DNA from: Candidatus Aminicenantes bacterium
Lineage (GTDB): Bacteria; Acidobacteriota; Aminicenantia; Aminicenantales; Saccharicenantaceae
DNA length: 61,360 bases
Reading direction: 5' to 3'
Assembly (NCBI GenBank): GCA_016867635.1
Contig: VGJC01000001.1
Coordinates: 1 to 61,360 of the forward strand
The notes beneath the pieces are model-generated. The model had not been told where the DNA came from, made no database searches, and saw nothing but the letters and a program-made list of their open reading frames with translations. Numbering within the stretch: the stretch's first letter is position 1; each line of letters opens with the position of its first letter. Below are positions 1-61,360 of this stretch, one piece after another. The position numbers were made by a program, and so were the translations under genes.

Positions 1-261
1 GTTGAGGGCGATCTTGCGGAGCCAGGGGTAGAGGGGCCAGTCGGCGTCGAACCGGCCCAGGGCGAAGTAGGCCTTGACGAACGTTTCCTGGGCGAGGTCG
101 TCGGCCGACTGGTGCGCGCCGGTCAGCCGCCGGCAGAGGGCGTAGATCCGCTGCTGATGCTTGCGGACCAGGCTCTCGAAGGCGTCCATGTCTCCCTGCT
201 GGGCTTTCCTGACGAGGACGGCATCCTCCGGATGCTCGTGCGGTCTCGTCGGAGCTCCCAT
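1..261 (-). CDS. ECF-type RNA polymerase sigma-70 factor, N-terminal part (gene runs off the left edge)
   Basis: Absent from the ORF track because there is no stop in the window. My reverse-strand translation from ATG 261-259 is MGAPTRPHEHPEDAVLVRKAQQGDMDAFESLVRKHQQRIYALCRRLTGAHQSADDLAQETFVKAYFALGRFDADWPLYPWLRKIALN. This is the typical sigma-70 region 2 pattern of ECF sigma factors. Confidence 0.8.
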   Translation of the reverse strand, partial: MGAPTRPHEHPEDAVLVRKAQQGDMDAFESLVRKHQQRIYALCRRLTGAHQSADDLAQETFVKAYFALGRFDADWPLYPWLRKIALN

Positions 262-299
262 AGGTGATACACCTCGCCGCGGAACTTATTCCCTTTCCT

Positions 300-328
300 A
301 TTATAGGCTTTTCGGCCGGACTTGTCGC
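300..328 (-). promoter_or_regulatory. Possible sigma-70 promoter for the ECF sigma gene (GCGACA-17-TATAAT on the minus strand)
   Basis: The reverse complement of 300-305 is a perfect TATAAT. The -35 (reverse complement of 323-328) is GCGACA, 17 nt upstream, about 40 nt before the ATG. The -35 is weak and there is no experimental support. Confidence 0.35.
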
Positions 329-393
329 CGCGGAGGCCCGAAAGGTGCCAGCCCGTCGGATGGGGAGAGACGCTGGAGGGAGCAGAATAACAG

Positions 394-422
394 GGGGACA
401 CGTACCTCCGGTACATGTCCCC
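394..422 (-). terminator. Putative rho-independent terminator downstream of tonB
   Basis: 13-bp stem (394-406 pairs with 410-422, one G-U wobble on the minus-strand RNA) and a 3-nt loop. It starts 8 nt after the tonB stop and is followed on the minus-strand RNA by CUGUUAUUCUGCU. Confidence 0.45.
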
Positions 423-429
423 GATCTCT

Positions 430-1149
430 TCACTTCAGCACGAAGCGGACGGTCACCGTGAAGGTCACGGGCCTGGGACGCCCGTTGATGACGAGCGGCT
501 CGTAGACCCATTGGCGGACGGCGGCGACCGCGGCCTCGTCGAGCAGCGGGATGGAGCGCAGGACCTTGACGTCGATGACCCGTCCGTAGATGTCGGTCGT
601 CGCTTCGAGGATGACGACGCCCGCGGCCCGGACGAGCCGGGCGATCTCGGGATACTCGGGCTCGACCCGGCGGACGAGCCGGGGAGCCTTGATCTCGCCA
701 ACGGCCTGGACGACGGGCTCGACGTCGCCGACCAGGCTGTAAAGGACGTCCCCGATGAGGCCGGCCGGCAGGCCGCCCTCGATCCCGTAATCGACGCCGC
801 CGGGGATGCCGAACTCGGCGCCCCCGGCCCCGAAGCTCTCTTCGACGATGCCCTCGGGGATGTTCACGGGAGCGACGCTCCAGGTCGCGGCCGACGCGGC
901 GACAGGGCGCGCCTTGATCCGGCCCCCCGGGCTCCCGGTCCTCGCTTTGGGCGGAGGCAGTGGTGTCTTGGGAAGCGCGGGGGCGACGATGACTGTCGAG
1001 ATCCCGGACTGAGGCAGGTCGCCTACTCTAAGGAGCGGCAGGACCAGGGCCAGGGTCAGGGCGGCCGCGTGGACGAGCGCGGCCGCCGGCAGGGCGACGG
1101 CCTTGGCCCCCAAATGTTTTTCCGGGATGAAGAACGCGTCTTGGAACAT
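430..1149 (-). CDS. TonB family energy transducer (C-terminal TonB domain)
   Basis: ORF 430..1245 trimmed to the internal Met (MFQDAFFIPEK...), which is preceded by AGGAGG with a 5-nt spacer. It has an N-terminal TM helix, a Pro-rich linker (ALPKTPLPPPKA) and a C-terminal ...PEYPEIARLVRAAGVVILEATTDIYGRVIDVKVLRSIPLLDEAAVAAVRQWVYEP... TonB_C pattern. Confidence 0.8.
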   Translation of the reverse strand: MFQDAFFIPEKHLGAKAVALPAAALVHAAALTLALVLPLLRVGDLPQSGISTVIVAPALPKTPLPPPKARTGSPGGRIKARPVAASAATWSVAPVNIPEGIVEESFGAGGAEFGIPGGVDYGIEGGLPAGLIGDVLYSLVGDVEPVVQAVGEIKAPRLVRRVEPEYPEIARLVRAAGVVILEATTDIYGRVIDVKVLRSIPLLDEAAVAAVRQWVYEPLVINGRPRPVTFTVTVRFVLK

Positions 1150-1340
1150 CTTGGCCTCCTTGCGGCGGACTCCCGGAAGCCCGTGCTTCCATACGGGATA
1201 CAATCGAGGAGGCAGAGATATTCCCCAAGGACGGTCCGTTATCAAGGGGAAGTCCTCAGTTCGGCTTGGCGAAGGATATCACCCTGGGCGACATCCATCG
1301 CCGCCTCACGACGGACTTCCTTAGCAGAGCGGAACGAGGG

Positions 1341-2609
1341 CTACGCTTTCGCCTTGGGCCTCCGGCCGGCCTTCTTATAGACGACGGCGACGACGGTCTT
1401 GTCGTTGCCGCCCATGTTGACCGACAGGGCGTAGGGGCGCTTGCGCGAGATCTTGATCTGCCAGCCGTCGGCCTTCCCCGTGAGCTGCTGCCAGACCGTG
1501 ACGGCCTGGCGAACCCCGGTCCCGCCTGTCGGATGGCCCCAGCCGACGAGCCCGCCCGAGGTGTTGAACGGCACCTCGCCCTTGCGCGAGGTCTTGCCCG
1601 CCAGCACGTAGTCGGCGCCTTCGCCCTTGCCGGCCAGGCCGATGGCCTCGACCGACAGGATGCCGGAGATGGTGAAGCAGTCGTGGCACTCGACCGTGCC
1701 GATCTGGTCCAGCGTGACGCCCGCGGCGTCCAGGGCCTTCCGCACGGCCCGCCTGGTCGTTTCGAGCTCGGTCAGGTCGGCCGGCGGCACGGTCAGGTCG
1801 GCCTCGACCTGCCCCCAGCCGGCGACCTCGACGGCCTCGTTCTTGGGGACGCCGCAGCGCTCGAGGCCCTCCTCGGACATCACGGCGATGGCCGCCGCGC
1901 CGTCGGAGACCTTGGAGCAGTCGAAGACGTTGAGATGGTCGACGAACGACCGGGGATTGGGCTCGGCCAGGCCCACGGCCTCGAGGTCCGGGCAGGTGTT
2001 GTGGAACTCCTGGGCCGTGTCGCACAGCCGGGCGTTCTCGACGGCGTTCCGGTACCAGCGGGCGAAGGCCCGCCGGGCCTTGTCGCGCCCGACCTTCTCG
2101 ATGTAGGCCCCGGCCCGGTCGCTGAAGAGCGAGGGGAAGAAGTAGGCGTGGCCTTGCTTTCGCTCGCCGCGGTACCAGCCGGCGCCGCCGAGGATGTCGG
2201 CCCCGTAGATGGCCTTGACCGTGTTCTGGACCTCGACGCCGACCGTCAGGACGACGTCGGACGCCCCGGACATCACGCTCTTGATGGCCGCCGTCAGCGC
2301 GACGCCTCCCGAGGCGCAGGCGCACTCGACCCGGGTGCACGGCTTCCAGCGGAGGTCGGGGTCGATCGAGGGGATGAGCGCCGCCAGGTGCCCCTGCTTG
2401 TTGAAGCGGGCGGCCATGAAGTTGCCGATGACGCCCTCGTCGACGTTCCGGCCGCCGCCGATCCGGGCCAGGACGGCCCGCCCGGCCTCCTGGATGTATT
2501 CCTCGAGCCCCGGCCGGGGCTTTTTGGGATTGAATTCCTTGCGTCCGGTGCCGAGGGAGACCGTGTGGTGGCCCGCGGCCATGTAGACCTTGCGCCGGTT
2601 CTTTTTCAT
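1341..2609 (-). CDS. Thiolase family acetyl-CoA C-acyltransferase (SCP-x/thiolase-like)
   Basis: 422-aa ORF with an active-site-like CASGG segment (ECACASGGVALTAA), a ...ECHDCFT... segment and a C-terminal GHPTGGTG motif. It is the last gene of the beta-oxidation/butyryl-CoA block. Confidence 0.8.
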   Translation of the reverse strand: MKKNRRKVYMAAGHHTVSLGTGRKEFNPKKPRPGLEEYIQEAGRAVLARIGGGRNVDEGVIGNFMAARFNKQGHLAALIPSIDPDLRWKPCTRVECACASGGVALTAAIKSVMSGASDVVLTVGVEVQNTVKAIYGADILGGAGWYRGERKQGHAYFFPSLFSDRAGAYIEKVGRDKARRAFARWYRNAVENARLCDTAQEFHNTCPDLEAVGLAEPNPRSFVDHLNVFDCSKVSDGAAAIAVMSEEGLERCGVPKNEAVEVAGWGQVEADLTVPPADLTELETTRRAVRKALDAAGVTLDQIGTVECHDCFTISGILSVEAIGLAGKGEGADYVLAGKTSRKGEVPFNTSGGLVGWGHPTGGTGVRQAVTVWQQLTGKADGWQIKISRKRPYALSVNMGGNDKTVVAVVYKKAGRRPKAKA

Positions 2610-2622
2610 CGTCCGTCCTCTC

Positions 2623-3960
2623 TCAATCGAAGTAGCCGTTGACCGGCCCGTAGGCGTGGTAGAAGCCGGTCAGCATGACGGTGTTGACGTCCTCGTCCTT
2701 GCGGGCGACGCCGTCCCTGACCAGCCCGAGGCCGATCTCCTTGGAACGCCGCCCGTACTCGCGGGCCAGATCGGCCCCGAGCGTGTCCATCTTCCGGAGC
2801 TCCTTGAAATAGCCCTCGAGGAAGCCCGCTTTGTCGGCCATGCCGATGACCCCCTTCCAGGGCTTGGCCGAGGAGGGGAGGGGGCCGAGACGCTCGTCGC
2901 ACCGGGCGCTGATCTCGGCCAGCGGGACATAGGCCTTGGTGTCGGGGTTGAAGACCCCGGCCGGGCGGCCTTTCTCGTACTTGAGAAAGCCGTCCTTCTG
3001 GGAGCCGTCCGGGAACTGGCCGCCGGCGACCCCCATTCCGAGCATCCCGTCCACGAGCGGGCTGCGGAGACCTTGGCCCGGGAGCCGCTCGTTCATGACC
3101 CCGAGGATGAAGCGGCAGACGTCGAGCCCGACGTAATCGACGAGCTGGAAGATGCCCATGGGCCGGATGAGGAATTCCTGGCTGACCTTGTTGACCATAT
3201 AGACGGCGTCGACGAATCCGTATTGACCGGACAGCCGCTCGGCATCGGCGATGCCGTGGAGGGCGTCGCGCATGAAGTGCCCGTTGCCGATGAAGCCGGC
3301 CACGTCGTTCGAAGCGACGACCGTCTTGCGCAGCTTCTTGGCGTACTGGGCGGCGAACTCGGCCAGCTCGGGCAGCGTCGTCCCGGCCCGAATGACCTCG
3401 ACCAGCTTCTGGACGGCCGGCGGGTTGTAGAAGTGGAAGCCGACGATCCGGCCGCCGAGGCCGATCCTCGCGTCGAGCTCGGAGATGGGGATGGACGAGG
3501 TGTTGGTCAGGAACCAGGCGCCCCTCGAGTTGTTGTCCTTGATCCCGGCGAGGAGCTTGACCTTGAGGTCGGGATTCTCGTTGACGGCCTCGAAGACCAG
3601 CGTCGAGCCGTGGGCGGCCTCGATCCGGGTCGTCGGCCGGACGAAAGCCAGGACGTCCTCGACATACTGGCGGATGATATCCTCGTTCTCGATGAGGTCG
3701 GCCCGGTCGGCGTAAACGGCGCGCAAGGCGACGGTCTTCTTCTCGGCCGTCCGCAGGACCTGAGCCCGCAGGTACTTGACGAGGCCGGTCAGGGCCTTGG
3801 ACGAGATGTCCACGGCGTTGAGGGTGAACTCGCGGTCCTTGTGGGCCGGGTCCAGGGCCAGGTCGGCCATCTCCAGGGCCGTCAGCAGGACGATGCCGCT
3901 GCCCATCTTCCCGGCGGCGCCCAGGACGGTGACGTTCTCGAGTCGCTCGGCGTAGCTCAT
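2623..3960 (-). CDS. 3-hydroxyacyl-CoA (3-hydroxybutyryl-CoA) dehydrogenase, long form
   Basis: ORF 2623..4383 trimmed to MSYAERLENVTVLGAAGKMGSGI (Rossmann GxGxxG). This ATG overlaps the crotonase stop as ATGA at 3957-3960. The upstream part of the track ORF is Arg/Pro junk overlapping the crotonase gene. Confidence 0.85.
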   Translation of the reverse strand: MSYAERLENVTVLGAAGKMGSGIVLLTALEMADLALDPAHKDREFTLNAVDISSKALTGLVKYLRAQVLRTAEKKTVALRAVYADRADLIENEDIIRQYVEDVLAFVRPTTRIEAAHGSTLVFEAVNENPDLKVKLLAGIKDNNSRGAWFLTNTSSIPISELDARIGLGGRIVGFHFYNPPAVQKLVEVIRAGTTLPELAEFAAQYAKKLRKTVVASNDVAGFIGNGHFMRDALHGIADAERLSGQYGFVDAVYMVNKVSQEFLIRPMGIFQLVDYVGLDVCRFILGVMNERLPGQGLRSPLVDGMLGMGVAGGQFPDGSQKDGFLKYEKGRPAGVFNPDTKAYVPLAEISARCDERLGPLPSSAKPWKGVIGMADKAGFLEGYFKELRKMDTLGADLAREYGRRSKEIGLGLVRDGVARKDEDVNTVMLTGFYHAYGPVNGYFD

Positions 3961-4733
3961 GACCGGCTCCAATCGGGTTTGCGCTTCTCGAGGAAGGCCT
4001 TCATGCCCTCGGCCCCTTCGTTGCCGAAAAGAGAACCGAACAGCTCCGACTCCAGGGCGCAGCCGCTCTCGAAGTCCCCGAGGACCCCTTCGCGGACGGC
4101 GCGTTTGACGAGCTTGACGGCCTTGGGGCCCTTGGAGGCGACGAGCTTGGCCAGGTCGACGGCCGTCTGAAGGAGGGCCTCGGGCTCGACGACCTTCTGG
4201 ACGAGGCCCATCCGCAGGGCCTCGTCGGCCCCGATCATCTCGCCCGTCAGGAGCAGGAACAGGGCGTTGCCCGGGCCGATGAGGCGGGGCAGCCGCTGGG
4301 TCGCGGCGTAGCCGGGGATGAGGCCCAGGTTGACCTCGGGCTGGCCGAACTTGGCCTTGGAGCTGGCGACGCGGAAGTCGCACCCCAGGGCCAGCTCCAG
4401 GCCGCCGCCGAGGGCGAAGCCGTTGACGGCCGCGATGACCGGTTTGTCGAGCCGCTCCAGGGACCGGAACGTGGCCTGCCCGAGCCGCGAGAAGCGCGAG
4501 CCTTCCTCCGGCGTTTTGTCGACCATCTCGGCGATGTCGGCGCCGGCGACGAAGGCCTTGCCTTCGCCGGTGATGACCACGGCCTTGATGTCGGCCCGGT
4601 CCCGGTATTCGGCGACGAGGGAATCCATCTCCTGGAAGAACCGGGTGTTCAAGGCGTTCAGGGCCTGGGGCCGGGAGACGGTGACGACGGCGACGCCGTC
4701 GGCGATCTCCTGCTTGAGGATCTCGTAGTTCAT
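3957..4733 (-). CDS. Enoyl-CoA hydratase (crotonase family)
   Basis: 258 aa. ...VVTVSRPQALNALN...VVITGEGKAFVAGADIAEM...AAVNGFALGGGLELALGCD... are classic crotonase-fold motifs. Confidence 0.9.
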   Translation of the reverse strand: MNYEILKQEIADGVAVVTVSRPQALNALNTRFFQEMDSLVAEYRDRADIKAVVITGEGKAFVAGADIAEMVDKTPEEGSRFSRLGQATFRSLERLDKPVIAAVNGFALGGGLELALGCDFRVASSKAKFGQPEVNLGLIPGYAATQRLPRLIGPGNALFLLLTGEMIGADEALRMGLVQKVVEPEALLQTAVDLAKLVASKGPKAVKLVKRAVREGVLGDFESGCALESELFGSLFGNEGAEGMKAFLEKRKPDWSRS

Positions 4734-4743
4734 GGCATCCTCC

Positions 4744-5889
4744 CTATTTCGTCAAGACGGACCTGGCGATGACCAGCCGCTGGATCTCGGACGTCCCTTC
4801 GTAGATCTCGGTGATCCGCTGGTCGCGGTAGAGGCGCTCGACCTTGTATTCCTTCATGTAGCCGTAGCCGCCGTGGACCTGGAGGGCCTTGTGGCAGACC
4901 CGGTGCGACATCTCGGAGGAGAACAGCTTGATCATGGCCGCCTCGGCCGTGAACTTCCGGTCCCCCTTGTCCTTCATCCAGGCCACCCGGTAGAGCATGG
5001 ACTTGGCGACCTCGACCTCGACGGCCATGTCGGCCAGCATGAACTGAACGGCCTGCAGCTCGCAGATCGGCTTGCCGAACTGGACCCGCTCCTTGGCGTA
5101 GCGGACGGCTTCTTCGAGAGCCGCCTCGGCGATGCCGACGGCCTGGGCGGCGATGCCGATCCGCCCGCAGTCCAGGGTGGCCAGGGCGATGCTCAGGCCC
5201 TTGTTCTCCTGGCCCAGGAGATTGGCCGCCGGGACCCGGCAGTCGGTGAAGATGAGCTCGGTCGTGCTCGAGGTGCGGATGCCCATCTTGTTCTCGTGCT
5301 TGCCGACGGCGAACCCCGGTGTCCCCTTGGGGACCAGGATGGCCGAGATACCCCGGGCGCCCTTCTCCTTGTCGGTGCTAAAAAAGCCGATGACCAGGTC
5401 GGCATAGCCGCCGTTGGAGACGAACGTCTTGGCGCCGTTGAGGACGAACTCGTCGCGGTCGCGGACGGCCGTGGCCCGGACGCCCGCCGGGTCGCTGCCG
5501 GCGTCGGCCTCGGTCAGCGAAAAACAGCCGACCCATTCCCCGGAGGCCAGCCTGGGAAGATAGGTTTTCTTCTGGTCTTCGGTGCCGTACATCATCAGGG
5601 CGTCGTTGACCAGCGAGTTCTGGACGGAGACGGCCACCGTCAGCCCGTTGTCCGCTTTGCTGAACTCCATCAGGGCCCCGACATAGGCGATGGCCCCCAG
5701 GTCCGCCCCGCCGTAGGCCTCGGGGACGGTCATGCCCAGGTAGCCCAGCTCGCCCAGCTTCTTGAAGGCCGCGAGGTTGAATTCGCCCTTCTCGTCCCGT
5801 TCCTCCATGCCCGGGGCCAGCTCCTTTTCGGCGAACTTCCTGGCCCCGTCGACGACCATCTTCTGCTCTTCGTTCAGCTCAAAATCCAT
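4744..5889 (-). CDS. Acyl-CoA dehydrogenase (short-chain/butyryl-CoA type)
   Basis: 381 aa. MDFELNEEQKM..., ...GCFSLTEADAGSDPAG..., ...QVHGGYGYMKEYKVERLYRDQRITEIYEGTSEIQRLVIAR are the ACAD family signatures. Confidence 0.9.
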   Translation of the reverse strand: MDFELNEEQKMVVDGARKFAEKELAPGMEERDEKGEFNLAAFKKLGELGYLGMTVPEAYGGADLGAIAYVGALMEFSKADNGLTVAVSVQNSLVNDALMMYGTEDQKKTYLPRLASGEWVGCFSLTEADAGSDPAGVRATAVRDRDEFVLNGAKTFVSNGGYADLVIGFFSTDKEKGARGISAILVPKGTPGFAVGKHENKMGIRTSSTTELIFTDCRVPAANLLGQENKGLSIALATLDCGRIGIAAQAVGIAEAALEEAVRYAKERVQFGKPICELQAVQFMLADMAVEVEVAKSMLYRVAWMKDKGDRKFTAEAAMIKLFSSEMSHRVCHKALQVHGGYGYMKEYKVERLYRDQRITEIYEGTSEIQRLVIARSVLTK

Positions 5890-5938
5890 GATGACTCCTT
5901 CCTCGGTCCGAACATATATCGGCGCCCGCGCGCCTCCG

Positions 5939-6349
5939 TCACCCCTTCGAGGGCCGCCCGGCCCTCTCCCGGATGTAATCCACGATGCCTTGAAGATCGT
6001 CCCCCGGGCCGAAGACCTTGTCGATACCCAGCTCCCGGAGCTTCTCCTGGTCCCTGGTCGGGATGATGCCGCCCCCGGTCAGCAGGCGGTCGCCCAGGCC
6101 GGAGGCCTCCATGAGCTCCTTGACCCGGCGGAAGTTGGTCATGTGGGCCCCGGACAGGATGGACAGGCCGATGACGTCGGCGTCCTCGTCGACCGCGGCC
6201 CGGACGATGGACTCGGGCGACTGCTGCAGCCCGAGGTAGACGACCTCCATGCCGGCCTCGACCAGGGCCCGGGCGACGACCTTGGCGCCCCGGTCGTGGC
6301 CGTCGAGGCCGGGCTTGGCGATGATGACCTTGATCCTGCGGTCCGTCAT
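5939..6349 (-). CDS. Acyl-CoA mutase small subunit, B12-binding domain (isobutyryl-CoA mutase IcmB-like)
   Basis: 136 aa. KVIIAKPGLDGHDRGAKVVARAL...IGLSILSGAH carries the DxHxxG cobalamin-binding motif. Confidence 0.85.
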   Translation of the reverse strand: MTDRRIKVIIAKPGLDGHDRGAKVVARALVEAGMEVVYLGLQQSPESIVRAAVDEDADVIGLSILSGAHMTNFRRVKELMEASGLGDRLLTGGGIIPTRDQEKLRELGIDKVFGPGDDLQGIVDYIRERAGRPSKG

Positions 6350-6371
6350 GTTCGCATCCTCGCTTCCATCG

Positions 6372-8015
6372 CTAAAAGAACGGTTGTTCCCGGTATTCGC
6401 CGAAGACCTCGGTCAGGGCGTCGCTTATCTCCCCGAGGGTCGCGTAGCGGCGGGCGCAGTCGAGAAGGGGCGGCATCAGGTTCCGGCCTCCGAAGGCCGC
6501 GGCCTTGAGGTCCCGGAGGGCCTTCTCGGCGGCGGCGTTGTCGCGCTCGGCGCGCAGTCGGCGCAGGCGCTCGACCTGGTCCCGCTCCACGGACTCGTCG
6601 ATCTCGAGCAGGGGGATCTCCAGCGTCTGGCCGGGGTTGACGAACTCGTTGACCCCGACGTGGAACTTCTTCTTTTTCGACAACGCCATCTGATATTCGT
6701 AGGCGGCCCGGGTGATCTCCCGCTGGAAGAAGCCCTGCTCGATGGCCGGGACGACGCCGCCGAGCTCGTCGATCTTCCGGAAATAGCGCTCGGCCTCCTC
6801 CTCGAGGGCGTCGGTCAGCTTCTCGACGTAATAGGAGCCGCCCAGGGGGTCGATGACGTTGGCCGCGCCGCTCTCGAAGGCGATGACCTGCTGGGTCCGG
6901 AGGGCGATCTCGACGGCCTTCTCGGAGGGCAGGGCCAGGGCCTCGTCCATGGAGTTCGTGTGCAGGCTCTGGCAGCCGCCGAGCACTCCGGCCAGGGCCT
7001 CGAGGGCCGTCCGGACGACGTTGACCTCGGGCTGCTGGGCCGTCAGGCTGCAGCCGGCCGTCTGGACATGGAACCGGCAGAGCCACGAGCGCGGGTTCTT
7101 GGCTTTGTATTTGTCGCGCATGGCCCGGGCCCAGATGCGGCGGGCGGCCCGCATCTTGGCGATCTCCTCGAAGAAGTCGAGGTGGGAGTTGAAGAAGAAC
7201 GACAGCCGCGGGGCGAAGTCGTCGATGTCCATGCCGGCGGCGACGGCGTGCTCGACGTAGGCGAAGCCGTCGGCCAGGGTGAAGGCCAGCTCCTGGGCGG
7301 CCGTCGACCCGGCCTCCCGGATGTGGTAGCCGCTGATGGAGATGGTGTTCCACTGGGGGACTTCCTCGGCGCAATAGGCCATCAGGTCGGTGATCAGGCG
7401 GAGGTGGGGCTCGGGGGGGAAGATCCATTCCTTCTGGGCGATGTACTCCTTGAGGATGTCGTTCTGCAGGGTCCCCCGGAGCGCCTTGAACGGGATGCCG
7501 CGCTTCTCGGCGTTGGCCAGGAACATGGCGAAGATCCAGGCCGCCGGGGCGTTGATGGTCATCGAGGTCGAGACGCGGTCGAGGGGGATGCCGTCGAACA
7601 GGCGCTCCATGTCGGCCAGCGAAGAAACGGCCACACCGGTCTTGCCGACCTCGCCGGCCGACAGCGGATGGTCGGCGTCGCGGCCGTAGAGCGTCGGGTT
7701 GTCGAAGGCCACGGACAGGCCCGTTTGGCCCTTCTCGAGCAGGAACTTGTAGCGCTCGTTGGTCTGGTCGGCCGTGCCCATGCCCGCGAACTGGCGCATG
7801 GTCCAGAGCTTGCCCCGGTACATCGAGGGATGGACGCCGCGGGTGTAGGGATAGGCCCCCGGGTAGCCGAGCCGGGTCTCAGGATCATATCCCTCGAGGT
7901 CCTCCCAGGAATAAAGCGGTTCGAGCGGGCGGCCGGAGAGAGAGGTGAAATCGGCGTCCCTCAGGCCGCCTTTCTCGTATCGCTCCTGCCACTTTTTTCT
8001 ATTGGGGTTCTTCAC
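6372..8015 (-). CDS. Acyl-CoA mutase large (substrate-binding) subunit, isobutyryl-CoA-mutase-like
   Basis: 547 aa with methylmalonyl-CoA mutase family motifs (YPYTRG..., [21 protein letters not shown]). The specificity positions read RQFAG and YIAQKEW (Phe/Gln) rather than RQYAG and FMVRNT (Tyr/Arg) as in methylmalonyl-CoA mutase. Confidence 0.8.
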
Positions 8016-9033
8016 GGGGCCCTCTCTCTTCGTCGATCAAGATGCGGACCCGCGAGACGGCCTCGCGGATATAGGGGTAGGGGGAACGCCGCCGCTCGAG
8101 GAGCCGGCCGACGACCGCCGGGATGACCTCGCCGGCGTTGGTCAGCGCGGCGTACTTGTCCCACAGCTCCCGGCCGATGGCCGCCCGGACCTCGCTCTCG
8201 AGGCGGGCCCGGCGTTTCTCCAGGAACAGCCCGGAAGCGACCAGCCCGCTTACGAGGCGCTCGATCTCGGCGAAGGCCTCGTCCAGGCCCCTGTCCTGGA
8301 GGGCGGAGGCCTGGATGACCGGGGGCAGCGACTTCCTTCTCGGTCCGCCGCCGATCTCCATCAGGAACCGCAGGGAGTCAAGAAGCGTCTCTGTGCCCTG
8401 GAGGTCGGACTTGTTGACCAGGAACAGGTCGGCGGCCTCGATGATGCCGGCCTTGAGGGCCTGGATGACGTCGCCCGTCCCGGGCTGCAGGACGAGGACG
8501 ACCAGGTCGGCCGAGCTCATGACGTCGAGCTCGGACTGGCCGACCCCGACCGTCTCGATGAAGATGCGGTCCAGGCCGAAGGCGTCCAAGACGTCGGCGG
8601 CGTAGGGCGTCGCCGGGGACAATCCGCCGTGGCCCTCCCGCGAGGCCATGGAGCGGATGAAGACCTGGTGGTCGTCGCTCAGGCGCTGCATCCGGACCCG
8701 GTCCCCGAGGAAGGCCCCGCCGGAGAACGGGCTTGTGGGGTCGACGGCCAGGACCCCGACTTTCCGCCCGGCTTGGACGGCCCGTCGGGCCAGGGCGGCC
8801 GTGACCGTGCTCTTGCCGACGCCCGGGGGGCCGGTGACGCCGACGCGGATGCCGCCCTTCTGGCGGGGGATGATCCGGTCGAGGACCTCGGGGATCGCCT
8901 GCGGGGAGTTCTCGACGACCGAGATCAGGCGGGCGCAGGCCAGGCGGGAACCGGCGAAGAAATCCGTCCACAGTTCCTGGCTGACGGACGGTTTCTCCAC
9001 GCTCATGAAGCTAAGAAAGCGGCCTCTCCTCAC
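7999..9033 (-). CDS. meaB: MeaB/ArgK-type G-protein chaperone for B12-dependent mutases
   Basis: P-loop GPPGVGKST, ...[18 protein letters not shown]..., ...ETVGVGQSE..., NKSD. The track start at 9033 is GTG, and an alternative ATG lies at 9006 (MSVEKPS...). The 3' end overlaps the mutase start by 17 nt. Confidence 0.85.
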
Positions 9034-9070
9034 GCCGCCGGTGCCGATTTCCCTTCTATCGAGAAACCTT

Positions 9071-9100
9071 TTTATATCTTTTTACGGCGCGCCCTGTCAA
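9071..9100 (-). promoter_or_regulatory. Sigma-70-type promoter for the meaB-icm-acd-crt-hbd-thiolase unit (TTGACA-18-TATAAA)
   Basis: The reverse complement of 9095-9100 is TTGACA and that of 9071-9076 is TATAAA, with an 18-nt spacer. It sits in an AT-rich patch just downstream of the pta stop. Confidence 0.5.
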
Positions 9101-9104
9101 GGAT

Positions 9105-10082
9105 TCAAGCCATGAGGCTGCAGATGGCGGCGACGTTGACCATGTCGTCGGCCGAGCAGCCCCGGCTGAGGTCGCAGTAGGGCTTGTTGAGACCCTGGAC
9201 GATGGGCCCGACGGCCTCGGCCCCGGCCAGGCGCTCGGTCAGCTTGTAGCCGATGTTGCCGGCGTCGAGGTCGGGGAAGACCAGGACGTTGGCCCGCCCG
9301 GCGACCGGGCTGCCCTTGCACTTGCGCTCGCCGATAGAAGCCACCAGGGCGGCGTCGGCCTGCATCTCGCCGTCGAGCATGAGGCCGGGGGCCTTCTCTT
9401 GGGCCATCTTGGTCGCCCGGATGACCTTGTCGACGTCCTCATGGGCGGCCGAGCCCTTGGTCGAGAACGACAGCATGGCCACCCGCGGCTCCTCGCCGGT
9501 CACGGCCTGGAAGTTCTTGGCCGAGGTCAGGGCGATATCGGCCAGCTGGGCGTCGGTCGGGTTGGGGACCACGGCGCAATCGGCGTAGCAGAGGAGCTTG
9601 TCCGGGAGGACCATGATGAAGTAGCTCGAGACCGTCGAGATGCCGGGGGCCGTGCCCACGGTGTGGATGGCCGCCCGGATGACGTCGCCGGTCGAGGACA
9701 TGTTGCCGCCGACCACGGCCCCGACCTTGCCGGTCGCGAGAAGAAGCCCGGCGTAGTAGAGCGGGCCGCGGGCGGCCTCGGCGCTCTGCTCGAGGGTCCA
9801 CCCCTTGCCCTTTCTCTTCTCGAAGAGGATGTTGACCAGCTCGTCCTTCGCCTCGTGCGTGCCGGGGTCGACGACCGGGATGCCGCCGATGTCGATCCCG
9901 TTGTCCTTGGCCACCTTGGCGATCGCCGCGGCGCCGCCGACGAGCCACGGCTGGGCGATCTTGCCGTCCCTGAGGATCAGGGCCGCCTTGAGCGTCCGGA
10001 CGTCCTCGGCGTCGGGGAAGGCGACCTTGTGGTTCTTCTTGGCGGCCTTGTCGCGGATGTCCCGGATGAAGGTATTTCCCAT
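9105..10082 (-). CDS. pta: Phosphate acetyltransferase (short Pta type)
   Basis: ORF 9105..10466 trimmed to MGNTFIRDI..., which has AAGGAG 7 nt upstream. C-terminal ...[14 protein letters not shown]...[10 protein letters not shown]...[51 protein letters not shown]... is the PTA_PTB signature. Confidence 0.85.
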
Positions 10083-10144
10083 CGTATGACTCCTTAAGAA
10101 TGATATCTCGTTCCCTTGGCCGGCCGCGGCCCCCCGAACGGAGG

Positions 10145-11659
<1,515 letters not shown>

Positions 11660-12493
11660 CTAGGGGAGCTCGGTCTCCTCGAAGCGGCAGAGCGACCGGA
11701 TCTCGTCGTCGAAATAGGATTTCCGGCGCATGAACAGCTCGGCCCAATCGACCTCGTGCCCGTCGAAGTCCGGCCCGTCGACGCAGGCGAACTTGGTCTT
11801 GCCGGCGGCCGTGCAGCGGCAGGCGCCGCACATCCCGGTGCCGTCGACCATGATGGGGTTGAGGCTGACGATGGTCTTGATGCCCAGGGATTTGGTGGCC
11901 TGGGCCGTGGAATACATGAGATAGGTGCAGCCGATGGAGATGACCCGGCCGACGGGGGCCTCGGCCTCGAGGACCTTGTCGAGCTCCTTGTGGACGAAAT
12001 CCCCGGAGCCCAGGGCATGGTCGCGCGACGAGAACAGGACCTTGTCGCAGACCGAGAGATAGCGGTCCTTCCAATAGACGAGGTAGTCGGCCTTGGCGTC
12101 GATGACGGCGATGACCTTGTTGCCGGCCGCCCGCAGGGCCCGGGCCGTCGGCCAGAGGGCCCCGATGCCGAAACACCCGGCGGTCAGGACCACGGTCCCG
12201 AAGGGGCCGATCTCCGAGGCCCGGCCCAGCGGTCCGACGAAGACCGGGACCTCGTCGCCGGCCCGCAGGGCGGCCAGCTTGCGCGTGCTCGTCCCGACCG
12301 ACAGGAAGACGGCCGTGACCGAGCCGCGGCCGGCATCCCAGTCGGCGATGGACAGGGGAATGCGCTCGCCGCGCTCGTCGGGCATGACGATGACGAACTG
12401 GCCCGGGCGGCACTTCCTGGCCACTTCGGGGGCCTCGAACTCGATGAGGTGGAGGTTGGGGACGAGACGCTCGCGGGTCAGGATCTTGGGCAT
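11660..12493 (-). CDS. NfnA / SudB-like ferredoxin-NADP reductase subunit (FAD, 2Fe-2S)
   Basis: 277 aa. ...GQFVIVMPDERGERIPLSIAD... is the FAD-binding beta-barrel and ...SLNPIMVDGTGMCGACRC...FACVDGPDF... is the 2Fe-2S motif of the PyrK/NfnA family. Confidence 0.8.
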   Translation of the reverse strand: MPKILTRERLVPNLHLIEFEAPEVARKCRPGQFVIVMPDERGERIPLSIADWDAGRGSVTAVFLSVGTSTRKLAALRAGDEVPVFVGPLGRASEIGPFGTVVLTAGCFGIGALWPTARALRAAGNKVIAVIDAKADYLVYWKDRYLSVCDKVLFSSRDHALGSGDFVHKELDKVLEAEAPVGRVISIGCTYLMYSTAQATKSLGIKTIVSLNPIMVDGTGMCGACRCTAAGKTKFACVDGPDFDGHEVDWAELFMRRKSYFDDEIRSLCRFEETELP

Positions 12494-14712
12494 CGTCTTC
12501 CTCGCACGAGCTTCAGGCTCTTGTTCTCGAGGGCCAGGTTCAGGCCCTTGTAATCGTCCGGGTCGCGGGGCGCGGCCCCGGCCGAAGCGGCGGCCCGGGC
12601 GGTGAGGGGGGCGTCGGTCACGGCCCCCGGCCAGGCCGGCTCCTCATGCAGGACCAGGCCCTGGTCCGGAAGGGCAGCCATCGCCAGGCCGCCGAAGGCG
12701 GCCACGGTCCGGGCCAGGTCCTTCCGCGCGTCCCCGCCCGAGGAGGGGAGGATCTCCGCGCGGTCCATCCTCGCGGCCAGGTCGGCCAGGATGCGCCAGC
12801 CGGGCCTGGCCTCGCCCGCCGGTTCGAGCGCCGGTCCGGTCAGCTGGACCCGGCCCTCGACGTTGACGAACGTCCCTTCCGTTTCGAACGATGTCGCTTC
12901 GGGCAGGACGACGTCGGCCGCGGCCGTGTTCTCGTCCTCGTAGCTTCCCTGGAAGACGACGAACCCGGCCGCTCCCGGTTCGAGCTTGGGTGAAGGGCCG
13001 GCCAAGTAGAAGGCCCGGACCTTGCGCCGGGAGGCGGTCTCGACCGGGAAGGCGCCGGCGATCTCGAGCCCGCCTCGCCCGTTGGCTTCCCCGTCCAGGG
13101 GGATGACGCGGCCGTCCGTCAGGGCGGCCAGGTTCAGGAGCTCGACGAGCGCGCTCCGCCCGCCGAAGGCCCCGAGGAAAGCCGGGCCGACGAGGTAGAA
13201 AGCCGGCTTTCGCGTCTCGAGGGCCTGGGCGATATCGAGGAGCGTTCCCCGGGTCAGGCCGAGGGACCGGAGCTTCTTCGGGCCGTCGATCTTGACGGCG
13301 GCGCCGCGGACCTTGCGGACGGCGGCCGCCAGGGACTTGAGGAGCGCTTGGCCTTTCCCCGCGGGGAGGGCGGCTCTGAGAGCGGCCCGGCTGGAGGCCC
13401 CCAGGGCCTCGGTGCCGATGTGGACCAATGTCGCCCCGTTCCGGACGGCCCGGGTGACCTCGACGCCCACGATGGGCTGGGTCTCGGGGAGGTCCTCTTC
13501 GAACACGACGATCGTGCCGGCCCGGCCGATGTCGGCCATCTGAAAATTCAGAGCCAGGGACTGCCCTGTGCGGCGCCCGTGAGCGCGGAGCGCGCCGGCG
13601 GCCGACCCTTCCCAGGGGCCGGCGATCGAGCGGGCCTTCAGGATGTCGGCGGCGAAACGGTGGAGGGCGAACAGGTCCTCGCAGGAGCTCTGGGCGGAGG
13701 CGGTCACGGCGATCTGCCCGTCTCCGAGCGCTTTGAGCCCCGCGGCGGCCGCGTTCAGGGCCTCGTCCCAGGAGGCGGCCTCGAGCCGGCCGTCCCGGCG
13801 GACCATCGGCCGGAGCAGACGGCGGGGATGGCCGACGGCGGTCTTCACCAGGAACCGGCCCTTGACGCAGGCCTGGCCGCGGTTGGCCGGGCCCTCGGGG
13901 TCGGGGAGGGTCTCGACGACGCGGCCGTCCCACAACCCGATCTTCAGCCGGCAGCCCTGGGCGCAAAAGGGGCAGAGGGCCTTGACCTCGGAATCGGGCA
14001 GACGTTCGTAGCGGACGCTCCGGTCGGCCAGAGAGCCGGTCGGGCAGACATCGACACAGGCCCCGCAGAAGCGGCAGCCGGAGTCGACGAGGCGGCGGTC
14101 CATGGCCGTGCCGATGACGGTCTCGGAACCGCGGGCGACGAAGGTCAGCACGGAGGCCCCCCTGACCTCAGAGCAGATCCGGACGCACCGGCCGCAGAGG
14201 ATGCAGAGGCTGTTGTCGCGGTCGATGAACGGGTCGTCCCGCCGGACCTCGCCCTCCCGGCGCAGGGCGGGGTAGGGGACCCGTTCGAGACCGACGGCCT
14301 CGACGGCCTTCTGCAGCTGGCAGCGGCCGTTGGCCGAGCAGAGCACGCAACCCGTGGGCTCGCCCGTCTTCCGGATGGTGGATTTGTAGTCGTCGCAGGA
14401 CGACTTCTCGTCGCAGACGAGGCAGGCATGGGGATGTTCGGCCAGGATGAGCTCGAGGATCCCCCGGCGAAGCGACTTGAGCTCCGGGGAATCGGTGCGG
14501 ACCTCGAGGCCCTCTTCGGCGAAGGTCGTGCAGGCCGGCATGTAGCCTCTCCGGTCCTTGACCTCGACGAGGCAGAGCCGGCAGGCCCCGTAGGGTTCGA
14601 GAGCGGGGTGCTCGCAGAGGGACGGGATGAGGATCCCGTTGGCCTTGGCGACCTCGAGGATGGTCGGGCGGCCATCGAAGACGAGCGGACGGCCGTCGAT
14701 GATGATGTTCAT
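12478..14712 (-). CDS. NuoG/Nqo3-like Fe-S protein (2Fe-2S, His-ligated 4Fe-4S, 2x 4Fe-4S, then a degenerate molybdopterin-oxidoreductase domain)
   Basis: ORF 12478..14886 trimmed to MNIIIDGRPLVF..., whose ATG overlaps the NuoF-like stop as ATGA at 14709-14712. Motifs seen: SLCEH...GACRLC...PAC; HPHACLVCDEKSSC; CILCGRCVRIC; CRFCGACVDVCP; CPFCAQGC...C; ...LPEATSFETEGTFVNVEGRVQ.... I see no H-cluster motifs and no FDH Cys/Sec-His site. Confidence 0.75.
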   Translation of the reverse strand: MNIIIDGRPLVFDGRPTILEVAKANGILIPSLCEHPALEPYGACRLCLVEVKDRRGYMPACTTFAEEGLEVRTDSPELKSLRRGILELILAEHPHACLVCDEKSSCDDYKSTIRKTGEPTGCVLCSANGRCQLQKAVEAVGLERVPYPALRREGEVRRDDPFIDRDNSLCILCGRCVRICSEVRGASVLTFVARGSETVIGTAMDRRLVDSGCRFCGACVDVCPTGSLADRSVRYERLPDSEVKALCPFCAQGCRLKIGLWDGRVVETLPDPEGPANRGQACVKGRFLVKTAVGHPRRLLRPMVRRDGRLEAASWDEALNAAAAGLKALGDGQIAVTASAQSSCEDLFALHRFAADILKARSIAGPWEGSAAGALRAHGRRTGQSLALNFQMADIGRAGTIVVFEEDLPETQPIVGVEVTRAVRNGATLVHIGTEALGASSRAALRAALPAGKGQALLKSLAAAVRKVRGAAVKIDGPKKLRSLGLTRGTLLDIAQALETRKPAFYLVGPAFLGAFGGRSALVELLNLAALTDGRVIPLDGEANGRGGLEIAGAFPVETASRRKVRAFYLAGPSPKLEPGAAGFVVFQGSYEDENTAAADVVLPEATSFETEGTFVNVEGRVQLTGPALEPAGEARPGWRILADLAARMDRAEILPSSGGDARKDLARTVAAFGGLAMAALPDQGLVLHEEPAWPGAVTDAPLTARAAASAGAAPRDPDDYKGLNLALENKSLKLVRGRRCPRS

Positions 14713-16529
14713 GACCGTCCCCCCTCTCCCGAGTGTTTCGAGACGGCCCCGACCTTGGGCGGGCAGATGTTCATGCAAGCCCCGCACTTGATGCAGGCGG
14801 CCTGGTCGATGACGTGGACCTGTTTCCGCTCGCCGGTGATGGCGTTGACGGGGCAGGCCTTGAGGCAGAGCAGGCAGCCGACGCACTTGTCGGGCTCGAT
14901 GTCATACGTGATCAGGTTCTTGCAGACCTTGGCCGGGCAGCGGCGCTCGCGGATATGGGCCTCGTATTCGTCCCGGAAATAGCGCAGGGTGGACAGGACG
15001 GGGTTGGGCGCCGTCTGCCCCAACCCGCAGAGAGCCCCCTGCTTGACCGTCAACGCCAGCTCCTCGAGCTTGCGAAGGTCGTCGTCGGTGCCCTGGCCGC
15101 CGGCGATCCGGGCCAGGATGCCGGCCATCTGCCGGGTGCCGAGACGGCACGGGGCGCACTTGCCGCAGGACTCCTCCTCCGTGAAGCGCAGGAAGTAGAG
15201 GGCGATGTCCACCATGCAGGTGTCCTCGTCCATGACGATCATGCCTCCGGAGCCCATCATGGCCCCGGCCTTGGTCAGGCTCTCGTAATCGACGGGCAGG
15301 TCCAGGAGGTCGCGGGGGACGCAACCGCCCGAGGGCCCGCCGATCTGGATGGCCTTGAACTCCCGGCCTCCGGGGATGCCGCCGCCGATCCCGTAGACGA
15401 TCTCCCGCAGGCGGATGCCCATGGGGACCTCGACCAACCCGGTGTTGTTGATCTTGCCGACCAGCGAGAAGACCTTGGTGCCCTTGCTCGTCCCGGTCCC
15501 CAGCCCGGCGAACCAGGCCGCGCCCCGGCTGATGATGGACGGCACGTTGGCCCAGGTCTCGACGTTGTTGATGACGGTCGGCCGCCCCCAGAGCCCGTGC
15601 TCAGCGGGGTAGGGAGGTCTCTGCCGCGGATAGGCCCGCTGGCCTTCGATCGAGGCGATGAGAGCGGTCTCTTCGCCCGAGACGAAGGCCCCGGCGCCGC
15701 GGACGATCTCGAGGTCGAAGTCGAAGCCGGTGCCGAGGATGTCCTTGCCGAGCAGCCCGAGCTCGCGGGCCTGGCCGAGGGCGACGCCCATGCGCTGGAC
15801 GGCCAGGGGATACTCGTCTCGGATATAGAGGAAGCCCTTCTCGGCCCCGATGGCCCGGGCCCCGATGACCATGCCTTCGACCACGGCGTGGGGGTCGGCC
15901 TCCAGGACCGAGCGGTCCATGAAAGCCCCGGGGTCGCCCTCGTCGCCGTTGCAGATGATGTACTTCGGCTCAGCCTTCTCCCGCCGGCAGAGGGCCCATT
16001 TCCGGCCCGTAGGGAAGCCGGCCCCGCCGCGGCCCCTGAGACCCGACGCGGAGATCTCGGCGATGATCCCTTCCGGGGTCATCTCCGTCAGGGCCTTGGC
16101 CATGGCCTCGTAGCCGTCATAGGCGATGTACTCCTCGATCTTCTCCGGGTCGATGCGGCCCCGGTTGCGGAGGACGATGAGGCGCTGGTGCTTGAAGAAG
16201 TCGATGTCCGTCATCTTGGGGACGGGCTTGGCTTCGGCCGGCGGGACGTACATGAACTTCTGGACCGGGCGGCCCTTGACCAGGTGTTCCTCGACGAGGA
16301 AGGGAACGTCCTCGGGCGTCAGGCGCTGATAGAAGATGCCCTCCGGATGGACCACGACGATGGGGCCCCTCTCGCAGAACCCGTTGCAGCCGGTGGCCAC
16401 GACCAGGACCTCGTCCTGGAGGCCGCGCCCGGCGACCTCCTTCTCCAAGGCCTCCTTGAGCGTGAACGCGCCGCAGGAGACGCAGCCCGTCCCGGCGCAG
16501 ACAAGCAGGTGAGTGCGATGGTGTTTCAA
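14709..16529 (-). CDS. NuoF-like NAD(P)H-binding flavoprotein of HydB/HndC type
   Basis: 606 aa. It has an N-terminal thioredoxin-like 2Fe-2S domain (LLVCAGTGC...GCNGFCERGP), the NuoF core (GLRGRGGAGFPTGRKW, NGDEGDPGAF, SCGKCAPCR) and C-terminal 2x 4Fe-4S motifs (CVGCLLCLKACP, CIKCGACMNICP). Confidence 0.9.
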   Translation of the reverse strand: MKHHRTHLLVCAGTGCVSCGAFTLKEALEKEVAGRGLQDEVLVVATGCNGFCERGPIVVVHPEGIFYQRLTPEDVPFLVEEHLVKGRPVQKFMYVPPAEAKPVPKMTDIDFFKHQRLIVLRNRGRIDPEKIEEYIAYDGYEAMAKALTEMTPEGIIAEISASGLRGRGGAGFPTGRKWALCRREKAEPKYIICNGDEGDPGAFMDRSVLEADPHAVVEGMVIGARAIGAEKGFLYIRDEYPLAVQRMGVALGQARELGLLGKDILGTGFDFDLEIVRGAGAFVSGEETALIASIEGQRAYPRQRPPYPAEHGLWGRPTVINNVETWANVPSIISRGAAWFAGLGTGTSKGTKVFSLVGKINNTGLVEVPMGIRLREIVYGIGGGIPGGREFKAIQIGGPSGGCVPRDLLDLPVDYESLTKAGAMMGSGGMIVMDEDTCMVDIALYFLRFTEEESCGKCAPCRLGTRQMAGILARIAGGQGTDDDLRKLEELALTVKQGALCGLGQTAPNPVLSTLRYFRDEYEAHIRERRCPAKVCKNLITYDIEPDKCVGCLLCLKACPVNAITGERKQVHVIDQAACIKCGACMNICPPKVGAVSKHSGEGGRS

Positions 16530-16538
16530 TCTCGTCCT

Positions 16539-16928
16539 TCAGTACATGGTTTCGCTGCCGACGGCCAGCGCGTATTCGGCGACGACCCGGCCTTCGAGCA
16601 CGTGCTCGGCCAGGATCCTGCGCATCTTTTCGGGGGTCAGCTGGGCGTACTTGACGGGGGGCCGGTCCTTGATCTCGACCGTGACCATGGGCTCCCGGTT
16701 GCAGAGCCCGGCGCACCCGGAAGTGGTCACGATGACGTCCTGGACGGCCCGGCTCTCGATCTCCTGGAGGAGGGCGTCCATGATGCCCCGGGCCCCGGCG
16801 GCGATGCCGCAGGTCCCCATGTGCACGGTGACCTTGGCCCGCCCGGCGCCGTCCCGCAGGACGGTCATGGCCTTGGTCTTTTCGCGGATCCGGGCCAGCT
16901 CCTGGATGGTCAGCTTCTTGGTGCTCAA
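16539..16928 (-). CDS. HndB-like thioredoxin-fold [2Fe-2S] ferredoxin
   Basis: 129 aa. ...VTVHMGTCGIAAGA...TTSGCAGLCNREPMV... is the pattern of the small 2Fe-2S subunit found in hnd/hyd loci. Confidence 0.75.
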   Translation of the reverse strand: MSTKKLTIQELARIREKTKAMTVLRDGAGRAKVTVHMGTCGIAAGARGIMDALLQEIESRAVQDVIVTTSGCAGLCNREPMVTVEIKDRPPVKYAQLTPEKMRRILAEHVLEGRVVAEYALAVGSETMY

Positions 16929-16950
16929 TCTCCGTCTCCCGTCGCGTCGT

Positions 16951-17496
16951 TCACGTCGTCCCGATGCTTTCGAGTCCGGACCGGAGCGTCCGCCGGACCT
17001 CCCTGATCAGCTCCGGCCCGGCCGCGGACCCTTCGCACGATCGTGCGAAGAACGCATGGCTGGCGAACCTGAAGGCCCGGCCGTCCCGCCGATGGCGGTA
17101 ACGGAAATCGATCTCGGGATGGCCGAGGACCAACATTATCATCGTTTCGGCCATGCTCGTCAAGGGTTGCCGATCGATGTGGCGGAAACGGAACCGGGCC
17201 GCGACCCGCGTGCCCTTTCCCGGGGTCGAGCGGACGGTCAGGTCGCCGCCGCTCTGCCGGGCCGCCTGGGCCAGGAGCGGCAGGCCCAGCCCGGTCCGCT
17301 TTTGGCCGGTCGTGAAGAACGGGTCGAGGGCCCGCCGGCAAACCTCCTCGGTCATCCCCCGCCCGTCGTCCGAGACCCGGATGGTCAGAAGGCCCCGGGA
17401 CGCGTTCTCGTTGATGAGGATGACGACGCGCGTCGCCCCGGCGTTCACGGCGTTCTCGGCCAGGTCGAGGACGTGGAGGGACAGATCTTCCATCAT
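16951..17496 (-). CDS. GHKL (histidine-kinase-like) ATPase domain protein
   Basis: 181 aa with N-box LAENAVNAG, G1 DDGRGM and G2 GLGLPL. It has no HisKA/DHp region. The start ATGATG overlaps the PHP stop (ATGA). Confidence 0.75.
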   Translation of the reverse strand: MMEDLSLHVLDLAENAVNAGATRVVILINENASRGLLTIRVSDDGRGMTEEVCRRALDPFFTTGQKRTGLGLPLLAQAARQSGGDLTVRSTPGKGTRVAARFRFRHIDRQPLTSMAETMIMLVLGHPEIDFRYRHRRDGRAFRFASHAFFARSCEGSAAGPELIREVRRTLRSGLESIGTT

Positions 17497-18239
17497 GGGG
17501 CGAGGATCCTCCGGCCGCCGAGGCCGGCCAAGGCCTTGCGGACCTCCCCGAGGGTGGGAGAGGCGAGCAGAAAACCGGTCTGCCGGCTGCCGATCTCCTC
17601 GGGACGGTGGGCGTCGGAAAAACGGACCAGCGGATAGCCCGGAGGGGGAATGGACGGCAGCCCGGTTTCCGCGGCCCCGGCGGGAGAGAAGACCTCGAGG
17701 GCGTCAAAAGCCAGGTCCGGGGGGATGAACCCGAGCTGGGAGATGACGCTGAAGGAGCCCCGGTCGTAGTGGGCGGCGACGGCCAGCCCCCCGTGCGCGT
17801 GGATGAGGTCGACGATCTCGTGGACCGTCAGCTCGGTGGCTCCCATGAGGAAAAAGGGGTGGAATCCGGTGACCTCGTCGGCTTCGTTGACCAGGACCTG
17901 GTCCTCGGCGTAGGCCTTCTTCGGACCGCCGTCGGGCAGGCCCCGATGAACGGCCTCGAGCACGGGCCGGACATCGTCCATGGCGTCGAACAGGGCCAGG
18001 ACGTGGACTTCCTCCGCCGAGACGATCTCCATCCCGGGCAGGACGGTGAGGCCTGTCCCGCCGGCCGCCCGCATGGCCGCTTCGGCGTTCTCCGCGGCGT
18101 TGTGGTCGCAGACGGCGATGATATCGAGGCCGACCTCCCGGGCCCGGCCGACGATGGCCCGTGGCGACATCGTCAGCTCGCCGCACGGCGAAAGGCAGGA
18201 GTGGATGTGGAGGTCGGCCCGGTAGCGCCCGAGGGTCAT
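17493..18239 (-). CDS. PHP-domain phosphoesterase
   Basis: ORF 17493..18443 trimmed to MTLGRYRADLHIHSCLSPCG.... The HxH metal motif and later ...AVCDHN... and ...VAAHYD... fit the PHP family. The ATG overlaps the preceding DRTGG stop as ATGA at 18236-18239. Confidence 0.8.
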   Translation of the reverse strand: MTLGRYRADLHIHSCLSPCGELTMSPRAIVGRAREVGLDIIAVCDHNAAENAEAAMRAAGGTGLTVLPGMEIVSAEEVHVLALFDAMDDVRPVLEAVHRGLPDGGPKKAYAEDQVLVNEADEVTGFHPFFLMGATELTVHEIVDLIHAHGGLAVAAHYDRGSFSVISQLGFIPPDLAFDALEVFSPAGAAETGLPSIPPPGYPLVRFSDAHRPEEIGSRQTGFLLASPTLGEVRKALAGLGGRRILAP

Positions 18240-18580
18240 CGCGCCCCGCGCAGGCCGAGCTGGTGAAGCCTTCCGCTCAGCTCGAAGGCCCCGAGGGAGG
18301 TCCCGAGCAGCGGCAGGCGTTGCTCCTCGGACTGACGGACGGTGTCTTCGGACGGCTCCCGGCCGTTGGTGATGATGACGCCGGCCAGGTCCTTGAGGAC
18401 GGCCACGGCGACGACGTTGGGATGGATCTGGATGGTGATCCACAGGTCGTCCTTTCGGCCGTGGGCCATGACGTCGCTCATCAGGTCCCCGATGTAGGCC
18501 CCCGCGACCGGGCGGTCGAGGCCGCCGCGGCCGGCGTGGACCTTGAGCTCGAGTTGCCGGACGATGTCGGAAAGCGTCAT
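18236..18580 (-). CDS. DRTGG-domain protein (small, stand-alone)
   Basis: ORF 18236..18955 trimmed to MTLSDIVRQLELKV.... It is about 114 aa and a paralogue of 20295..20633, sharing ...DLMSDV... and ...RLPLL.T.L..FE.... The ATG overlaps the upstream stop (ATGA). Confidence 0.6.
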   Translation of the reverse strand: MTLSDIVRQLELKVHAGRGGLDRPVAGAYIGDLMSDVMAHGRKDDLWITIQIHPNVVAVAVLKDLAGVIITNGREPSEDTVRQSEEQRLPLLGTSLGAFELSGRLHQLGLRGAR

Positions 18581-19851
18581 CGGATCTCCTTTCGGAAGAG
18601 GGGGCAGTCGTCGAGGTCGGCCAGGCCGCGGACGATGTCCTCGGCCAAGGTCAGGCAGTCGGGGGCGCCGCAGGCCCCGCAGTCCTTTCCGGGCAGGAGC
18701 CGAAGGAGCTCGTCCCGGCGGGTGGCCTTCCGGATGGCCTCGACGGGATCGGGGTCGAGCAGCGGCACTTCGATCGGCTTGACGGGGTGCTGGAACGAGA
18801 GGAAGTTCTCGCGGACGAAGGGGCCGAAGTCGGCCCGCTCGACACCCACCTTCTCGCTGGCCATGGAGACCAGCCGGAGAATGCGGCTCTTGGTGATGAA
18901 GCGGTTCTCGACGGCCAGCGGGCCGCCGACGCAGCCGTCCGGGCAGACCATGCACTCGAGGTAGTCGACGTCCTTGAGCTGGCCGGCCTCGACCTGGTCG
19001 AGGACCCGGATCGTGTCCCGGACCCCCGACACGGCGATCGTCCGGTGCTTCTTGAGGCCTCGCGTCTCGCCTCCCGAGAGCGACCAGCCGAGGCCCAGGC
19101 CGCTGAAGACGTTCGCCGGGAACAGGTGGTGCATGATCGTGCTCTCGTCGATCTTCTTCAGGGCCTGGAGGAGCCGGGGGTAGATGTCGCGGATGGAGAT
19201 GGCCCCGTCCAGGTAGGACTTGGCCATGGTCGCCGGCCTATTGATGGAGACGATCTTGGCCGGGCAGGGAGTGATGTGGATGAGGCCGATCTCTTCGGGC
19301 GCGAGCTTCAGGACGCCGGGCAGGGTGGCCCGCAGGATCTTGGCGGCGATCTCCCGGGGCGGCTCGATGGGCACGATGAGCCCGCAGAGGGACGGGTAGC
19401 GCCGCTGGATGAGCCGTACGACGACCGGGCAGGTCGTCGAGATCAGCGGCCGGGGCTGCGGGTGGGCGGCCAGGTACTCCTCGGCGGCCGAGGCGTAGAG
19501 CTCGCAGATCGAGCTGAGCTCGAAGACCTGGTCGAAGCCCTCGTGGCGGAGGGCCGACAGGACCTCGTTGGGCGTCGTATCGTTGCCGAACTGGCCGTAG
19601 AGCACGGTGGCCGGGATGGCGACCTTGTACCGGAAGGCCCGCAGGTCGGAGAAGGATGTCGTTCGGGATTCGATGGCGTCGTTGGGGCAGTACCGGATGC
19701 ACTCGCCGCAGTCGATGCACAGGTCGCCGAGGACCTGGGCCTTGTTGTCGCGGACCCGGATGGCCCGCGTCGGACAGGCCGTCAGGCAGTGGACGCAGCC
19801 GCCGCACTTTTCGAGGTTGACGCGGATGGGATGGTCGGGGCTCCGGCTCAC
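18577..19851 (-). CDS. [FeFe]-hydrogenase-like protein, sensory/regulatory type (2x 4Fe-4S, H-cluster domain, C-terminal 4-Cys domain)
   Basis: 424 aa. Motifs: CGGCVHCLTACP and CIDCGECIRYCP; H-cluster-like STTCP (canonical TSCCP), ITPCPAK (MPCxxK) and ECMVCPDGCVGG (ExMxCxxGCxxG); C-terminal CGACGAPDC...x16...C. Confidence 0.75.
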   Translation of the reverse strand: MSRSPDHPIRVNLEKCGGCVHCLTACPTRAIRVRDNKAQVLGDLCIDCGECIRYCPNDAIESRTTSFSDLRAFRYKVAIPATVLYGQFGNDTTPNEVLSALRHEGFDQVFELSSICELYASAAEEYLAAHPQPRPLISTTCPVVVRLIQRRYPSLCGLIVPIEPPREIAAKILRATLPGVLKLAPEEIGLIHITPCPAKIVSINRPATMAKSYLDGAISIRDIYPRLLQALKKIDESTIMHHLFPANVFSGLGLGWSLSGGETRGLKKHRTIAVSGVRDTIRVLDQVEAGQLKDVDYLECMVCPDGCVGGPLAVENRFITKSRILRLVSMASEKVGVERADFGPFVRENFLSFQHPVKPIEVPLLDPDPVEAIRKATRRDELLRLLPGKDCGACGAPDCLTLAEDIVRGLADLDDCPLFRKEIR

Positions 19852-20291
19852 GACGGCCTCCCGTCCCGGGCGAAGGTCATCTCCAGCCGCGTGCCCCGGC
19901 CCGGCTCGGAGACGATCCGGAAGACGTCGGCGTTCCTCTTGATGTTCGGCAGGCCCATGCCGGCCCCGAAGCCGAGCTCGCGCATCTCTCTGGTCGCGGT
20001 CGAGTAGCCCTCGGTCATGGCCAGCTCGATGTCGGGGATGCCCGGGCCGTGGTCGTCGACGATGATCGTGACGTCCGCGGGCGTCACGGCCAGGCGGACC
20101 GTCCCCTGGAACGCGTACATGATGACGTTCATCTCGGCCTCGAAGGAGGCGATGGCCGCCCTGCGGACGACCTGGACATCGAGCCCCAGCTCCTTCAGCA
20201 GGTCCTTGATGCGCCGGGAGACCTCACCCGCGCGGGCGAATTCCCCGCCCTTGAGAGAGTACTCCTGACGGTAACACAGGTCCTCTTCCAT
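19848..20291 (-). CDS. RsbW/SpoIIAB-like GHKL ATPase (anti-sigma-factor-type Ser/Thr kinase fold)
   Basis: 147 aa. ...ASFEAEMNVIMYAF...VDDHGPGIPD...GFGAGMGLPNI...EPGRGTRLEM are the N, G1 and G2 boxes of a single-domain HATPase_c protein. Confidence 0.7.
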   Translation of the reverse strand: MEEDLCYRQEYSLKGGEFARAGEVSRRIKDLLKELGLDVQVVRRAAIASFEAEMNVIMYAFQGTVRLAVTPADVTIIVDDHGPGIPDIELAMTEGYSTATREMRELGFGAGMGLPNIKRNADVFRIVSEPGRGTRLEMTFARDGRPS

Positions 20292-20294
20292 GAC

Positions 20295-20633
20295 TCACGC
20301 GTCCGACCGCGGCGATCCTATCCGGATGCAGGCCTCGAACGTCGACAAGGGAGTCGAAATGAGCGGCAGGCGGTTGTCCCGGGCCTCGCCGACGACGGCG
20401 GCCGAGGGCCGCTTCCCTTGGACGAACACGACGGCCGCGACGTCGGCCACGGCGGCCGTGCTGACGACATGGCCGTTGACGAGGCCGGTGATCAGGAGCT
20501 CCCCCGGGCCCGTGAAGGCCAGGACGTCGCTCATGAGGTCGGAGGCGAAGACCCTCGTGAATTCGAGGCCCAGGTCGCTTCCCGGGGTCAGCAGCTCCCC
20601 GTCGAGGCGATCCAGGACGTTCCTCAGGTTCAT
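20295..20633 (-). CDS. DRTGG-domain protein (small, stand-alone)
   Basis: 112 aa and a paralogue of 18236..18580. The start overlaps the NuoE-like stop by 4 nt. Confidence 0.6.
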   Translation of the reverse strand: MNLRNVLDRLDGELLTPGSDLGLEFTRVFASDLMSDVLAFTGPGELLITGLVNGHVVSTAAVADVAAVVFVQGKRPSAAVVGEARDNRLPLISTPLSTFEACIRIGSPRSDA

Positions 20634-21127
20634 CCGCCGGCCTCCGTGCCGTCCGCCGACGCCGGGGCCGGCTTGAGCGTTTCCAGCACGGCGTTGGCCT
20701 TGGTCTCGTTCATCTGGCCGTAGTAGCGGCCGTCGGCGACGACCAGCGGGGCCAGGGCGCAGGCGCCCAGGCAGTTGACCCGTTCCAGCGTGTATTCGCC
20801 GTCGGCCGAGGTCTGGCCGGCCGCGATCCCGAGCTTGCGCTCGAAGTGCTCGAGGACCGCCCCTCCTCCGCGGACGTGGCAGGCCGTTCCCATGCAGACC
20901 GTGCAGATGTGGCGGCCGCGCGGCCGCAGGCTGAAGGACTTGTAGAACGTGGCGACGCTGTAGACGTGGGCCGGCGAGATGTCAAGCTCCCGGGCCACGT
21001 CGTCGAGCGTTTCGGAGGACAGCCAGCGGAACCGGTCCTGGATGTCCTGGAGGATGGGGATCAAGGCCCGCTTCTCGCCGTGATACCGGGCGACGACGTC
21101 CCGGACGACCGTGGGTTCCGAGCTCAT
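20630..21127 (-). CDS. NuoE-like [2Fe-2S] subunit (HydC/HndA type)
   Basis: ORF 20630..21256 trimmed to MSSEPTVVRDVV..., with GGAGAAGGAG upstream. ...ALIPILQDIQDRFRWL...ATFYKSF...HICTVCMGTACHVRGG...VNCLGACALAP... is the NuoE 2Fe-2S signature. Confidence 0.85.
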   Translation of the reverse strand: MSSEPTVVRDVVARYHGEKRALIPILQDIQDRFRWLSSETLDDVARELDISPAHVYSVATFYKSFSLRPRGRHICTVCMGTACHVRGGGAVLEHFERKLGIAAGQTSADGEYTLERVNCLGACALAPLVVADGRYYGQMNETKANAVLETLKPAPASADGTEAGG

Positions 21128-21201
21128 CTTCGTCTCCTTCTCCGGGTCGGTCTTCGATGTTTCGCCAAGCGCGGATCGAAAGGGGTCCGGCGAACAGGGG
21201 G

Positions 21202-21786
21202 TCAGCGGCAGCGCTGCCAGTCCGATTCGCTGAACATCCGGTCCAGCTGCTTCCACAGCTGCTTGACGTCGCAGGTCATGACGATCAGGTCCTGGGACCC
21301 GCCCTTGATATCCTTGACGAAATCGGGCATCAGCGAATCGTCACGGAAGCCCAGCCGCCGGAAGATCTTCTGGGCCCCGACCTGCGGCCGCATCATCTTG
21401 GCGACGATCGTCTGGAGGTTGTTCTGGACGGCGATGAAGTAGAGCTCGCGGATCATGATCGCCCCGAGCCCCCTCTGCTGGAAAGGCCGGGCCACGATCA
21501 GGCGGATCTCGCCCTGGTGCTTGCTCCAGGCCTCGCCCGACAGCTCCAGGGCGCCGCTGGCGATGATCAGGCCGCCGTGGACGGCGACGACCCGGATGTC
21601 ATCGCCGGACTCGACCCGCCGGAGCCGCCGTTGCACGGCCTTGCGGTCGGTGACGTCGAACTTGAGGTACTTGCGGTCCTCCATGGGAAGAGCCAGGAAG
21701 AACTCCATCAACAGGTCGAGGTCCTCCATCATCAGCCTCCGGATGGTGACCTCCGTGCCGTCCTTCAGTTTTTCGATCTTGTCCAT
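21202..21786 (-). CDS. GNAT family N-acetyltransferase
   Basis: 194 aa. ...IVARPFQQRGLGAIMIRELYFIAV... is the Q/RxxGxG/A acetyl-CoA-binding motif. Confidence 0.7.
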   Translation of the reverse strand: MDKIEKLKDGTEVTIRRLMMEDLDLLMEFFLALPMEDRKYLKFDVTDRKAVQRRLRRVESGDDIRVVAVHGGLIIASGALELSGEAWSKHQGEIRLIVARPFQQRGLGAIMIRELYFIAVQNNLQTIVAKMMRPQVGAQKIFRRLGFRDDSLMPDFVKDIKGGSQDLIVMTCDVKQLWKQLDRMFSESDWQRCR

Positions 21787-21835
21787 GCGCGCCGTGTCCC
21801 TCTCTCATTTGGATTTCGGCTTGTTATCCGGTATC

Positions 21836-21864
21836 ACTCTATGACCTCGCCGGAAAATTGTCAA
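21836..21864 (-). promoter_or_regulatory. Sigma-70-type promoter upstream of the GNAT gene (TTGACA-17-TAGAGT)
   Basis: The reverse complement of 21859-21864 is TTGACA and that of 21836-21841 is TAGAGT, with a 17-nt spacer, about 50 nt upstream of the GNAT ATG. Confidence 0.5.
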
Positions 21865-21937
21865 GACGGCGGTCTTGGTTCGTCCACGGCTCGGACGGCC
21901 CGCGGGAGATTGACAGGGCTTTGCCGGGAGTGGTATC

Positions 21938-23977
21938 GTGAGCCGAAGAACAACGATGTCACTGCGGGAAATCGAACGACGCTTCCATGACCTCCCGCTG
22001 AGGCGCAAGCTCATACTCAGCTTCCTGGCCGCTATCGCCGTCGCGGGCTTGATCACCCTCTATGTCGGCACCCGGCTCCAGCACCGGACGATCATCTCCC
22101 TGGCCGAAGCCAAGGTCCGGCACGACCTGGCCTCGGCCTGGATGGTCTACAACGAAAGACTGGCCGGGATCCGTGACACCATCCGGCTCAGCGCCGACCG
22201 GGATTTTCTCCGGGATGCGCTCTGGTCCGGCTTTCTCGGCGACGTCGGGGCCCGGCTCGACCGCATCCGCCGGGAGCTCGGCCTTGACATCTTGACCCTG
22301 ACCGACGGCCGGGGACAGGTCGTCGTCCGCTCGCGCCGTCCCGAGATCTCCGGGGACGACCAGTCCGCCGACCCCTTTGTCATGCAGGCCCTCCGGGGAG
22401 GGTCCCCGGGGGGGACCCAGATCGTCCCCCGGGCGGAGCTCCTCAAGGAAGGACAGGACCTCGCCGATCGCGCCTACTTCGAGTTCGTGCCCACGGCCAA
22501 GGCGGCCGAGCGCGCGGGGACCTACGAGGAGAACGGCATGATGCTCAAGGCCTCGGCCCCTGTCGTCGGGCGGGACGGGGAGGTCATCGGGGTTCTCTAC
22601 GGCGGACTGCTTTTCAACAGGGACTACAGGCTGGTCGACAAGGTCAAGGACATCGTCTTCAAAGGCGAGAAGTACAAGGGCCACGATATCGGCACCGTGA
22701 CCCTGTTCCAGGACGACCTGCGCATCTCGACCAACGTCATGGACGACCAGGGGAAACGGGCCGTCGGCACCCGGGTCTCCCAGGAGGTCAACCAAGCGGT
22801 CCTGAAACAGGGAGTGTCCTATCTCGGGCGGGCCTTCGTCGTGACGGCCTGGTACATCACGGCCTACGAGCCCATCCGCGACATCGACGGCCGCATCGTC
22901 GGCATCCTCTATGTGGGGATGCTGGAGCGGCCTTACATCGACCTCCGCAACCGGGTCATCGCCACCTTCATCGCCATCGCCGGCCTGGGCGTCATCCTTA
23001 TCCTGGGCCTGCTGTCCATGATCGCCGGACGGATCACCCGGCCGCTCGGCGTCATGGTCGAGGCTACGGACAGGATCGCCCGGGGGGATCTCGCCGGCCG
23101 CCTGGACATCGAAGGGCGCGACGAGATCGGCCAGCTGGCCCAGGCCTTCAACCGGATGACCGGGGACCTTCATGCCGCCCACAACGACCTGACGCAGTGG
23201 GGCCGGACGCTGGAGCAGAGGGTCGAGGAAAGGACGCGGCAGCTCCGCGAAACCCAGGATCAGCTCATCCAATCCGAGAAGCTGGCCTCCCTGGGGAAGA
23301 TGGCCGCCGGCGTCGCCCACGAGATCAACAACCCCCTGACCTCCATTCTCATCAACACCCATCTCCTTCTCGAGCGATGCGAGGACCACGCCCTGGAGAG
23401 GGAACAGCTGACCATGATCGCCGACGAGACGACCCGGTGCGCCCAGATCGTCGGCGGCCTCCTGGATTTCGCCCGACAGACCCCGGCCACAACGGTCCAG
23501 GCGGACATCGACGAGATCGTCGAACGGACGGTCCAGATCCTGGAGATGCAGGCCTCGGTCCGAAACATCCGCATCGAGCGCCGTCTCCACCGCTCCTTGC
23601 CCCGCATCGCCATCGACAAGAACAAGATCCAACAGGTCTTTTCCAACCTGATCATCAACGCCTGTGAGGCCATGCCCGGGGGAGGGGTGCTGACCGTCTC
23701 CAGCCGCCTGAGCCGCGACGGCACGCACATCGAGATCGCCTTTTCCGATACGGGAGTGGGCATTTCTCCCGCGAATATGCCGCGGCTTTTCGATCCGTTC
23801 TTCACGACCAAGAGAATGGGAACGGGTCTGGGCCTGGCCGTCAGCTACGGGATCGTCCGCCAGCGCGGGGGGACGATCGAGGTCCAAAGCGAGGTCAAGC
23901 GGGGGTCCGTGTTCACGGTCCGCATCCCGCTGGAGGAAAATATCGAGGAAACGGGACGAGAGGAGAACGGATCATGA
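21938..23977 (+). CDS. Sensor histidine kinase (TM, periplasmic Cache-like domain, TM, HAMP, HisKA, HATPase)
   Basis: 679 aa with two TM segments (LILSFLAAIAVAGLITLYVG; FIAIAGLGVILILGLLSMIAG), HAMP (...GQLAQAFNRMTGDL), the H-box GVAHEINNPLT, then the N box and G1/G2 (DTGVGI, GTGLGLAV). The start is GTG 21938 with GGGAG 7 nt upstream; an alternative ATG lies at 21956. Confidence 0.9.
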   Translation: MSRRTTMSLREIERRFHDLPLRRKLILSFLAAIAVAGLITLYVGTRLQHRTIISLAEAKVRHDLASAWMVYNERLAGIRDTIRLSADRDFLRDALWSGFLGDVGARLDRIRRELGLDILTLTDGRGQVVVRSRRPEISGDDQSADPFVMQALRGGSPGGTQIVPRAELLKEGQDLADRAYFEFVPTAKAAERAGTYEENGMMLKASAPVVGRDGEVIGVLYGGLLFNRDYRLVDKVKDIVFKGEKYKGHDIGTVTLFQDDLRISTNVMDDQGKRAVGTRVSQEVNQAVLKQGVSYLGRAFVVTAWYITAYEPIRDIDGRIVGILYVGMLERPYIDLRNRVIATFIAIAGLGVILILGLLSMIAGRITRPLGVMVEATDRIARGDLAGRLDIEGRDEIGQLAQAFNRMTGDLHAAHNDLTQWGRTLEQRVEERTRQLRETQDQLIQSEKLASLGKMAAGVAHEINNPLTSILINTHLLLERCEDHALEREQLTMIADETTRCAQIVGGLLDFARQTPATTVQADIDEIVERTVQILEMQASVRNIRIERRLHRSLPRIAIDKNKIQQVFSNLIINACEAMPGGGVLTVSSRLSRDGTHIEIAFSDTGVGISPANMPRLFDPFFTTKRMGTGLGLAVSYGIVRQRGGTIEVQSEVKRGSVFTVRIPLEENIEETGREENGS

Positions 23978-24381
23978 CAGATACCGGCAAGAAGGCCATC
24001 CTGGTGGTCGACGACGAGATCACGGTCTGCAAGAGCATCCGGAGCGCGCTCGTCCAGGAGAACTACGACATCGATTTGGCCCTCAGCGGGGAGGAGGCCC
24101 TGCAGAAGGAGCAGGTCAAGAGATACGACGTGATGATCGTCGACCTGATGATGCCCGGTATCAGCGGGCTCGACCTCCTCCGGTCGATCAAGACGACGAA
24201 CCCCGGGGTCCAGGTCATCATGGTCACCGGTTATCCGACGATGAAGAACACCCTCCAGGCCATGCAGATCGGGGCCTTCGATTTTCTGCCGAAGCCCTTC
24301 CTGCCGGCCGACCTCCGCAGCCTCGTCGCCAAGGCCCTGGCCGCGGGCGAGGGCCAGGGGAGAGCGTCAGGAGGCTCGTGA
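23974..24381 (+). CDS. Response regulator, receiver domain only (CheY-like)
   Basis: 135 aa. ILVVDDE...[11 protein letters not shown]...MVTGY...DFLPKPF. The start overlaps the kinase stop (ATGA). There is no output domain. Confidence 0.9.
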
Positions 24382-25245
24382 CAGGGCGTCCCGCAGCCGG
24401 TCCCCGATCTCGGCCGGGCTGACCGCGACGTAAGCCCCGGCGGCCCGCAGGGCGTCCATCTTCTCCTTGGCCGTCCCTTTGCCCCCGGCGATGATGGCCC
24501 CGGCGTGGCCCATCCGGCGGCCCGGAGGCGCGGTCTGGCCGGCGATGAAGCCGACGACCGGCTTGGGGAATTCCCCGGAAATGTAGGCGGCGGCCTCCTC
24601 CTCGGCCGTGCCGCCGATCTCGCCGATGAGGATGACGGCCTCGGTCTCGGGGTCCTCCCGGAACAGCTTCAGCAGCTCGACGAACTTGTGCCCGACGATC
24701 GGGTCCCCGCCGATGCCCACGGCCGTCGACTGGCCGAGCCCCTGCCGGGTGACCTGCTGGACGGCCTCGTAGGTCAGGGTCCCGGACCGGGAGATGATGC
24801 CGACGCTGCCGCGCTTGTGGATGGGACCCGGCATGATGCCGATCTTGGCCTTTCCGGGCGAGATGAGCCCGGGCGTGTTCGGCCCGATGAGGACCGTCCC
24901 CCGTTCCTTGAGGAGGGCTTTGACCTTGATCATATCGAAGGTCGGGATGCCCTCGGTGATGCAAACGACCAGGCGGACGCCCGCGTCGGAGGCCTCCATG
25001 ATGGCGTCCGCGCCGGCGAAGGGCGGGACGAAGATGGCCGCCGCGTCCGCCCCCTCGGCCCGGACGGCCTCGGCCACCGTGTTGAAGACGGGCACCCCGA
25101 TATGGGTCGTGCCGCCCTTGCCGGGCGTCGCCCCGGCCACGACCTTGGTCCCGTACTCGATCATCCGCTGGGCGTGGAAGGTGCCTTCGCCGCCCGTGAT
25201 CCCCTGGACGACGACCCTGGTCTTTTCGTCGATGAGAATGCTCAT
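24367..25245 (-). CDS. sucD: Succinyl-CoA synthetase (ADP-forming) alpha subunit
   Basis: 292 aa. [14 protein letters not shown]..., ...SRSGTLTYE..., ...GHAGAII... (phosphohistidine loop). Confidence 0.95.
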
Positions 25246-25266
25246 GTCGATCTCCTTGCCGGGCCC

Positions 25267-26424
<1,158 letters not shown>

Positions 26425-26489
26425 CTTTCCCTTCCTTTATATATAGAGGATCTCTTCGATGAGGGACGATCCAGGCCGGCCGGGCGCTC

Positions 26490-26519
26490 TTTATAACAAA
26501 AGGCCCGCGCCGTTGTCAA
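26490..26519 (-). promoter_or_regulatory. Sigma-70-type promoter for sucCD (TTGACA-18-TATAAA)
   Basis: The reverse complement of 26514-26519 is TTGACA and that of 26490-26495 is TATAAA, with an 18-nt spacer. AAGGAAGG lies before the sucC ATG. Confidence 0.5.
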
Positions 26520-26567
26520 CCGCGCGCCCCGCGCCCCCGGGGCCGCCTTTTTCCCGCTCTCTCCGGC

Positions 26568-26596
26568 TTGACAGCCCCTGACGAAAAAACTATAGT
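26568..26596 (+). promoter_or_regulatory. Sigma-70-type promoter for the mvhG...aor unit (TTGACA-17-TATAGT)
   Basis: TTGACA at 26568-26573, an exact 17-nt spacer, and TATAGT at 26591-26596. It is about 85 nt upstream of the mvhG ATG and is the only AT-rich stretch before a 17-gene run with no gap above 36 nt. Confidence 0.6.
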
Positions 26597-26683
26597 GATT
26601 CTTCATGTGTTGCCGTATGCACGATCCACGGTCTGCGATAAACAAATCCCTCCGCACCCGACTTACCCGCGAAAGGATGACCC

Positions 26684-27649
26684 ATGGCTAAGCCGAAATT
26701 CGCTATGTATTGGGCGGCCAGTTGCGGCGGCTGCGAGATCGCTTTCCTCGACATCCGGGAGAAGATCCTGGACTTCGACGCGGCGGCGGACCTCATCTTC
26801 TGCCCCTGCCTCATGGACACCAAATACAAGGACATCGAGGCCATGCCCGACGGCTCCATCGACGTGACCCTGTTCAACGGGGGGATCCGCAGCGAGGAGA
26901 ACCTCCACATCGCCAAGCTCCTCCGGAAGAAATCCAAGGTCCTGGTGGCCTTCGGCTCCTGCGCTACCGAGGGGTGCATCCCCGGGCTGGCCAATCTGAC
27001 GACCAAGAGCGAGATCCTGGATTACGTCTACCGCCGGTCGCCGTCCGTTGTCGCCGGCAACCAGGTCCTGCCCCAGCTTTCGACCGAAACCCCGTCCGGG
27101 ACCCTGACCCTGCCGGACATGTTCGAGACCTTGCGGACCCTGGACCAGGTCTTGGATGTCGACTACCGGATGCCCGGATGTCCGCCGGTGGCCGAGCAGA
27201 TCTGGGCCGTCGCCGAAGCGGCCCTGACCGGGAACCTGCCTCCGAAAGGCTCCCTGGTCGGGGTCAATCCCAAGACCGTCTGCGACGAGTGCGAGCGGAC
27301 CAAGGAAGAGAAGAAGATCAAGGCCTTCCGCCGCCCCCATCTCGTCGACCCGCGGGACATCGACCCTGTCAAATGCCTGCTGGAGCAGGGCCTCATCTGC
27401 AACGGCCCGGCCGTCCACGCCGGCTGCGGGGCCCTCTGCCCTCAGGTCAACCTGGGGTGCCGCGGCTGCTACGGGCCGGCCGAAGGCATCCAGGACGTCG
27501 GGGCCAAGCTGGCCGGGGCCATCGCTTCGGTCATCGACAGCGACGACCCCGCCGAGATCGACAGGATCGTCGGGGAGATCCTCGACCCCGTCGGGACGTT
27601 CTACCGGTTCGGCCTGGCCGGTTCCATCGTCGGGAGGCGCATCATATGA
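26684..27649 (+). CDS. [NiFe] hydrogenase small subunit, group 3 (MvhG-like)
   Basis: 321 aa. MAKPKFAMYWAASCGGCEIAFLD..., ...GSCATEGCIPG..., ...MPGCPP..., with a C-terminal Cys cluster CDEC...C...C...GC...C..C. Confidence 0.85.
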   Translation: MAKPKFAMYWAASCGGCEIAFLDIREKILDFDAAADLIFCPCLMDTKYKDIEAMPDGSIDVTLFNGGIRSEENLHIAKLLRKKSKVLVAFGSCATEGCIPGLANLTTKSEILDYVYRRSPSVVAGNQVLPQLSTETPSGTLTLPDMFETLRTLDQVLDVDYRMPGCPPVAEQIWAVAEAALTGNLPPKGSLVGVNPKTVCDECERTKEEKKIKAFRRPHLVDPRDIDPVKCLLEQGLICNGPAVHAGCGALCPQVNLGCRGCYGPAEGIQDVGAKLAGAIASVIDSDDPAEIDRIVGEILDPVGTFYRFGLAGSIVGRRII

Positions 27650-29103
27650 AGACCATCACCATCGATCCCATCACCCGGCTCGAAGGCCACGGCAAGATCT
27701 CCATCTTCCTGGACGACGCCGGCAACGTCGCCGACGCCTACCTCCAGGTCCCGGAGCTACGCGGCTTCGAGAAGTTCTGCGTCGGCCGCCCCGTCGAGGA
27801 GATGCCGCGCATCACGACCCGCATCTGCGGGGTCTGCCCCGAGGCCCACATGATGGCCGCGGCCAAGGCCTGCGACGCCGTCTATCACGTCGAGCTGCCG
27901 CGCACGGCCAAGATGCTGCGGGAGCTCCTCTACGTCATCTTCTACGTGACCGATCACGCCACTCACTTCTACGCCCTGGGCGGCCCGGACTTCGTCCTGG
28001 GGCCGGAAGCCCCGCCGGCCCAGCGCAACATCCTCGGCGTCGTCCACAAGGTCGGGGTCGAGATCGGCCGCAAGGTCATCGGCATGCGCGGCGCCTGCCA
28101 CGAGCTCATCAAGATGATGGGCGGCAAGGCCGTCCACCCCATCGGCGCCCTCCCGGGCGGGATGAGCAAGGGCCTGAGCAAGGAGGAGCGGGACGAGGTC
28201 CTCAAGATCGGCGAAGAGGCCGTCGAGTTCGGCAAGTTCAGCATCGGCGTCTTCAACCAGATCGTCCTGGGGAACAAGGAATACGTCGACCTCATCCTGA
28301 GCGACAGCTTCACCCACCGGACCTACAACATGGGGCTGGTCGACGAAAAGAACCATGTCAACTTCTACGACGGCCGGGTCCGGGTGACCGGGCCGGACGG
28401 GGCCGAGCGGGCCAAGTTCGCGGCGGCCGACTACCTCGAACACATCGTCGAGCACGTCGAGCCCTGGTCCTACCTCAAGTTCCCCTTCCTGCGCAAGGTC
28501 GGCTGGAAGGGCCTGGTCGACGGGCCCGAGAGCGGGATCTACAAAGCGACCCCCCTTTCCCGGCTCAACGTCTCGGAGGGCATGGCGACGCCTCTGGCCG
28601 ACGAAGAGCACGACCGGCTGTACAAGACCCTGGGCGGGAAACCCGTCCATCAGACCCTGGCCACCCACTGGGCCCGGCTCGTCGAGCTTCTCTACGCCGC
28701 CGAGCGCTGGGTCGAGCTGGCCTCCGACCCCGAGATCGTCGGCCCCGACTACCGGGTCGTCCCCGACCGGACCCCCGACGAGGGCATGGGCGTCGTCGAA
28801 GCCCCCCGGGGCACGCTCTTCCATCATTACAAGACCGACAAGAACGGCATCCTCCAGGAGGCCAACCTGATCGTCGGCACGACCAACAACAACGCGGCCA
28901 TCAACCTGTCGGTCAAGAAGGCCGCCATGGGCTTCATCAAGAACGGCGAGGTCCGCGAGGGGCTGCTGAACATCGTCGAGATGGCCTTCCGGGCTTACGA
29001 CCCCTGCTTCGGGTGCGCGACCCACGCTTGGCCCGGCCAGGCCGCGCTCCACGTCCGCATCTTCGGCCCGGCCGGCGATCTCGTCCACGATCTCAGGAGA
29101 TGA
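27646..29103 (+). CDS. [NiFe] hydrogenase large subunit, group 3c-like (MvhA-like)
   Basis: ORF 26710..29103 trimmed to [18 protein letters not shown].... The ATG overlaps the small-subunit stop as ATGA at 27646-27649. N-terminal Ni-binding [10 protein letters not shown] and C-terminal DPCFGCATH are present, followed by a 25-aa tail. Confidence 0.9.
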
Positions 29104-30551
29104 CCACGGCCATGAAAGTCCTTGTGCTCAACAGCGGCAGCTCGTCGGTCAAGTTCCAGTTCATCCGCATGGACGACGAAGGCCTCCTGGCCAAAGGCAT
29201 CGTCGAGAAGATCGGCTCGAGCGACGCCATCGTCACCTACCAGCCGGCCGAAAAGAACAGGATCCGCGAGATCCGGGAGGTCCTCAACCACGGCGTGGCC
29301 ATCGAGATCGTCCTGGCCCTCCTGCTTCACCCCCAGCACGGCGTCATCCGGGACAAGGGCGAGATCGACGGCATCGGCCACCGCGTCGTCCACGGCGGCG
29401 AGGACTTCGCCGATTCCGTGCTGATCACCGACAAGGTCAAGGCGACCATCCGCAAGTGCATCCAGTTCGCGCCCCTGCACAACCCCCACAACCTCAAGGG
29501 CATCGACGCCTGCGAGACGCTCCTGCCGGAGGCCCCGCAGGTCGCGGTCTTCGACACGGCCTTCCATCAGACGATCCCCGCCCGAGCCTTCATCTACGGG
29601 CTGCCCTACGCGCTCTACCGCAAGCTCGGCGTACGCCGGTACGGCTTCCACGGCACCTCCCACAGCTACGTCGCCCACCGGGCCGCCGAGCTTATCGGCC
29701 GGCCGATCGAGAAGCTCAAGCTCATCACCTGCCACCTGGGCAACGGGGCCAGCATCGCCGCCGTCGCCGGCGGCCGGTCGATCGACACCTCGATGGGCTT
29801 CACGCCCCTCGAAGGCCTGGTCATGGGCACCCGCTGCGGGAGCATCGATCCGGCCCTCGTCCCCTACATCATGGACCGCGAAAAGCTGGGGACCAAGGAG
29901 ATCGACTCCATCATGAACAAGAACAGCGGCATGCTGGGGCTGACCGAGACCTCCAACGACATGCGCGAGATCGAACAGGAAGCGGCCCACGGCAGCGAGC
30001 GCCATCAGCTGGCCCTCGAGATCTACTGCCATCACGTCAAGAAGCACATCGGGGCCTACATGGCCGAGATGGGCGGCGTGGACGCCGTCGTCTTCACCGG
30101 CGGGATCGGCGAGAACTCCCGACTCGTCCGGCGCCTGGCCGCCGAGGGACTCGAGGAGTTCGGCATCCGCCTCGATGCCGCCAAGAACGAGGCCAACGAG
30201 ACCGTCGTCTCTTCCGGACGGGTCAAGCTCCTGGTCGTCCCGACCAACGAGGAGCTGGCCATCGCCCGGGACGCGCGGCGGATCCTCGAGGCCCGGCTGC
30301 CGGCGGAGCCTGCCCCGGCGGCCGAGCCCGGGCCGGCCCGGCCGGCGGCCCTGCCGCCCGCCGACGTGGCCCGCCTGGTCCTCCTGTGGGCCCGCGATCC
30401 CGGCCAGAGCGCCGAGTCCTTGGCCCGGAAATGGGGCCGGGAGGTCGGCCGGCCGGTCGGCGCCGGCCTGGTCGCCGAGGAGCTCGCGAGGCTCAACCTG
30501 GCGTCCGTCGCCGGCGACGTCAGGAAACCGGCCAAGAAAAGGAACAAGTAA
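29100..30551 (+). CDS. ackA: Acetate kinase with a C-terminal extension of about 105 aa
   Basis: ORF 29013..30551 trimmed to [20 protein letters not shown].... ATG 29100 overlaps the mvhA stop as ATGA; an alternative ATG lies at 29112. Motifs: ...GHRVVHGG..., ...FDTAFH..., ...YGFHGTSH..., ...VVFTGGIGENS..., ...VVPTNEELAIA.... The family normally ends about there, but this ORF continues with a Pro/Ala linker and a further segment of about 65 aa. Confidence 0.9.
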   Translation: MTTAMKVLVLNSGSSSVKFQFIRMDDEGLLAKGIVEKIGSSDAIVTYQPAEKNRIREIREVLNHGVAIEIVLALLLHPQHGVIRDKGEIDGIGHRVVHGGEDFADSVLITDKVKATIRKCIQFAPLHNPHNLKGIDACETLLPEAPQVAVFDTAFHQTIPARAFIYGLPYALYRKLGVRRYGFHGTSHSYVAHRAAELIGRPIEKLKLITCHLGNGASIAAVAGGRSIDTSMGFTPLEGLVMGTRCGSIDPALVPYIMDREKLGTKEIDSIMNKNSGMLGLTETSNDMREIEQEAAHGSERHQLALEIYCHHVKKHIGAYMAEMGGVDAVVFTGGIGENSRLVRRLAAEGLEEFGIRLDAAKNEANETVVSSGRVKLLVVPTNEELAIARDARRILEARLPAEPAPAAEPGPARPAALPPADVARLVLLWARDPGQSAESLARKWGREVGRPVGAGLVAEELARLNLASVAGDVRKPAKKRNK

Positions 30552-30562
30552 AGGATCACGCC

Positions 30563-31060
30563 ATGGACAAGATCGACCGCGAAGAAGCCGGCTGGCTGGT
30601 CGCCCTGGCCTGGCTGAGCGCCCTGGAGGAGACGGCCCGCGATTTTCACGGCACGCGGCCGTGGGTCTTCAGCGCCCGGGCCTACGAGCATGCCGTCCAG
30701 TACTACCTCCACCTCCTCGGCGACGAGTACGGGATGCAGATCAAGAAATCCCTCTCCATCCGGGCCGCCGTCGAGAACTACATCGAGATCGGCATCGCCG
30801 GCGGCCTGTTCCGCGCCGCGAACACGTTCGAGCTCGTCGACGTCAATCCCTTCCACCTGGAGATCACGGTCCACGACTGCGTCTATCTGAAGAGCTGCCA
30901 GGCGCTCATCGACCAGGGCTTCTCCGTCCGCGACCTGACCTGCGCCCGGATCGGCTCGTTCCGGGCGGCCGTCAAGGCCCTGGCCAACATCGACTGCGAG
31001 TACCAGGTGACCTCGTTCAACATCGAAGGGGACTGCAAGGGCTACATCGAGAGGACCTGA
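30563..31060 (+). CDS. Hypothetical protein, possible V4R-like (Cys-containing small-molecule-binding) domain
   Basis: 165 aa from the internal ATG of ORF 29456..31060 (MDKIDREEAGWL...). The C-terminal pattern ...HDCVYLKSC...TCARIGSFRAAVKALA...EGDCKGYIE resembles the V4R Cys/Gly pattern. This is a by-eye assignment only. Confidence 0.4.
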   Translation: MDKIDREEAGWLVALAWLSALEETARDFHGTRPWVFSARAYEHAVQYYLHLLGDEYGMQIKKSLSIRAAVENYIEIGIAGGLFRAANTFELVDVNPFHLEITVHDCVYLKSCQALIDQGFSVRDLTCARIGSFRAAVKALANIDCEYQVTSFNIEGDCKGYIERT

Positions 31061-31061
31061 A

Positions 31062-32897
31062 GTGCAGAAAGCGATCTCCTCCCCGCTGGACGGGCTGATC
31101 CGCATCGCGCGGGAGAGCGAGGATGCCTCCGCCGTGCGGACCGCGATCATGCAGCTCGGGTACGCGAAGGGGGACGACGCCTACGCCCTGCTCGTCGAGA
31201 AGCTCGACGATCCGAACCCCGCCATCCAGCACGCGGCCGTCGTCGCCCTGGGCCGCTTCGGGCGGATAGAGGCCATCGAGGAGCTGCTCAAGCCCAAGGT
31301 CTTCCGCTCCAAGCAACACCAGCTCCGATGGGCGGCGGTCGCCGCCGTGGCCCGTCTCGGCGATTACCGGGTCATCGACATCCTTCTCAAGGCCGCCGAG
31401 GACCCCGAGTGGATCGTCCGGACGGAGGCCGTGACCGGGCTGATGGGCAAGGTCAAGGATGTCGTCGCGAGCAGGGACGTCCGGCTGGCCCGGGTCCTGA
31501 TCCACATGTTCTCCCTGGACAACGAGGAGATCGTCGAGCTGGCTATGGAGGGCTTCCAGGAGATCGGTCCCGAGAGCCTCCGATGGCTCCACGACGCCCT
31601 GGACATCTCCTCGGAAACCATCCGGGCGAACGCGGCCCTCGCCCTGGGCAAGATGAAGTCCCACGCCTCCACGCCCTATCTCCTGGAGCTGCTCACGGAC
31701 GAGAGCGCCGCGGTCCGGGCCAGCGCCTGCCGGGCCCTCGGAGAGATCGGGGACAAGGTCAGCATCGAGCCCCTGGTCCTGATGGTCCAGGACAACGTGG
31801 AACGGGTCCAGGAGGAGGCCGTCGAGGCCATCGTTCACTTCGGCAAGCTGGCCGTCGTCCCGCTGCTCAATGCCCTGATCCGGGAGCGGGACAAGTTCGC
31901 CCAGAGGGCGTTCCTCCGCTGCCTGGGCCGGATCGGGGACCCCAAGTCCGTGCCCGCCCTGATCAGCCATCTCCGGAGCAGCTACTTCATCGTCCGCCAG
32001 GCGGCCGTCTCGGCCCTCGTCCGCCTCGGGCCGATGGCCATCCCCCACCTCCTGGCGACTCTGTCGTTCAACACGTCCGACATCGAGAAGCTGAAAAAGG
32101 ACGCCTGCGACAAGGAGCGCCCCGAGCTCCAGATGAGGGCCGTCAAGGCCCTTGGAGGCTTGGAGGACCACCGGGCCGTCCCCCTGCTAAAGGACCTCAT
32201 CGACCAGGGGCTGCCCGACGTCCAGGAAGCCGCTTCCCACGCCCTTTTCCAGATCGGGTGCGCCGCGTGGGGCCGCTGCTGCGCCCTGCGGGTCCTCGGC
32301 GAGATCGCCGACGCGTCGTTCGTCCCCAGGATCGTCCCGTCGCTCAAGGACAACTCGGAGAACGCCCGGTTCGAGGCCGTCGTCGCCCTCGGCCGGCTGG
32401 GCGGACCGATCGCCGTCCGGCACCTCGCCCGGATCGCCGGCAAGGACTGCGCCCCGTTCATCCGCCGGGAGGCCCTCCGCCACCTGAGGACGGTCGGGCT
32501 GGGGGATCCCTCCGTCCTGGACGCCGGCCGCCGATGTCTCAAGGATCCGGCCCGGGAGGTTCGGGTCCAGGCGGCCCGCCTCCTAGGCAACTTCCAGGAC
32601 CAACGGTCCATCCTGCCCCTTCTCAAGGCCATGGCCGACGCCCACTGGAGCGTTCGGGAGAGCGCCGAGCTGGCCCTCCTCAACTTCGGCCGGGACGCCG
32701 TGGACCCGCTCACTGAGGCCTTGAAAAGCCCGTCGTGGACGGCCCGCTTTCGGGCCGCCCGGCTCCTGGGAGAGATCGGCGACAAGAGGGCCGTCGGCTG
32801 TTTGAGGGGCGCCTTGGCGCGGAAACGTGAAAGGAAACAGGTCCGGGAGGTCATCGAGGCCGCCCTCAAAAAGCTCGAAAAGCCGATCGCGACGTGA
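31062..32897 (+). CDS. HEAT-repeat (PBS-lyase-type) protein
   Basis: 611 aa with a GTG start 1 nt after the preceding stop. It contains many repeats of the form D.....VR..A..ALG.IGD..AV..L. Confidence 0.8.
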   Translation: MQKAISSPLDGLIRIARESEDASAVRTAIMQLGYAKGDDAYALLVEKLDDPNPAIQHAAVVALGRFGRIEAIEELLKPKVFRSKQHQLRWAAVAAVARLGDYRVIDILLKAAEDPEWIVRTEAVTGLMGKVKDVVASRDVRLARVLIHMFSLDNEEIVELAMEGFQEIGPESLRWLHDALDISSETIRANAALALGKMKSHASTPYLLELLTDESAAVRASACRALGEIGDKVSIEPLVLMVQDNVERVQEEAVEAIVHFGKLAVVPLLNALIRERDKFAQRAFLRCLGRIGDPKSVPALISHLRSSYFIVRQAAVSALVRLGPMAIPHLLATLSFNTSDIEKLKKDACDKERPELQMRAVKALGGLEDHRAVPLLKDLIDQGLPDVQEAASHALFQIGCAAWGRCCALRVLGEIADASFVPRIVPSLKDNSENARFEAVVALGRLGGPIAVRHLARIAGKDCAPFIRREALRHLRTVGLGDPSVLDAGRRCLKDPAREVRVQAARLLGNFQDQRSILPLLKAMADAHWSVRESAELALLNFGRDAVDPLTEALKSPSWTARFRAARLLGEIGDKRAVGCLRGALARKRERKQVREVIEAALKKLEKPIAT

Positions 32898-32919
32898 ATG
32901 CCATTTTAGAGGAGAGAGC

Positions 32920-33327
32920 ATGAGAGTCAAGCTCAAGGCCGGTCCCGAACAGCGGACGTTCATCGACAGGATCGAGGAGCTGTCCGGCGAGAACGTCTTC
33001 GCCTGCTATCAGTGCGGGCGGTGCTCCGCCGGCTGCCCCATGGCCTCGGAGATGGACCTGCTGCCCAACCAGATCATCCGTCTGGTCCAGATGGGTCTGC
33101 TGGAGGACGTCCTCCGCTCCAAGACCCTTTTCCTGTGCGCCTCCTGCTTCACGTGCGAATCCCGGTGTCCCAAGGGCATCGACATGGCCCGGGTCATGGA
33201 GGCCGTCCGCCACATCCTGGACCCCAAGGGCAAGGACGCCTTCGGCCCGGGGGAGATCTCTCCGGAGCTGGCCAAGGAACTGCCCCAGCAGGTCATGGTC
33301 GCCCTCTGCCGGAAATTCGCCAAGTAA
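32920..33327 (+). CDS. hdrC: Heterodisulfide reductase subunit C-like (2x 4Fe-4S)
   Basis: ORF 32827..33327 trimmed to MRVKLKAGPEQ..., with GGAGAGAG upstream. Motifs: CYQCGRCSAGCP and CASCFTCESRCP. Confidence 0.85.
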   Translation: MRVKLKAGPEQRTFIDRIEELSGENVFACYQCGRCSAGCPMASEMDLLPNQIIRLVQMGLLEDVLRSKTLFLCASCFTCESRCPKGIDMARVMEAVRHILDPKGKDAFGPGEISPELAKELPQQVMVALCRKFAK

Positions 33328-33336
33328 GGGAAGCCC

Positions 33337-34269
33337 ATGAAACTCCATTACTATCCGGGATGCACGCTGAAGGAGAAGGCCGTCGCCTTGGACATCTCCA
33401 CGCGGGAGGCCATGAAGCGCCTGGACGTCGAGCTCGTCGAACCCGAGGGCTGGACCTGCTGCGGCGCCGAATACCCCCTGACCGAGGAGAAGATCGTCGG
33501 GCTGGCCGCCCCGATCAGGGTCCTGCGCCAGGTCCGTGACGAGGGCGGGGAGGTTCTCGTGACGACCTGCTCGTTCTGTTTCGCCGTCCTGAAACGGGCC
33601 AACAAGGCCCTCCGGGACGACCCGCTCAAACGCAAGCGCATCAACGCTTTCCTGCGGGACGACATCCAGATCGATCCGCTGACCAAGGCCAGGACGACGG
33701 ACTTCGAGGACTACAACGGCGAGGTCCAGGTCCTCCATCTCCTGGAGTACTTGCGAGACCGGGTCGGCACGCCCAAGATCAAGTCCCGCCTTAAGCGCGA
33801 TCTCAAGGGCCTGGCGGTCGCCCCCTATTACGGCTGCCGCCTCCTGCGCCCGCAGGAGGAGATGGCCTTCGACGAGCCCGACGCGCCGCGCGTCTTCGAA
33901 GATTTCCTGGAGGCCGTCGGCTGTTCGGCCGTCGATTACGCGTTCAAGCAGGAGTGCTGCGGCTCCTATCTCTCCGTTTCCCTCCCCGACGCGGCCACCG
34001 AGGCCTCCTACCGCGTCCTGCGGGCGGCCCAGATGGAGGGCGCCCGGGCGGTCACCGTGACCTGCCCCCTGTGCTTCTACAACATGGACAGCCGCCAGGC
34101 GGCCATCAAAGAGAAGTTCCTGGACTTCTCGGGGCTTCCCGTTCTGTACTTCACCCAGATCCTGGCCTGGGCCCTGGGGGTCGACCGCGAGGTCCTGGGC
34201 CTCGGGGAGCACGCCGTTCCCGCCGACAGCCTGTTCGAGGAAGTTCCGACGACCGAGGTGAGGACATGA
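33337..34269 (+). CDS. hdrB: Heterodisulfide reductase subunit B-like (two CCG domains)
   Basis: 310 aa. YYPGC...CCG... (GWTCCGAEY) and ...YYGCRLLRP...CCGSY.... These are the duplicated CCG motifs. Confidence 0.9.
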   Translation: MKLHYYPGCTLKEKAVALDISTREAMKRLDVELVEPEGWTCCGAEYPLTEEKIVGLAAPIRVLRQVRDEGGEVLVTTCSFCFAVLKRANKALRDDPLKRKRINAFLRDDIQIDPLTKARTTDFEDYNGEVQVLHLLEYLRDRVGTPKIKSRLKRDLKGLAVAPYYGCRLLRPQEEMAFDEPDAPRVFEDFLEAVGCSAVDYAFKQECCGSYLSVSLPDAATEASYRVLRAAQMEGARAVTVTCPLCFYNMDSRQAAIKEKFLDFSGLPVLYFTQILAWALGVDREVLGLGEHAVPADSLFEEVPTTEVRT

Positions 34270-36245
34270 CCGTCAAGACCAAGAAGAAAGAGGACAAGCG
34301 CATCGGCCTGTTCGTCTGCCACTGCGGGGTCAACATCGCCGGCGTCGTCGACGTCAAGAAGGTGGCCGAGGCCTTGAAGGACACCCCCGGTGTCAGCATG
34401 TCCACGGATTACGTCTACATGTGCTCGGACCCCGGCCAGCAGATGATCATCGACACCATCAAGGAGAAGCACCTCGACGGGATCATCGTCGCCGCCTGCT
34501 CGCCGACCCTTCACGAGAAGACCTTCCAGGAAGCGGCCCGCCTGGCCGGCCTGAACCCCTACCAGATCGAGATCGCCAACATCCGGGAACAGAACTCCTG
34601 GGTCCACTCCGACAAGGACAAGGCCACCAAGAAGGCCGTCAAGATCGTCAAGTCCCACGTCGCCAAGGCCATCCGGAACGAGAACCTGGAGCCCATCAAG
34701 GTCGACGTCAAGAAAAGGGCCCTGGTCATCGGCGGCGGGGTCAGCGGCCTGCAGGCCGCCTTGGACATCGCCGACCACGGATACGAGGTCATCCTGGTCG
34801 AGAAGAACCCGTCGATCGGCGGCAAGATGATCCAGCTGTCGGAGACCTTCCCGACCCTGGACTGCTCCCAGTGCATCCTGACCCCCAAAATGGTCGAGGT
34901 CTCCCGGCATCCGCGGATCAAGCTCCTGACCTACCACGAGGTCGATTCCGTGTCGGGCTTCATCGGCAACTTCAAGGTCCGCATCAAGAAGAAGCCCCGG
35001 TTCGTGGACGAGAAGCTCTGCAACCTCTGCGGCGAGTGCGAGAAGGTCTGTCCCCAGATCGTCCCCGACGAGTTCAACATGGGCCTGTCCTTCCGCAAGG
35101 CCATCTACATGCCCTTCCCCCAGGCCATCCCGGGCACCTACACCCTGGACGAGGATCACTGCCTCGGCCTGTCGCCGGTGCGGTGCGGCAAATGCAAGGA
35201 CGTCTGCGAGCCGCGGGCCATCGACTTCGACATGAAGGAGACGATCATCGAGGAGGAGGTCGGGGCCATCGTCGTGGCCACCGGCTACGACCTGTATACG
35301 ATGCAGGCCCTGGGCGAGTTCGGCGGCGAGAAGTACGAGGACGTCGTCAACGGCCTGGAGTTCGAGCGCATCCTGTCGGCCTCGGGCCCGACGGGCGGCG
35401 TCGTCCGGCGTCCGTCCGACGGCAAGGTCCCGAAATCCGTCGTCTTCGTCCAGTGCTGCGGCTCCCGCGACACGGAGAAGCACCTGCCGTACTGCTCCAA
35501 GATCTGCTGCATGTACACGGCCAAGCACGCCATGCTCTACCGCCACCGCGTGCCCGACGGGCAGGCTACGGTCTTCTACATCGACGTCCGGACGGGCGGC
35601 AAGGCCTTCGACGAGTTCTACCAGCGGACCGTCGAGGAGGACAAGGTCCTCTACATCCGGGGCAAGGTCTCCAAGGTCTTCAAGGAGGGCGACAAGCTCA
35701 TCGTCTGGGGTGTGGACACCCTGACCGGCAAGAAGGTCGAGATCGAGGCCGACATGGTCGTCCTGGCCATGGCCATGGTCAAGACCGACGGCGTCCAAGA
35801 CCTCCTGAAGAAGCTCAAGATCTCGACCGACATCCACGGCTTCGTCGCCGAGGCCCACCCCAAGCTGCGGCCGGTCGAGAGCCTGAACGCCGGGTTCTTC
35901 CTGGCCGGCTGCGCCCATGGGCCCAAGGACATCCCGGAGGCCGTCTCCCAGGCGTCGGCCGCGGCGGCCAAGGTCGGCGACCTGTTCGCCCAAAAAGAGC
36001 TCAGCCACGAGCCCACGGTCGTCCCGGTCAACGACGAGCTCTGCTCGGGCTGCGGCATCTGCGTCACGATGTGCCCTTACGGGGCCCGGACACTGGACCC
36101 GTCCAAGGGGGTCGTCGACGTCAACGAGATCCTCTGCGAGGGTTGCGGGGCCTGCGCGGCCGCTTGCCCGTGCGGGGCCGCCCAACAGCGCAATCAGACC
36201 GACGACCAGATCTTTTCGATGCTTAGAGCCATGCTGAGGGAGTGA
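34266..36245 (+). CDS. hdrA: Heterodisulfide reductase subunit A-like (FAD, multiple 4Fe-4S)
   Basis: ORF 33954..36245 trimmed to MTVKTKKKEDKRIGLFVCHCGVNIAG.... The ATG overlaps the hdrB stop (ATGA). Motifs: ALVIGGGVSGLQAALD, FPTLDCSQCILTPKM, CNLCGECEKVCP, and the C-terminal CSGCGICVTMCP / CEGCGACAAACP. Confidence 0.9.
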   Translation: MTVKTKKKEDKRIGLFVCHCGVNIAGVVDVKKVAEALKDTPGVSMSTDYVYMCSDPGQQMIIDTIKEKHLDGIIVAACSPTLHEKTFQEAARLAGLNPYQIEIANIREQNSWVHSDKDKATKKAVKIVKSHVAKAIRNENLEPIKVDVKKRALVIGGGVSGLQAALDIADHGYEVILVEKNPSIGGKMIQLSETFPTLDCSQCILTPKMVEVSRHPRIKLLTYHEVDSVSGFIGNFKVRIKKKPRFVDEKLCNLCGECEKVCPQIVPDEFNMGLSFRKAIYMPFPQAIPGTYTLDEDHCLGLSPVRCGKCKDVCEPRAIDFDMKETIIEEEVGAIVVATGYDLYTMQALGEFGGEKYEDVVNGLEFERILSASGPTGGVVRRPSDGKVPKSVVFVQCCGSRDTEKHLPYCSKICCMYTAKHAMLYRHRVPDGQATVFYIDVRTGGKAFDEFYQRTVEEDKVLYIRGKVSKVFKEGDKLIVWGVDTLTGKKVEIEADMVVLAMAMVKTDGVQDLLKKLKISTDIHGFVAEAHPKLRPVESLNAGFFLAGCAHGPKDIPEAVSQASAAAAKVGDLFAQKELSHEPTVVPVNDELCSGCGICVTMCPYGARTLDPSKGVVDVNEILCEGCGACAAACPCGAAQQRNQTDDQIFSMLRAMLRE

Positions 36246-36685
36246 CGATGTTCGAACCGCAAATCATGTGCTTCCTGTGCAAGTGGTGCACCAGCGCGGC
36301 GGCCGACCTGGCCGGCACCTCCCGCCTCCATCACGTCGCCAACACCATCAACATGCGGGTGATGTGCTCCAGCCGGGTCGACCCCCAACACATCCTCTAC
36401 GCGTTCAAGGAGGGGGCCGACGGGGTCTTCCTCGGCGGCTGCCATCCCGGCGACTGCCACTACGTCGAGGGCAACTACAAGACCCTCCGCCGGATCGCCC
36501 TCTTCAAGAAGATGCTGGCTGACCTGGGGATCGACCCGCGGCGGCTGCGCCTCGAGTGGATCTCGGCCGCCGAGGGCAAGAAGTACGCCGAGACGATGAA
36601 TGAATTCACCGAGCAGATCCGGGCCCTGGGGCCCCTCGACCTGAACGATAAAGCTTTAGTCCGAGAGGTGGTCAAAGATGAGTAA
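36242..36685 (+). CDS. mvhD: Methyl-viologen-reducing hydrogenase delta subunit (MvhD) family protein
   Basis: 147 aa. ...IMCFLCKWCTSAAADLAG...MCSSRVDP...GADGVFLGGCHPGDCHY.... The start is GTG 36242 overlapping the hdrA stop (GTGA), or ATG 36248. Confidence 0.9.
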   Translation: MTMFEPQIMCFLCKWCTSAAADLAGTSRLHHVANTINMRVMCSSRVDPQHILYAFKEGADGVFLGGCHPGDCHYVEGNYKTLRRIALFKKMLADLGIDPRRLRLEWISAAEGKKYAETMNEFTEQIRALGPLDLNDKALVREVVKDE

Positions 36686-37457
36686 AACGGCATCCAAACC
36701 GAAGAAGGCCGTCGCCAAGGCGAAGGACGCCGAGGCGAGCCTCGTCCCCATCTTCGTCATGGGGAAGCGTTACGAAGTCCCGGCCTCGCTGACGATCCAG
36801 AAGGCGCTCGAGTACGCCGGCTACCAGCTCGTTCGGGGCTGCGGCTGCCGGGGCGGCATCTGCGGCGCCTGCGGCACGGTCTACCGCTTCCCCGGCTCCT
36901 ACCGGATCGAGGTCGGCCTGGCCTGCCAGACCGTGGTCCAGCCCGAGATGTACATCGCCCAGCTGCCGTTCTTCCCCGGCAACAAGGCCGTCTACGACAT
37001 CGAGACGCTGCCCGCGGTCGGGGGGACCATCGCCGCCCTCTACCCCGAGGTCTTCAAGTGCGTCGGCTGCGGGACCTGCACGCGGAGCTGCCCCATGGAC
37101 ATCGACGTCATGGGCTACATCTCCAAGGCCATCCAGGGCGACCTCACGGCCGTGGCCCAAAGCTCCTTCGACTGCGTCATGTGCGGGCTGTGCGCGGCCC
37201 GCTGCCCGGCCGAGGAGGTCCAGTACAACATCGGCATCCTGGCCCGCCGGCTCTACGCCCGCCACCTGGCCCCCAAGGCCAAGCACCTGGCCGAGGCCGT
37301 CAAGAACGTGGAGGGAAAGAAGTTCGACAAGGCCCTCCAGGAGCTCAAGAAGAAGGACCTGGAAGCCCTCAAGAAGATCTATAAGAGCCTGGAGATCGAG
37401 CCCGACATGGCCGACGAATCCTGGACACCGACCGACAAGTCCTTTCTGGGAGAATGA
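36678..37457 (+). CDS. Succinate dehydrogenase/fumarate reductase iron-sulfur-subunit-like protein (2Fe-2S plus two 4-Cys motifs)
   Basis: 259 aa. RGCGCRGGICGACG...LAC is an SdhB-type 2Fe-2S motif, followed by CVGCGTCTRSCP and CVMCGLCAARCP. The start overlaps the mvhD stop by 8 nt. Confidence 0.75.
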   Translation: MSKTASKPKKAVAKAKDAEASLVPIFVMGKRYEVPASLTIQKALEYAGYQLVRGCGCRGGICGACGTVYRFPGSYRIEVGLACQTVVQPEMYIAQLPFFPGNKAVYDIETLPAVGGTIAALYPEVFKCVGCGTCTRSCPMDIDVMGYISKAIQGDLTAVAQSSFDCVMCGLCAARCPAEEVQYNIGILARRLYARHLAPKAKHLAEAVKNVEGKKFDKALQELKKKDLEALKKIYKSLEIEPDMADESWTPTDKSFLGE

Positions 37458-37460
37458 ACC

Positions 37461-39134
37461 ATGCCCTACACCCCTGAACTGAAGGAACTCATCAAGAAGG
37501 TCGAGAAGACCCGGCCGGCCCGCGTCGAGAAAAAGCGAAAGGGGGAGGAGTTCCCGCCGATGTCCCTCGAGGAGCGCAAGGCCATCCTCAAGTACCACCC
37601 CGATTTCAAGGAGGACGGCCGGAGCGAGATCCTGGTCGGGCCCGACAAGGGCTACCGGATCGCCAAGGAGATGGTCAGCCTGATCCACGCCAAGAGCCGT
37701 CTCGATCCCGAGGCCGTGGACCTCACCCGCGTCGATTACGAGACCGACATCCTGGTCATCGGGGGCGGCGGGGCGGGGGCCTCGGCGGCTCTCCTGGCCC
37801 GAGAGAACGGGGCCAAGGCCCTCATCGCCACGAAGCTCCGTCTGGGCGACGCCAACACGATGATGGCCGAAGGGGGCATCCAGGCGGCGACCAAGGCCGA
37901 CAAGGACTCGCCCTACTTCCACTACCTGGACGCCATGGGCGGGGGGCATTTCAAGAACGACCCCGAGCTGGTCGAGACCCTGGTCGTCGAGGCCCCCAAG
38001 GTCATGGCCTGGCTCGAGAAACAGGGGGCGATGTTCTCCAAGTACGATGACGGCCGGCTCAAGGCCATGCACGGCGGCGGCACCTCCCGCAAGCGCATGC
38101 ACTACGCGGGCGACATCACCGGCGCGGAGATCATGCGGACCCTGCGCGACGAGGTCAAGAACCATCCCGACGACATCCAGGTCCTCGAGTTCTCGCCGGC
38201 CGTCGAGCTCATCCTCAACGCCCACGGGGCCTGCGCCGGCGCGGTCCTCTACAACCTCGAGACCGAGGAGTATTTCCTGGTCAAGGCCAAGGCCGTGGTC
38301 ATGGCCACCGGGGGCTCGGGCCGGCTCCACATCCAGGACTTCATGACCACCAACCACTACGGGGCCACGGGCGACGGTCTGATCATGGGCTACCGGGCCG
38401 GGGTGCCTCTGAGGTTCCTCCACACGGTCCAATACCATCCGACGGGGGCCGTCTTCCCGGAGCAGGCCGAAGGCTTGCTCATCACGGAGAAGGTCCGCGG
38501 GGCGGGGGCCAACGTCCTCAACATCGACGGCGAGCAGTTCGTCTACGAGCGCGAGCCCCGGGACGTCGAAGCGTCGGCCTTCATCCGGGAGTGCCTGGAG
38601 CGGGGAAAGGGCGTGCCCACGCCGACCGGGAAATTCGGCGTCTGGCTCGACTCGCCGATGATCGACGTCCTCAAGGGCGAAGGGACGGTCCGCAAGGAGT
38701 TCCCCGGCAAGTGGATCCTGTTCCACCGCTACGGGATCGACATCACCAAGGAGCCCATGCTCGTCTATCCGACCCTCCACTACCAGAACGGCGGCCTGCA
38801 GATCAACCAGCGGACCGAAACGGTCGTGCCCGGGCTGTTCGTCGCCGGCGAGGCCAGCGGAGGCATCCACGGGGAGAACCGCCTGATGGGCAACTCCCTG
38901 CTCGACGTCGTCGTCTTCGGCCGGATCGCCGGATGCAGAGCGGCCGAATACACCAAGTCGGCGTTCAAGGACGGGGCCCTGTCCCTGGACCACGTCCGGG
39001 CCTATCACCAGGCGCTCGACAACGCCGGCGTTCCCGTGGACGGCCGCGTCGCGCCCATGCTCCTGCCGGACTATTCCAACCCCGAGGTCCGGAAAAAGCA
39101 GCTGACGACGAAGTATCACGGAACGCTGCGGTAA
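37461..39134 (+). CDS. Succinate dehydrogenase/fumarate reductase flavoprotein-like subunit (soluble, non-covalent-FAD type)
   Basis: 557 aa with GGGAGAA 7 nt upstream. Motifs: DILVIGGGGAGASAAL, ...MMAEGGIQAA..., ...VQYHPTG..., ...GLFVAGEASGGIHGENRLMGNSLLD.... The His of the covalent-FAD motif is Asn here (DANTMM). There is an N-terminal extension of about 90 aa. Confidence 0.75.
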   Translation: MPYTPELKELIKKVEKTRPARVEKKRKGEEFPPMSLEERKAILKYHPDFKEDGRSEILVGPDKGYRIAKEMVSLIHAKSRLDPEAVDLTRVDYETDILVIGGGGAGASAALLARENGAKALIATKLRLGDANTMMAEGGIQAATKADKDSPYFHYLDAMGGGHFKNDPELVETLVVEAPKVMAWLEKQGAMFSKYDDGRLKAMHGGGTSRKRMHYAGDITGAEIMRTLRDEVKNHPDDIQVLEFSPAVELILNAHGACAGAVLYNLETEEYFLVKAKAVVMATGGSGRLHIQDFMTTNHYGATGDGLIMGYRAGVPLRFLHTVQYHPTGAVFPEQAEGLLITEKVRGAGANVLNIDGEQFVYEREPRDVEASAFIRECLERGKGVPTPTGKFGVWLDSPMIDVLKGEGTVRKEFPGKWILFHRYGIDITKEPMLVYPTLHYQNGGLQINQRTETVVPGLFVAGEASGGIHGENRLMGNSLLDVVVFGRIAGCRAAEYTKSAFKDGALSLDHVRAYHQALDNAGVPVDGRVAPMLLPDYSNPEVRKKQLTTKYHGTLR

Positions 39135-39154
39135 TCCATGAACGAGGTTCAGCC

Positions 39155-39433
39155 ATGCCGGTAAGGCAAAGAGAAAAACCGTTCGGTTTTCCCAAGCCGG
39201 AGACCCCTCACGGCGAGATCGTCATCCTGGAGGAGCGCTGCAAGGGCTGCGGCTTCTGCATCGAGTACTGTCCGCATGATGTGCTCGTGCTGTCCAAAAA
39301 GTTCAACGCCAAGGGCTACCATCCGCCGGAAGTCGTCAAGGCCGAGCTCTGCGTCGACTGCGGCTTCTGCCGGATGATCTGCCCCGAGTTCGCCATCTAT
39401 ACCTACGAGCTCAAGACGGGAGAAAAGCCATGA
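39155..39433 (+). CDS. korD: 2-oxoacid:ferredoxin oxidoreductase delta subunit (2x 4Fe-4S ferredoxin)
   Basis: 92 aa from the internal ATG of ORF 38591..39433. Motifs: CKGCGFCIEYCP and CVDCGFCRMICP. It is followed by the alpha, beta and gamma genes. Confidence 0.8.
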   Translation: MPVRQREKPFGFPKPETPHGEIVILEERCKGCGFCIEYCPHDVLVLSKKFNAKGYHPPEVVKAELCVDCGFCRMICPEFAIYTYELKTGEKP

Positions 39434-40599
39434 AAGCCGACCCCAAGGGAGTCCTGACCGGATCCCACTACATCGACGGCGACCACGCCTGCTGCGAGGG
39501 CGCCCTGGCGTCCGGATGCCGTTTCGTCGGCGGCTACCCGATCACGCCCTCGACGGAGGTCGTCGAGCGCTTCGCCCGGCGGGCGCCGATGGTCGAAGGC
39601 GCGCACTTCATCCAGATGGAGGACGAGCTGGCGGCCTCGATCGCCATCCAAGGCGCCGTCTGGGCCGGCAAGAAGGCCATGACCGTCACGAGCGGCCCGG
39701 GCTTCTCGCTGATGATGGAGCACATCGGGCTGGCGGTCATGACCGAGACGCCCTGCGTCTTCGTCGACGTTCAGCGCGGCGGGCCGTCGACCGGCCTGCC
39801 GACCCTGCCGGGCCAGGCCGACATGATGCAGGCCCGCTGGGGGTCCCACGGCGACTACGAGATCATCGCCCTCTCGCCGAACTCCCCCCAGGAGTGCTTC
39901 GACCTGACCATCGACGCCTTCAACCTGTCCGAGCAGTATCGCGTGCCGGTCATGTTCATGATGGACGAGTGCGTCGGCCACATGATGGAGCGGGTCGTCA
40001 TCCCGCCGGCCGACCGGATCGAGATCACGCCGCGGCGTTACACGGCGCTGCCGCCGGGAGAGTACCTGCCCTTCAAGCCGGGCCCGGACATGATCCCGGA
40101 AATGTTCAAGGCCGGCGACGGCTACCGGCTGCACATAACCGGGCTGACCCACGACTTCAAGGGTTATCCGGCCATGAACCCCGAGGTCCAGGAACAGCTC
40201 GTCCGGCGCCTGGTCGACAAGATCCGGCTTAGCGAGCCCAAGATCCGGCGTTATGAGGAAGACGGGGTCGAGGACGCCGACGTCGTCGTCGTCACCTACG
40301 GCATCACTTCGCGGGTCGCCGTCGAGGCCATCGAAGCGGCCCGCAAAAGGGGCATCAAGGTCGGCATGCTCCGGCTCGTCGTCGTCTGGCCCTTCCCCGA
40401 GCCCCGGATCTTCGAGCTGGCCTGCCGGGGCAAGGCTTTCGTCATGGCCGAGATGAACTACGGCCAGATCTTCTACGAGGTCGAGCGCTCGGTTCGCGGC
40501 CGGGCCCCGGTCGTCCTGGCCGGGCACGGCGGGGGAACCGTCCACAACATCGATGACATCGTCAAAAAGATCGAGGAGGCCCACCGGTGTCTGTCCTGA
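39430..40599 (+). CDS. korA: 2-oxoglutarate/2-oxoacid:ferredoxin oxidoreductase alpha subunit
   Basis: 389 aa. ...GYPITPSTEV...QMEDELAS...TSGPGFSLM.... The D-A-B-C gene order and the TCA-cycle context favour 2-oxoglutarate specificity, but this is not proven. Confidence 0.8.
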   Translation: MKADPKGVLTGSHYIDGDHACCEGALASGCRFVGGYPITPSTEVVERFARRAPMVEGAHFIQMEDELAASIAIQGAVWAGKKAMTVTSGPGFSLMMEHIGLAVMTETPCVFVDVQRGGPSTGLPTLPGQADMMQARWGSHGDYEIIALSPNSPQECFDLTIDAFNLSEQYRVPVMFMMDECVGHMMERVVIPPADRIEITPRRYTALPPGEYLPFKPGPDMIPEMFKAGDGYRLHITGLTHDFKGYPAMNPEVQEQLVRRLVDKIRLSEPKIRRYEEDGVEDADVVVVTYGITSRVAVEAIEAARKRGIKVGMLRLVVVWPFPEPRIFELACRGKAFVMAEMNYGQIFYEVERSVRGRAPVVLAGHGGGTVHNIDDIVKKIEEAHRCLS

Positions 40600-41486
40600 G
40601 CGAACTCCAAAAAGCGTCATTGAGCCCGACTCCGGATTTCCATCCGGAAAACCATCCCATGGACGATTTCCTGCGGATGGACCGCATGCCCCACATCTGG
40701 TGCTCCACGTGCGGCATCGGCGTCAGCGTCAACTGCTTCGCCAAGGCCCTGGAGAAATGCCAGATCCCGCTCGATCAGGTCGTCGTCGTCTCGGGTATCG
40801 GCTGCACGGGGCGGGTCGCCGGCTACGTCAAGGTCGACTCCTTCCACACGACCCACGGCCGGGCCATCCCCTTCGCCACGGGGATGAAGCTGGCCAACCC
40901 CAAGCTCAAGGTCATCGTTTTCAGCGGCGACGGCGACATCATCGCCATCGGCGGCAACCACTTCATCAACGCCGCCCGGCGGAACATCGACATCACGGTC
41001 ATCTGCGTCAACAACTTCAACTACGCCATGACGGGCGGGCAACTGGCCTCGACGACCCCCGAGGGGTCCGTCCTCTCCACCTCGCCCTTCGGCAGCTACG
41101 AGTTCCCCTTCAACCTGCCTTTCCTGGCCGAGTCGGTCGGCGCGGTCTATGTCGCCCGCTGGACCTCCCTCCACGTCTACAACCAGACCGTCTCCATGGT
41201 CGAGGCCCTCAAGAAGCCGGGCTTCTCGTTCATCGAGGTCATCGCTCCCTGCCCGACGATCTTCGAGCGCCAGCAGAAGATGGGCGACGGCCTGGACCGT
41301 CTGCGGTGGTACTGCGAGAACAGCGACATCCGCAACGGGGCCAGCACCAAGGATGTCGACATCCGGCTTCGGGACAGGATGGTCGTCGGCAAGTTCGTCG
41401 ACGTCGAGCGGCCGACCTACCTCGAGGCGATGAACGCCCATTACCGGGAGCGGCTGGGCTCGAAGTACAAGGACTACGAGGGATAA
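40587..41486 (+). CDS. korB: 2-oxoacid:ferredoxin oxidoreductase beta subunit (TPP-binding)
   Basis: 299 aa with a GTG start. ...WCSTCGIG..., ...GIGCTG..., ...SGDGD..AIGGNH..... is the TPP/Fe-S motif set. Confidence 0.85.
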   Translation: MSVLSELQKASLSPTPDFHPENHPMDDFLRMDRMPHIWCSTCGIGVSVNCFAKALEKCQIPLDQVVVVSGIGCTGRVAGYVKVDSFHTTHGRAIPFATGMKLANPKLKVIVFSGDGDIIAIGGNHFINAARRNIDITVICVNNFNYAMTGGQLASTTPEGSVLSTSPFGSYEFPFNLPFLAESVGAVYVARWTSLHVYNQTVSMVEALKKPGFSFIEVIAPCPTIFERQQKMGDGLDRLRWYCENSDIRNGASTKDVDIRLRDRMVVGKFVDVERPTYLEAMNAHYRERLGSKYKDYEG

Positions 41487-41487
41487 C

Positions 41488-42039
41488 ATGGCCAAGACGG
41501 AGATCAAGATCGGCGGGTTCGGCGGCCAGGGGGTCATCCTGACCGGCTACATCATCGGCAAGGCGGCCTCCATCTTCGACGGCAAGAACGCGACCATGAC
41601 CCAGGCGTTCGGTCCCGAGGCCCGGGGCAGCGCCTGCAGCGCCCAGGTCATCGTCGCCGCCGACGCCATCCTCTATCCGTACGTGAAGCGGCCGCAGATC
41701 ATGGTCATCATGAGCCAGGAGGCCTTCACCAAGTTCTCCCCCCAGCTCGACCCCAACGGGATGATCCTCATCGAGGAGGAGCTCGTCGATCCCAAGGGGC
41801 TGCCGCCGACGGTCAAGGTCTTCGGCATCCCGGCGACGCGGATCGCCGAGGAGCTCGGCCGCAAGATCGTCCTCAACATCGTCATGGCCGGGTTCTTCAC
41901 GGCGGTGACCGGGATCGTCTCCAAGGACGCCATGCGCAAGGCCATCGAGAGCTCGGTGCCGAAAGGGACGGAGGGATTGAACCTCCTGGCCTTCGAGAAA
42001 GGCTACGAGTACGGCCTGGGCAAGGTCCAGGCCCAATAA
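41488..42039 (+). CDS. korC: 2-oxoacid:ferredoxin oxidoreductase gamma subunit
   Basis: 183 aa. ...IGGFGGQGVILTG...FGPEARGS.... Confidence 0.85.
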   Translation: MAKTEIKIGGFGGQGVILTGYIIGKAASIFDGKNATMTQAFGPEARGSACSAQVIVAADAILYPYVKRPQIMVIMSQEAFTKFSPQLDPNGMILIEEELVDPKGLPPTVKVFGIPATRIAEELGRKIVLNIVMAGFFTAVTGIVSKDAMRKAIESSVPKGTEGLNLLAFEKGYEYGLGKVQAQ

Positions 42040-42075
42040 GCCGGCGGCCGAACGCCGGACCTGCGGAGGGATAAA

Positions 42076-43686
42076 ATGCCGGATTTCGTCCACACCCCGA
42101 TGTTCCCCCTGGGACCGGACACGACCGAATACGAGGCCATCTCCCAAGACCACGTCGCCGCCGGCGAATGCGCGGGCCGCCAGGTCCTCAAGGTCGCGCC
42201 GGAGGGGTTGTCGCTGCTGTCCGAACGGGCCTTCCATGACGCCGCCTTCTACCTGCGGACCTCGCATCTCGAGCAGCTCAAGTCCGTCCTCGAGGACCCC
42301 GAGAGCTCGGCCAACGACCGCACGGTCGCCCTCGAGCTCCTCAAGAACGCCGTCATCTCGGCCGACGGCGTCCTGCCGATGTGCCAGGACACGGGCACGG
42401 CCATCATCAACGCCAAGAAGGGCCAGCTGGTCCTGACCGAGGGAAAGGACGAGGAGGCCCTGTCGCGGGGCGTCTTCAACGCCTATGTCGGCAACTTCCT
42501 GCGCTACTCCCAGAACGCCCCGCTGACGATGTACGAGGAGAAGAACACGGGCACGAACCTGCCGGCCCAGATCGAAATCTCCGCCGTCGACGGCGACGAG
42601 TACCGCTTCCTGTTCGTCGCCAAGGGCGGCGGCTCGGCCAACAAGACCTATCTCTTCCAGGAGACCAAGGCCGTCCTCAACCCCGTCTCACTGCCGAAGT
42701 TCCTGGTCGGCAAGATGAAGGCCATCGGCACGGCGGCCTGCCCGCCCTATCACCTGGCGGTCGTCGTCGGCGGGACCTCGGCCGAGCTGGTCCTCAAGAC
42801 GGTCAAGCTGGCCTCGGCCCGCTATCTCGACGGCCTGCCGACGACGGGCGGGTCCGGCGGCCACGCCTTCCGCGACCTCGAGCTCGAGGCCGCCCTCCTC
42901 GAGGCCTCCCGCAAGCTGGGACTCGGGGCCCAGTTCGGCGGCAAGTACTTCTGTCTCGACGTCCGTGTCGTCCGCCTGCCCCGCCACGGCGCCTCCTGTC
43001 CCATCGGCATGGGCGTCAGCTGCAACGCCGACCGCAACGTCAAGGCCAAGATCACCCGCGAGGGGATCTTCCTCGAGCGGCTGGAAAAGGACCCGGCCCG
43101 GTTCCTGCCCGTCCCGGGGGGGGGCGAAGAGGACGCCGTCCGGATCGACCTCGAACGCCCGATGGCCGAGATCCGGGCGACGCTCTCCAAATACCCCGTG
43201 GCGACCCGCCTGTCCCTCGACGGGCCGATCATCGTCGCCCGCGACATCGCCCACGCCAAGCTCAAAGAGAAGGTCGACAAGGGCGAGGACCTGCCGGCCT
43301 ATTTCAGGGATCACATCATCTACTACGCCGGGCCGGCCAAGACGCCGCCCGGCTACGCCTCCGGCTCCCTCGGGCCGACGACGGCCGGCCGCATGGACGA
43401 CTACGTTCCCGTGTTCCAGAAGATGGGCGGCTCTCTGGTCATGCTGGCCAAGGGCAACCGCTCCAAGGGCGTGACCGAGTCCTGCAAGGCCCACGGCGGC
43501 TTCTACCTGGGCTCGATCGGCGGCCCGGCCGCCCGGCTGGCCAAGGACTGCGTCACCAGTCAGGAGATCGTGGCCTACCCCGAGCTGGGCATGGAGGCCG
43601 TCTACAGGATCACGGTCAAGGACTTCCCGGCCTTCATCATCGTCGACGACAAGGGGAATGACTTCTACGAGAAGATCCTGGCCTGA
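42076..43686 (+). CDS. Class I (Fe-S) fumarate hydratase, fused alpha-beta form
   Basis: 536 aa. ...[11 protein letters not shown]... in the N-terminal domain and ...GPTTAGRMD...KGNRS... in the C-terminal domain. Confidence 0.85.
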
Positions 43687-43695
43687 CCTCGGGTC

Positions 43696-45438
43696 ATGAA
43701 AGGCTTCTGGAACCGGCTCCTGCGGATCGACCTCGACCGGGGGACCTGGCGCACGGAGCCGATTTCCGACGAGCTGCTCGTCCGGACCCTCGGCGGGAAG
43801 GGTCTGGGCGCGGCCCTGCTCCTCGCCGAGAACCCTCCCGGCGTCGACGCCCTGTCTCCCGGGAACCGCTTCATCTTGACGACCGGCCCGGTCACCGGGA
43901 CCGCGATGTGGGGCCAGTCCCGTTTCGCCGCCTTCGCCAAGAGCCCGGCCACAGGCGGCTACGCCGAGTCCTATTGCGGGGGCGCCCTGGCGCCGAAGAT
44001 CAAAGGCTGCGGTGTCGACGCCGTCATTCTCGAGGGCCGGCGGCCGGCCCTGAGCTTCCTCGCCGTCGACGAACAGGGTGTCACCTTCCACGGCGCCGAG
44101 CCGTTCCGGGGCTGGACGACGGACCGGGCCGAGGACGCCCTGCTGGCCCTGTCGCCTCCGGGCGCCGGGGCCATGACCATCGGGCCGGCCGGCGAGAACG
44201 GCGTCCGGTTCGCCTGCATCAAGTCCGACCGGTGGCGGAGCCTGGGCCGCTGCGGCCTGGGAGCCGTTCTCGGCTCCAAGAACGTCAAGGGGATCTCTTT
44301 CTGCGGCGCCCGGCGGGCGGCGGTCGCCGACCCGGACGGGATGCGCCGGATCGTCTCCGCCGTCGCCCGCAAGGGCAAGGAGAGCCCCGTCTCCGCCCTC
44401 TACCGAAAATACGGGACGCCCATGCAGGTCGCCCTGACCAACGCCCAGAACTGCTTCCCGACCCGCTATTGGAGCTCGGGGCGCTTCGCGAAGTGGGAGG
44501 CGATCTCGGCGGATTATATGATCGAGAACTTCGACGTCGTCAACCACGCCTGCCCGGACTGCTTCCTCCAGTGCACGAAGTTCTGCCGGGTCCGCCGCGG
44601 CCGACACGCCGGGCTGGAGCTCGAGGGCCCCGAGTACGAGACGATCTACGCCCTGGGCGGGCTCAACGAGGTCGACAGCCTCGAGGAGATCGCCTGGCTC
44701 AACGACCTCTGCGACAAGCTCGGCCTGGACACGATGAGCGCGGGCAACATCTCCGCGCTGGCCGCCGAGGCCCGGGCCCGGGGGCGGTTCCCCTGGGACA
44801 TCGGCTACAACCAGCCCGACCGGATGGCCGAGCTCTTCATGCTCATCGCCGAGGGCCGGGAGATCGGAGCGGTCCTGGGGCAGGGCATCAAGCGGGCGGC
44901 CGCCGAGCTCGGCCTCGAGGACCTGGCCGTCCACGTCAAGGGGCTGGAGCCGGCCGGCTTCGAGCCGCGCGTCCTGAAGGGCATGGGCCTCGCCTACGCC
45001 ACGGCGGCCCGAGGGGCTTGCCACCTGCGGGGGACCTTCTACAAGGCCGAGCTCGCCGGTCTCGTCGATAAGGCGGCCGTCGCCGGCAAGGCCGTCCAGG
45101 TCATCGATTACGAGGACCGGGCCGCCCTCTTCGACTCCCTGATCCTCTGCCGGTTCTTCCGGGACCTCATCCTGTGGGACGAGCTGGGCGCGCTCATCGC
45201 CGCGGCGACGGGCCTGGCCATGACGCGGGAAGAGCTCGAAGCCATGGCCAACGAGATCACCCTGGACGGCCGCCGCTTCAATCTCCGGGAGGGCCTGGGC
45301 GCGGAAGACGACAGGTTGCCGCCGAGGATCCTCCGGGAGAAAACCGCCGAGGGCATGTCGCTCGGGCCCGAGGAGATGGACGTGATGCTCCGGGAGTACA
45401 ACGCCGTCAGGGAAAGCCGGCGCCGGCGATCCTCCTGA
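43696..45438 (+). CDS. Aldehyde:ferredoxin oxidoreductase family (tungstopterin) enzyme
   Basis: 580 aa. MKGFWNRLLRIDL..., ...GGKGLGAALL..., ...TTGPVTGT..., ...CPDCFLQC... and C-terminal ...LPPR.... Confidence 0.85.
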   Translation: MKGFWNRLLRIDLDRGTWRTEPISDELLVRTLGGKGLGAALLLAENPPGVDALSPGNRFILTTGPVTGTAMWGQSRFAAFAKSPATGGYAESYCGGALAPKIKGCGVDAVILEGRRPALSFLAVDEQGVTFHGAEPFRGWTTDRAEDALLALSPPGAGAMTIGPAGENGVRFACIKSDRWRSLGRCGLGAVLGSKNVKGISFCGARRAAVADPDGMRRIVSAVARKGKESPVSALYRKYGTPMQVALTNAQNCFPTRYWSSGRFAKWEAISADYMIENFDVVNHACPDCFLQCTKFCRVRRGRHAGLELEGPEYETIYALGGLNEVDSLEEIAWLNDLCDKLGLDTMSAGNISALAAEARARGRFPWDIGYNQPDRMAELFMLIAEGREIGAVLGQGIKRAAAELGLEDLAVHVKGLEPAGFEPRVLKGMGLAYATAARGACHLRGTFYKAELAGLVDKAAVAGKAVQVIDYEDRAALFDSLILCRFFRDLILWDELGALIAAATGLAMTREELEAMANEITLDGRRFNLREGLGAEDDRLPPRILREKTAEGMSLGPEEMDVMLREYNAVRESRRRRSS

Positions 45439-45450
45439 CCCGGAGCCGCG

Positions 45451-45948
45451 TCAGTTGTCGTCGACCGCGCTCGCCGGCCGCTCGTAATCGATGATCGTCT
45501 GGACGAGCAGCCTGCGCACGGCCGCCAGTCGGTTGCTGACGCGTTGAACGAGGCGCCTCATGAGAACGAACCCGGCCGCGGTGTCCCCGGCCAGGTAGTC
45601 CATCAGCTCCCGGCCCTTGACGGCCACGACCCGGACGGCCGAAGCGGCCTCGGCCGAGCTGTTGTGGTGCCCGCTCCCGACGATCGACGAGAATCCGAGA
45701 GCCTGACCGGGCGTTCCCAGCACGGTGACCGTCACAGGACCGGAAAGGGGCGACACCTGAACCGTCAGGCGGACCGACCCTTCCAGGAGCACGTAGAGGT
45801 GCTCGGCCGACGTTTCGGGCGAGAAAATGACCGTATCGGCGGCGAAGGACAGCTCCCTGGAAATCGCGCCGATGGCTTTGAGGGCGCCCTTGGGCAACCC
45901 CTCGAAGAGACTGAGCTTGGCCAGCGTTTCTGTGGGGACCACGGCCAC
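45451..45948 (-). CDS. Cyclic-nucleotide-binding domain protein (no DNA-binding domain)
   Basis: 165 aa. ...LSLFEGLPKGALKAI...F..G.......YVLLEGSVRL.... The track start at 45948 is GTG directly abutting AGGAG, so the second GTG at 45942 (AGGAGG plus a 5-nt spacer) is the more likely start. Confidence 0.7.
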   Translation of the reverse strand: MAVVPTETLAKLSLFEGLPKGALKAIGAISRELSFAADTVIFSPETSAEHLYVLLEGSVRLTVQVSPLSGPVTVTVLGTPGQALGFSSIVGSGHHNSSAEAASAVRVVAVKGRELMDYLAGDTAAGFVLMRRLVQRVSNRLAAVRRLLVQTIIDYERPASAVDDN

Positions 45949-46054
45949 CTCCTGTATCCGGTCGTTGCTGGCTCCATGATACCCGGGCGGCGCCTTTTTT
46001 TCACCTGTTTTCTTTTGCCGGCGTTTTGGCTATCATGGGGAGGAAGGAGCTTCC

Positions 46055-47077
46055 GTGGACAGGACGAAATTCATCAAGCTCGGCGTGGGCGTCATCGTTC
46101 TGTTCCTCCTCGGGGTCTTCCTGAAGCTGGCCAAGCCCGTTCTCATCCCCTTCAGCATGGCCCTCCTGCTGGCCTTCGCCGTCTCCCCGATCCTCGATTT
46201 CCTGGTCCGCCGCAGGATCCCCAAGCCCGTGGCCCTGGCCGTCGTCCTTCTGCTGGCCTTTGTGGTCCTCTACCTGATGGGGACCGTCTTCTACACGAGC
46301 GGCAAGTCGTTCGCCGCCGAAGTTCCCTCCTACCACGACCTGGTGCAATCGTTCCTGGCGGGCATCGAAGAGAGCGTCCAGAACGAGCGCCTCAGGCTTG
46401 GGCTCATGGAGTGGGTCCGGGCCCTGAACGTCGAGAGGGTCGGGCCCGTCGTCCTCTCGGCGCTCGGCCCGTTCCTGTCCTTCATGTCCCAGCTGATGCT
46501 CGTGTTCGTCTTCTTGACCTTCATCCTGGCCGGCCGGGGCCGGATGGAGAAAAAGATCGCCCAGGCGTTCTCCCCCGACCAGGCCTCGACGCTGACCCGG
46601 ACCGTGGCCTGGATCAACTGCGAGATCCAGAAATACCTGGCCGTCAAGACCCTCATCAACCTCGGCATCGGGGCCCTCACGGCGGGCGTCCTGGCCTTGT
46701 TCGGGATCCCGTTCGCCGTCCTCTTCGGCGTTCTGGCCCTCCTCCTCAACTACGTCCCGACCCTCGGGGCCGTCATCGCCGTCGCCCTGCCCGTGCTGAT
46801 GGCCGCTTTTATAGCCGGCGCGTTCGGCCCGACCGTCTGGGCCGTCGCGGGCCTCCTGGCCGGGATCCATGTGGTCCTGAACGGCGTCCTCGAGCCGCGG
46901 CTGATGGGCAGGGAATTGAACCTGCCGCCCCTCCTTGTCCTCTTCTCCCTGTTCTTCTGGGCCTGGCTGTGGGGCGTGCCCGGCATGATCTTGGCCGTCC
47001 CCATCCTGGCGATCCTCAAGATCGTTTTCGCCAATGTCCCGTCCTTGAACTTCCTCGAAGCGATGATGGACAAGTAG
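46055..47077 (+). CDS. AI-2E family transporter (PerM/UPF0118 permease)
   Basis: 340 aa with several TM helices, a GTG start with GGAGGAAGGAG upstream, and C-terminal ...FWAWLWGVPGMILAVPI.... Confidence 0.75.
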   Translation: MDRTKFIKLGVGVIVLFLLGVFLKLAKPVLIPFSMALLLAFAVSPILDFLVRRRIPKPVALAVVLLLAFVVLYLMGTVFYTSGKSFAAEVPSYHDLVQSFLAGIEESVQNERLRLGLMEWVRALNVERVGPVVLSALGPFLSFMSQLMLVFVFLTFILAGRGRMEKKIAQAFSPDQASTLTRTVAWINCEIQKYLAVKTLINLGIGALTAGVLALFGIPFAVLFGVLALLLNYVPTLGAVIAVALPVLMAAFIAGAFGPTVWAVAGLLAGIHVVLNGVLEPRLMGRELNLPPLLVLFSLFFWAWLWGVPGMILAVPILAILKIVFANVPSLNFLEAMMDK

Positions 47078-47089
47078 GGGGGAGGGGGC

Positions 47090-47512
47090 TCAGTCGAGGC
47101 CGAGGGAGGCCAGGAACTGCTCGAGCCGGCGTTCGATCATGCCGGCCGTCTCCTTGTAGGCGTCGTAGCCCGATCCCAGAGGATCTTCGATATCCCACCC
47201 GTAGAGCTTGGGGACAGGCACGCCCCAGATGTCCCGGAGATGGTTGTAGATGGAGATGTCCATGGCCACGACGTGGTCGAAGGACTTGATGTCGTAGACG
47301 CCCACCGGCCGGGCCACGTGGCCCGAGATGTCCGTTTGATAGACGAGCCGCATGACCAGGACGGCCTCCACGGAAGCCGGGCCGCCCGTGGCGGCGATGC
47401 CCGCGCTGGCCGCTTCCGCTCTCGACCCGAGCCGCCGCCGGGCGATGCCTTCGGCCATGGGGCTGCGGCAGATGTTGCCGTAGCACACGAAGAGAATGCG
47501 CGTTTTCTTCAT
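47090..47512 (-). CDS. Low-molecular-weight protein tyrosine phosphatase family
   Basis: 140 aa. ILFVCYGNICRSPMAEG is the CX5R(S) P-loop, and a DP motif is present (IEDPLG). The start overlaps the kinase stop (ATGA at 47509-47512). Confidence 0.85.
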   Translation of the reverse strand: MKKTRILFVCYGNICRSPMAEGIARRRLGSRAEAASAGIAATGGPASVEAVLVMRLVYQTDISGHVARPVGVYDIKSFDHVVAMDISIYNHLRDIWGVPVPKLYGWDIEDPLGSGYDAYKETAGMIERRLEQFLASLGLD

Positions 47513-49503
47513 TCGCGCCCGGCGCCGGCGCTTTCGAGGGCCACTTCCTTCGCTTTTTCGAACAGGAAGGCGGCCAGGATGAACCGCTCCGCGGCGCGCA
47601 TGTAGTTCTTCTCCCGGGCCAGCTCCGCGGCGCCGGTCTCGTCCTCGACGGCCCGGTCGAACAGCCAGGCCTCCTTGGACGGCGCCTGGGCCGCCTCGGC
47701 CTCTTTCCGGAGAGAGGCGGCCAGGGCCCGAAGCGCCTCGAGGCTCCGCTCCTCGTCCTCGACCCGCAGGCTCAAGAGATAGACCTTTTCCAAGATCGAA
47801 TAGAGGATCCGGGCGCCGGAGAAATCGTTCTTGGCGAAGGCGTCGTCGGCGTCCTTCTCCTTTTCACCGGCGATCCACGTCAGGAGATTCGGCCGGTCCC
47901 AGCGGCCCGCTCCGACGATCTTCTGCTTGGCGGCCTCCATGCCCTTGAGCGAGGCTTCCGCCCCGTCCCGTTCGCTGACCTGGGCCAGCATCTTGCGCAT
48001 CTCCGACTCGCCCCGGCCGAAGCTCCGGCGCGAGGCCTCGGCGTCGCCGGCCTCGCCCAGCTTCTTGCCTTCTTGGATCCTCCGCTCGATGTTGTCCAGG
48101 AAACCTGAGAAGGCCGCCGCCTCGGCCGGGTGCTTCTCCTTGATCGCCGCCAGAGCCTTCTCAAGCTCCAGGGCGTCCTTTTCGCTCAAGTACTTCTTCG
48201 GGTCCTTGAGGAAGGGGCCGAGATAGGCCAGGATCTTCGAGGAGTCCAGGGACTTGACGGAGACGGATCGCGGGGCCTCCGGGCCGCCCGGCGGCGGGAC
48301 GGAAAGCCCTTCCCTCCCCCCGGGCGGCCGGGTCCGCCTCTCGGCAATGGATGGCGCCCCACCCGACTTGAAGGCCGCTCCGGTCCCGTCGACCTTCGGC
48401 TTCGGGCCTTGGAGCAAGGCGATCGATCCGGCCACGGCCAGGGCCGCGACGATCAGCCCGGGGATCAGGACCTTCTTCAAGTTGAACTTGACGGTGATCT
48501 CGCGGCTCGTGATGGGCTTGCGCGCCGGCAGGGCCCGCTGCGCCGTGGGCAGTCCCTTCTCGATCCGGCCCAGGTCCTCCAGGAGGTCCAAGGCCGTTTG
48601 ATAGCGCCGGTCCCTGGATTTTTCGAGGCACCGGAGAATGACCCCGCTGAGGGCCGGCGAGATCTGGGCGTTCAGGGTCTTGGGGTCGGCCGGCGGCTCG
48701 CTCTTGTGCTTGAGGACGATGCTCAGGGGGGTCTCGCCCTCGAAGGGCAGACGGCCGGTGACCATCTCGAAGAGAATGGCCCCCAGCGCGTAGATGTCGA
48801 CCCGGTGGTCGACGTCCTTGGCGTCGGCCTGCTCCGGGGCCATGTACTCGGGGGTCCCGATGATGACCCCGGAGCCCGTCGCTCCCCGGGTGTGCAGGGA
48901 GCGGGCGATGCCGAAATCCATGATCTTGGCGTTGCCCTCGCGGTCGATCATGACGTTCTGGGGCTTGAGGTCGCGGTGGACGACCCCCATGCGGTGGGCC
49001 TCGGCCAGTCCCTCCGCGATCTGCCGGGCCAGGGCGAGGGCTTTGGCCTCGTTGAGGTGACCGGAGCGGCGGATGAAGCTCTTGAGGTCCTCGCCGGGGA
49101 CGTACTCCATGGAGATGTAGATCGACAGCCACTCCTCGTCGAGGTCGTACATCCGGCAGACGTAGCGGTGGGCGACCTTGCGGGCCAGCTTGATCTCGTT
49201 CCGGAAGCGCTCGATGACCTCGAGATCGGAGGCGATCTCCGGCTTCAGGAGCTTGATGGCCACGGCCTCCCGGATCTTGCTGTCGTAGGCCTTGTAGACC
49301 GTGCCCATGCCGCCCTTGCCGATCTCCTCGATGATCTCGAACCTCCGGGCGAACGTCGTCCCCCGTTGGAGCCCCCGGGTCGGGGTCTGGAAGGTCCGCG
49401 TCCCCGACGAGGTCTTCTCTCCCGAGCCCGGCAGCTCGCGCCCGCAGCGGCCGCAGAAGCGGGTGTCCTCAGGGTTCTCGTGGGAGCATCGGGGGCATTT
49501 CAT
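47509..49503 (-). CDS. Hanks-type Ser/Thr protein kinase with an N-terminal zinc ribbon, one TM helix and a helical extracytoplasmic domain
   Basis: 664 aa. MKCPRCSHENPEDTRFCGRCG; kinase motifs GKGGMGTVYKA, AIK, HRDLKPQN, DFG, GTPEYMAPE; TM helix LIPGLIVAALAVAGSIALL. Confidence 0.9.
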   Translation of the reverse strand: MKCPRCSHENPEDTRFCGRCGRELPGSGEKTSSGTRTFQTPTRGLQRGTTFARRFEIIEEIGKGGMGTVYKAYDSKIREAVAIKLLKPEIASDLEVIERFRNEIKLARKVAHRYVCRMYDLDEEWLSIYISMEYVPGEDLKSFIRRSGHLNEAKALALARQIAEGLAEAHRMGVVHRDLKPQNVMIDREGNAKIMDFGIARSLHTRGATGSGVIIGTPEYMAPEQADAKDVDHRVDIYALGAILFEMVTGRLPFEGETPLSIVLKHKSEPPADPKTLNAQISPALSGVILRCLEKSRDRRYQTALDLLEDLGRIEKGLPTAQRALPARKPITSREITVKFNLKKVLIPGLIVAALAVAGSIALLQGPKPKVDGTGAAFKSGGAPSIAERRTRPPGGREGLSVPPPGGPEAPRSVSVKSLDSSKILAYLGPFLKDPKKYLSEKDALELEKALAAIKEKHPAEAAAFSGFLDNIERRIQEGKKLGEAGDAEASRRSFGRGESEMRKMLAQVSERDGAEASLKGMEAAKQKIVGAGRWDRPNLLTWIAGEKEKDADDAFAKNDFSGARILYSILEKVYLLSLRVEDEERSLEALRALAASLRKEAEAAQAPSKEAWLFDRAVEDETGAAELAREKNYMRAAERFILAAFLFEKAKEVALESAGAGRE

Positions 49504-49518
49504 CGGATGTCTACACCA

Positions 49519-49547
49519 AGAATATCAATTCGAGTTCGAAATATCAA
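49519..49547 (-). promoter_or_regulatory. Possible sigma-70 promoter for the kinase-phosphatase pair (TTGATA-17-TATTCT)
   Basis: The reverse complement of 49542-49547 is TTGATA and that of 49519-49524 is TATTCT, with a 17-nt spacer. It lies in an AT-rich island 16 nt upstream of the kinase ATG. Confidence 0.4.
49521..49547. repeat. Direct repeat AATATCAA-N11-AATATCAA
   Basis: Exact 8-mers at 49521-49528 and 49540-49547, overlapping the putative -10 and -35 elements of the kinase promoter. Confidence 0.9.
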
Positions 49548-49583
49548 ACCCACTACCGGGGAGATGCCGTCACGCCTTTCGAT

Positions 49584-50546
49584 TCACGGGTCCGGCCACA
49601 GCTTGCGGGGGTAGGCGCCCCGCTCGATGAGGTCAAGAACGGCGGCCTCGAACGCGGGCCGGTCCTCGGGGTAGGTGACGCCGAACCACCGTTCCCGGGT
49701 CGGCAGGACCTTGACCCGGGCCCGGCCCTCGCGCACGAGCTCCCCGACGACCTCGGGGATGAGGAACTCCGCCTTAAGGTCGGAGGAGGCGGCCGACTCG
49801 AGGAACCGGGGGAACCGGGCTTCGAGCTCGGCGAACAGGCTCGGGGCGAACCCCCAGCAATTCATGGACGTCCAGCTCTCTCCGTCCAGGGGGGCCCAGT
49901 CGACGCCGTTCTCCGTGTGCCTGACGCCTTCGGGGAACTTCCGGACCTTGAACAGCTCGCGGATGCCGACGAGATAGCCGTCCTCCGTGGCCGTGCAGAC
50001 GCCGCGGGCGACGTGGCCGTGCTCCGAGAGGGTGTTGGCCAGCCGGTAGCCGACCATGGCGTATTCATGGACCCTGCCCGCCGCGGGGATCCGCCGCAGG
50101 TAGCCGGTCATGGCCTCGAAGGCCGTCCGGCCGTAGAAATCGTCGGCGTTGATGGCCATGAAAGGGGTTCGGACGGCCTCCTTGCAGGCCAGGATGGCCT
50201 GGGCCGTGCCCCAGGGCTTGGTCCGCCCTTCCGGCACACGGAATCCCGCCGGCACTTGGTCGAGCGATTGGAAGACGTAGGCCGTATCCGCGAGCCGCTC
50301 GACCTGCCGGCCGATCCTGTCCCGGAAGGCCCCCTCGAAATCCTTCCGGATGATGAAGACGACGCGGTCGAAGCCGGCCCGGAGGGCGTCGTAGACCGAG
50401 TAATGCATGACGATCTCGCCGCCGGGCCCGACCGGGTCGATCTGCTTGAGGCCGCCGTACCGGCTGCCGATCCCGGCGGCCATGACCACCAATGTCAGAG
50501 AAGGCACGGGCATCCTCCCTTCGATCGCTTTTCCCTGGTCCCCCAT
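49584..50546 (-). CDS. Sugar-phosphate nucleotidyltransferase (NTP_transferase family)
   Basis: 320 aa. ...LVVMAAGIGSRYGGLKQ... is the GxGxR nucleotide-binding motif. The start is uncertain (50546, or the internal Met at 50513). Confidence 0.7.
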   Translation of the reverse strand: MGDQGKAIEGRMPVPSLTLVVMAAGIGSRYGGLKQIDPVGPGGEIVMHYSVYDALRAGFDRVVFIIRKDFEGAFRDRIGRQVERLADTAYVFQSLDQVPAGFRVPEGRTKPWGTAQAILACKEAVRTPFMAINADDFYGRTAFEAMTGYLRRIPAAGRVHEYAMVGYRLANTLSEHGHVARGVCTATEDGYLVGIRELFKVRKFPEGVRHTENGVDWAPLDGESWTSMNCWGFAPSLFAELEARFPRFLESAASSDLKAEFLIPEVVGELVREGRARVKVLPTRERWFGVTYPEDRPAFEAAVLDLIERGAYPRKLWPDP

Positions 50547-50605
50547 CTTAATCCAGGGGCCCGATGGAGGTCAACGGCCGGGCCCGAATTCGCCGGTCCC
50601 CCCGC

Positions 50606-50634
50606 TTTACTTGTCCCGCTCTATCTTATATCAT
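50606..50634 (+). promoter_or_regulatory. Possible promoter for hslVU (TTTACT-17-TATCAT)
   Basis: TTTACT at 50606-50611, a 17-nt spacer and TATCAT at 50629-50634, in an AT-rich patch. The match is weak. If it is real, the first ATG (50647) would be nearly leaderless, and ATG 50665 (GAAGGTGAG upstream) is the more likely start. Confidence 0.3.
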
Positions 50635-50646
50635 TGAAACGGAACA

Positions 50647-51192
50647 ATGACCGAAGGTGAGCCCATGATCCGCTCGACGACCGTCATCTGCGTCCGCCGC
50701 GGAGGGCGGGTGGCCATGGCCGGCGACGGCCAGGTGTCCATGGGCCAGACCGTCCTCAAGCGCAAGGCCCGAAAGCTCCGCAGGCTGGCCAAGGGGAGCG
50801 TCCTGGCCGGGTTCGCCGGGGCGACCTCGGACGCCTTCGCCCTGTTCACGCGGTTCGAGGCCAAGCTCGAGGAATACCGCGGCAATTTGTCGCGGGCGGC
50901 CATCGAGCTGGCCAAGGACTGGCGCCTCGAGAAATCCCTCCGCCAGCTGGACGCCCTGCTCGTCGTGGCCGATGCCGAGAGCACCTTCCTCATCTCCGGC
51001 ACCGGGGACGTCGTCGAGCCCGACGACGGCGTCATCGCCGTCGGCTCCGGAGGGCCCTACGCCCTGGCCGCCGCCCGGGCCCTGATGGCCCACACGGACC
51101 TGCCGGCGAGGACGATCGCCGAGGAGGCCCTGAAGACGAGCGCCGGCATCTGCGTCTACACCAACCTCGAGATCACCGTGGAGGAGCTCTGA
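50647..51192 (+). CDS. hslV: ATP-dependent protease subunit HslV
   Basis: 181 aa. ...[21 protein letters not shown]...[10 protein letters not shown]...GSGGPYA.... An alternative start lies at 50665. Confidence 0.95.
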
Positions 51193-52584
51193 ATGCCCAT
51201 CTCCCTGCCCGAGAGCCTGGAGTCCCCGCCGGCCGAAACGCCGGCCGCGGAGCTCACCCCCCAGGAGATCGTGGCCGAGCTCGACAAATACATCATCGGC
51301 CAGAAGGCGGCCAAGAAGGCCGTGGCCATCGCTCTCCGGAACCGCTTCCGCCGCCGCAAGCTGCCCCCCGACCTGGCCGACGAGATCGCGCCCAAGAACA
51401 TCCTGATGATCGGCCCGACCGGGGTCGGCAAGACCGAGATCTCCCGGCGGCTGGCCCGGCTGACCTCCTCGCCCTTCCTCAAGATCGAGGCCAGCAAGTT
51501 CACCGAGGTCGGCTATGTCGGCCGCGACGTGGAGTCCATGATCCGCGACCTCGTCCGCATCTCGGTGGACCTGGTCAAGCAGGAGAAGGTCTCCGAGATC
51601 GAGGAAAAGGCCCAGGCCGCGGTCGTCGAGAGGCTCCTGGACATCCTGCTCCCGCCCCTGCGGAAAAAGGACGACGCGTCGGGCGCCGAGGAGGACGACA
51701 GGTTCCGCGACACCCGCGAGAAGCTGAGGGCCCAGCTCGCCGCCGGGCTGCTCGACGAGCGCCTCATCGAGGTCGAGGTCAAGGAGAAGACGACGCCGCC
51801 TTTCGAGGTCATCTCCAACTCGGGCGTCGAGGAGATCGGGTTCCAGATCCAGGAGCTCCTGCCCGGGTTCCTGGGCGGCCGCTCCAAGCGCCGGCGGGTC
51901 AAGATCAAGGAAGCCCGCGAGCTGCTGCTCGAAGAGGAGGAAAAGCGACTGGTCGACATGGACCAGGTCTCGAGACTGGCCATCGACCGCGTCGAGCAGT
52001 CGGGCATCATCTTCCTGGACGAGGTCGACAAGATCGCCGGCCGGGAATCCGGGCACGGCCCCGACGTCAGCCGCGAGGGCGTCCAGCGCGACCTCCTGCC
52101 GATCATCGAGGGGACGACCGTCAACACCCGGTTCGGCCTGGTCCGGACCGATCACATCCTGTTCATCGGCGCCGGCGCCTTCCATGTCTCCAAGCCCGCC
52201 GACCTCATCCCCGAGCTCCAGGGCCGGTTCCCGATACGGGTCGAGCTCACATCGCTCGGCAAGAACGACTTCGTCCGCATCCTGACGGAGCCCGAGAACG
52301 CCCTGATCCGGCAATACGAGGCTCTCATGGGCACGGAGGACGTCCGGGTCGATTTCACGTCCGACGCCGTCGACGAGATCGCCGAGGTCGCCGAGAAGGT
52401 CAACGCCGAGGCCGAGAACATCGGGGCCCGCCGTCTCCACACGGTCATGGAGAAGGTCATGGAGGAGATCTCCTTCGAGGCCCCGACGGTCGTCGATAAG
52501 TCCCTCCGGATCGACAGGGAATACGTCCGGAACCAGCTGAAAGACGTTCTCGAGAGCCAGGACCTGAGGCGCTTCATCCTCTGA
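51193..52584 (+). CDS. hslU: ATP-dependent protease ATPase subunit HslU
   Basis: 463 aa. ...[22 protein letters not shown]...[15 protein letters not shown]...[10 protein letters not shown].... Confidence 0.95.
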
Positions 52585-53075
52585 TGACAAGACCGGTCGG
52601 AACGCTCATCCTCGGGTTGTCCCTCCTCGCCGGCCCCGGGTGCGGGCGGAAAGGGCCCCTCGAGCTCCCCCCGGGCCGCGAGCCCGCGCCCGCCGAGCGG
52701 GTCACGGCGGCCTTCGAGAACGGGGCCGTGGTCCTCACCTGGGCCAATCCCGTCAAGGCCGTCTCGGGCAAGCCTGTCGGGCCTCTCGAGGCCATCGAGA
52801 TCTGGGTCCTCGAGGGGGCCGGGCCCGCCGCGGGGACGGCCCCGGCGCCGGCTGAGGTCGAGGCCGAGGCCCGGCTCGCCCTCAGGATAGCCACGGACGG
52901 CCGCGAGGCGACGATGAGCCGGTCCGTGCCCGTCCCCGAGGGCGCCAAGCGCCTGGCGCTCACGGTCCGCGTCCGCGACCGCCGGGGCCGCGTCTCGGCG
53001 TTCTCGCCCTGGGCCGTCGTGGACGTCGCCCGGGCGCCCGGGGGGCCCGCTCCCGCCGAAAGCGAGGGACCGTGA
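52584..53075 (+). CDS. Putative lipoprotein with an LptM/YifL-like N-terminal motif
   Basis: 163 aa. The signal peptide ends in ...LLAGPGCGRKGPLELPP, which resembles the GCG-x-KGPL lipoprotein-attachment motif. The rest is Pro/Ala-rich with a beta-rich core. The gene overlaps hslU by 1 nt and the next gene by 4 nt. Confidence 0.5.
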   Translation: MTRPVGTLILGLSLLAGPGCGRKGPLELPPGREPAPAERVTAAFENGAVVLTWANPVKAVSGKPVGPLEAIEIWVLEGAGPAAGTAPAPAEVEAEARLALRIATDGREATMSRSVPVPEGAKRLALTVRVRDRRGRVSAFSPWAVVDVARAPGGPAPAESEGP

Positions 53076-53839
53076 AGATCTACCGTTTCCGGTACCGGAA
53101 GAGGATCCTCCTCGGGGTCCTCAAGGAGGAGTTCCTCTTTCCCCTCAAGGGCTCGATCTTCGGCGACTTCACGATCGAGGACAGCCCCGTCCCGATCGGC
53201 GACGCGAAGATCCTGCCTCCCGTCATCCCGACCAAGATCATCGGCATCGGGGCCAATTACCGGGGCCACGCCCGGGAGATGGGCCGCCCCCTTCCCGAGG
53301 AGCCGCTGATCTTCATGAAGCCGTCCACCGCCGTCGTCGGCCATCTCGAGGCCATCGTCCCTCCCGACATGGCCGGCCGCGTCGACTACGAAGGGGAGCT
53401 GGCCGTCGTCATCAAGAAGAGAACCCGCTCTCTCCGGGACGAAGACCCCGTGGCCGACCGCATCCTGGGCTGCACCTGTTTCAACGACGTCACCGCCCGG
53501 GACCTGCAGAAGAAGGACGTCCAGTTCACGCGGGCCAAGTCCTTCGACACCTTCGCCGCCGTCGGCCCCTGCGTCGCCACCGACGTCGACCCGGGAGGCC
53601 TGCGCCTCAAGACCTTTCTCAACGGCAAGCTCGTCCAGTCGGGACACACGGCCGATCTGATCTTCCCCGTCCCGTTCCTCGTCCGCTTCCTGTCCCGGAT
53701 CATGACCCTCAACCCGGGCGACATCATCACCACGGGGACCCCCGAAGGCGTCGGGCCCATGGTCCCCGGGGACCGGGTCGACGTCCAGATCGACGGCATC
53801 GGGACACTGTCCAATACGCTCGTGCGTTCGAGATCCTAA
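53072..53839 (+). CDS. Fumarylacetoacetate hydrolase (FAH) family protein
   Basis: 255 aa with a GTG start. ...IGANYRGHA...PLIFMKP...VDYEGELAVVI...ND.TARD.Q......AKSFDTF...GD.I.TGTP.GVG.... Confidence 0.85.
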   Translation: MKIYRFRYRKRILLGVLKEEFLFPLKGSIFGDFTIEDSPVPIGDAKILPPVIPTKIIGIGANYRGHAREMGRPLPEEPLIFMKPSTAVVGHLEAIVPPDMAGRVDYEGELAVVIKKRTRSLRDEDPVADRILGCTCFNDVTARDLQKKDVQFTRAKSFDTFAAVGPCVATDVDPGGLRLKTFLNGKLVQSGHTADLIFPVPFLVRFLSRIMTLNPGDIITTGTPEGVGPMVPGDRVDVQIDGIGTLSNTLVRSRS

Positions 53840-53848
53840 GGAGGTACC

Positions 53849-54493
53849 ATGAAGTTTTTTCTGGACACCGCCAACCTCGAGGAGATCCGCGAGGTCGCGA
53901 GCTGGGGGGTCCTCGACGGGGTGACCACCAACCCTTCCCTGTGCTCCAAGGAGAACATCAAGTTCGAGGACAACATCCGCGAGATCTGCGCCCTCGTCGG
54001 CGGCCCGGTCAGCGCCGAGTGCGTCTCGCTCCGGTCGGAGGAGATCGTGCCCGAAGCCCGGGCCTTGGCCAAGATCGCGTCCAACGTCGCGGTCAAGATC
54101 CCCGTGGGCCTGGAAGGCCTGAAGGCGACCAAGGCCCTGGCCGCGGAGGGCATCTCGGTCAACATGACCCTGGTCTTCTCCGCGAGCCAGGCCCTGCTCG
54201 CGGCCAAGGCCGGGGCCAAGTTCGTCAGCCCGTTCATCGGGCGGCTCGACGACGTCTCGGAGGACGGGATGGCCCTCATCGAGGAGATCGTCCAGGTCTT
54301 CGAGAACTACCGGTTCGGGACCGAGATCATCGTGGCCAGCGTCCGCCACCCCCGGCACGTCGTTGAGGCCGCCCTTCTGGGCGCCGACATCGCGACCGTT
54401 CCCTACGCGGTCATGGAGAAGCTTGTCCGCCACCCGCTCACCGACGCCGGTATCGAGCGCTTCCTGAGCGACTGGAAAAAGGTCAGGAAGTGA
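53849..54493 (+). CDS. tal: Transaldolase, short (type 3B) form
   Basis: 214 aa. [13 protein letters not shown]...GVTTNPSL...VKIP...NMTLVFS...[10 protein letters not shown].... SPF.GR resembles the transaldolase form rather than the APYVNR seen in E. coli fructose-6-phosphate aldolase. Confidence 0.85.
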
Positions 54494-57400
54494 GGATCAA
54501 GTCGGTCTTCCGGATCCGCGAGCTCGTCCGCCGGCTCGTTCAACGGATCCGGAGGATCACCGTCGCCGTCCTCGTCCTCGGGTTCCTCGGCGGAAGCCTG
54601 GTCGTCGGCCGGTCCGTCCTGGTCGGGGAGATCCGCAAGGAGCTCCGCAAGACGTTCGCCTATGCCGACCTTCGGGTTTCCTCCTTCCCGCCGGCCATCC
54701 TCCTCGAGGAGGTCCGGACCTTGACCGATCCCCCCCTGTTCCGGGCGCGATCGGTCAAGGTGGGGATGCCCCTGTGGTCCCTGCTTCGGAACCGCAAGGC
54801 CGTTTCGGTCGTGTTCGATTCCCCCGAGGTCCGCATCGGGCCGGAGGCCCTGCGTCCGAGAGCCGCGCGGGCGAGACCCGCGCTCTCCCTGCCCTTCAAT
54901 GTCGACAGGGGCGTCGTCAGGAACGGGGCGGTCCTCTACGAGGGCGGCGGGACGCGCCTCGAGGTCCGTGGGCTCGAGGCCTTATTCACGCAGAGAGGCG
55001 ACCAGTTCAGCCTCCGGGCCGGATCGGACGACGCGAAGTACGAGTCCCTTGCCGGCGAGGCGGTCCTGCTGGCCGGCTTCGACATCTCGCTTTCGGGCAG
55101 GGGCGATAACATCGCGGTCCAGCAGTTGAAGATCGAGGGCCCGGACGTCCTCTTCGAGGGCCGGGGGCGCTTTCGGGCCTACCGGGATCCCGAGATCGAG
55201 CTCGACACGCGCTTCGAGATCGAGACGGGCGAGGTGTCCGCGCTTCTCGATCTGCCTTTCGACTGGAAGGGCAAGGCCGGCGGGGAGGGGAAGTTCCTGC
55301 GGAGATCCGGGCAGATCTCCGTCGAAACGACCATCGCCGCCGACGACCTCGTCCTGTGCGACGTTCCCATGGGCCGGATCCGGGGCGGCGTCCGCCGGGA
55401 GCCCGGCAAGGACGTCGAGGTCGACGTCGTCATCCAGAAACCCGGGCTGCTTCCCGAGACCCTGACCCTGGCCATCGGAGGAGGCAGGGTCGAGGGGCGG
55501 GCCGGCCGGGTGTTCATCGACCCGGTCTTCAACGAGATCGAGGTGCCCTGGCCCGTGCGGTCCCCTGTCTGGGGGACGTTCGTCGTCAGGGACGGAAAGC
55601 TCGAGGCGTCGGCCGAATTCCGCGATACGTCCCTCGAAAGGGCGGGCGACAGGTTCGCTTTCCGGGGAGGCGCCGAAGTTTTCGTCGATTTCCGAACCAA
55701 AGAGATACGGGTCGAGACACCCGACCTTCAATCGAATTTCGCCCGCCTGGAGGCCCGCGCGGCGATCGACCTCGACGGGGACATCGACACCAGGATCCGC
55801 GGCTCGGTCCTCGATGTCAGGCAGGCCCGGGAATTCGTCTCCCTGATCCTGAACGAGACCTTCGATTTCGGAGAGATCCGCGGCGCGGGATTCGCCGAGG
55901 TCAGCCTGAGCGGCCTTTCGGCGGCCCCGGTCGTCGACATCCGGGGAACGTTCTCGCCCGGCGGTTTCGACCTGCTTGACGCCGCTTTCGTCGAAGCGGA
56001 CACCCGGATCACCGCCCAGGGTTTTGCCGGGACGTTCAAGATCGACGACCCCGAGCTCAAGGGCCAGGTCCGGGTCGCGGGCGATGCCGCCCGGACCGAG
56101 GTCGAGGTCCGGGGCGGGGAGGGGGAGCTGGCCAGGATCTTCCCGGCCCTCGAGATCCCCGTTTCTCTCCGGGGTCGGGCGGCCGGCGATTTCAGGATCG
56201 TCCGGACGAATGAAGAAGAGGAATATTCCGGGACCTTCTCGAGCCCCGAGATCTCCGGCTACGCCCAGACCGCCCGGGACGTCGCCGGCCGGCTCGAGTT
56301 CAGGAACGGGGTCCTCGCTTTCCCCGAACTGGGGCTGGACCTTTACGGGGGACGGTTCGAGGGCCGGTTGCTCATCGGCCTCGTCGACGGCGAGTTCGAT
56401 GTCGATCTCCGCGGCCGGGACGTGGACCTCTCTCTGTTGAGCTCGGACGCCGCCGGGGCCCTTTCTCTCACGCTGGGCGGCCGCGGCGTTTTCGGCGCGG
56501 ACACGCTCGGCGGCGCTTTCAGCGTCAGGGACCTGCTCTTTTCTCCTCTCGAGAAGACCGAAGCCCGCGGCGCGCTCGAGCTGGGCTACGAGGATGGCCA
56601 GGTCGTTCTGGGGATCAAAGGCGGGCTGGCTCCCGGAGAGAATCCCTTCGAGGCCCGGGTCGCCATCCCCACGACCGGGGAGCCGTTCCGCGGGACCGTC
56701 AAGGGGACCCTGGGGAACCTCGACCTCCTCCTGCCGTGGGACGGCGCCCTCGGGCGGGTGGATTACGCGGCCGACATCGTCGAAACGGTCGATTCGACCC
56801 GGGTCGCCGTGGCGACGGGCTTCCGGGGGTCCGTGCTGCCCCTTCCCGGGTTCCCCTATGCCGTCACCGATTTCTCCGGAGAGGCCAGGTACGAGGAGGG
56901 CTCGCTGACGATGACCGCCTTCGCGGGCCGACTGGGCGGCGGGACCGTCCAAGGGACGGGGGAGCTGAGGACCGGCCCGGACGGCATCGAGACGATGGAC
57001 ATGCGGGCCGAAGCCAGGGACATGAACCTGTCCCCGGCCGAGAGAGTGAGGGCCCAGGTCGAAGGGACCCTGCGGATGCTCAAGGACAAGCAGCGCTTCG
57101 TCCTCGAGGGCGACCTGATGATCAAACGCCTGAACTGGCGTCGCGAGATCACCGAGGGATTCTCGTTCTCCTCGGTGGCCGACCCGGAGGAGGATCCCGG
57201 GCCGTCATTCTTCGACGGCCTGACCCTCAATCTCCGCCTCCAGGGGGACGACAACGTGATCGTGGAGAATTCGCTCGGACGTTTGTCCGGGCGCTTCAGT
57301 CTGGCCGTCACGGGAAGCCTCGAAAATCCCGTCTTGCTCGGCGATGTCGACATCCGCAGCGGCGACATCTATTTCCAGGACCGGACCTTCCGGGTCCTCT

Positions 57401-57972
57401 ACGGCCGCCTGAGCTTCACCGACCCTCTCCGGGCCGAGCCCTATCTGGACTTCCGCGGGGAAACGTATGTCAAAGATTACCGTGTGACCCTCAGCATGAA
57501 CGGACCGGTCAGCCGGATGAGGCCCGAGTTCTCGTCCTCGCCGCCCCTGCCCCCTGACGAAGTCCTGGCCCTCTTGGCTTTGGGGGAGTCGTTCCGGAGG
57601 ACCTATTACACATACTCCATGGACCGCAGCGCGGCCATGAGCACGGCCTCTCTCCTGACCTACCAGATCGCCGACCAAGCCAAGAAGAGGACGAGCGGCG
57701 TCTTCACCCTGGACCGCTTCCGCATCGACCCCTATTTCTCCGAGAGCTCGCCGGGGTCCATCGCCGCCCGGTTGACGGTCGGGAAGAAGCTGTCGAGCAA
57801 CCTGCTGCTCATCTACTCCACGATCCTGGCGAATTCGAACGTCCAGGCCGCGGAGGAGGAGTCCCCCATCTTCCGCATGGAGTGGGACATAAGCCGGAGG
57901 TTCTCGCTGGTCGGCGGACAAGACGACCGGGGAAAGCTGAGCATCGATGTCAAGTACCGGAAGAGATTCTAG
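54490..57972 (+). CDS. tamB: TamB-like translocation and assembly module protein (AsmA-like, C-terminal DUF490)
   Basis: 1160 aa with a GTG start overlapping the tal stop, an N-terminal TM anchor and a long beta-rich body. The C-terminal ...[49 protein letters not shown]... is the pattern typical of TamB. Confidence 0.8.
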
Positions 57973-60745
57973 AGGACGGAAGCCGCGGCGGGGCCCCGGG
58001 CCGGGGTGCCTTCCCGTCCTCCTGGCCCTTCTCCTCTGGCCCGCGACGAGGGCGGCGCAGGCCCAGGAGACGGGCCTTCCGGTCATCGCCCGGGTCGTCG
58101 TCCAGGTCGACGGTCGCCCGGGGGAAGCGGCCCTCCTGGACCTCATCCCTCTCCAGGCCGGGGAGCCCTATTCCGCGAGGGCCGTGGACCAGGCCGTCAA
58201 AGCGATCTTCCGGACAGGGCTCTTTTCCGATGTCCAGGTCCTCAAGTCGGGGGACGAGGACGTCGAGCTGACCTTCGTCCTGGCCAGGAACCTGTTCGTC
58301 GCCGATGTGAAGTTCCGCGGCACCCGGGCCCCGGCGGCCCGCCTGATGGACGGGCTCCTTTCGCTCCGGCCGGGGAGCGTTCTCTCGGAGGAACGTCTTC
58401 CGGTTGCAGCCGGGGAGGTCCGGGCAGCCCTGCGCGGCGAAGGCTTCTTCGACGCTAAAGTCGAGGTCGAAGTCCATAAGGACGCCCGTTCCTCTTCGGC
58501 CAGGCTCGTTTTCCGGGTCGATTCCTGGAAGACCGTCCGGGTCCGGTCGATCGCCCTGGAAGGGGATGTCCTTGCCGACCGGGACGCCCTGCTGAAGCGT
58601 CTCAAGTGCCGGCCCGGCGACCCCTACGTCCCGGCCCGGCTCGAGCGCGGCCGACAGGCCCTCGCGGCCTTCTACGCGGCCCAGGGATTCCGGCGAGCGG
58701 AAGTCCGGCTGGAAGAAGAGTCCTTCGACGAGGAGCGCAGCGAGGTGGGCCTTCGGGTCGGGATCGAGGCCCATGAGAAGATCCGGGTGGAGATCCGGGG
58801 GGCCCGGGTCCCGGCCCGGCTCGTCGAGCCGATCTGGGATGAACCCATTTTCGAGCAGTGGGGCCTGGAGGAGGGGGAAGCCCGGGTCCTCAATCATGTC
58901 CGCCGGAAGGGATACCTTCAGGCGGCGGTCGACGGCCGGATCGAGAAGACGGAGGACGGGCTGGCCGTCATCTACGAGGTTTCGCGCGGAGAAAAATTCC
59001 GCGTGAGGGAAGTCGAATTCCCCGGGCTGGCGGCCTATTCGCCGGACGATCTGAAGGTCCTGCTGGCGGTGCGCGAGGGCGTGCCCTTTTTCGACCTTCT
59101 CGGATACGACCGCCTGTTCGCCCTGCCGCGGGACATCGAGACGCTCTATAAGGAGAACGGTTTCGCCGAGGTCCAGGTCAAGCTGGATTTCGTCCGACAG
59201 GGGGCCGACGTCAAGGCGGTCTATTCCGTCAGAGAGGGCGCCCAGCGACGGGTGAGCTCCGTCCGGCTCGAAGGCGTCAGCCTCTTCTCTCCGCAAGCCA
59301 TGCTGGCCGAATTGGCCAACAAGGAAGGCGGTCCGTATTTCCCTCCGAACGTCCAGCGGGACGTCGGCCGGATCGAGAACGCCTACCTCGACCGGGGCGC
59401 CCGGGGAACCGAGGTCCTGCCCCGGGTCGAGATGGGCGAAGACCATCGCGTGTCCCTGGTCTTCGAGATCACGGAGGGCGAGCCGTTCGTCACCGGGAAC
59501 ATCCTCGTCACCGGCAACCGCATCACGAAGACCAAGGTCATCAACCGGGAGATCCAGGTCCGCAAGGGCGATGTCGCGGACCAGTCCCGGATCCAGGATT
59601 CGAAACGAAGGCTGGAACGCCTGGGCATTTTTTCCGAAGTCCGGCTGGAGCAGATCCCCACGGAGCCCGGCCACGAGATCCTCGTCGTGACCGTGCGGGA
59701 GGGGGAGATGAACTACGCGGGGATCGGGCTGGGGTTCGAATCCCGCAACCGGGTCAGCGGGTCCCTGGCTTCGTGGCCGGACGAGTTCCGGCCCCGGGGC
59801 ACGGCCGAATATATCCGGACCAACGTCCTGGGCCTCGGCGCCCAGGTCGGGCTCGTGGGCCAGCTCAGCGGCATCGAGAGGCGGATCGTCGGATCCTGGA
59901 GCCAACCCTACCTCTTCGGCCTGACCATGCCGACGACCCTCCTGGCCTGGGCCGAGAGAGAGGACCGGGTCAGCTTCAAGTTCGACCGCCGCGGCGTCAG
60001 CTTCAACACCGTCAAACCCCTAGGGGCGGCCCGGCTCCTGCTGGCCTCGCTGAGCCTGACCCGGACCGCGATCTTCGACGTCAGCATCGAGAACCCTCCT
60101 GAGGACATCGACCGGCGGTACCTGCCCTATTCCGCGGCCGTGGCCTCGCTCAGCATGAGCGGGGACAGGCGGGACGACACGCTGAACCCGGTCAGGGGGA
60201 CCTATTTCAACCTGGTCGGGGAGTGGGGCTTCCCGGTCTTCGGGATGGAATCGGATTATCAGAAGGTCTTTCTCAAATCGCAGTTCTACCGTCCCCTGTC
60301 GCCGGGCTTGAGCTTGAGCCTGACGGGCCGTTTGGGACTCGGCCGCAGCCTGAGGAACCTCCCGGAACGCTTCTTCGCGGGCGGCAGCAACACCTTCCGG
60401 GGAGAGGAGTTCGACATGCTCGGCCCGGCCGAGACCGGTGAAGACGGCTCGCAGAAGCCACTCGGCGGGGAAGCCGTGTTCCTCATCAACACGGAGCTCG
60501 CTTTTCCGCTCGTGCGGTCGTGGCGCGAGCTGAGGATCGCGGCCTTCTTCGACCTTGGGAACGTTTACGGCCGGCTCCAGGATTTCCGGCCTCTCGATCT
60601 CCAGGGCGCCGCCGGCGCGGGCATCCGCTACAGGACGCCCTTGGGGCCCGTGCGTCTGGAGGTCGCCTGGAAGCTCTGGACTTTCGAAAGCACGGACCGC
60701 AAGGGCAGGCCCCTGTTTTTCCTGACCATCGGCAACATCTTCTAG
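57947..60745 (+). CDS. bamA: Omp85-family outer membrane protein assembly factor (BamA-type, multi-POTRA)
   Basis: 932 aa with a signal peptide (...LLWPATRAAQAQ), repeated POTRA-like units (I..V...G........L......G..Y....) and a C-terminal barrel ending ...LFFLTIGNIF (terminal aromatic residue). Confidence 0.85.
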   Translation: MSSTGRDSRGRKPRRGPGPGCLPVLLALLLWPATRAAQAQETGLPVIARVVVQVDGRPGEAALLDLIPLQAGEPYSARAVDQAVKAIFRTGLFSDVQVLKSGDEDVELTFVLARNLFVADVKFRGTRAPAARLMDGLLSLRPGSVLSEERLPVAAGEVRAALRGEGFFDAKVEVEVHKDARSSSARLVFRVDSWKTVRVRSIALEGDVLADRDALLKRLKCRPGDPYVPARLERGRQALAAFYAAQGFRRAEVRLEEESFDEERSEVGLRVGIEAHEKIRVEIRGARVPARLVEPIWDEPIFEQWGLEEGEARVLNHVRRKGYLQAAVDGRIEKTEDGLAVIYEVSRGEKFRVREVEFPGLAAYSPDDLKVLLAVREGVPFFDLLGYDRLFALPRDIETLYKENGFAEVQVKLDFVRQGADVKAVYSVREGAQRRVSSVRLEGVSLFSPQAMLAELANKEGGPYFPPNVQRDVGRIENAYLDRGARGTEVLPRVEMGEDHRVSLVFEITEGEPFVTGNILVTGNRITKTKVINREIQVRKGDVADQSRIQDSKRRLERLGIFSEVRLEQIPTEPGHEILVVTVREGEMNYAGIGLGFESRNRVSGSLASWPDEFRPRGTAEYIRTNVLGLGAQVGLVGQLSGIERRIVGSWSQPYLFGLTMPTTLLAWAEREDRVSFKFDRRGVSFNTVKPLGAARLLLASLSLTRTAIFDVSIENPPEDIDRRYLPYSAAVASLSMSGDRRDDTLNPVRGTYFNLVGEWGFPVFGMESDYQKVFLKSQFYRPLSPGLSLSLTGRLGLGRSLRNLPERFFAGGSNTFRGEEFDMLGPAETGEDGSQKPLGGEAVFLINTELAFPLVRSWRELRIAAFFDLGNVYGRLQDFRPLDLQGAAGAGIRYRTPLGPVRLEVAWKLWTFESTDRKGRPLFFLTIGNIF

Positions 60746-60757
60746 GATAGGAGCCAT

Positions 60758-61360
60758 ATGAGGATCGCCAGGATCGCCGGTTGGTGCCTCCTGTGGGGCG
60801 CCCTGCTTCCGGCCCAGACCGTCAATTGCCTGGTCGCCGTCGTCAACGGCCATGTCATCACCCTGGTCGACGTCCAGGTCATCGCCGAATTCGGTCTGGC
60901 CCGCCGGACCGCGGAAAGCCCGGCCAAGGACCCGCGGCTCGCGGCCCTCGACGCTCTCATCGACCGGAAGGTCGTCCTGGATGTGACCCGGGAGGCGCGC
61001 TCGGTGGACAGGGAGGAAGCGACGGCGGCCCTCGACGAGGTCCGGCGGCGGCTGGGGGAGGCCGATTTCGGGGCGCGGTTGCGGAAGTTCGGGCTCCAGG
61101 AAAAGGACCTCAGGTCCTATGTCGAGGAGGCGCTTCTCTTCGAAAAGGCCCTGGCCCTGAGGTTCAGCCGCAGCCTGCCCGTCTCGCGCACGGACGTCGA
61201 GAGGCACTATCGGGAGATCTATGTCCCGGAGCGGGTCCGCCGGGGGCTCGAGCCCGAGCCTTTGGACCGCGTGACGGGCCCCCTCGAAGCCCAGGTCCGG
61301 GACCGCGATCTAAAGAAACAGATGGAGACCTGGATCAGGGACCTCAGGTCCCGGGCCGAC
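60758..61360 (+). CDS. SurA N-terminal-domain periplasmic chaperone-like protein (3' end beyond the window)
   Basis: Absent from the ORF track because there is no stop in the window. My translation from ATG 60758 (AGGATAGGAG upstream) is MRIARIAGWCLLWGALLPAQTVNCLVAVVNGHVITLVDVQV...ETWIRDLRSRAD, with a signal peptide and the VAVVNG..IT pattern of SurA_N. Confidence 0.55.
   Translation, partial: MRIARIAGWCLLWGALLPAQTVNCLVAVVNGHVITLVDVQVIAEFGLARRTAESPAKDPRLAALDALIDRKVVLDVTREARSVDREEATAALDEVRRRLGEADFGARLRKFGLQEKDLRSYVEEALLFEKALALRFSRSLPVSRTDVERHYREIYVPERVRRGLEPEPLDRVTGPLEAQVRDRDLKKQMETWIRDLRSRAD

Follow-up and report, generated by a model that had tools for sequence, protein, structure and literature searches.

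The window, the whole stretch of 61,360 nucleotides that was analysed, comes from an uncultured Aminicenantes bacterium and carries all genes of the cluster on its minus strand, with the coordinates of an earlier note on this DNA. Listed from the NuoE-like gene onward, they are:

20630..21127, minus strand: BfuC, NuoE-like [2Fe-2S] subunit, 165 aa (Pfam 2Fe-2S_thioredx PF01257, E 1.8e-51)
20295..20633, minus strand: DRTGG-domain protein 1, sensory cassette, lineage-specific insertion (PF07085)
19848..20291, minus strand: GHKL (HATPase_c) protein 1, sensory cassette (PF02518 and PF13581)
18577..19851, minus strand: HydS-like putative sensory [FeFe]-hydrogenase homologue, 424 aa (Fe_hyd_lg_C, PF04060 FeS and 2x[4Fe-4S])
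18236..18580, minus strand: DRTGG-domain protein 2, sensory cassette (PF07085)
17493..18239, minus strand: PHP-domain putative phosphoesterase, sensory cassette (PF02811)
16951..17496, minus strand: GHKL (HATPase_c) protein 2, sensory cassette (PF02518, E 1.8e-18)
16539..16928, minus strand: HndB/HydD-like thioredoxin-type [2Fe-2S] protein, 129 aa (PF01257, partial match)
14709..16529, minus strand: BfuB, HydB-type NuoF-like subunit, 606 aa (Complex1_51K, NADH_4Fe-4S, N-terminal 2Fe-2S_thioredx, C-terminal Fer4 dicluster)
12478..14712, minus strand: BfuA, cofactor-less NuoG/Fdh-like Fe-S subunit, 744 aa (Fer2_4, NADH-G_4Fe-4S_3, Fer4_Nqo3, Molybdop_Fe4S4, Molybdopterin)
11660..12493, minus strand: NfnA (NfnS), FAD/NAD(H) and [2Fe-2S] subunit, 277 aa (NF004862, 326 bits, above the cut-off)
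10145..11641, minus strand: NfnB (NfnL), GltD-like FAD/NADPH subunit with 2x[4Fe-4S], 498 aa (TIGR01316)

The Pfam assignments agree with the gene order and domain content that the earlier note had proposed. The ATGA overlap that it placed at the nuoF-like/nuoG-like junction (14709-14712) is present, and the operon continues into nfnAB as claimed: nfnA (11660-12493) starts within the 3' end of the BfuA gene, overlapping it by 16 nt, and is followed by nfnB (10145-11641).

The bifurcating HydB architecture attributed to the NuoF-like protein was borne out. BfuB combines an N-terminal Trx-like [2Fe-2S] domain, an FMN/NADH site, NADH_4Fe-4S and C-terminal 2x[4Fe-4S], thus bearing extra cluster domains at both ends, and it matches proven bifurcating BfuB proteins over their full length (7t2r_B, 892 bits; 7q4v_B, 826; 9bov_B, 769; 8oh5_B, 743), whereas complex I Nqo1 scored 395 bits. 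The window NuoE is 77% identical to the NuoE of a sensor-free Nfn-type cluster (L001), as against 50% to that of a GltB-type cluster (L087). At the sequence level, the assignment of both proteins to the Bfu/HydBC type is supported. In some variants a GltD-like domain on NuoF replaces the ferredoxin-type C-terminus, a degree of plasticity in the module that a simple Nfn-Bfu model would not lead one to expect.

The 744-aa protein is NuoG/Fdh-like and lacks an H-cluster domain, domain IV and a Cys/Sec-His-Arg active site; neither Fe_hyd_lg_C nor Molydop_binding was matched in it by Pfam, in line with the earlier claim that no H-cluster is present. With solved formate dehydrogenases as references, FdhH Sec140-His141 aligned to W367-E368 or, under another gap placement, to S370-A371, and D540 occupied the position of the catalytic Arg. 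The reported loss of the active site thus stands, with one refinement: the Cys of 'SSCEDLF' aligns to the Asn of the TNEE motif and not to the metal ligand. While the former Sec/Cys-His-Arg columns are variable within the BfuA family, none of the 24 putative Fe-S ligands is substituted in any of the relatives (75/75). The cluster-binding loop is duplicated (residues 93-131), the C-terminal tail is conserved, the Mo-like domain yielded a confident AF2 model, and the fold was about equally close to those of FdsA, the 75-kDa subunit and NiFe-HydA.

That this protein might be a genuine formate dehydrogenase, NAD-linked or bifurcating, whose active site is unusual is suggested by the name 'formate dehydrogenase alpha subunit' given by the sources to many homologues, by the FdsA-type enzymes among its fold matches and best PDB sequence matches, and by apparently intact formate dehydrogenases among its wider relatives. 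We nevertheless regard this as barely credible, given that Sec/Cys, His and Arg are all replaced at variable columns and that the Molydop_binding domain is missing. The HMM and alignment searches found no intact Mo/W ligand with its His/Arg, so the protein is not an ordinary NAD-dependent formate dehydrogenase. Our data support its assignment as a NuoG/Fdh-like Fe-S protein that occupies the HydA position and is not catalytic. As such, a cofactor-less NuoG/Fdh-like BfuA is already known from StnABC/NfnABC and NiFe-HydABCSL, where the domain has been described in StnC (PMC10482914), Csac NfnA (PMC11829005) and A. mobile NiFe-HydA (PMC8880783).

The best NCBIfam match of the 744-aa protein was NuoG (TIGR01973), at 320 bits. 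It carries the motif 'EGR', the one seen in NuoG sequences, where the aligned formate dehydrogenases have 'ER(R)'. Both features would fit a NuoEFG-like set acting as the detachable NADH/ferredoxin input of a membrane complex encoded elsewhere, either an 11-subunit complex I devoid of nuoEFG ('Nuo-Bfu') or an Ehr-type complex. Nuo-Bfu, complex I with a Bfu input, is indeed a predicted Bfu type that also has a non-catalytic NuoG-like BfuA beside Bfu-type NuoF and NuoE (PMC9304861). Likewise, the same kinds of genes (nuoE/nuoF-like and 'fdhA' beside Nfn) lie in one region in other uncultured phyla, the Margulisbacteria and Saganbacteria, where an FDH-Ehr was proposed and the genes were read as a formate dehydrogenase, possibly Ehr-docking, plus a separate Nfn (PMC6349859). 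However, the NuoG score is below the 470-bit cut-off of the model, and no nuo or Ehr membrane genes were found within ±10 kb in annotated relatives, within ±8 kb in L089 and L090, or in the annotated parts of the window, whereas the described Nuo-Bfu loci hold the Bfu genes inside a 14-gene nuo operon (PMC9304861). The earlier note's alternative of a split complex I NuoG with adjacent nuo genes was therefore not borne out in these regions, and it is supported that the protein is not part of a nuo operon. NADH dehydrogenase is also among the enzymes not found in one Aminicenantes genome paper (PMC4897734), and a membrane partner would leave the NfnA fusions described below unexplained; we consider it quite improbable.

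Judged from their sequences, NfnA and NfnB of the window look canonical. NfnA matched P. furiosus NfnS (5jca_S) with 267 bits; NfnB scored 606 bits with TIGR01316 (cut-off 472 bits) and 553 bits with T. maritima NfnB (4ylf_B), and it retains the CPQExQCE motif. Their association with the NuoG-like gene was followed through 80 related genome loci, mainly Aminicenantes MAGs with a few labelled Acidobacteria, Elusimicrobia or Clostridiales, at NuoG-like identities from 95% down to 37%. At these loci nfnA lay immediately 3' of the NuoG-like gene in 74/74 testable cases, nfnB followed downstream in 68/68, and nuoF preceded the NuoG-like gene in 70/70, the conserved unit being nuoE-nuoF-nuoG-like-nfnA-nfnB. 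At 77 of 82 loci the stop codon of the nuoG-like gene overlaps or directly adjoins the start of nfnA (median gap -1 nt), and the nuoF/nuoG junction is gapless in 67/73, mostly with a 4-nt overlap. Translation of nfnAB is coupled to that of the NuoG-like gene. The conserved order could partly stem from vertical inheritance within one phylum.

Furthermore, three NuoG-like proteins end in an NfnA-type domain: P0205 (1080 aa), P0222 (1079 aa) and P0238 (1023 aa), the last recognised by domain content only. Residues 792-1061 of P0205 align with the entire window NfnA (39% identity, E 2e-68), and P0205 and P0222, from two assemblies of different sources, both sit in the context nuoE, nuoF, NuoG-like::NfnA fusion, nfnB. 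The earlier note had held that the operon has no recognisable catalytic terminal subunit; this reading is not supported, given the conservation, coupling and occasional fusion of nfnAB, and nfnAB itself is most probably the terminal module that seemed to be "missing".

One operon could still encode two separate enzymes, a free NfnAB heterodimer and a BfuABC that has another partner, encoded elsewhere, or works as a simple NADH:ferredoxin oxidoreductase; the balancing of redox pools by both would then be the only reason for their linkage. The canonical sequence of NfnAB and its self-sufficiency in characterised organisms (PMC10482914) would agree with this, and related but separate redox enzymes are commonly co-localised. 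We find it unlikely, as the adjacency of nfnA persists despite deep divergence, stop and start overlap so regularly, and natural NuoG-like::NfnA fusions occur in at least two assemblies; moreover, by the logic of the Bfu family (PMC9304861), no productive reaction is known for a Bfu core that lacks a third substrate.

A further candidate for the third-substrate site is offered by the NiFe hydrogenase genes located 5.5 kb upstream (26684-29103), whose products might be the small and large subunits of a HydABCSL-type NiFe-Bfu enzyme. A. mobile (Acetomicrobium mobile) NiFe-HydABCSL (PMC8880783) provides the closest solved BfuB (892 bits) and a similar 692-aa BfuA, non-catalytic and NuoG/FdsA-like, with the third-substrate site on separate subunits, a NiFe hydrogenase small/large pair from the same operon where the window has NfnA and NfnB. 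The window large subunit matched A. mobile HydL with 383 bits, and L001 and L004 have NiFe hydrogenase genes at the same relative position. However, the small subunit is of the full-length MvhG type (5odc_E, 214 bits over its whole length) and not of the short 179-aa HydS type; the hydrogenase genes are followed on their own strand by hdrCBA-mvhD; they diverge from the cluster, with sucCD and a two-component system in between; and no such genes lie near the cluster in L005, L006, L089 or L090. This assignment is very improbable.

The earlier note had viewed the locus as a sensory HydABC-type operon in which a NuoG-like protein replaces HydA. Its statement that sensory [FeFe]-hydrogenase genes occur inside bifurcating HydABC clusters agrees with the literature, since group C3 and A3 genes usually share one cluster (PMC11406978). 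The HydS-like protein has H-cluster-type motifs (STTCP, PCPAK, ECMVCPDGCVGG), and it scored far under the cut-offs of all NCBIfam catalytic hydrogenase models. The replacement itself found no support, as the sensory genes and hndB occur within the cluster only in the closest relatives. The window cassette is orthologous to one that other Aminicenantes carry next to a distinct Bfu cluster, with identities to the L087 counterparts of 65% and 56% for DRTGG proteins 1 and 2, 70% and 56% for GHKL proteins 1 and 2, and 60% for the PHP protein; in the synteny scan DRTGG protein 1 was not present in most related clusters. The HndB-like protein is 69-77% identical to those of L005, L087 and L088, and its gene was near the cluster in few loci only (L003/L008, L007, L009, L014 and, on the opposite strand, L005/L019). 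The DRTGG, GHKL, HydS-like, PHP and HndB genes are a lineage-specific insertion. The observation of the earlier note was confirmed, and its interpretation was only partly right.

Among known systems, Stn/NfnABC (Nfn-Bfu) of Sporomusa ovata, Caldicellulosiruptor saccharolyticus and Thermococcus sibiricus (PMC10482914, PMC11829005, PMC12018979) share the HydBC-type core (window BfuB, 743-769 bits to StnB and Csac NfnB) and a BfuA whose cofactor-less Fdh/NuoG-like domain is associated with an NfnL/GltD-type NADPH flavoprotein module. In those enzymes, however, the insertion point of the NfnL-like domain in BfuA directly follows the 'EH' in the His-ligated cluster motif, a place at which the window BfuA contains no more than a duplicated Cys loop of 25 residues; they have no NfnA homologue, whereas the window has NfnA alongside a separate, fully canonical NfnB; and the Stn NfnL-like flavin is reported to be non-bifurcating, in contrast to the NfnB-type CPQExQCE retained here. 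Characterised NfnAB (NfnSL; T. maritima 4YLF, P. furiosus 5JCA), the NADH-dependent ferredoxin:NADP+ oxidoreductases that NfnB (553 bits) and NfnA (267 bits) match closely from end to end, are free heterodimers; by contrast, window-type nfnAB genes are invariably coupled to nuoE-nuoF-nuoG-like, and some organisms have nfnA and the NuoG-like gene fused. SfrAB of Geobacter sulfurreducens, which Coppi et al. are said to have described in 2007, reportedly combines a Fe-S subunit of NuoG/Fdh-like type and a GltD-like NADPH flavoprotein and, unlike the window cluster, has neither a HydBC-type core nor NfnA. A structural precedent for a HydBC-like con/bifurcating unit joined to a second, unrelated bifurcating flavoprotein module is the BamB-I class II benzoyl-CoA reductase (bioRxiv 10.64898/2026.04.10.717634), whose second module is HdrABC-like and feeds a tungsten enzyme; in the window NfnAB would take the place of that module, and there would be no other catalytic subunit.

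On the basis of sequence and gene neighbourhood, we infer that the somewhat favoured reading is a BfuABC–NfnAB complex of the Bfu/Nfn family that would link the carriers NAD(H), NADP(H) and ferredoxin; its physical assembly, the electron path from NfnAB to BfuA, the net reaction and the regulation are part of the same inference. The core of the locus would form one multi-subunit redox complex without a hydrogenase or formate dehydrogenase site, in which BfuC and BfuB make up a HydBC/Bfu-type core reacting with NADH and ferredoxin, and BfuA, solely an Fe-S wire on its cofactor-less NuoG/Fdh-like scaffold, would bind the canonical NfnA-NfnB pair. Because nfnAB is coupled, and in some organisms fused, to the NuoG-like gene, the NADP(H) bound by NfnAB is the likely third substrate; its site would be the NADP(H)-binding flavin of NfnB, so that the complex would interconvert the three carriers. 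It would be a transhydrogenase of the Stn/NfnABC kind, for which StnC (PMC10482914) and Csac NfnA (PMC11829005), BfuA proteins with NfnL-like and inactive Fdh/NuoG-like domains, provide precedent; in place of the NfnL-like insertion in BfuA it would have NfnA and NfnB as separate subunits. In the window lineage, the insertion of the HydS-like sensor, DRTGG, GHKL and PHP proteins and the HndB-like ferredoxin between nuoE and nuoF would presumably subject the operon, or else the enzyme, to H2/redox control.

Canonical NfnAB bifurcates electrons without the help of further subunits, and the NAD and ferredoxin branches of the window NfnAB show no obvious loss, so a combined complex seems redundant. 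Even so, the sequence of the operon suggests a previously undescribed complex that would couple two different electron-bifurcating machines.

The genes from nuoE to nfnB were all carried by the minus strand of the window, whose G+C content is 65-72%, and Pfam and NCBIfam scans confirmed the gene order that an earlier note had proposed from NuoE-like to NuoF-like.

Genes of the nuoE-to-nfnB set, as assigned by Pfam and NCBIfam scans
20630-21127, minus strand, NuoE-like (BfuC)
20295-20633, minus strand, DRTGG
19848-20291, minus strand, GHKL ATPase
18577-19851, minus strand, [FeFe]-hydrogenase-like
18236-18580, minus strand, second DRTGG
17493-18239, minus strand, PHP
16951-17496, minus strand, second GHKL ATPase
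16539-16928, minus strand, HndB-like
14709-16529, minus strand, NuoF-like, 606 aa (BfuB)
12478-14712, minus strand, NuoG-like, 744 aa (BfuA)
11660-12493, minus strand, nfnA
10145-11641, minus strand, nfnB

The ATGA overlap of the nuoF- and nuoG-like genes was real, and the start of nfnA was located 16 nt within the NuoG-like gene, with a GAGGA motif ahead of it. The nearest genome match, in which the NuoG-like protein is 95% identical, was a Candidatus Aminicenantes MAG. A GNAT acetyltransferase gene (21202-21786, minus strand) lies directly upstream of nuoE, as it does in the related loci L001, L003 and L004, and is preceded by a sigma-70-like promoter match (21836-21864, minus strand), at which the operon may start.

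The NuoF-like protein contained an FMN/NADH site, an N-terminal thioredoxin-like [2Fe-2S] domain and a C-terminal 2x[4Fe-4S] domain (Pfam), and aligned over its full length, both termini included, with the bifurcating subunits of A. mobile NiFe-HydB (7t2r_B, 892 bits), the [FeFe]-hydrogenase HydB (7q4v_B, 826 bits), C. saccharolyticus NfnB (9bov_B, 769 bits) and S. ovata Stn (8oh5_B, 743 bits), as compared with about 395 bits for Nqo1 of complex I (2fug_1). The bifurcating-type HydB architecture claimed for it was therefore borne out, and by domain content and alignment BfuB is a genuine Bfu/HydB-type subunit. Pfam also recognized the other components that characterize the Bfu family, namely a NuoE-like [2Fe-2S] BfuC and a BfuA with N-terminal [2Fe-2S] and [4Fe-4S] clusters. 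In some related loci, the C-terminal 2x[4Fe-4S] ferredoxin-type domain of NuoF gives way to a fused GltD/NfnB-like FAD domain (L015, 779-3874; also L066, L070, L071 and L073, with NuoF ORFs of ~1030-1050 aa, and L067 and L074); nuoG-like, nfnA and nfnB are still found downstream in these clusters. A single MAG carries both L013 and L015, which are paralogous clusters.

The 744-aa protein showed a [2Fe-2S] domain, a His-ligated [4Fe-4S] domain, a ferredoxin-like dicluster, Molybdop_Fe4S4 and Molybdopterin, and the Pfam scan detected in it no Fe_hyd_lg_C (PF02906), Molydop_binding (PF01568, domain IV), Fer4_20 or Pyr_redox domain. As the earlier note had stated, a protein devoid of an H-cluster thus occupies the HydA position; PF02906 was confined to the 424-aa HydS-like protein, encoded separately, and its absence from BfuA rejected a group A3 HydA. 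Nor was an intact Mo/W ligand found, which would have made this protein an ordinary formate dehydrogenase. The Sec140-His141 pair of E. coli FdhH aligned with W367-E368, the Sec-His pair fell at S370-A371 when two other formate dehydrogenases were aligned without gaps, and the catalytic Arg of solved formate dehydrogenases corresponded to D540. Across 75 members of the BfuA family, none of the 24 putative Fe-S ligand positions (Cys/His) varied, but the Sec/Cys, His and Arg columns did. The loss of Sec/Cys-His-Arg, the variability of these columns and the absence of PF01568 ruled out a Mo/W-bisPGD formate dehydrogenase of the FdhF/FdsA type and, as judged from its sequence, BfuA is non-catalytic. 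In the AF2 model the Mo-like domain was confident and the Fe-S part (residues 92-237) had a pLDDT <50; a Foldseek comparison of this model with the PDB was not discriminating, as FdsA-type formate dehydrogenases, the complex I 75-kDa subunit/NuoG and NiFe-HydA matched about equally (TM ~0.5).

Cofactor-less Fdh/NuoG-like domains in BfuA subunits are already known and are not novel. The FdhF-like domain of StnC, the BfuA subunit of S. ovata Stn, was described as "catalytically inactive" (PMC10482914), the Fdh/NuoG-like domain of its C. saccharolyticus counterpart, Csac NfnA, has an incomplete pterin site (PMC11829005), and the 692-aa HydA of A. mobile NiFe-HydABCSL is homologous to FdsA and Nqo3 (PMC8880783). 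In BfuA, a cluster loop is duplicated in tandem at residues 93-131 (window 14320-14436, minus strand), the His-ligated first copy reading EH93-x3-C-x2-C-x5-C and the second E118-x3-C-x2-C-x5-C-x-LQ. This duplication was invariant in 75 relatives, suggesting a putative additional cluster or metal site. In StnC and Csac NfnA an NfnL-like domain is inserted directly after the same "EH"; however, many wider relatives, apparently intact formate dehydrogenases included, also carry the duplicated loop, so it is not diagnostic, and we rejected it as a family hallmark or as the scar of an excised NfnL-like domain. The BfuA family probably descended from a formate-dehydrogenase-type BfuA after cofactor loss. 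A domain-IV-like C-terminal extension was lost in the window's clade and is retained in the ~850-aa NuoG-like proteins of a deep clade with ~40% identity (L045, L049, L031 and L037, among others), which suggests stepwise decay from a formate-dehydrogenase-type ancestor. A conserved motif, "…D(D/Y)Y(K/R)(G/S)LNL…K(S/G)L…R", remains in BfuA and, in the clade of the window, makes up the C-terminal tail, immediately ahead of the NfnA start.

The two genes that follow encode proteins that look canonical and have, at the level of sequence, the features of the NfnAB (NfnSL) family. NfnB scored 606 bits with TIGR01316, over the cut-off, and contained the Fer4_20 clusters and the FAD/NADPH fold; it retained the "GRVCPQExQCE" stretch and was far closer to free NfnB (553 bits against T. 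maritima NfnB) than to the NfnL-like domains of 9bov_A (350 bits) and 8oh5_C (301 bits). NfnA, with an FAD/NAD fold and a [2Fe-2S] domain, scored 326 bits with NF004862, also over the cut-off, and 267 bits against P. furiosus NfnS. Like Stn/NfnABC, the window has a BfuA whose Fdh/NuoG-like domain lacks the pterin site; in contrast, in Stn/NfnABC an NfnL/GltD-like domain lies within the BfuA polypeptide of a three-subunit enzyme that has no NfnA, whereas nfnA and nfnB are separate genes in the window.

More than 1,800 homologues of the 744-aa protein were found, mostly in Aminicenantes/Acidobacteriota metagenomes, under source names as varied as formate dehydrogenase alpha, NuoG and molybdopterin oxidoreductase. 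All five annotated relatives (55-76% identity) shared the order nuoE, nuoF, nuoG-like, nfnA, nfnB. A scan of one genome per species extended the comparison to 80 loci, with NuoG-like identities from 95% to 37%, whose ORFs were surveyed with phmmer. Counting only loci long enough to tell, nfnA was immediately downstream in 74 of 74 and nfnB downstream in 68 of 68, nuoF was upstream in 70 of 70 and nuoE in 65 of 68. The nuoG-like stop and the nfnA start overlapped or abutted in 77 of 82 loci (median gap -1 nt), and the nuoF/nuoG junction was gapless in 67 of 73 (median -4 nt). Furthermore, among the best 150 representatives from a library of 1.8 billion proteins, three fusions of 1023-1080 aa joined NuoG-like domains to a C-terminal DHODB_Fe-S_bind domain. 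In one of them (P0205), residues 792-1061 matched the entire window NfnA with 39% identity (E 2e-68), and the contigs of P0205 and a second fusion, P0222, which come from two different sources, carried nuoE, a Bfu-type nuoF, the fusion gene and nfnB. No paper on the five-gene unit emerged from our literature searches, and the supplement of the Bfu classification paper does not mention Aminicenantes or Acidobacteria.

The strongest rival explanation is that NfnAB and BfuABC are independent enzymes that are co-transcribed. A complete NfnSL bifurcator joined to a complete Bfu core is the main difficulty for a simple model. The gene coupling and the NuoG-like::NfnA fusions argue against a free NfnAB heterodimer. 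The conserved adjacency, the overlapping codons and the fusions constitute our main argument that NfnAB would be a physical part of a Bfu-type assembly, and they point away from the earlier proposal of a module with no recognisable catalytic terminal subunit, which was not borne out.

Less probably, BfuABC could be the input module of a split complex I or of an Ehr complex. In Margulisbacteria/Saganbacteria, a 2019 study noted that nuoE/F-like and "fdhA" genes share a region with Nfn genes, and put forward an FDH-Ehr complex (PMC6349859); this is the nearest prior mention found in our literature searches. Against this explanation, neither the annotated flanks of relatives nor the annotated portions of the window contained nuo genes, and the top NCBIfam model for BfuA, NuoG (TIGR01973), scored 320 bits, under its 470-bit cut-off. 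Together with the Bfu-type partner NuoF, these observations speak against a respiratory NuoG, and a split complex would leave the NfnA fusion unexplained.

An NiFe hydrogenase encoded nearby (26684-29103) could, in turn, be the catalytic partner in an enzyme of the NiFe-HydABCSL type. This is unlikely, as its small subunit is of the full MvhG type and not of the short HoxY/HydS type, and its genes are divergently oriented, with their own hdrCBA-mvhD downstream; being Mvh-type with its own Hdr/MvhD genes, it was rejected as the leading candidate for the missing partner. The region 26684-39134 (plus strand) encodes MvhG-like (321 aa) and MvhA-like (485 aa) subunits, AckA, a HEAT-repeat protein, HdrC, HdrB, HdrA, MvhD, an Fe-S protein and a TfrA/FrdA-like flavoprotein; it is likely an Mvh-Hdr-type gene set and may represent a hydrogen- or Hdr-linked fumarate-reductase-type system. 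Subunits of a 2-oxoacid:ferredoxin oxidoreductase, a class I fumarate hydratase and an aldehyde:ferredoxin oxidoreductase (AOR) follow at 39280-45438 (plus strand), so that the neighbourhood is rich in ferredoxin-dependent enzymes.

The sensory insert was present in only one of the five annotated relatives, the closest. Sensory (group C) [FeFe]-hydrogenases are marked by H-cluster Cys motifs in which the proton-relay Cys is altered, by an additional Fe-S domain at the C-terminus and by linkage to kinase/phosphatase genes. The 424-aa HydS-like protein of the insert, a putative sensory homologue, contains the H-cluster-type motifs STTCP, PCPAK and ECMVCPDGCVGG and a C-terminal PF04060 Fe-S domain, and its gene neighbours encode GHKL and PHP proteins. 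Another Aminicenantes chromosome harbors a sensor-free Nfn-type cluster and, adjoining a different Bfu-like cluster, an orthologous cassette. NuoE and NuoF of the window have their orthologues in the Nfn-type cluster (77% and 84% identity), whereas the orthologues of the cassette proteins and HndB (55-71%) lie in the other, Glu_synthase-type cluster. This split orthology implies that the lineage of the window acquired the cassette as an insertion between nuoE and nuoF. The cassette-linked cluster (L087, 9217-18248; L088, 4047-12913) comprises nuoE, hndB, nuoF, a 230-aa HoxU-like BfuA and a 526-aa Glu_synthase (PF01645) protein, with glnA upstream in L087, and may encode a Bfu-linked glutamate-synthase-like enzyme. 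Genes of the sensory group C3 are usually clustered with those of bifurcating group A3 hydrogenases (PMC11406978), which agrees, in general terms only, with the earlier note, where this gene order was linked to bifurcating hydrogenases; the DRTGG/PHP cassette itself was described in no paper found. Beside some clusters (L005/L019, 14966-21904; L012; L014) a HydS-like::histidine-kinase fusion, response regulators and a fused NfnA-NfnB (754 aa) were observed, indicating that putative hydrogen-sensing regulators recur near this module in differing arrangements.

Together, these results indicate that a BfuABC–NfnAB complex, whose assembly, electron path and stoichiometry we infer, is the most likely product of the locus, which would thus be a novel Bfu/Nfn-type variant and not a Bfu module without a terminal enzyme. 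The gene order and domains first noticed were upheld, and their interpretation only in part. Such a complex might bifurcate in two stages, an NfnSL-type and then a Bfu-type stage acting in series. The ferredoxin branch of NfnB would be wired to the Bfu flavin/iron-sulfur site. The route would lead either via the conserved FS0/N7-like cluster, with C247/C250/C254/C282 as the FS0-like site, and then the A4/A5 branch in the emptied Fdh-like domain, or via the duplicated cluster loop, altering the NADPH:NADH:ferredoxin stoichiometry, for example as 4 NADPH + 3 NAD+ + Fd(ox) -> 4 NADP+ + 3 NADH + Fd(red). We consider that this two-stage machine with a shifted stoichiometry is improbable, even though the coupling of two bifurcation modules in a single complex, class II benzoyl-CoA reductase (preprint, bioRxiv 10.64898/2026.04.10.717634), makes a serial arrangement conceivable. 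If it were serial, it would be a second case of stacked bifurcation, and ferredoxin or flavodoxin would be reduced at potentials far under the reach of each enzyme alone, providing low-potential electrons usable by the AOR and 2-oxoacid oxidoreductase encoded nearby.

Bfu-type and NfnSL-type enzymes are treated as two unrelated solutions for linking NADH, NADPH and ferredoxin. This widespread operon would show their natural combination, translationally coupled and sometimes fused, would plausibly connect it in evolution with the fused Stn/NfnABC enzymes, and would make BfuABC–NfnAB a well-defined target amenable to expression, cryo-EM and measurements of stoichiometry. Furthermore, it would assign a role to many "formate dehydrogenase alpha" and "NuoG" genes of Aminicenantes and related MAGs, and the metabolic reconstructions that call BfuA-like genes formate dehydrogenase or complex I are probably wrong.

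Follow-up and report, generated by a model that had tools for sequence, protein, structure and literature searches.

The 424-aa protein (Hyd) encoded in the window, the 61,360-nucleotide stretch of Candidatus Aminicenantes DNA analysed here, is assigned with high confidence to the group D (M2e) [FeFe]-hydrogenases, as an ordinary member of a known family. Its gene lies in a cassette that is not peculiar to this window, within an operon that encodes an electron-bifurcating NADH/ferredoxin enzyme. A role of Hyd in H2 sensing or regulation is probable, and we lean towards regulation of the linked bifurcating (Bfu) enzyme by a group D sensor module.

For motif mapping, the protein was aligned to CrHydA1 with HMMER and to CpI with MAFFT, using a CpI sequence checked against PDB 1FEH. 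As the original prediction had stated, all four H-cluster cysteines are kept (C300, C355, C499 and C503 of CpI correspond to C141, C196, C303 and C307), and both alignments exclude a misassignment of these ligands. In the CpI alignment, K358 is kept as K199. M497, also named as retained, is present in this protein as M301, but is no family trait, as the position varies even in close Aminicenantes homologues. The predicted substitutions were confirmed by alignment (C299 to T140, M353 to T194, E361 to S202), and further losses were found in the CpI alignment at E279 (gap), S319 (V160) and R286 (A129), such that the proton path is lost, as had been claimed; with the fast proton relay missing, H2 turnover should be slow. 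Of 137 family representatives, 135-136 retain the four cluster cysteines, which, judged by the alignment, is conservation and not chance; 113 have Thr or Ser at the M353 position, and the proton pathway is lost family-wide. Pfam domains comprise two Fer4, Fe_hyd_lg_C (residues 77-311, E 1.4e-27) and PF04060 'FeS' (386-417), with two N-terminal [4Fe-4S] motifs (C16-C26 and C45-C55), the predicted C-terminal Cx2Cx4Cx16C (C391-x2-C394-x4-C399-x16-C416) and, again as predicted, no PAS domain. The AF2 model agrees with the hydrogenase fold, with TM 0.60-0.66 to [FeFe]-hydrogenase structures.

Retained ligands together with a lost proton path had been put forward as a sensory-type hallmark; this combination is that of the published M2e or 'group D' class, the definition of which (four H-cluster Cys, lost proton relay, no PAS, Cx2Cx4Cx16C) Hyd matches. 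The label 'sensory' is a hypothesis in the literature, too, and to our knowledge in vivo evidence of H2 sensing exists for no group D enzyme. Hyd aligns end to end with TamHydS at 40% identity (E 9e-109), compared to 24% with CpI, and its best PDB hydrogenase match has an E-value of 3e-21. TamHydS is the group D prototype and its sole characterised member (PMC8163306), with low turnover, high H2 affinity, CO tolerance and an H2-induced structural change (PMC8163306, PMC13104023). Thr or Ser at the M353 position of M2e enzymes was described by Land 2020 (PMC8163306), and H2 was found not to reduce the C-terminal cluster (Schumann 2026), which removes one proposed relay. In HydDB, group D is listed as 'C1, histidine-kinase-linked'; its members are found upstream of bifurcating hydrogenases, beside 'protein kinases' (PMC8163306, PMC3561251, PMC5037454). 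The accessory proteins described below bear on the field's open question of HydS partners.

Junction coordinates and sequences bore out the predicted four consecutive 4-nt overlaps and the 3-nt spacer (Table 1). Upstream, the stop of the NuoE-like gene overlaps the DRTGG1 start by ATGA, and downstream of the cassette translational coupling continues with ATGA at the NuoF/NuoG junction; the cassette therefore lies inside an operon of about 12 genes, which ends with the NfnA/PyrK-like and NfnB/GltD-like genes. The NuoF/HydB-like subunit has BfuB architecture, bearing a [2Fe-2S] motif at its N-terminus and two [4Fe-4S] motifs at its C-terminus, and the NuoG-like subunit combines HydA-type N-terminal FeS domains with a molybdopterin-oxidoreductase-like domain, without an H-domain (NuoG TIGR01973 320 bits vs 148 bits for Fdh-alpha). 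HydE/F/G maturases were not found within the window, a point against the sensor reading, and a [NiFe] hydrogenase lies 5.5 kb off. The partner enzyme here and in other Aminicenantes is not an [FeFe] HydA but a NuoG-like/Nfn-like module, near which a [NiFe] hydrogenase is found.

Table 1. Genes of the cassette-bearing operon, in order of transcription
Feature	Position	Strand	Evidence or junction
NuoE/HoxE/HydC-like [2Fe-2S] subunit (BfuC)	20630-21127	minus	Pfam 2Fe-2S_thioredx E 1.8e-51; NCBIfam HoxE/NuoE
DRTGG1	20295-20633	minus	gene geometry
GHKL1	19848-20291	minus	3-nt gap after DRTGG1
Hyd (424 aa)	18577-19851	minus	GTGA overlap with GHKL1
DRTGG2	18236-18580	minus	ATGA overlap with Hyd
PHP	17493-18239	minus	ATGA overlap with DRTGG2
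GHKL2	16951-17496	minus	ATGA overlap with PHP
Small thioredoxin-like [2Fe-2S] ferredoxin (HydD-like), 129 aa	16539-16928	minus	domain profiles; co-conservation
NuoF/HydB-like FMN subunit	14709-16529	minus	Pfam Complex1_51K, NADH_4Fe-4S, 2Fe-2S_thioredx (5-80), Fer4 (543-592)
NuoG-like subunit, BfuA position	12478-14712	minus	Pfam Fer2_4, NADH-G_4Fe-4S_3, Fer4_Nqo3, Molybdop_Fe4S4, Molybdopterin
NfnA/PyrK-like	11660-12493	minus	Pfam DHODB_Fe-S_bind
NfnB/GltD-like	10145-11641	minus	Pfam Fer4_20 + Pyr_redox_2

Co-conservation of the cassette with the hydrogenase homologue proved strong in other genomes. The five-gene core DRTGG–GHKL(SpoIIAB-like)–HydS–DRTGG–PHP is complete in 62/73 evaluable genomes or loci from Aminicenantes, Clostridia, Zixibacteria, Ignavibacteriales, Deltaproteobacteria, Atribacteria-type, Selenomonadales and other lineages (DRTGG1 and GHKL1 each present in 74/78 loci, DRTGG2 and PHP each in 67/75). 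The six genes originally predicted as one cassette hold up as far as this core is concerned, but GHKL2 is normally part of the neighbouring HydC/HydB operon: in other genomes HydC (NuoE) lies on one side of it and the small ferredoxin on the other, and it is found beside 38/42 cassette-adjacent NuoE genes vs 0/5 distal ones. Co-conservation of the small ferredoxin with GHKL2 and NuoF extends over 41 loci; both GHKL2 and ferredoxin are members of the adjacent NuoE/NuoF (BfuBC/HydBC) operon. NuoE/NuoF almost always adjoins the cassette, which in Firmicutes also lies next to a bona fide HydA (about 50% identity to the CpI H-domain) and in other Aminicenantes next to MvhD-[NiFe] genes. Natural fusions (DRTGG1-GHKL1 in 4 loci, GHKL-Hyd, DRTGG-Hyd, Hyd-DRTGG) point to one physical complex; HATPase_c fusions are also known from Hydrogenedentota 'C1' enzymes (PMC11406978).

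DRTGG1 (112 aa) and DRTGG2 (114 aa) both match Pfam PF07085. DRTGG1 is a stand-alone domain with the invariant motif S31-D-L-M-S35-D-V-L and T49-G-L; S35, V37 and T49 are invariant across both families. Its AF2 model (pLDDT 91.6) places Ser35 at the start of a helix that immediately follows a strand, and Foldseek matched it to the DRTGG domains of CBS-PPase (TM 0.77) and AF1212 (TM 0.83). A STAS fold, for which Foldseek returned no match, was ruled out. The DRTGG2 profile matched AF1212, CBS-PPase and the HPrK N-terminal domain in the PDB. GHKL1 (147 aa; Pfam HATPase_c and HATPase_c_2) has an intact N-box (E51, E53, N55), G1 (D80xG82xG84) and G2 (G107-G113). As predicted, it is SpoIIAB/RsbW-like, both by its match to TIGR01925 spIIAB (E 7e-12; 45 bits, below the cut-off of 135 bits) and by family-profile matches to SpoIIAB (1.6e-10) and RsbW (2e-4) in the PDB, and may be regarded as a putative GHKL ATPase or Ser kinase of that type. 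GHKL2 (181 aa; HATPase_c E 1.8e-18) corresponds to a histidine-kinase CA domain without DHp, matched in the PDB by the KinB CA domain (1.5e-16), with a conserved C-terminal extension of about 80 aa. The ATP-binding motifs are invariant in both GHKL families. PHP (248 aa; Pfam PF02811, metal-dependent phosphoesterases) retains all metal ligands (H11, H13, D45, H46, E71, H79, H157, D209, H211), and its family profile matched EndoQ (5e-13) and COG0613 PHP/RNase AM (about 1e-10); its nearest kin are nucleic-acid or nucleotide phosphoesterases (EndoQ, RNase AM, pAp phosphatase) and not protein phosphatases. Pfam searches of the six proteins gave no PAS, HisKA, Response_reg or HTH, in agreement with the predicted absence of DHp, receiver and DNA-binding domains.

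In the mechanism proposed for the sensor module, Hyd would bind a complete H-cluster and most likely report H2 partial pressure without carrying metabolic flux, as the input subunit of a stable module with DRTGG1, GHKL1 and DRTGG2, with PHP as a presumably obligate fifth component. H2 would reduce the H-cluster and the N-terminal [4Fe-4S] clusters, as shown for TamHydS, and a conformational change may then shift ATP binding or turnover of the tightly bound GHKL1, as synteny and fusions suggest. More speculatively, GHKL1 might phosphorylate the invariant Ser of the DRTGG motif (D-L-M-S-D-V), or clamp DRTGG nucleotide-dependently, and the PHP metallo-phosphoesterase might reset the state. The target would be the co-transcribed NuoE/NuoF (BfuBC) bifurcating enzyme, probably reached via GHKL2 and the small ferredoxin, with an output that dispenses with a dedicated DNA-binding protein. 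In this window, control would be exerted on the NuoG-like/Nfn-like Bfu complex, and possibly also on the [NiFe] hydrogenase close by, rather than on an [FeFe] HydABC. The specific cycle of kinase, DRTGG serine and PHP is tentative and on the whole doubtful: stable fusions are more easily reconciled with a constitutive complex than with a transient pairing of kinase and substrate, and both the kinship of PHP and the non-STAS fold of DRTGG speak against it. We know of no DRTGG protein phosphorylated by an RsbW-type kinase. A further point against the proposed mechanism is that the GHKL2-type 'HisK' and HydD of A. mobile are absent from purified NiFe-HydABCSL (PMC8880783).

The DRTGG Ser/Thr residues occupy the ligand-binding place of Rossmann-like folds and so may bind a small molecule instead of accepting phosphate. 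H2 and energy status could be combined via a small molecule, an adenine nucleotide or alarmone bound by DRTGG and hydrolysed by PHP (pAp, Ap4A or oligonucleotide-type), with the GHKL ATPases reading ATP. This is consistent with the kinship of PHP, with DRTGG domains in nucleotide-regulated CBS-pyrophosphatases and Pta regulatory regions, and with the AF2 model, in which S35 and T49-G50 lie where strands end and a helix starts, as is typical of phosphate-binding sites. It is nonetheless quite unlikely, as CBS-PPase nucleotides sit, in our reading of the literature, on the CBS domains and not on DRTGG, the cassette contains no cyclase or synthetase for a messenger, and we know of no stand-alone DRTGG protein with a known ligand. 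A transcriptional partner switch seems unlikely. In it, GHKL1 would be a true anti-sigma factor (SpoIIAB/RsbW type) for a sigma factor encoded elsewhere, its sequestration set by the H2 state of HydS via DRTGG and PHP, with transcription of the Bfu/hydrogenase operon as output. The PDB and TIGR01925 matches of GHKL1 argue for it, as do the AraC regulator flanking TamHydS in its own genome (PMC8163306) and the H2-dependent changes of NADH-hydrogenase activity in C. subterraneus (cited by Carere 2012). However, GHKL1 scores far under the spIIAB cut-off, its fusions to HydS and DRTGG favour a fixed complex, and the cassette would be expressed stoichiometrically within a structural operon. Moreover, co-conservation across 80 neighbourhoods extends to no DNA-binding protein, sigma factor, STAS antagonist or PP2C phosphatase; families of transcription factors, sigma factors, STAS proteins or receivers are each conserved in 6 at most.

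We consider it very unlikely that the cassette, instead of signalling, serves the assembly, activation or protection of the FeS-rich Bfu complex, with PHP, DRTGG and GHKL ATPases that act like Hsp90 or MutL, and with the H-cluster protein as a redox reporter. The invariant H-cluster site is hard to square with a chaperone, GHKL1 and GHKL2 are kinase-like by their PDB profile matches and not Hsp90- or MutL-like, and HydABC enzymes have been produced heterologously without the genes of this set. In favour are the predicted co-transcription and translational coupling with structural genes, and 'HydD, HydP, HisK' of A. mobile, absent from the purified enzyme, which were called 'maturation and/or regulation' genes (PMC8880783). 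Finally, without a group A HydA beside NuoEF, the group D protein could itself be a slow H2-forming or H2-consuming Bfu module, tuned or assembled by the accessories. TamHydS interconverts H+/H2 reversibly near the thermodynamic potential (PMC8163306), Hyd is the sole H-domain protein in the window operon of NuoE, NuoF and NuoG-like subunits, and its N-terminal 2x[4Fe-4S] domain is where electrons usually enter. Yet such a catalytic role is rather improbable, given the family-wide loss of the proton pathway, the low rates measured for TamHydS and the proximity of the [NiFe] hydrogenase; the cassette also occurs beside bona fide HydA and MvhD-[NiFe] genes elsewhere, so that its role is independent of a missing catalytic hydrogenase.

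The 424-aa [FeFe]-hydrogenase homologue (HydS) yielded Pfam matches to two Fer4 domains, Fe_hyd_lg_C (residues 77-311, E 1.4e-27) and PF04060 FeS (residues 386-417), and terminates 8 residues past its last Cys. Residues were mapped by a HMMER alignment to CrHydA1 and a MAFFT alignment to Clostridium pasteurianum CpI, the sequence of which was checked against PDB 1FEH. The original prediction held that all four H-cluster Cys ligands and K358 are kept while C299, M353 and E361 are replaced, and both alignments bear this out: CpI C300, C355, K358, C499 and C503 correspond to C141, C196, K199, C303 and C307, and CpI C299, M353 and E361 to T140, T194 and S202, with the motifs reading STTCP and ITPC, not TSCCP and MPC. 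M497, also listed as retained, is indeed a Met (M301), but this is incidental and not a meaningful feature, as the position varies even among close relatives. The group A proton path is gone (E279 falls in a gap, S319 is V160 and R286 is A129); the E282 position is Glu in the window protein and variable in the family. The proposed C-terminal CX2CX4C-X16-C domain was recovered as C391-x2-C394-x4-C399-x16-C416 together with PF04060, its Cys residues being invariant in 39 close homologues, and the reported absence of a PAS domain likewise holds, with no Pfam match at E<=0.01. Among 137 family representatives, the four H-cluster Cys ligands are kept in 135-136, the M353 position is Thr or Ser in 113, and Cys is never found among the common residues listed for position 299. 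An AF2 model of moderate quality (pLDDT 72, loops 236-261 and 333-348 poor), used solely for fold assignment, superimposed on [FeFe]-hydrogenase structures with TM 0.60-0.66.

By its sequence, the protein very probably belongs to an already described class of putative sensory [FeFe]-hydrogenases, group D (M2e), in a comparison that drew on TamHydS, CpI and the group A and B1 profiles. For this class, Land 2020 describes two N-terminal [4Fe-4S] motifs, a C-terminal Cx2Cx4Cx16C motif, no PAS domain, loss of C299 and all proton-transfer residues, Ser or Thr in place of M353, a poorly conserved M497, and genes in operons with group A hydrogenases, adjoining a histidine-kinase-like ATPase (PMC8163306). 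The sequence of the prototype, Thermoanaerobacter mathranii TamHydS, was rebuilt, with frameshift repair, from the coding sequence supplied with the 2026 paper (PMC13104023); C20 and C379 are at their published positions, and a few residues close to the repairs may be in error. It aligns with the window protein end to end at 40% identity (E 9e-109), compared with 24% for CpI and an E of 3e-21 for the best solved hydrogenase. The two proteins share the order 2x[4Fe-4S], H-domain, Cx2Cx4Cx16C without PAS (PMC8163306, PMC13104023), the loss of C299, the replacement of M353 (Ser in TamHydS, Thr in the window) and Ser at the E361 position, and both genes lie next to a histidine-kinase-like ATPase gene and upstream of NuoEF-type genes. 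They differ at the variable M497 position (Leu in TamHydS, Met in the window) and in host, here an Aminicenantes bacterium of 68% GC; at the window locus, moreover, the neighboring enzyme has a NuoG-like/Nfn-like A module in place of the group A3 HydA, NuoE has shifted to a position ahead of the cassette, and there is no adjacent AraC gene.

A prototypical or bifurcating group A identity was rejected on the STTCP/ITPC motifs, the absent pathway residues and an NCBIfam TIGR02512 score of 83 bits against a cut-off of 406 (for B1, 111 against 450 bits). Group C (M2f) sensory HydS identity was rejected on the missing C-terminal PAS domain, and the hfsABCD/HfsB literature was set aside as precedent, since it concerns PAS-containing group C proteins. 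Members of group C, namely Thermotoga maritima TmHydS, Ruminococcus albus HydS and T. saccharolyticum HfsB, resemble the window protein in their kept H-cluster ligands, lost proton-relay Cys, C-terminal four-Cys cluster, proximity to bifurcating hydrogenase genes and proposed sensory role, but have a PAS domain and Ser/Thr kinase and PP2C-type partners where the window protein has DRTGG, SpoIIAB-like GHKL and PHP partners. The HydDB class 'C1, histidine kinase-linked (putative)' very probably denotes the same cluster as group D. Carere 2012 had listed trimeric bifurcating hydrogenases with a 'D M2e' gene five genes upstream, in the pairs Cthe_0335/0340-0342, TTE0887/0892-0894 and Csac_1857/1862-1864 (PMC3561251). 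The concept of a low-turnover hydrogenase that, bound to a kinase-type protein, reports H2 is known from Ralstonia eutropha HoxBC with HoxJ/HoxA (PMC5707799); the metal site and fold of HoxBC are unrelated to those of the window protein, and neither a full histidine kinase with PAS and DHp like HoxJ nor a response regulator like HoxA occurs in the cassette.

Gene calls, Pfam and NCBIfam matches and a reading of the junctions place the cassette in a tightly packed minus-strand operon (see table). The junctions are exactly as originally described, a 3-nt gap followed by GTGA, ATGA, ATGA and ATGA, and further ATGA overlaps were found at NuoE/DRTGG1 and NuoF/NuoG. By gene order and junctions, the cassette thus interrupts the genes of a NuoEF-type enzyme, separating that of the C subunit from that of the B subunit. 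The operon may begin with the GNAT gene, which is not conserved at related loci. Divergent sigma70-like promoters (21836-21939) lie between the operon and the sensor-kinase gene. No Rex-box-like site was found in the window with up to 3 mismatches allowed, and the CxxxCxxC radical-SAM motif is absent from every window ORF of at least 200 aa, from which we conclude that the maturases HydE and HydG are not encoded within the 61 kb. Pta follows the operon end at 9105-10466, and the locus is surrounded by genes for succinyl-CoA synthetase alpha and beta, acetate kinase and a MeaB-type GTPase (24367-26424 (-), 29112-30551 (+), 7999-9033 (-)), a setting consistent with a fermentative acetate/propionate-type metabolism.

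Features of the cassette operon, in order of transcription, and of its surroundings (window positions)
Feature	Positions	Strand	Remark
Sigma70-like promoter	21864-21836	-	precedes GNAT gene
GNAT acetyltransferase	21202-21786	-	75 nt before NuoE; the only promoter-like site lies upstream
NuoE/HydC-like	20630-21127	-	after GNAT
DRTGG1	20295-20633	-	after NuoE/HydC-like
GHKL1	19848-20291	-	after DRTGG1
[FeFe]-hydrogenase homologue (HydS)	18577-19851	-	after GHKL1
DRTGG2	18236-18580	-	after HydS
PHP	17493-18239	-	after DRTGG2
GHKL2	16951-17496	-	after PHP
Small [2Fe-2S] ferredoxin	16539-16928	-	after GHKL2
NuoF/HydB-like	14709-16529	-	after small ferredoxin
NuoG-like, molybdopterin-type domain	12478-14712	-	after NuoF/HydB-like
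NfnA/PyrK-like	11660-12493	-	after NuoG-like
NfnB/GltD-like	10145-11641	-	last gene
Cache-HAMP-HisKA-HATPase sensor kinase	21938-23977	+	divergent from operon
Stand-alone receiver	23974-24381	+	beside the sensor kinase
[NiFe] hydrogenase small subunit (Oxidored_q6)	26684-27649	+	
[NiFe] hydrogenase large subunit	27646-29103	+	4-nt overlap with small subunit

Relatives were collected by a scan of one genome per GTDB species, which returned 587 of them; the 80 best loci were analyzed and represent Aminicenantes, Thermoanaerobaculia, Eisenbacteria, Zixibacteria, Ignavibacteriales, Deltaproteobacteria, an Atrimonadaceae bacterium, Selenomonadales and many Clostridia. Neighbors were counted by tblastn with the window proteins and by unsupervised clustering of all ORFs, with loci having enough flank as denominators. 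DRTGG1 and GHKL1 are each present in 74/78 loci, DRTGG2 and PHP each in 67/75, and the five-gene core of these four and HydS is complete in 62/73, so that the cassette genes are co-conserved with the hydrogenase homologue elsewhere. In the best 80 loci, further recurrent neighbors are limited to NuoE, GHKL2, the small ferredoxin, NuoF and HydA. GHKL2 adjoins 38 of the 42 cassette-adjacent NuoE genes and none of the 5 distal ones, from which GHKL2 and the ferredoxin are taken to be members of the system on the side of the NuoF/NuoE-type electron-bifurcating enzyme (Bfu). The 'six-gene cassette' therefore stands as to the co-conservation of its core, but the real grouping is 5 + 1, with GHKL2 on the Bfu side. 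Natural fusions in the family follow the gene order: DRTGG1-GHKL1 in four loci, DRTGG-HydS in the family proteins P0122 and P0214, GHKL-HydS in P0151, and HydS-DRTGG in P0135, P0137, P0154, P0191 and P0242; an independent study describes HATPase_c fusions in 'C1' enzymes of Hydrogenedentota (PMC11406978). Judged by conserved synteny and fusions, the cassette proteins look like one complex.

The PDB relatives of GHKL1 and DRTGG2 were found with family profiles, single sequences being uninformative: that of GHKL1 gave no matches, and that of DRTGG2 one weak match, to the HPr kinase N-terminal domain (E 0.14). The GHKL1 family profile matches SpoIIAB (1.6e-10) and RsbW (2e-4) ahead of histidine-kinase CA domains, as expected from the original description of an RsbW-like ATPase; its TIGR01925 score is 45 bits against a 135-bit cut-off, and the ATP-binding residues of the N-box, G1 and G2 are invariant across the family. 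GHKL2 is a histidine-kinase CA domain (KinB 1.5e-16) without DHp and with a conserved C-terminal extension. PHP keeps all metal ligands across its family; its nearest relatives are EndoQ, a COG0613 phosphoesterase and RNase AM, and its best NCBIfam match is a pAp phosphatase. DRTGG1 and DRTGG2 are, by sequence comparison, true DRTGG domains, with S35, V37 and T49 as the only residues invariant across both paralogue families. In a DRTGG1 model (pLDDT 91.6), S35 lies at the N-terminus of helix 34-40, right after strand 28-30, and T49 ends strand 46-49, positions that in the model would suit a phospho-acceptor or a phosphate/ligand-binding site. Foldseek searches with this model gave TM 0.77-0.83 to DRTGG structures, and also Mur-ligase N-terminal and HPrK N-terminal folds, and no STAS similarity.

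In Firmicutes, the cassette precedes HydC-GHKL2-Fdx-HydB-HydA, the HydA having a true H-domain with about 50% identity to CpI, and the order NuoE-GHKL2-small ferredoxin-NuoF, known from HydABC/Bfu-family operons such as C. subterraneus TTE0890-0894 and C. thermocellum Cthe_0338-0342, is found in 38/42 cassette-adjacent operons. Compared with known HydABC/Bfu operons, the window locus has NuoE before the cassette, which thus comes to lie between BfuC and BfuB, and an A subunit that is NuoG-like and followed by Nfn-like genes. The NuoG-like protein at the A position has a molybdopterin-type domain, no Molydop_binding domain, and a NuoG score above its Fdh score; the genes at 10145-14712, NfnA/NfnB-like genes included, suggest a bifurcating complex of Nfn-Bfu or Nqo type, and not a hydrogenase. 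NfnB-like genes were also found in the related loci L004, L012 and L054, together with NuoG-like genes in the former two, and group A HydA was found at none of the Aminicenantes and Acidobacteriota-type loci examined.

In loci L003, L013 and L020, NuoF is followed by an FeS/flavoprotein A subunit and then by [NiFe] small and large subunits sharing 48-70% identity with their window counterparts, with an MvhD gene before the small subunit confirmed in L003 (L003 region 13626-17230); in L002 and L008, a [NiFe] large subunit gene lies just upstream of DRTGG1. As the cassette shares an operon with [NiFe] genes or sits directly downstream of them, an [FeFe]-type sensor is here linked to a [NiFe] enzyme. 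In the window, the [NiFe] hydrogenase lies 5.5 kb from the operon on the opposite strand, and its large subunit has MvhA (1e-119) and the large subunit of the bifurcating NiFe-HydABCSL (2e-113) as closest solved relatives. As no MvhD or diaphorase gene adjoins it, it may rely on the NuoEFG-like/Nfn-like operon. 'HisK' and 'HydD' genes also occur in the NiFe-HydABCSL operon of A. mobile (PMC8880783). Taken together with the [NiFe]- and NuoG/Nfn-type loci, this suggests that the sensor module goes with the BfuBC core, and not with [FeFe] catalysis per se, a link for which no statement was found in the searchable literature.

Tight genetic linkage, and at times gene fusion, joins the putative sensor to DRTGG1, GHKL1 and DRTGG2, PHP is the obligate fifth gene of the module, and the whole abuts the NuoEF core with no linked DNA-binding output. 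We consider it probable, though far from assured, that the HydS module has a sensor or regulator role. TamHydS shows slow, reversible H2 turnover with high H2 affinity and CO tolerance, and also an H2-induced change in secondary structure (PMC8163306, PMC13104023). An H2-dependent conformational change in HydS would modulate the bound SpoIIAB-like ATPase, which would modify or clamp a DRTGG protein at S35; PHP would reverse this change, and the Bfu enzyme would read the DRTGG state, perhaps through GHKL2 and the ferredoxin. In its general form, it is a tentative proposal that group D HydS has DRTGG1, the SpoIIAB-like GHKL, DRTGG2 and PHP as its partners in a STAS-less, sigma-less device, in which H2-driven, ATP-dependent Ser modification of DRTGG or ligand exchange directly gates Bfu enzymes at the protein level, [NiFe]-Bfu and Nfn-Bfu included; the specific phospho-cycle of kinase, DRTGG Ser and PHP is slightly more doubtful still. 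A rival account would take the hydrogenase homologue for a genuine slow catalytic subunit. The cassette might instead serve nucleotide or ligand integration, the DRTGG site and the phosphatase relatives of PHP being the features to weigh, or constitute a set of assembly factors; the A. mobile operon contains 'HydD, HydP, HisK' genes, the products of which are not in the purified enzyme (PMC8880783).

An anti-sigma transcriptional switch is the remaining rival. The cassette resembles the SpoIIAB-SpoIIAA-SpoIIE and RsbW-RsbV-RsbU systems in containing a small SpoIIAB/RsbW-family Ser-kinase-like GHKL protein, in pairing it with small alpha/beta proteins that have an invariant Ser at a helix N-terminus, and in including a metal-dependent phosphoesterase. 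It differs in that the small proteins have a DRTGG and not a STAS fold, the phosphoesterase is PHP and not PP2C, no sigma factor is linked, and components occur fused to the sensor; membership among the canonical SpoIIAB/RsbW partner-switching modules was rejected on the fold and on the missing linked PP2C and sigma factor. Among the best 80 loci, no transcription factor, sigma factor, STAS, PP2C or receiver family occurs in more than 6. HisKA and Response_reg are absent from the six cassette proteins in Pfam, in agreement with the claimed lack of DHp and receiver domains, and a two-component relay was rejected on these grounds; a relay through the neighboring Cache-HAMP-HisKA kinase and receiver (21938-24381) was also rejected, as this pair does not recur beside the cassette in other genomes.

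The literature has linked group D genes with 'kinases' and with bifurcating enzymes since 2010-2016, and the DRTGG and PHP partner genes are present in model genomes; a tie of these partners to hydrogenases or H2 sensing was not found in the searchable literature, and locus-tag searches returned genome surveys only. A single group D member has been studied, and the 2026 TamHydS paper names the identification of interaction partners as the critical missing step (PMC13104023). For these enzymes, which are common in anaerobes, the comparative data name two DRTGG proteins, a SpoIIAB-like ATPase and a PHP phosphoesterase as candidates, supported by near-universal synteny and natural gene fusions, in a module that travels with the NuoE/NuoF bifurcating core in general, [NiFe]- and Nfn-type versions included. 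The sensing and transmission of H2 in fermenters and syntrophs is thereby opened to direct pull-down, kinase and knockout experiments, with C. thermocellum, Thermoanaerobacter and Caldicellulosiruptor as tractable hosts. The window instance itself holds no new principle and no surprise to a specialist; it is the comparative result that gives testable partners.

At E<=1e-30, the group D relatives form 346 clusters at 50% identity. One family protein, P0227, has 4122 aa and 14 separate stretches matching query residues ~91-207; it may represent a giant multi-H-domain-like protein, or else an artefact of assembly or gene calling. A variant cassette was observed in Eisenbacteria and Thermoanaerobaculia (L004 6732-7434, L012 6818-7511), in which two tandem DRTGG genes lie upstream of GHKL1-HydS and, with no downstream DRTGG2 or PHP, NuoE/NuoF and Nfn-like genes follow directly.

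What the first reader, a model, noticed from the sequence alone, without database searches (positions are those of the whole stretch)
32920..39134. HdrCBA-MvhD translationally coupled to an anchor-less FrdB/FrdA-like pair: a candidate fumarate-linked electron-bifurcating complex
Seen in the sequence: hdrC, hdrB, hdrA and mvhD are followed without a break by an SdhB/FrdB-like Fe-S protein (36678-37457), whose start overlaps the mvhD stop by 8 nt. An SdhA/FrdA-like flavoprotein (37461-39134) follows after a 3-nt gap. No SdhC/D-type anchor and no TM protein occurs anywhere in the unit. The flavoprotein keeps the H-P-T-G substrate-loop motif (VQYHPTG) and the C-terminal GENRLMGNSLLD segment. The covalent-FAD histidine motif (R-S-H-T-x-A-A-Q-G-G in SdhA/FrdA) instead reads DANTMMAEGG (His to Asn), as in soluble family members with non-covalent FAD. 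The Fe-S subunit has the SdhB-type 2Fe-2S motif and two complete 4-Cys motifs; one of them (CVMCGLCAARCP) sits where SdhB has its 3-Cys 3Fe-4S motif. Established knowledge: MvhADG-HdrABC bifurcates electrons from H2 to heterodisulfide plus ferredoxin, and methanogen thiol:fumarate reductase TfrB and type-E SdhE carry HdrB-like CCG domains. Inference: the fumarate/succinate couple may take the role of the high-potential acceptor (or donor, in confurcation) of an Hdr/Mvh-type complex. That would link H2 and ferredoxin to fumarate reduction. The flanking genes (fumarase, sucCD, ferredoxin-dependent korDABC and AOR) make and use exactly these substrates.
Basis: partly seen in the sequence, partly recalled or inferred. 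Interest (0 to 1): 0.85.

Follow-up and report, generated by a model that had tools for sequence, protein, structure and literature searches.

The report
Hydrogenase-Hdr operon with soluble fumarate reductase
This operon joins a complete hydrogenase/heterodisulfide-reductase electron-splitting machine to a membrane-free fumarate reductase, an arrangement found across many anaerobic phyla, already proposed in the literature to reduce fumarate and ferredoxin together, and never tested biochemically.

Summary
All six genes, the junctions (8-nt overlap, 3-nt gap) and the quoted motifs are at the stated coordinates, and no protein in the unit looks membrane-spanning.

The unit is larger than the finding. 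A full Mvh [NiFe] hydrogenase (mvhG, mvhA) lies upstream in the same 17-gene, same-strand run, so all six subunits of an MvhAGD-HdrABC complex are present.

The flavoprotein keeps every E. coli FrdA catalytic residue. It has an invariant Asn in place of the covalent-FAD His, lacks the usual C-terminal domain and carries a family-specific 93-residue N-terminal extension. It forms its own clade, apart from TfrA-like, SdhA/FrdA-like and NadB-like sequences.

Synteny is strongly conserved. In 80 genomes from about a dozen phyla, including Archaea, the Fe-S gene is adjacent in 72. Hdr/MvhD genes lie upstream in 53 of the 60 loci with enough flank. Four independent Fe-S/flavoprotein fusions exist. 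The donor module varies (Mvh, Flx-like).

The same model was proposed for Pseudoclostridium thermosuccinogenes, tubeworm symbionts and Cloacimonadota between 2019 and 2021. I found no biochemical proof. I class it as a new member of a known, still hypothetical, kind.

The parts
26568..26596 (+). Sigma-70-like promoter candidate (TTGACA-17-TATAGT, 11 of 12) upstream of mvhG. It may be the start of the 17-gene same-strand run.
   Evidence: This is a consensus match only.
26684..27649 (+). mvhG-like [NiFe] hydrogenase small subunit
   Evidence: Pfam Oxidored_q6, 2.9e-23. Translation. Co-occurs with mvhA next to the Fe-S/flavoprotein pair in other phyla.
27646..29103 (+). mvhA-like [NiFe] hydrogenase large subunit. 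Its start overlaps the mvhG stop (ATGA).
   Evidence: Best solved relative is MvhA 5odc_F, 404 bits. Pfam NiFeSe_Hases. Junction.
32920..33327 (+). hdrC, with two CxxCxxCxxxCP motifs (2x[4Fe-4S])
   Evidence: Pfam Fer4_17/Fer4_8 and NCBIfam HdrC 71 bits, below the cutoff. Shine-Dalgarno-like GAGGAGAGAGC before the ATG.
33337..34269 (+). hdrB, with two CCG domains and all ten Cys of the two non-cubane [4Fe-4S] motifs
   Evidence: Pfam CCG 6.4e-21. Full-length match to solved HdrB 8rvu_b (138 bits) and 5odc_B. 30% identical over its full length to a type-E SdhE-like protein.
34266..36245 (+). hdrA, the electron-bifurcating FAD/Fe-S subunit, full length
   Evidence: 714 bits, residues 9-658 against 2-651 of 5odc_A. 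NCBIfam HdrA2 818 bits, below the cutoff.
36242..36685 (+). mvhD, the [2Fe-2S] connector subunit
   Evidence: Pfam FlpD 1.2e-50. 5odc_D 160 bits.
36678..37457 (+). Fe-S subunit with FrdB-like cluster content ([2Fe-2S] + 2x[4Fe-4S]). Its start overlaps the mvhD stop by 8 nt.
   Evidence: Twelve invariant Cys. Profile match to W. succinogenes FrdB at E 1.6e-5. Pfam Fer2 in 19 of 19 and Fer2_3 in 9 of 19 members, weakly. Fused to the flavoprotein in P0122, L045, L065 and L072.
37461..39134 (+). FrdA-like flavoprotein, the predicted fumarate reductase catalytic subunit. FAD is predicted to be non-covalent. It has an N-terminal 93-residue extension and no Succ_DH_flav_C domain.
   Evidence: Pfam FAD_binding_2 2.7e-74. 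N132/H326/T328/E343/R346/R367/H440/R474 align with FrdA H44/H232/T234/E245/R248/R287/H355/R390. AF2 model pTM 0.80; best fold match is E. coli FrdA 1kf6_A.
39155..42039 (+). korD (39155-39433), korA (39430-40599), korB (40587-41486), korC (41488-42039): four-subunit 2-oxoacid:ferredoxin oxidoreductase, the likely user or producer of the ferredoxin
   Evidence: Pfam Fer4, POR_N/PFOR_II, TPP_enzyme_C and POR. Linked to the pair in 18 of 60 loci.
42076..43686 (+). Class I (Fe-S) fumarate hydratase, which supplies fumarate
   Evidence: Pfam Fumerase + Fumerase_C.
24367..26436 (-). Putative sucD (24367-25266) and sucC (25267-26436), succinyl-CoA synthetase, divergently transcribed from the mvh promoter region
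   Evidence: Translations. sucCD follows the pair in L005, L037, L038, L045 and L047.

Best explanation
The window, most likely from an Aminicenantes (Acidobacteriota) bacterium, encodes a soluble multi-subunit enzyme. In it an MvhAGD-HdrABC electron-bifurcating core is extended by a two-subunit, anchor-less fumarate reductase.

Proposed mechanism:
- H2 is oxidised at MvhA. Electrons pass through MvhG and MvhD to the FAD of HdrA, where the electron pair is split.
- The low-potential electron leaves through the ferredoxin domains of HdrA to reduce ferredoxin.
- The high-potential electron runs through HdrC and the non-cubane clusters of HdrB into the [4Fe-4S]/[4Fe-4S]/[2Fe-2S] chain of the Fe-S subunit. 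From there it reaches the non-covalently bound FAD of the flavoprotein, which reduces fumarate to succinate.
- Overall: 2 H2 + fumarate + Fd(ox) -> succinate + Fd(red) + 2 H+.

Fumarate/succinate (about +30 mV) takes the place of CoM-S-S-CoB (about -140 mV). The ferredoxin made per fumarate matches what KorDABC, encoded immediately downstream, needs to carboxylate the resulting succinyl-CoA. Alternatively the ferredoxin can be used for energy conservation.

Shown here: the gene content, the intact catalytic and cluster-binding residues, the conserved linkage, and the fusions.

Inferred: physical association, the route through HdrB, ferredoxin reduction, and the direction of operation.
For: A complete MvhAGD-HdrABC set gives full-length matches to the solved complex 5ODC.

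The 17 genes lie on one strand with all gaps at or below 36 nt and five overlapping junctions in the hdr-kor stretch (hdrB/hdrA, hdrA/mvhD, mvhD/Fe-S, korD/korA, korA/korB) plus two further upstream. There are no internal + strand promoters, and terminator-like sites occur at chance level.

The flavoprotein has the FrdA fold. All FrdA catalytic residues are invariant across the family, down to about 40% identity.

Neither the Fe-S subunit nor the flavoprotein has an NAD(P)H-binding domain, and neither has a membrane or quinone module. They therefore need a protein electron donor.

Across 80 genomes the Fe-S gene is adjacent in 72. Hdr/MvhD genes are upstream in 53 of 60 informative loci, hdrB/C in 51. 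These include Thermoplasmata and Theionarchaea.

The donor module varies while hdrCB plus the Fe-S/flavoprotein pair stays: MvhAG in L008, L018, L061 and L079; FlxABC-like NAD(P)H module in Sporomusa rhizae L059; a long HdrA in Desulfobacterota. This is the pattern expected if the pair is the constant acceptor arm.

An HdrB-like CCG module working with FrdB/FrdA-type subunits has precedent in TfrB and in type-E SdhE.

MetFV-HdrABC-MvhD is a purified precedent for an Hdr module serving a non-disulfide reductase (PMC5861303).

In P. thermosuccinogenes the analogous 'succinate operon' is transcribed. That paper cites Sridhar & Eiteman (2001), who found that 85% H2 in the headspace almost completely abolished succinate production; the authors take this as fitting fumarate reduction coupled to ferredoxin reduction (PMC7282089).
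Against: There are no biochemical, proteomic or expression data for this organism, and I found no purified complex of this kind in the literature.

HdrB keeps a complete disulfide-reducing site, so an unknown thiol/disulfide mediator cannot be excluded.

Seven of 60 informative loci show no Hdr gene within 10 kb, and about ten loci (for example L011, L013, L029, L032-L035, L065) show only hdrC and hdrB next to the pair, with no hdrA or mvhD in the DNA held. Coupling to a bifurcating HdrA is therefore not universal.

In Endoriftia the tfrAB genes did not follow the expression pattern of the rest of the cluster (PMC11636981).

The homology of the Fe-S subunit to FrdB is only weakly supported, and its AF2 model was unusable.

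The 80 loci are the best-matching of at least 575 hits, so the sample is biased towards this clade.
Confidence: 0.55

Rival explanations
1. Split thiol:fumarate reductase. HdrC-HdrB plus the Fe-S subunit and flavoprotein form a Tfr-like enzyme. It oxidises an unknown dithiol (a small thiol pair or a DsrC-like protein) at the HdrB CCG site and reduces fumarate. The disulfide is re-reduced elsewhere. Coupling to bifurcation is then indirect, through a diffusible mediator.
For: HdrB (310 aa) plus the Fe-S subunit (259 aa) together have the domain content of methanogen TfrB. The window HdrB and Fe-S protein both give weak hits to the TfrB model. About ten loci (for example L011, L013, L029, L032-L035, L065) show only hdrC-hdrB-FeS-flavoprotein, without hdrA or mvhD in the DNA held. 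All ten CCG Cys are intact. Mitchell et al. mention a route by way of Fd(red) and a DsrC-like protein as an alternative (PMC11636981).
Against: The window run has a single hdrCB pair, sandwiched in hdrCBA-mvhD with overlapping junctions. The same HdrB would have to both make and consume the disulfide. No thiol-cofactor biosynthesis gene or dsrC-like gene is seen in the run. Bacteria lack CoM and CoB.
Confidence: 0.15
2. Co-transcription without a shared complex. Mvh-Hdr bifurcates with some other high-potential acceptor to make reduced ferredoxin. The Fe-S/flavoprotein pair is a separate soluble ferredoxin:fumarate reductase. The genes are clustered only because they serve one pathway.
For: The run also contains clearly separate enzymes (acetate kinase, Kor, fumarase, AOR), so co-location alone does not prove a complex. 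The 2x[4Fe-4S] domain of the Fe-S subunit resembles ferredoxin-interacting polyferredoxins in PDB profile matches. Seven of 60 loci lack nearby Hdr genes.
Against: Linkage is specifically to hdrC-hdrB, immediately upstream and often overlapping, across phyla in which the other pathway genes come and go. No alternative Hdr substrate is evident. Reducing fumarate with ferredoxin and without coupling would waste about 0.45 V.
Confidence: 0.12
3. The same complex runs in reverse (confurcation). Succinate and reduced ferredoxin together drive H2 (or NADH) formation. This would solve the energetically difficult succinate oxidation step in organisms that oxidise propionate or amino acids.
For: The family is common in Syntrophobacterales, Syntrophaceae, Syntrophorhabdus and Syntrophomonadaceae MAGs. 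The window also carries methylmalonyl-CoA mutase, MeaB and sucCD, which are enzymes of the succinate/methylmalonyl-CoA pathway. Kor could supply Fd(red) oxidatively.
Against: The average of about +30 mV and about -450 mV is about -210 mV. That is marginal for H2 formation except at very low H2. Non-covalent FAD is typical of fumarate-reducing rather than succinate-oxidising family members (established knowledge). Syntrophic propionate oxidisers are thought to use membrane-bound Sdh with reverse electron transport (PMC10579422).
Confidence: 0.1
4. The flavoprotein acts on a substrate other than fumarate, for example L-aspartate as in NadB, or another enoate or dicarboxylate.
For: No curated family cutoff is reached: TfrA 350 of 718 bits, NadB 278 of 453 bits. 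NadB shares the same His/Arg catalytic set, so the residues alone do not discriminate. The family is its own clade, with an unusual N-terminal extension and no C-terminal domain.
Against: Repeated linkage to fumarase, sucCD and kor in distant phyla. An obligatory Fe-S partner and fusions, unlike NadB. Best fold match to FrdA. It is the only fumarate reductase candidate named in the 'succinate operon' of the succinate producer P. thermosuccinogenes (PMC7282089; sequence identity to this family not verified here).
Confidence: 0.06

Closest known systems
MvhAGD-HdrABC, the H2:CoM-S-S-CoB/ferredoxin electron-bifurcating complex of methanogens (PDB 5ODC)
   Same: All six subunits are present with full-length matches. 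HdrA gives 714 bits; HdrB keeps both CCG motifs; MvhD, MvhA and MvhG are present. The donor (H2) and the low-potential acceptor (ferredoxin) are presumably the same.
   Different: The organism is a bacterium without CoM or CoB. Two extra subunits (Fe-S and flavoprotein) are translationally coupled downstream of mvhD. The proposed high-potential acceptor is fumarate, not a heterodisulfide. No NCBIfam Hdr equivalog cutoff is reached.
Hdr-linked soluble fumarate reductase clusters already proposed in the literature: Flx-Hdr-FR 'succinate operon' of Pseudoclostridium thermosuccinogenes; flxABCD-hdrABC-korABCD-tfrAB of Endoriftia, Escarpia symbionts and Thioflavicoccus; Mvh-Hdr-TFR-OGOR-fumarase-sucCD of Ca. 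Celaenobacter
   Same: The gene content and the proposed mechanism are the same. The Celaenobacter cluster lists the same gene set as this window (PMC8542988). The Flx variant is seen here in Sporomusa rhizae L059. The 'kor between hdrA and hdrBC' layout (PMC11636981) is seen in L036, L040, L043 and L077.
   Different: This window is from a different phylum (Aminicenantes-like) and has its own gene order (mvhGA-ack-small ORF-HEAT-hdrCBA-mvhD-FeS-flavoprotein-korDABC-fum-AOR). I could not fetch the published sequences, so membership of one protein family is inferred from architecture, not verified. None of these systems has been biochemically characterised.
Thiol:fumarate reductase TfrAB of Methanothermobacter
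   Same: It is a soluble, anchor-less fumarate reductase. TfrA is the best NCBIfam hit of the flavoprotein. Both combine FrdB-type clusters with HdrB-type CCG domains. Both are presumed to have non-covalent FAD and a second [4Fe-4S] in place of the [3Fe-4S].
   Different: The flavoprotein scores 350 bits against a cutoff of 718. It lacks the C-terminal domain, has an N-terminal extension, and lies in a different clade from TfrA-like sequences. The CCG module is a separate HdrB protein, not fused to the Fe-S subunit. The electron donor is proposed to be the Hdr core, not CoM-SH plus CoB-SH.
Type-E succinate:quinone oxidoreductase / methylmenaquinol:fumarate reductase (SdhABE)
   Same: An HdrB-like CCG protein partners an SdhA/SdhB pair. 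The window HdrB scores 135 bits on the MFR SdhE model and is 30% identical to the SdhE-like protein of L037. The SdhB has a 4-Cys second motif.
   Different: Type-E SdhA keeps the covalent-FAD His (RSHSVAAQGG in L037) and the C-terminal domain. The enzyme is membrane-associated and quinone-linked and has no HdrA or MvhD.
MetFV-HdrABC-MvhD methylene-tetrahydrofolate reductase of Moorella thermoacetica
   Same: The hdrCBA-mvhD genes are followed by the genes of a non-disulfide reductase. It was purified as one complex and is proposed to bifurcate (PMC5861303).
   Different: The terminal reductase is MetFV (FMN, methylene-H4F), not an FrdAB-like pair. The donor is NADH. The second acceptor is still unidentified.
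Five-subunit soluble NADH-dependent fumarate reductase of Hydrogenobacter thermophilus (Miura et al. 2008)
   Same: It is a soluble, multi-subunit fumarate reductase that operates in the reductive TCA cycle, with an FrdA/FrdB-type catalytic pair plus extra electron-input subunits (PMC13147460).
   Different: Its genes are scattered in the genome, the donor is NADH, and it was not described as bifurcating. The paper was not available to me, so the subunit homologies could not be compared.

Membership tests
MvhAGD-HdrABC-type electron-bifurcating complex | HdrA with the bifurcating FAD domain, N-terminal and C-terminal Fe-S domains and the inserted ferredoxin domain | tested here: met
   Collinear match of residues 9-658 to 2-651 of HdrA 5odc_A, 714 bits. 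The NCBIfam equivalog cutoffs are not reached (818 of 1100), as expected for a bacterial homologue.
MvhAGD-HdrABC-type electron-bifurcating complex | HdrB with two CCG motifs (CX31-39CCX35-36CXXC) for the two non-cubane [4Fe-4S] clusters, plus HdrC with 2x[4Fe-4S] | tested here: met
   Pfam CCG matched in two stretches. Cys 9/41/42/78/81 and the second set of five Cys are seen in the translation and in the alignment to 8rvu_b. HdrC has two CxxCxxCxxxCP motifs.
MvhAGD-HdrABC-type electron-bifurcating complex | MvhD plus a group 3c [NiFe] hydrogenase MvhA/MvhG encoded with hdr | tested here: met
   MvhD against 5odc_D, 160 bits. MvhA against 5odc_F, 404 bits, the best of all hydrogenases. MvhG matches Oxidored_q6. 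All lie in the same-strand run.
MvhAGD-HdrABC-type electron-bifurcating complex | Catalyses coupled reduction of ferredoxin and a high-potential acceptor with H2 | not testable with these tools
   This needs enzyme assays.
Fumarate reductase / succinate dehydrogenase flavoprotein (FrdA/SdhA superfamily) | FAD_binding_2 fold with a capping domain | tested here: met
   PF00890 at 2.7e-74. AF2 pTM 0.80. The top Foldseek hits are E. coli FrdA and M. smegmatis Sdh1, with probability 1.00.
Fumarate reductase / succinate dehydrogenase flavoprotein (FrdA/SdhA superfamily) | Catalytic and substrate-binding set His232, Thr234, Glu245, Arg287, His355, Arg390 (E. coli FrdA numbering) | tested here: met
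   H326, T328, E343, R367, H440 and R474 align to these residues. They are invariant in 13 sequences down to 39% identity, and in 34 further sequences.
Fumarate reductase / succinate dehydrogenase flavoprotein (FrdA/SdhA superfamily) | Covalent 8-alpha-N3-histidyl FAD (His44) and the C-terminal Succ_DH_flav_C domain, as in the membrane-bound complex II enzymes | tested here: not met
   His is replaced by an invariant Asn132. PF02910 was not detected, and only about 55 residues follow the FAD domain. This is therefore not a canonical complex II flavoprotein.
Thiol:fumarate reductase TfrAB | TfrA orthology (NCBIfam NF004900 equivalog) | tested here: not met
   350 bits against a cutoff of 718; only positions 6-409 of the 546-position model are matched. 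It lies in a separate clade from sequences scoring 555-568 bits on the TfrA model.
Thiol:fumarate reductase TfrAB | TfrB: an FrdB-like Fe-S domain fused to HdrB-like CCG domains in one polypeptide | tested here: not met
   The Fe-S protein is 259 aa with no CCG domain. The CCG domains are in the separate HdrB. The domain content is equivalent only if the two proteins are taken together.
SdhB/FrdB iron-sulfur subunit | N-terminal [2Fe-2S] domain (Cx4Cx2C...C) followed by a dicluster domain, recognised by SdhB/FrdB models | tested here: inconclusive
   The motifs are present and invariant. Model support is weak: TIGR00384 27.8 of 88 bits; Fer2_3 in 9 of 19 members at E >= 6e-4; W. succinogenes FrdB E 1.6e-5 and E. 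coli FrdB 1.2e-4 with a profile; hhalign probability 75%. The AF2 model is too poor for a fold search.
Hdr-linked soluble fumarate reductase (literature hypothesis) | FrdBA-like pair without an anchor, genetically linked to hdrABC plus mvhD/flxD and to a donor module | tested here: met
   Shown for the window and for 53 of 60 informative related loci, with Mvh or Flx-like donor modules.
Hdr-linked soluble fumarate reductase (literature hypothesis) | Sequence-level orthology with the published examples (P. thermosuccinogenes CDQ83_RS03320-25; Endoriftia and Thioflavicoccus tfrAB; Celaenobacter TFR) | not tested
The link is inferred from identical cluster architecture only.

The most novel reading that the evidence does not exclude
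The Fe-S/flavoprotein pair is a stably bound terminal module of an eight-subunit MvhAGD-HdrABC-FrdBA supercomplex. In it the non-cubane clusters of HdrB serve as a pure electron relay with no thiol substrate. This would be the first Hdr-class bifurcating enzyme whose high-potential acceptor is a C=C bond. The same acceptor arm (HdrCB + Fe-S + flavoprotein) would be an ancient, exchangeable cassette plugged into H2-, NAD(P)H- or other donor modules in about a dozen bacterial and archaeal phyla. It would balance ferredoxin for the reductive TCA branch without any membrane step.
Probability: 0.4. Interest if true: 0.75.

Novelty: new member of a known kind. Interest (0 to 1): 0.5.

Why it matters
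If the model is right, fumarate reduction in many strict anaerobes is not a quinone-linked respiratory step. It would be a cytoplasmic bifurcation that turns the large potential drop from H2 or NADH to fumarate into reduced ferredoxin.

That would change several things:
- ATP and ferredoxin budgets calculated for the reductive TCA cycle;
- budgets for succinate and propionate fermentations, including gut Bacillota and industrial succinate producers;
- possibly, run in reverse, budgets for syntrophic succinate oxidation.

It would also add a carbon-carbon double bond to the short list of high-potential acceptors of Hdr-type bifurcation.

The survey here shows that the cassette is widespread. 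It also occurs in cultured organisms: Sporomusa rhizae DSM 16652, Clostridium estertheticum, Marinisporobacter balticus, Acetoanaerobium pronyense and Christensenella tenuis. The hypothesis is therefore directly testable.

Tried and rejected
- AF2 model of the Fe-S subunit. The allowed alignment had only homologues of at least 71% identity, and the model came out at pLDDT 54, pTM 0.34. It was too poor for a fold search, so I relied on profile matches.
- Diverse alignment A1 for structure prediction. I did not hand it in because it holds sequences from the representatives search, which the tool does not accept. I used A3 instead.
- Miura et al. 2008 (H. thermophilus five-subunit FRD). The paper is not held, so my recollection that its extra subunits resemble Hdr/Mvh/GltD proteins remains unverified and is not used as evidence.
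- Published tfrAB/FR sequences from Endoriftia, Thioflavicoccus, Celaenobacter and P. thermosuccinogenes. The single genome scan kept only the best 80 of at least 575 hits, and none of these was among them.
- Terminator scan. It found 14 sites against 12.3 expected by chance. The only + strand site inside the run (38255) is a 5-bp stem within the flavoprotein gene, which I rejected as noise.
- NadB identity. I considered and rejected it because of the obligatory Fe-S partner, the fusions, the separate clade and the TCA-gene context. The catalytic residues alone do not discriminate.
- Literature searches for a biochemical demonstration. They found only genomic and transcriptomic proposals.
- hhalign of the Fe-S profile against one type-E SdhB. 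It aligned the 2Fe-2S domain convincingly but mis-registered the dicluster motifs. I count it as weak support only.

Full report
**1. Observation**

The window has 67% G+C, so I checked long ORFs by third-position G+C. The six genes of the finding are real and lie at the stated coordinates:
- hdrC 32920-33327
- hdrB 33337-34269
- hdrA 34266-36245
- mvhD 36242-36685
- a 259-aa Fe-S protein, 36678-37457
- a 557-aa flavoprotein, 37461-39134

The mvhD stop and the Fe-S start overlap by 8 nt, and the Fe-S gene and the flavoprotein gene are 3 nt apart.

Pfam and NCBIfam confirm the families. The matches are 2x[4Fe-4S] for HdrC, two CCG domains for HdrB, an HdrA-type flavoprotein, FlpD/MvhD (1e-50), a dicluster protein with a weak N-terminal 2Fe-2S match, and FAD_binding_2 (2.7e-74). 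No curated NCBIfam equivalog cutoff is reached by any of the six.

All the quoted motifs are present. None of these products has a 19-residue window with Kyte-Doolittle hydropathy of 1.6 or more.

**2.

The unit is part of a run of 17 genes on the + strand with no gap larger than 36 nt. The order is:

mvhG (26684-27649), mvhA (27646-29103), acetate kinase, a 165-aa ORF, a 611-aa HEAT-repeat protein, hdrCBA, mvhD, Fe-S, flavoprotein, korDABC, class I fumarase, AOR.

sucCD is transcribed divergently. The best solved relatives are the subunits of the methanogen MvhAGD-HdrABC complex:
- MvhA against 5odc_F, 404 bits
- MvhD against 5odc_D, 160 bits
- HdrA against 5odc_A, 714 bits over the full length
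- HdrB against 8rvu_b and 5odc_B over the full length, with all ten CCG Cys

A complete H2-oxidising bifurcating core is therefore encoded together with the Fe-S/flavoprotein pair.

The only strong promoter-like site on the + strand lies upstream of mvhG (26568-26596). Terminator-like sites occur at chance level, and none is convincing inside the run.

**3. The flavoprotein**

Alignments to solved structures map the residues to E. coli FrdA as follows:

| Window residue | E. coli FrdA residue | Role |
|---|---|---|
| Asn132 | His44 | covalent FAD attachment |
| His326, Thr328 | His232, Thr234 | catalytic set |
| Glu343, Arg346 | Glu245, Arg248 | catalytic set |
| Arg367 | Arg287 | catalytic set |
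| His440 | His355 | catalytic set |
| Arg474 | Arg390 | catalytic set |

All of these, including the Asn, are invariant in family alignments that reach down to 39% identity.

The protein lacks the Succ_DH_flav_C domain. It has a conserved N-terminal extension of about 93 residues, which AF2 predicts with pLDDT 77-94. The model (pTM 0.80) matches E. coli FrdA best, followed by other SdhA/FrdA proteins, NadB and Fcc3.

In a neighbour-joining tree of 100 superfamily representatives, the family is a clade of its own. Its nearest neighbours are uncharacterised flavoproteins of about 400 aa. Sequences that score as TfrA-like, SdhA/FrdA or NadB lie elsewhere.

It is therefore an FrdA-superfamily enzyme with an intact fumarate site and predicted non-covalent FAD. 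It is not an orthologue of TfrA, of complex II flavoproteins or of NadB.

**4. The Fe-S subunit**

Twelve Cys are invariant in 19 homologues of 43-65% identity. They form Cx4Cx2C...C plus two CxxCxxCxxxC(P) motifs. This implies [2Fe-2S] + 2x[4Fe-4S], with a fourth Cys in the motif where SdhB has three.

Public annotation calls the protein 'heterodisulfide reductase subunit C' or '4Fe-4S dicluster protein'. Homology to FrdB/SdhB is only weakly detectable:
- The profile matches W. succinogenes FrdB at E 1.6e-5 and E. coli FrdB at 1.2e-4, collinear over the 2Fe-2S domain and the first motif.
- Pfam Fer2 matches 19 of 19 members and Fer2_3 matches 9 of 19, both weakly.
- hhalign against a type-E SdhB gives 75% probability.
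- The AF2 model was unusable.

The functional link to the flavoprotein is nevertheless strong. The two are fused into one polypeptide in P0122, L045 (Bacillota), L065 (Theionarchaea) and L072 (Clostridia).

**5. Distribution and synteny**

The flavoprotein has hundreds of close relatives in metagenomes. One scan of species-representative genomes returned at least 575 relatives. The best 80 (52-89% identity) come, by their record titles, from these groups:
- Bacteria: Aminicenantes (closest, 87-89%), several Desulfobacterota/Thermodesulfobacteriota orders, Dehalococcoidia, Anaerolineae, Bacillota (including the cultured Sporomusa rhizae), Fermentibacteria, Nitrospirales, Fibrobacterota, WOR-3, Spirochaetaceae, Ignavibacteriaceae and Pseudomonadota
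- Archaea: Thermoplasmata and Theionarchaea

A second protein search added cultured Clostridium estertheticum, Marinisporobacter, Acetoanaerobium, Ilyobacter, Cetobacterium and Christensenella.

I mapped the window's proteins onto the 80 loci with tblastn:
- The Fe-S gene is adjacent to the flavoprotein gene in 72 of 80 loci.
- Among the 60 loci with at least 5 kb upstream, 53 have an hdr or mvhD gene on the same strand. Of these, 51 have hdrB/C, 42 have hdrA and 36 have mvhD.
- kor genes are present in 18, mvhAG in 7, sucCD in 6 and fumarase in 5.

The recurrent core is hdrC-hdrB-FeS-flavoprotein, while the donor side varies:
- MvhAG in Aminicenantes, Fermentibacteria and Thermoplasmata.
- In Sporomusa rhizae, a FlxA-like NAD-binding flavoprotein plus two Fe-S proteins between mvhD/flxD and the Fe-S gene.
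- A 1003-aa extended HdrA in Desulfobacterota.

A constant acceptor arm with exchangeable donor modules is how Hdr supercomplexes are known to be built.

**6. Mechanism**

The best-supported reading is an H2-dependent, Hdr-type bifurcating fumarate reductase. The proposed path is:
- H2 is oxidised at MvhA, and electrons pass via MvhG and MvhD to the HdrA FAD.
- One branch goes to ferredoxin.
- The other branch goes via HdrC and HdrB to the Fe-S subunit and then to the flavoprotein FAD, which reduces fumarate.

Established potentials make this comfortably exergonic. H2 is at -414 mV, fumarate/succinate at about +30 mV, CoM-S-S-CoB at -140 mV and ferredoxin at about -450 mV or lower.

Electron flow between CCG-type clusters and FrdB-type clusters has precedent in TfrB (a fusion) and in type-E SdhE. 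The window HdrB scores 135 bits on the MFR SdhE model. It is 30% identical over its full length to the SdhE-like protein of a canonical type-E sdhABE cluster that happens to lie in L037.

MetFV-HdrABC-MvhD shows that an Hdr module can be purified bound to a non-disulfide reductase (PMC5861303).

Downstream, korDABC would consume one reduced ferredoxin per succinyl-CoA, which matches the one produced per fumarate.

What is shown is gene content, residues, linkage and fusions. Association, the route through HdrB, ferredoxin reduction and direction are all inferred.

**7. Rivals**

- (a) A split thiol:fumarate reductase that uses an unknown dithiol at the intact HdrB site. The hdrCB-only loci favour this. 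The single hdrCB pair embedded in hdrCBA-mvhD argues against it.
- (b) Mere co-transcription, with the pair acting as an independent ferredoxin:fumarate reductase.
- (c) Reverse operation (succinate plus reduced ferredoxin to H2). This is attractive for the many syntroph genomes and fits the methylmalonyl-CoA mutase, MeaB and sucCD genes in this window. It is thermodynamically marginal.
- (d) Another substrate. The context makes this unlikely.

**8. Comparison with the literature**

The idea is not new.
[quoted passage not shown] Its 'succinate operon' is fumarase, seven Flx-Hdr genes, then two FR genes. PMC7282089 cites Sridhar & Eiteman (2001), who found that 85% H2 in the headspace almost completely abolished succinate production.
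- Rubin-Blum et al. (PMC6315080) proposed that flxABCD-hdrABC, interspersed with korABCD and tfrAB in tubeworm symbionts and Thioflavicoccus, form a complex feeding OGOR and fumarate reductase.
- Mitchell et al. (PMC11636981) showed co-expression of most of that cluster, but not of tfrAB.
- Williams et al. (PMC8542988) described, in Ca. Celaenobacter (Cloacimonadota), a cluster of TFR, OGOR, fumarase, succinyl-CoA synthetase, group 3c Mvh and Hdr. This is the same gene set as this window.
- A 2026 survey summarises the model (PMC13147460).

I found no paper that demonstrates the complex or the reaction, and none that describes it in Aminicenantes.

I could not retrieve the published sequences. 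Identity of the protein family with those cases is therefore inferred from architecture.

**9. Verdict**

The finding is a further, H2-linked member of a cluster type whose function has already been hypothesised.

Its remaining value has four parts:
- the breadth of conservation documented here;
- the recognition that the flavoprotein is a distinct clade (N-terminal extension, no C-terminal domain, invariant Asn);
- the fusions;
- the list of cultured hosts in which the still-open biochemical question can be settled.

Noticed in passing
window 30563-32897 (+); also L001 3071-5400 and L004 2875-5200: A 165-aa ORF with no Pfam match and a 611-aa HEAT/PBS-lyase-repeat protein sit between the hydrogenase/acetate kinase genes and hdrC. 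Both are conserved in the same position in two related loci (90%/70% and 70%/55% identity). Their role in an mvh-hdr operon is unknown; they could be an assembly or scaffold factor.
   Followed up: partly
window 29100-30551 (+): An acetate kinase gene is embedded between mvhA and the hdr genes, and its start overlaps the mvhA stop (ATGA). This is an odd position for a substrate-level phosphorylation enzyme inside a redox-complex operon.
   Followed up: no
window 10145-17006 (-): A second putative bifurcating system lies on the minus strand. It has NuoE- and NuoF-like genes and a NuoG/molybdopterin (formate dehydrogenase-like) subunit. These are followed by an NfnAB-like pair (Fer4_20 + Pyr_redox_2, and a DHODB_Fe-S_bind protein).
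   Followed up: partly
window 18577-20223 (-) and 21914-23977 (+): There is an [FeFe]-hydrogenase-like protein with a C-terminal 'putative Fe-S cluster' domain, next to a Cache/HAMP histidine kinase. The pairing suggests a sensory rather than a catalytic hydrogenase.
   Followed up: no
window 1341-9081 (-): Genes for thiolase, enoyl-CoA hydratase, acyl-CoA dehydrogenase, methylmalonyl-CoA mutase and MeaB lie here. Together with sucCD and the fumarate reductase they outline a succinate/methylmalonyl-CoA (propionate) route. This bears on the physiological direction of the fumarate/succinate step.
   Followed up: partly
L045 1749-4049; L065 9284-11632; L072 9311-11617; protein P0122: The Fe-S subunit and the flavoprotein are naturally fused into one polypeptide of 727-782 aa in Bacillota, Clostridia and Theionarchaea.
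   Followed up: partly
L037 17256-20813: A canonical type-E sdhA (covalent-FAD His present), sdhB and HdrB-like sdhE cluster lies 6 kb downstream of the Hdr-linked pair in a Thermodesulfobacteriota MAG. Both kinds of enzyme therefore coexist in one genome.
   Followed up: partly
proteins P0146, P0154, P0156, P0163, P0166, P0173, P0197, P0208, P0221, P0269: The nearest clade to the family consists of flavoproteins of about 400-415 aa. They lack both the N-terminal extension and any C-terminal domain, and they score equally (about 250-260 bits) on the NadB and TfrA models. Their function is unknown.
   Followed up: no
window 26526-26543 (+): A G+C-rich hairpin followed by a T run lies in the divergent sucC/mvhG intergenic region, just upstream of the promoter-like site. 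It could be a terminator, an attenuator or a regulatory element.
   Followed up: no
L005 4374-7385 and equivalents in L006, L007, L009, L010, L015, L028 and L030: The Desulfobacterota loci carry a 1003-aa HdrA-like protein with extra N-terminal ferredoxin and nucleotide-binding-like regions, plus a second normal-length hdrA. This suggests a different electron-input arrangement for the same acceptor arm.
   Followed up: partly
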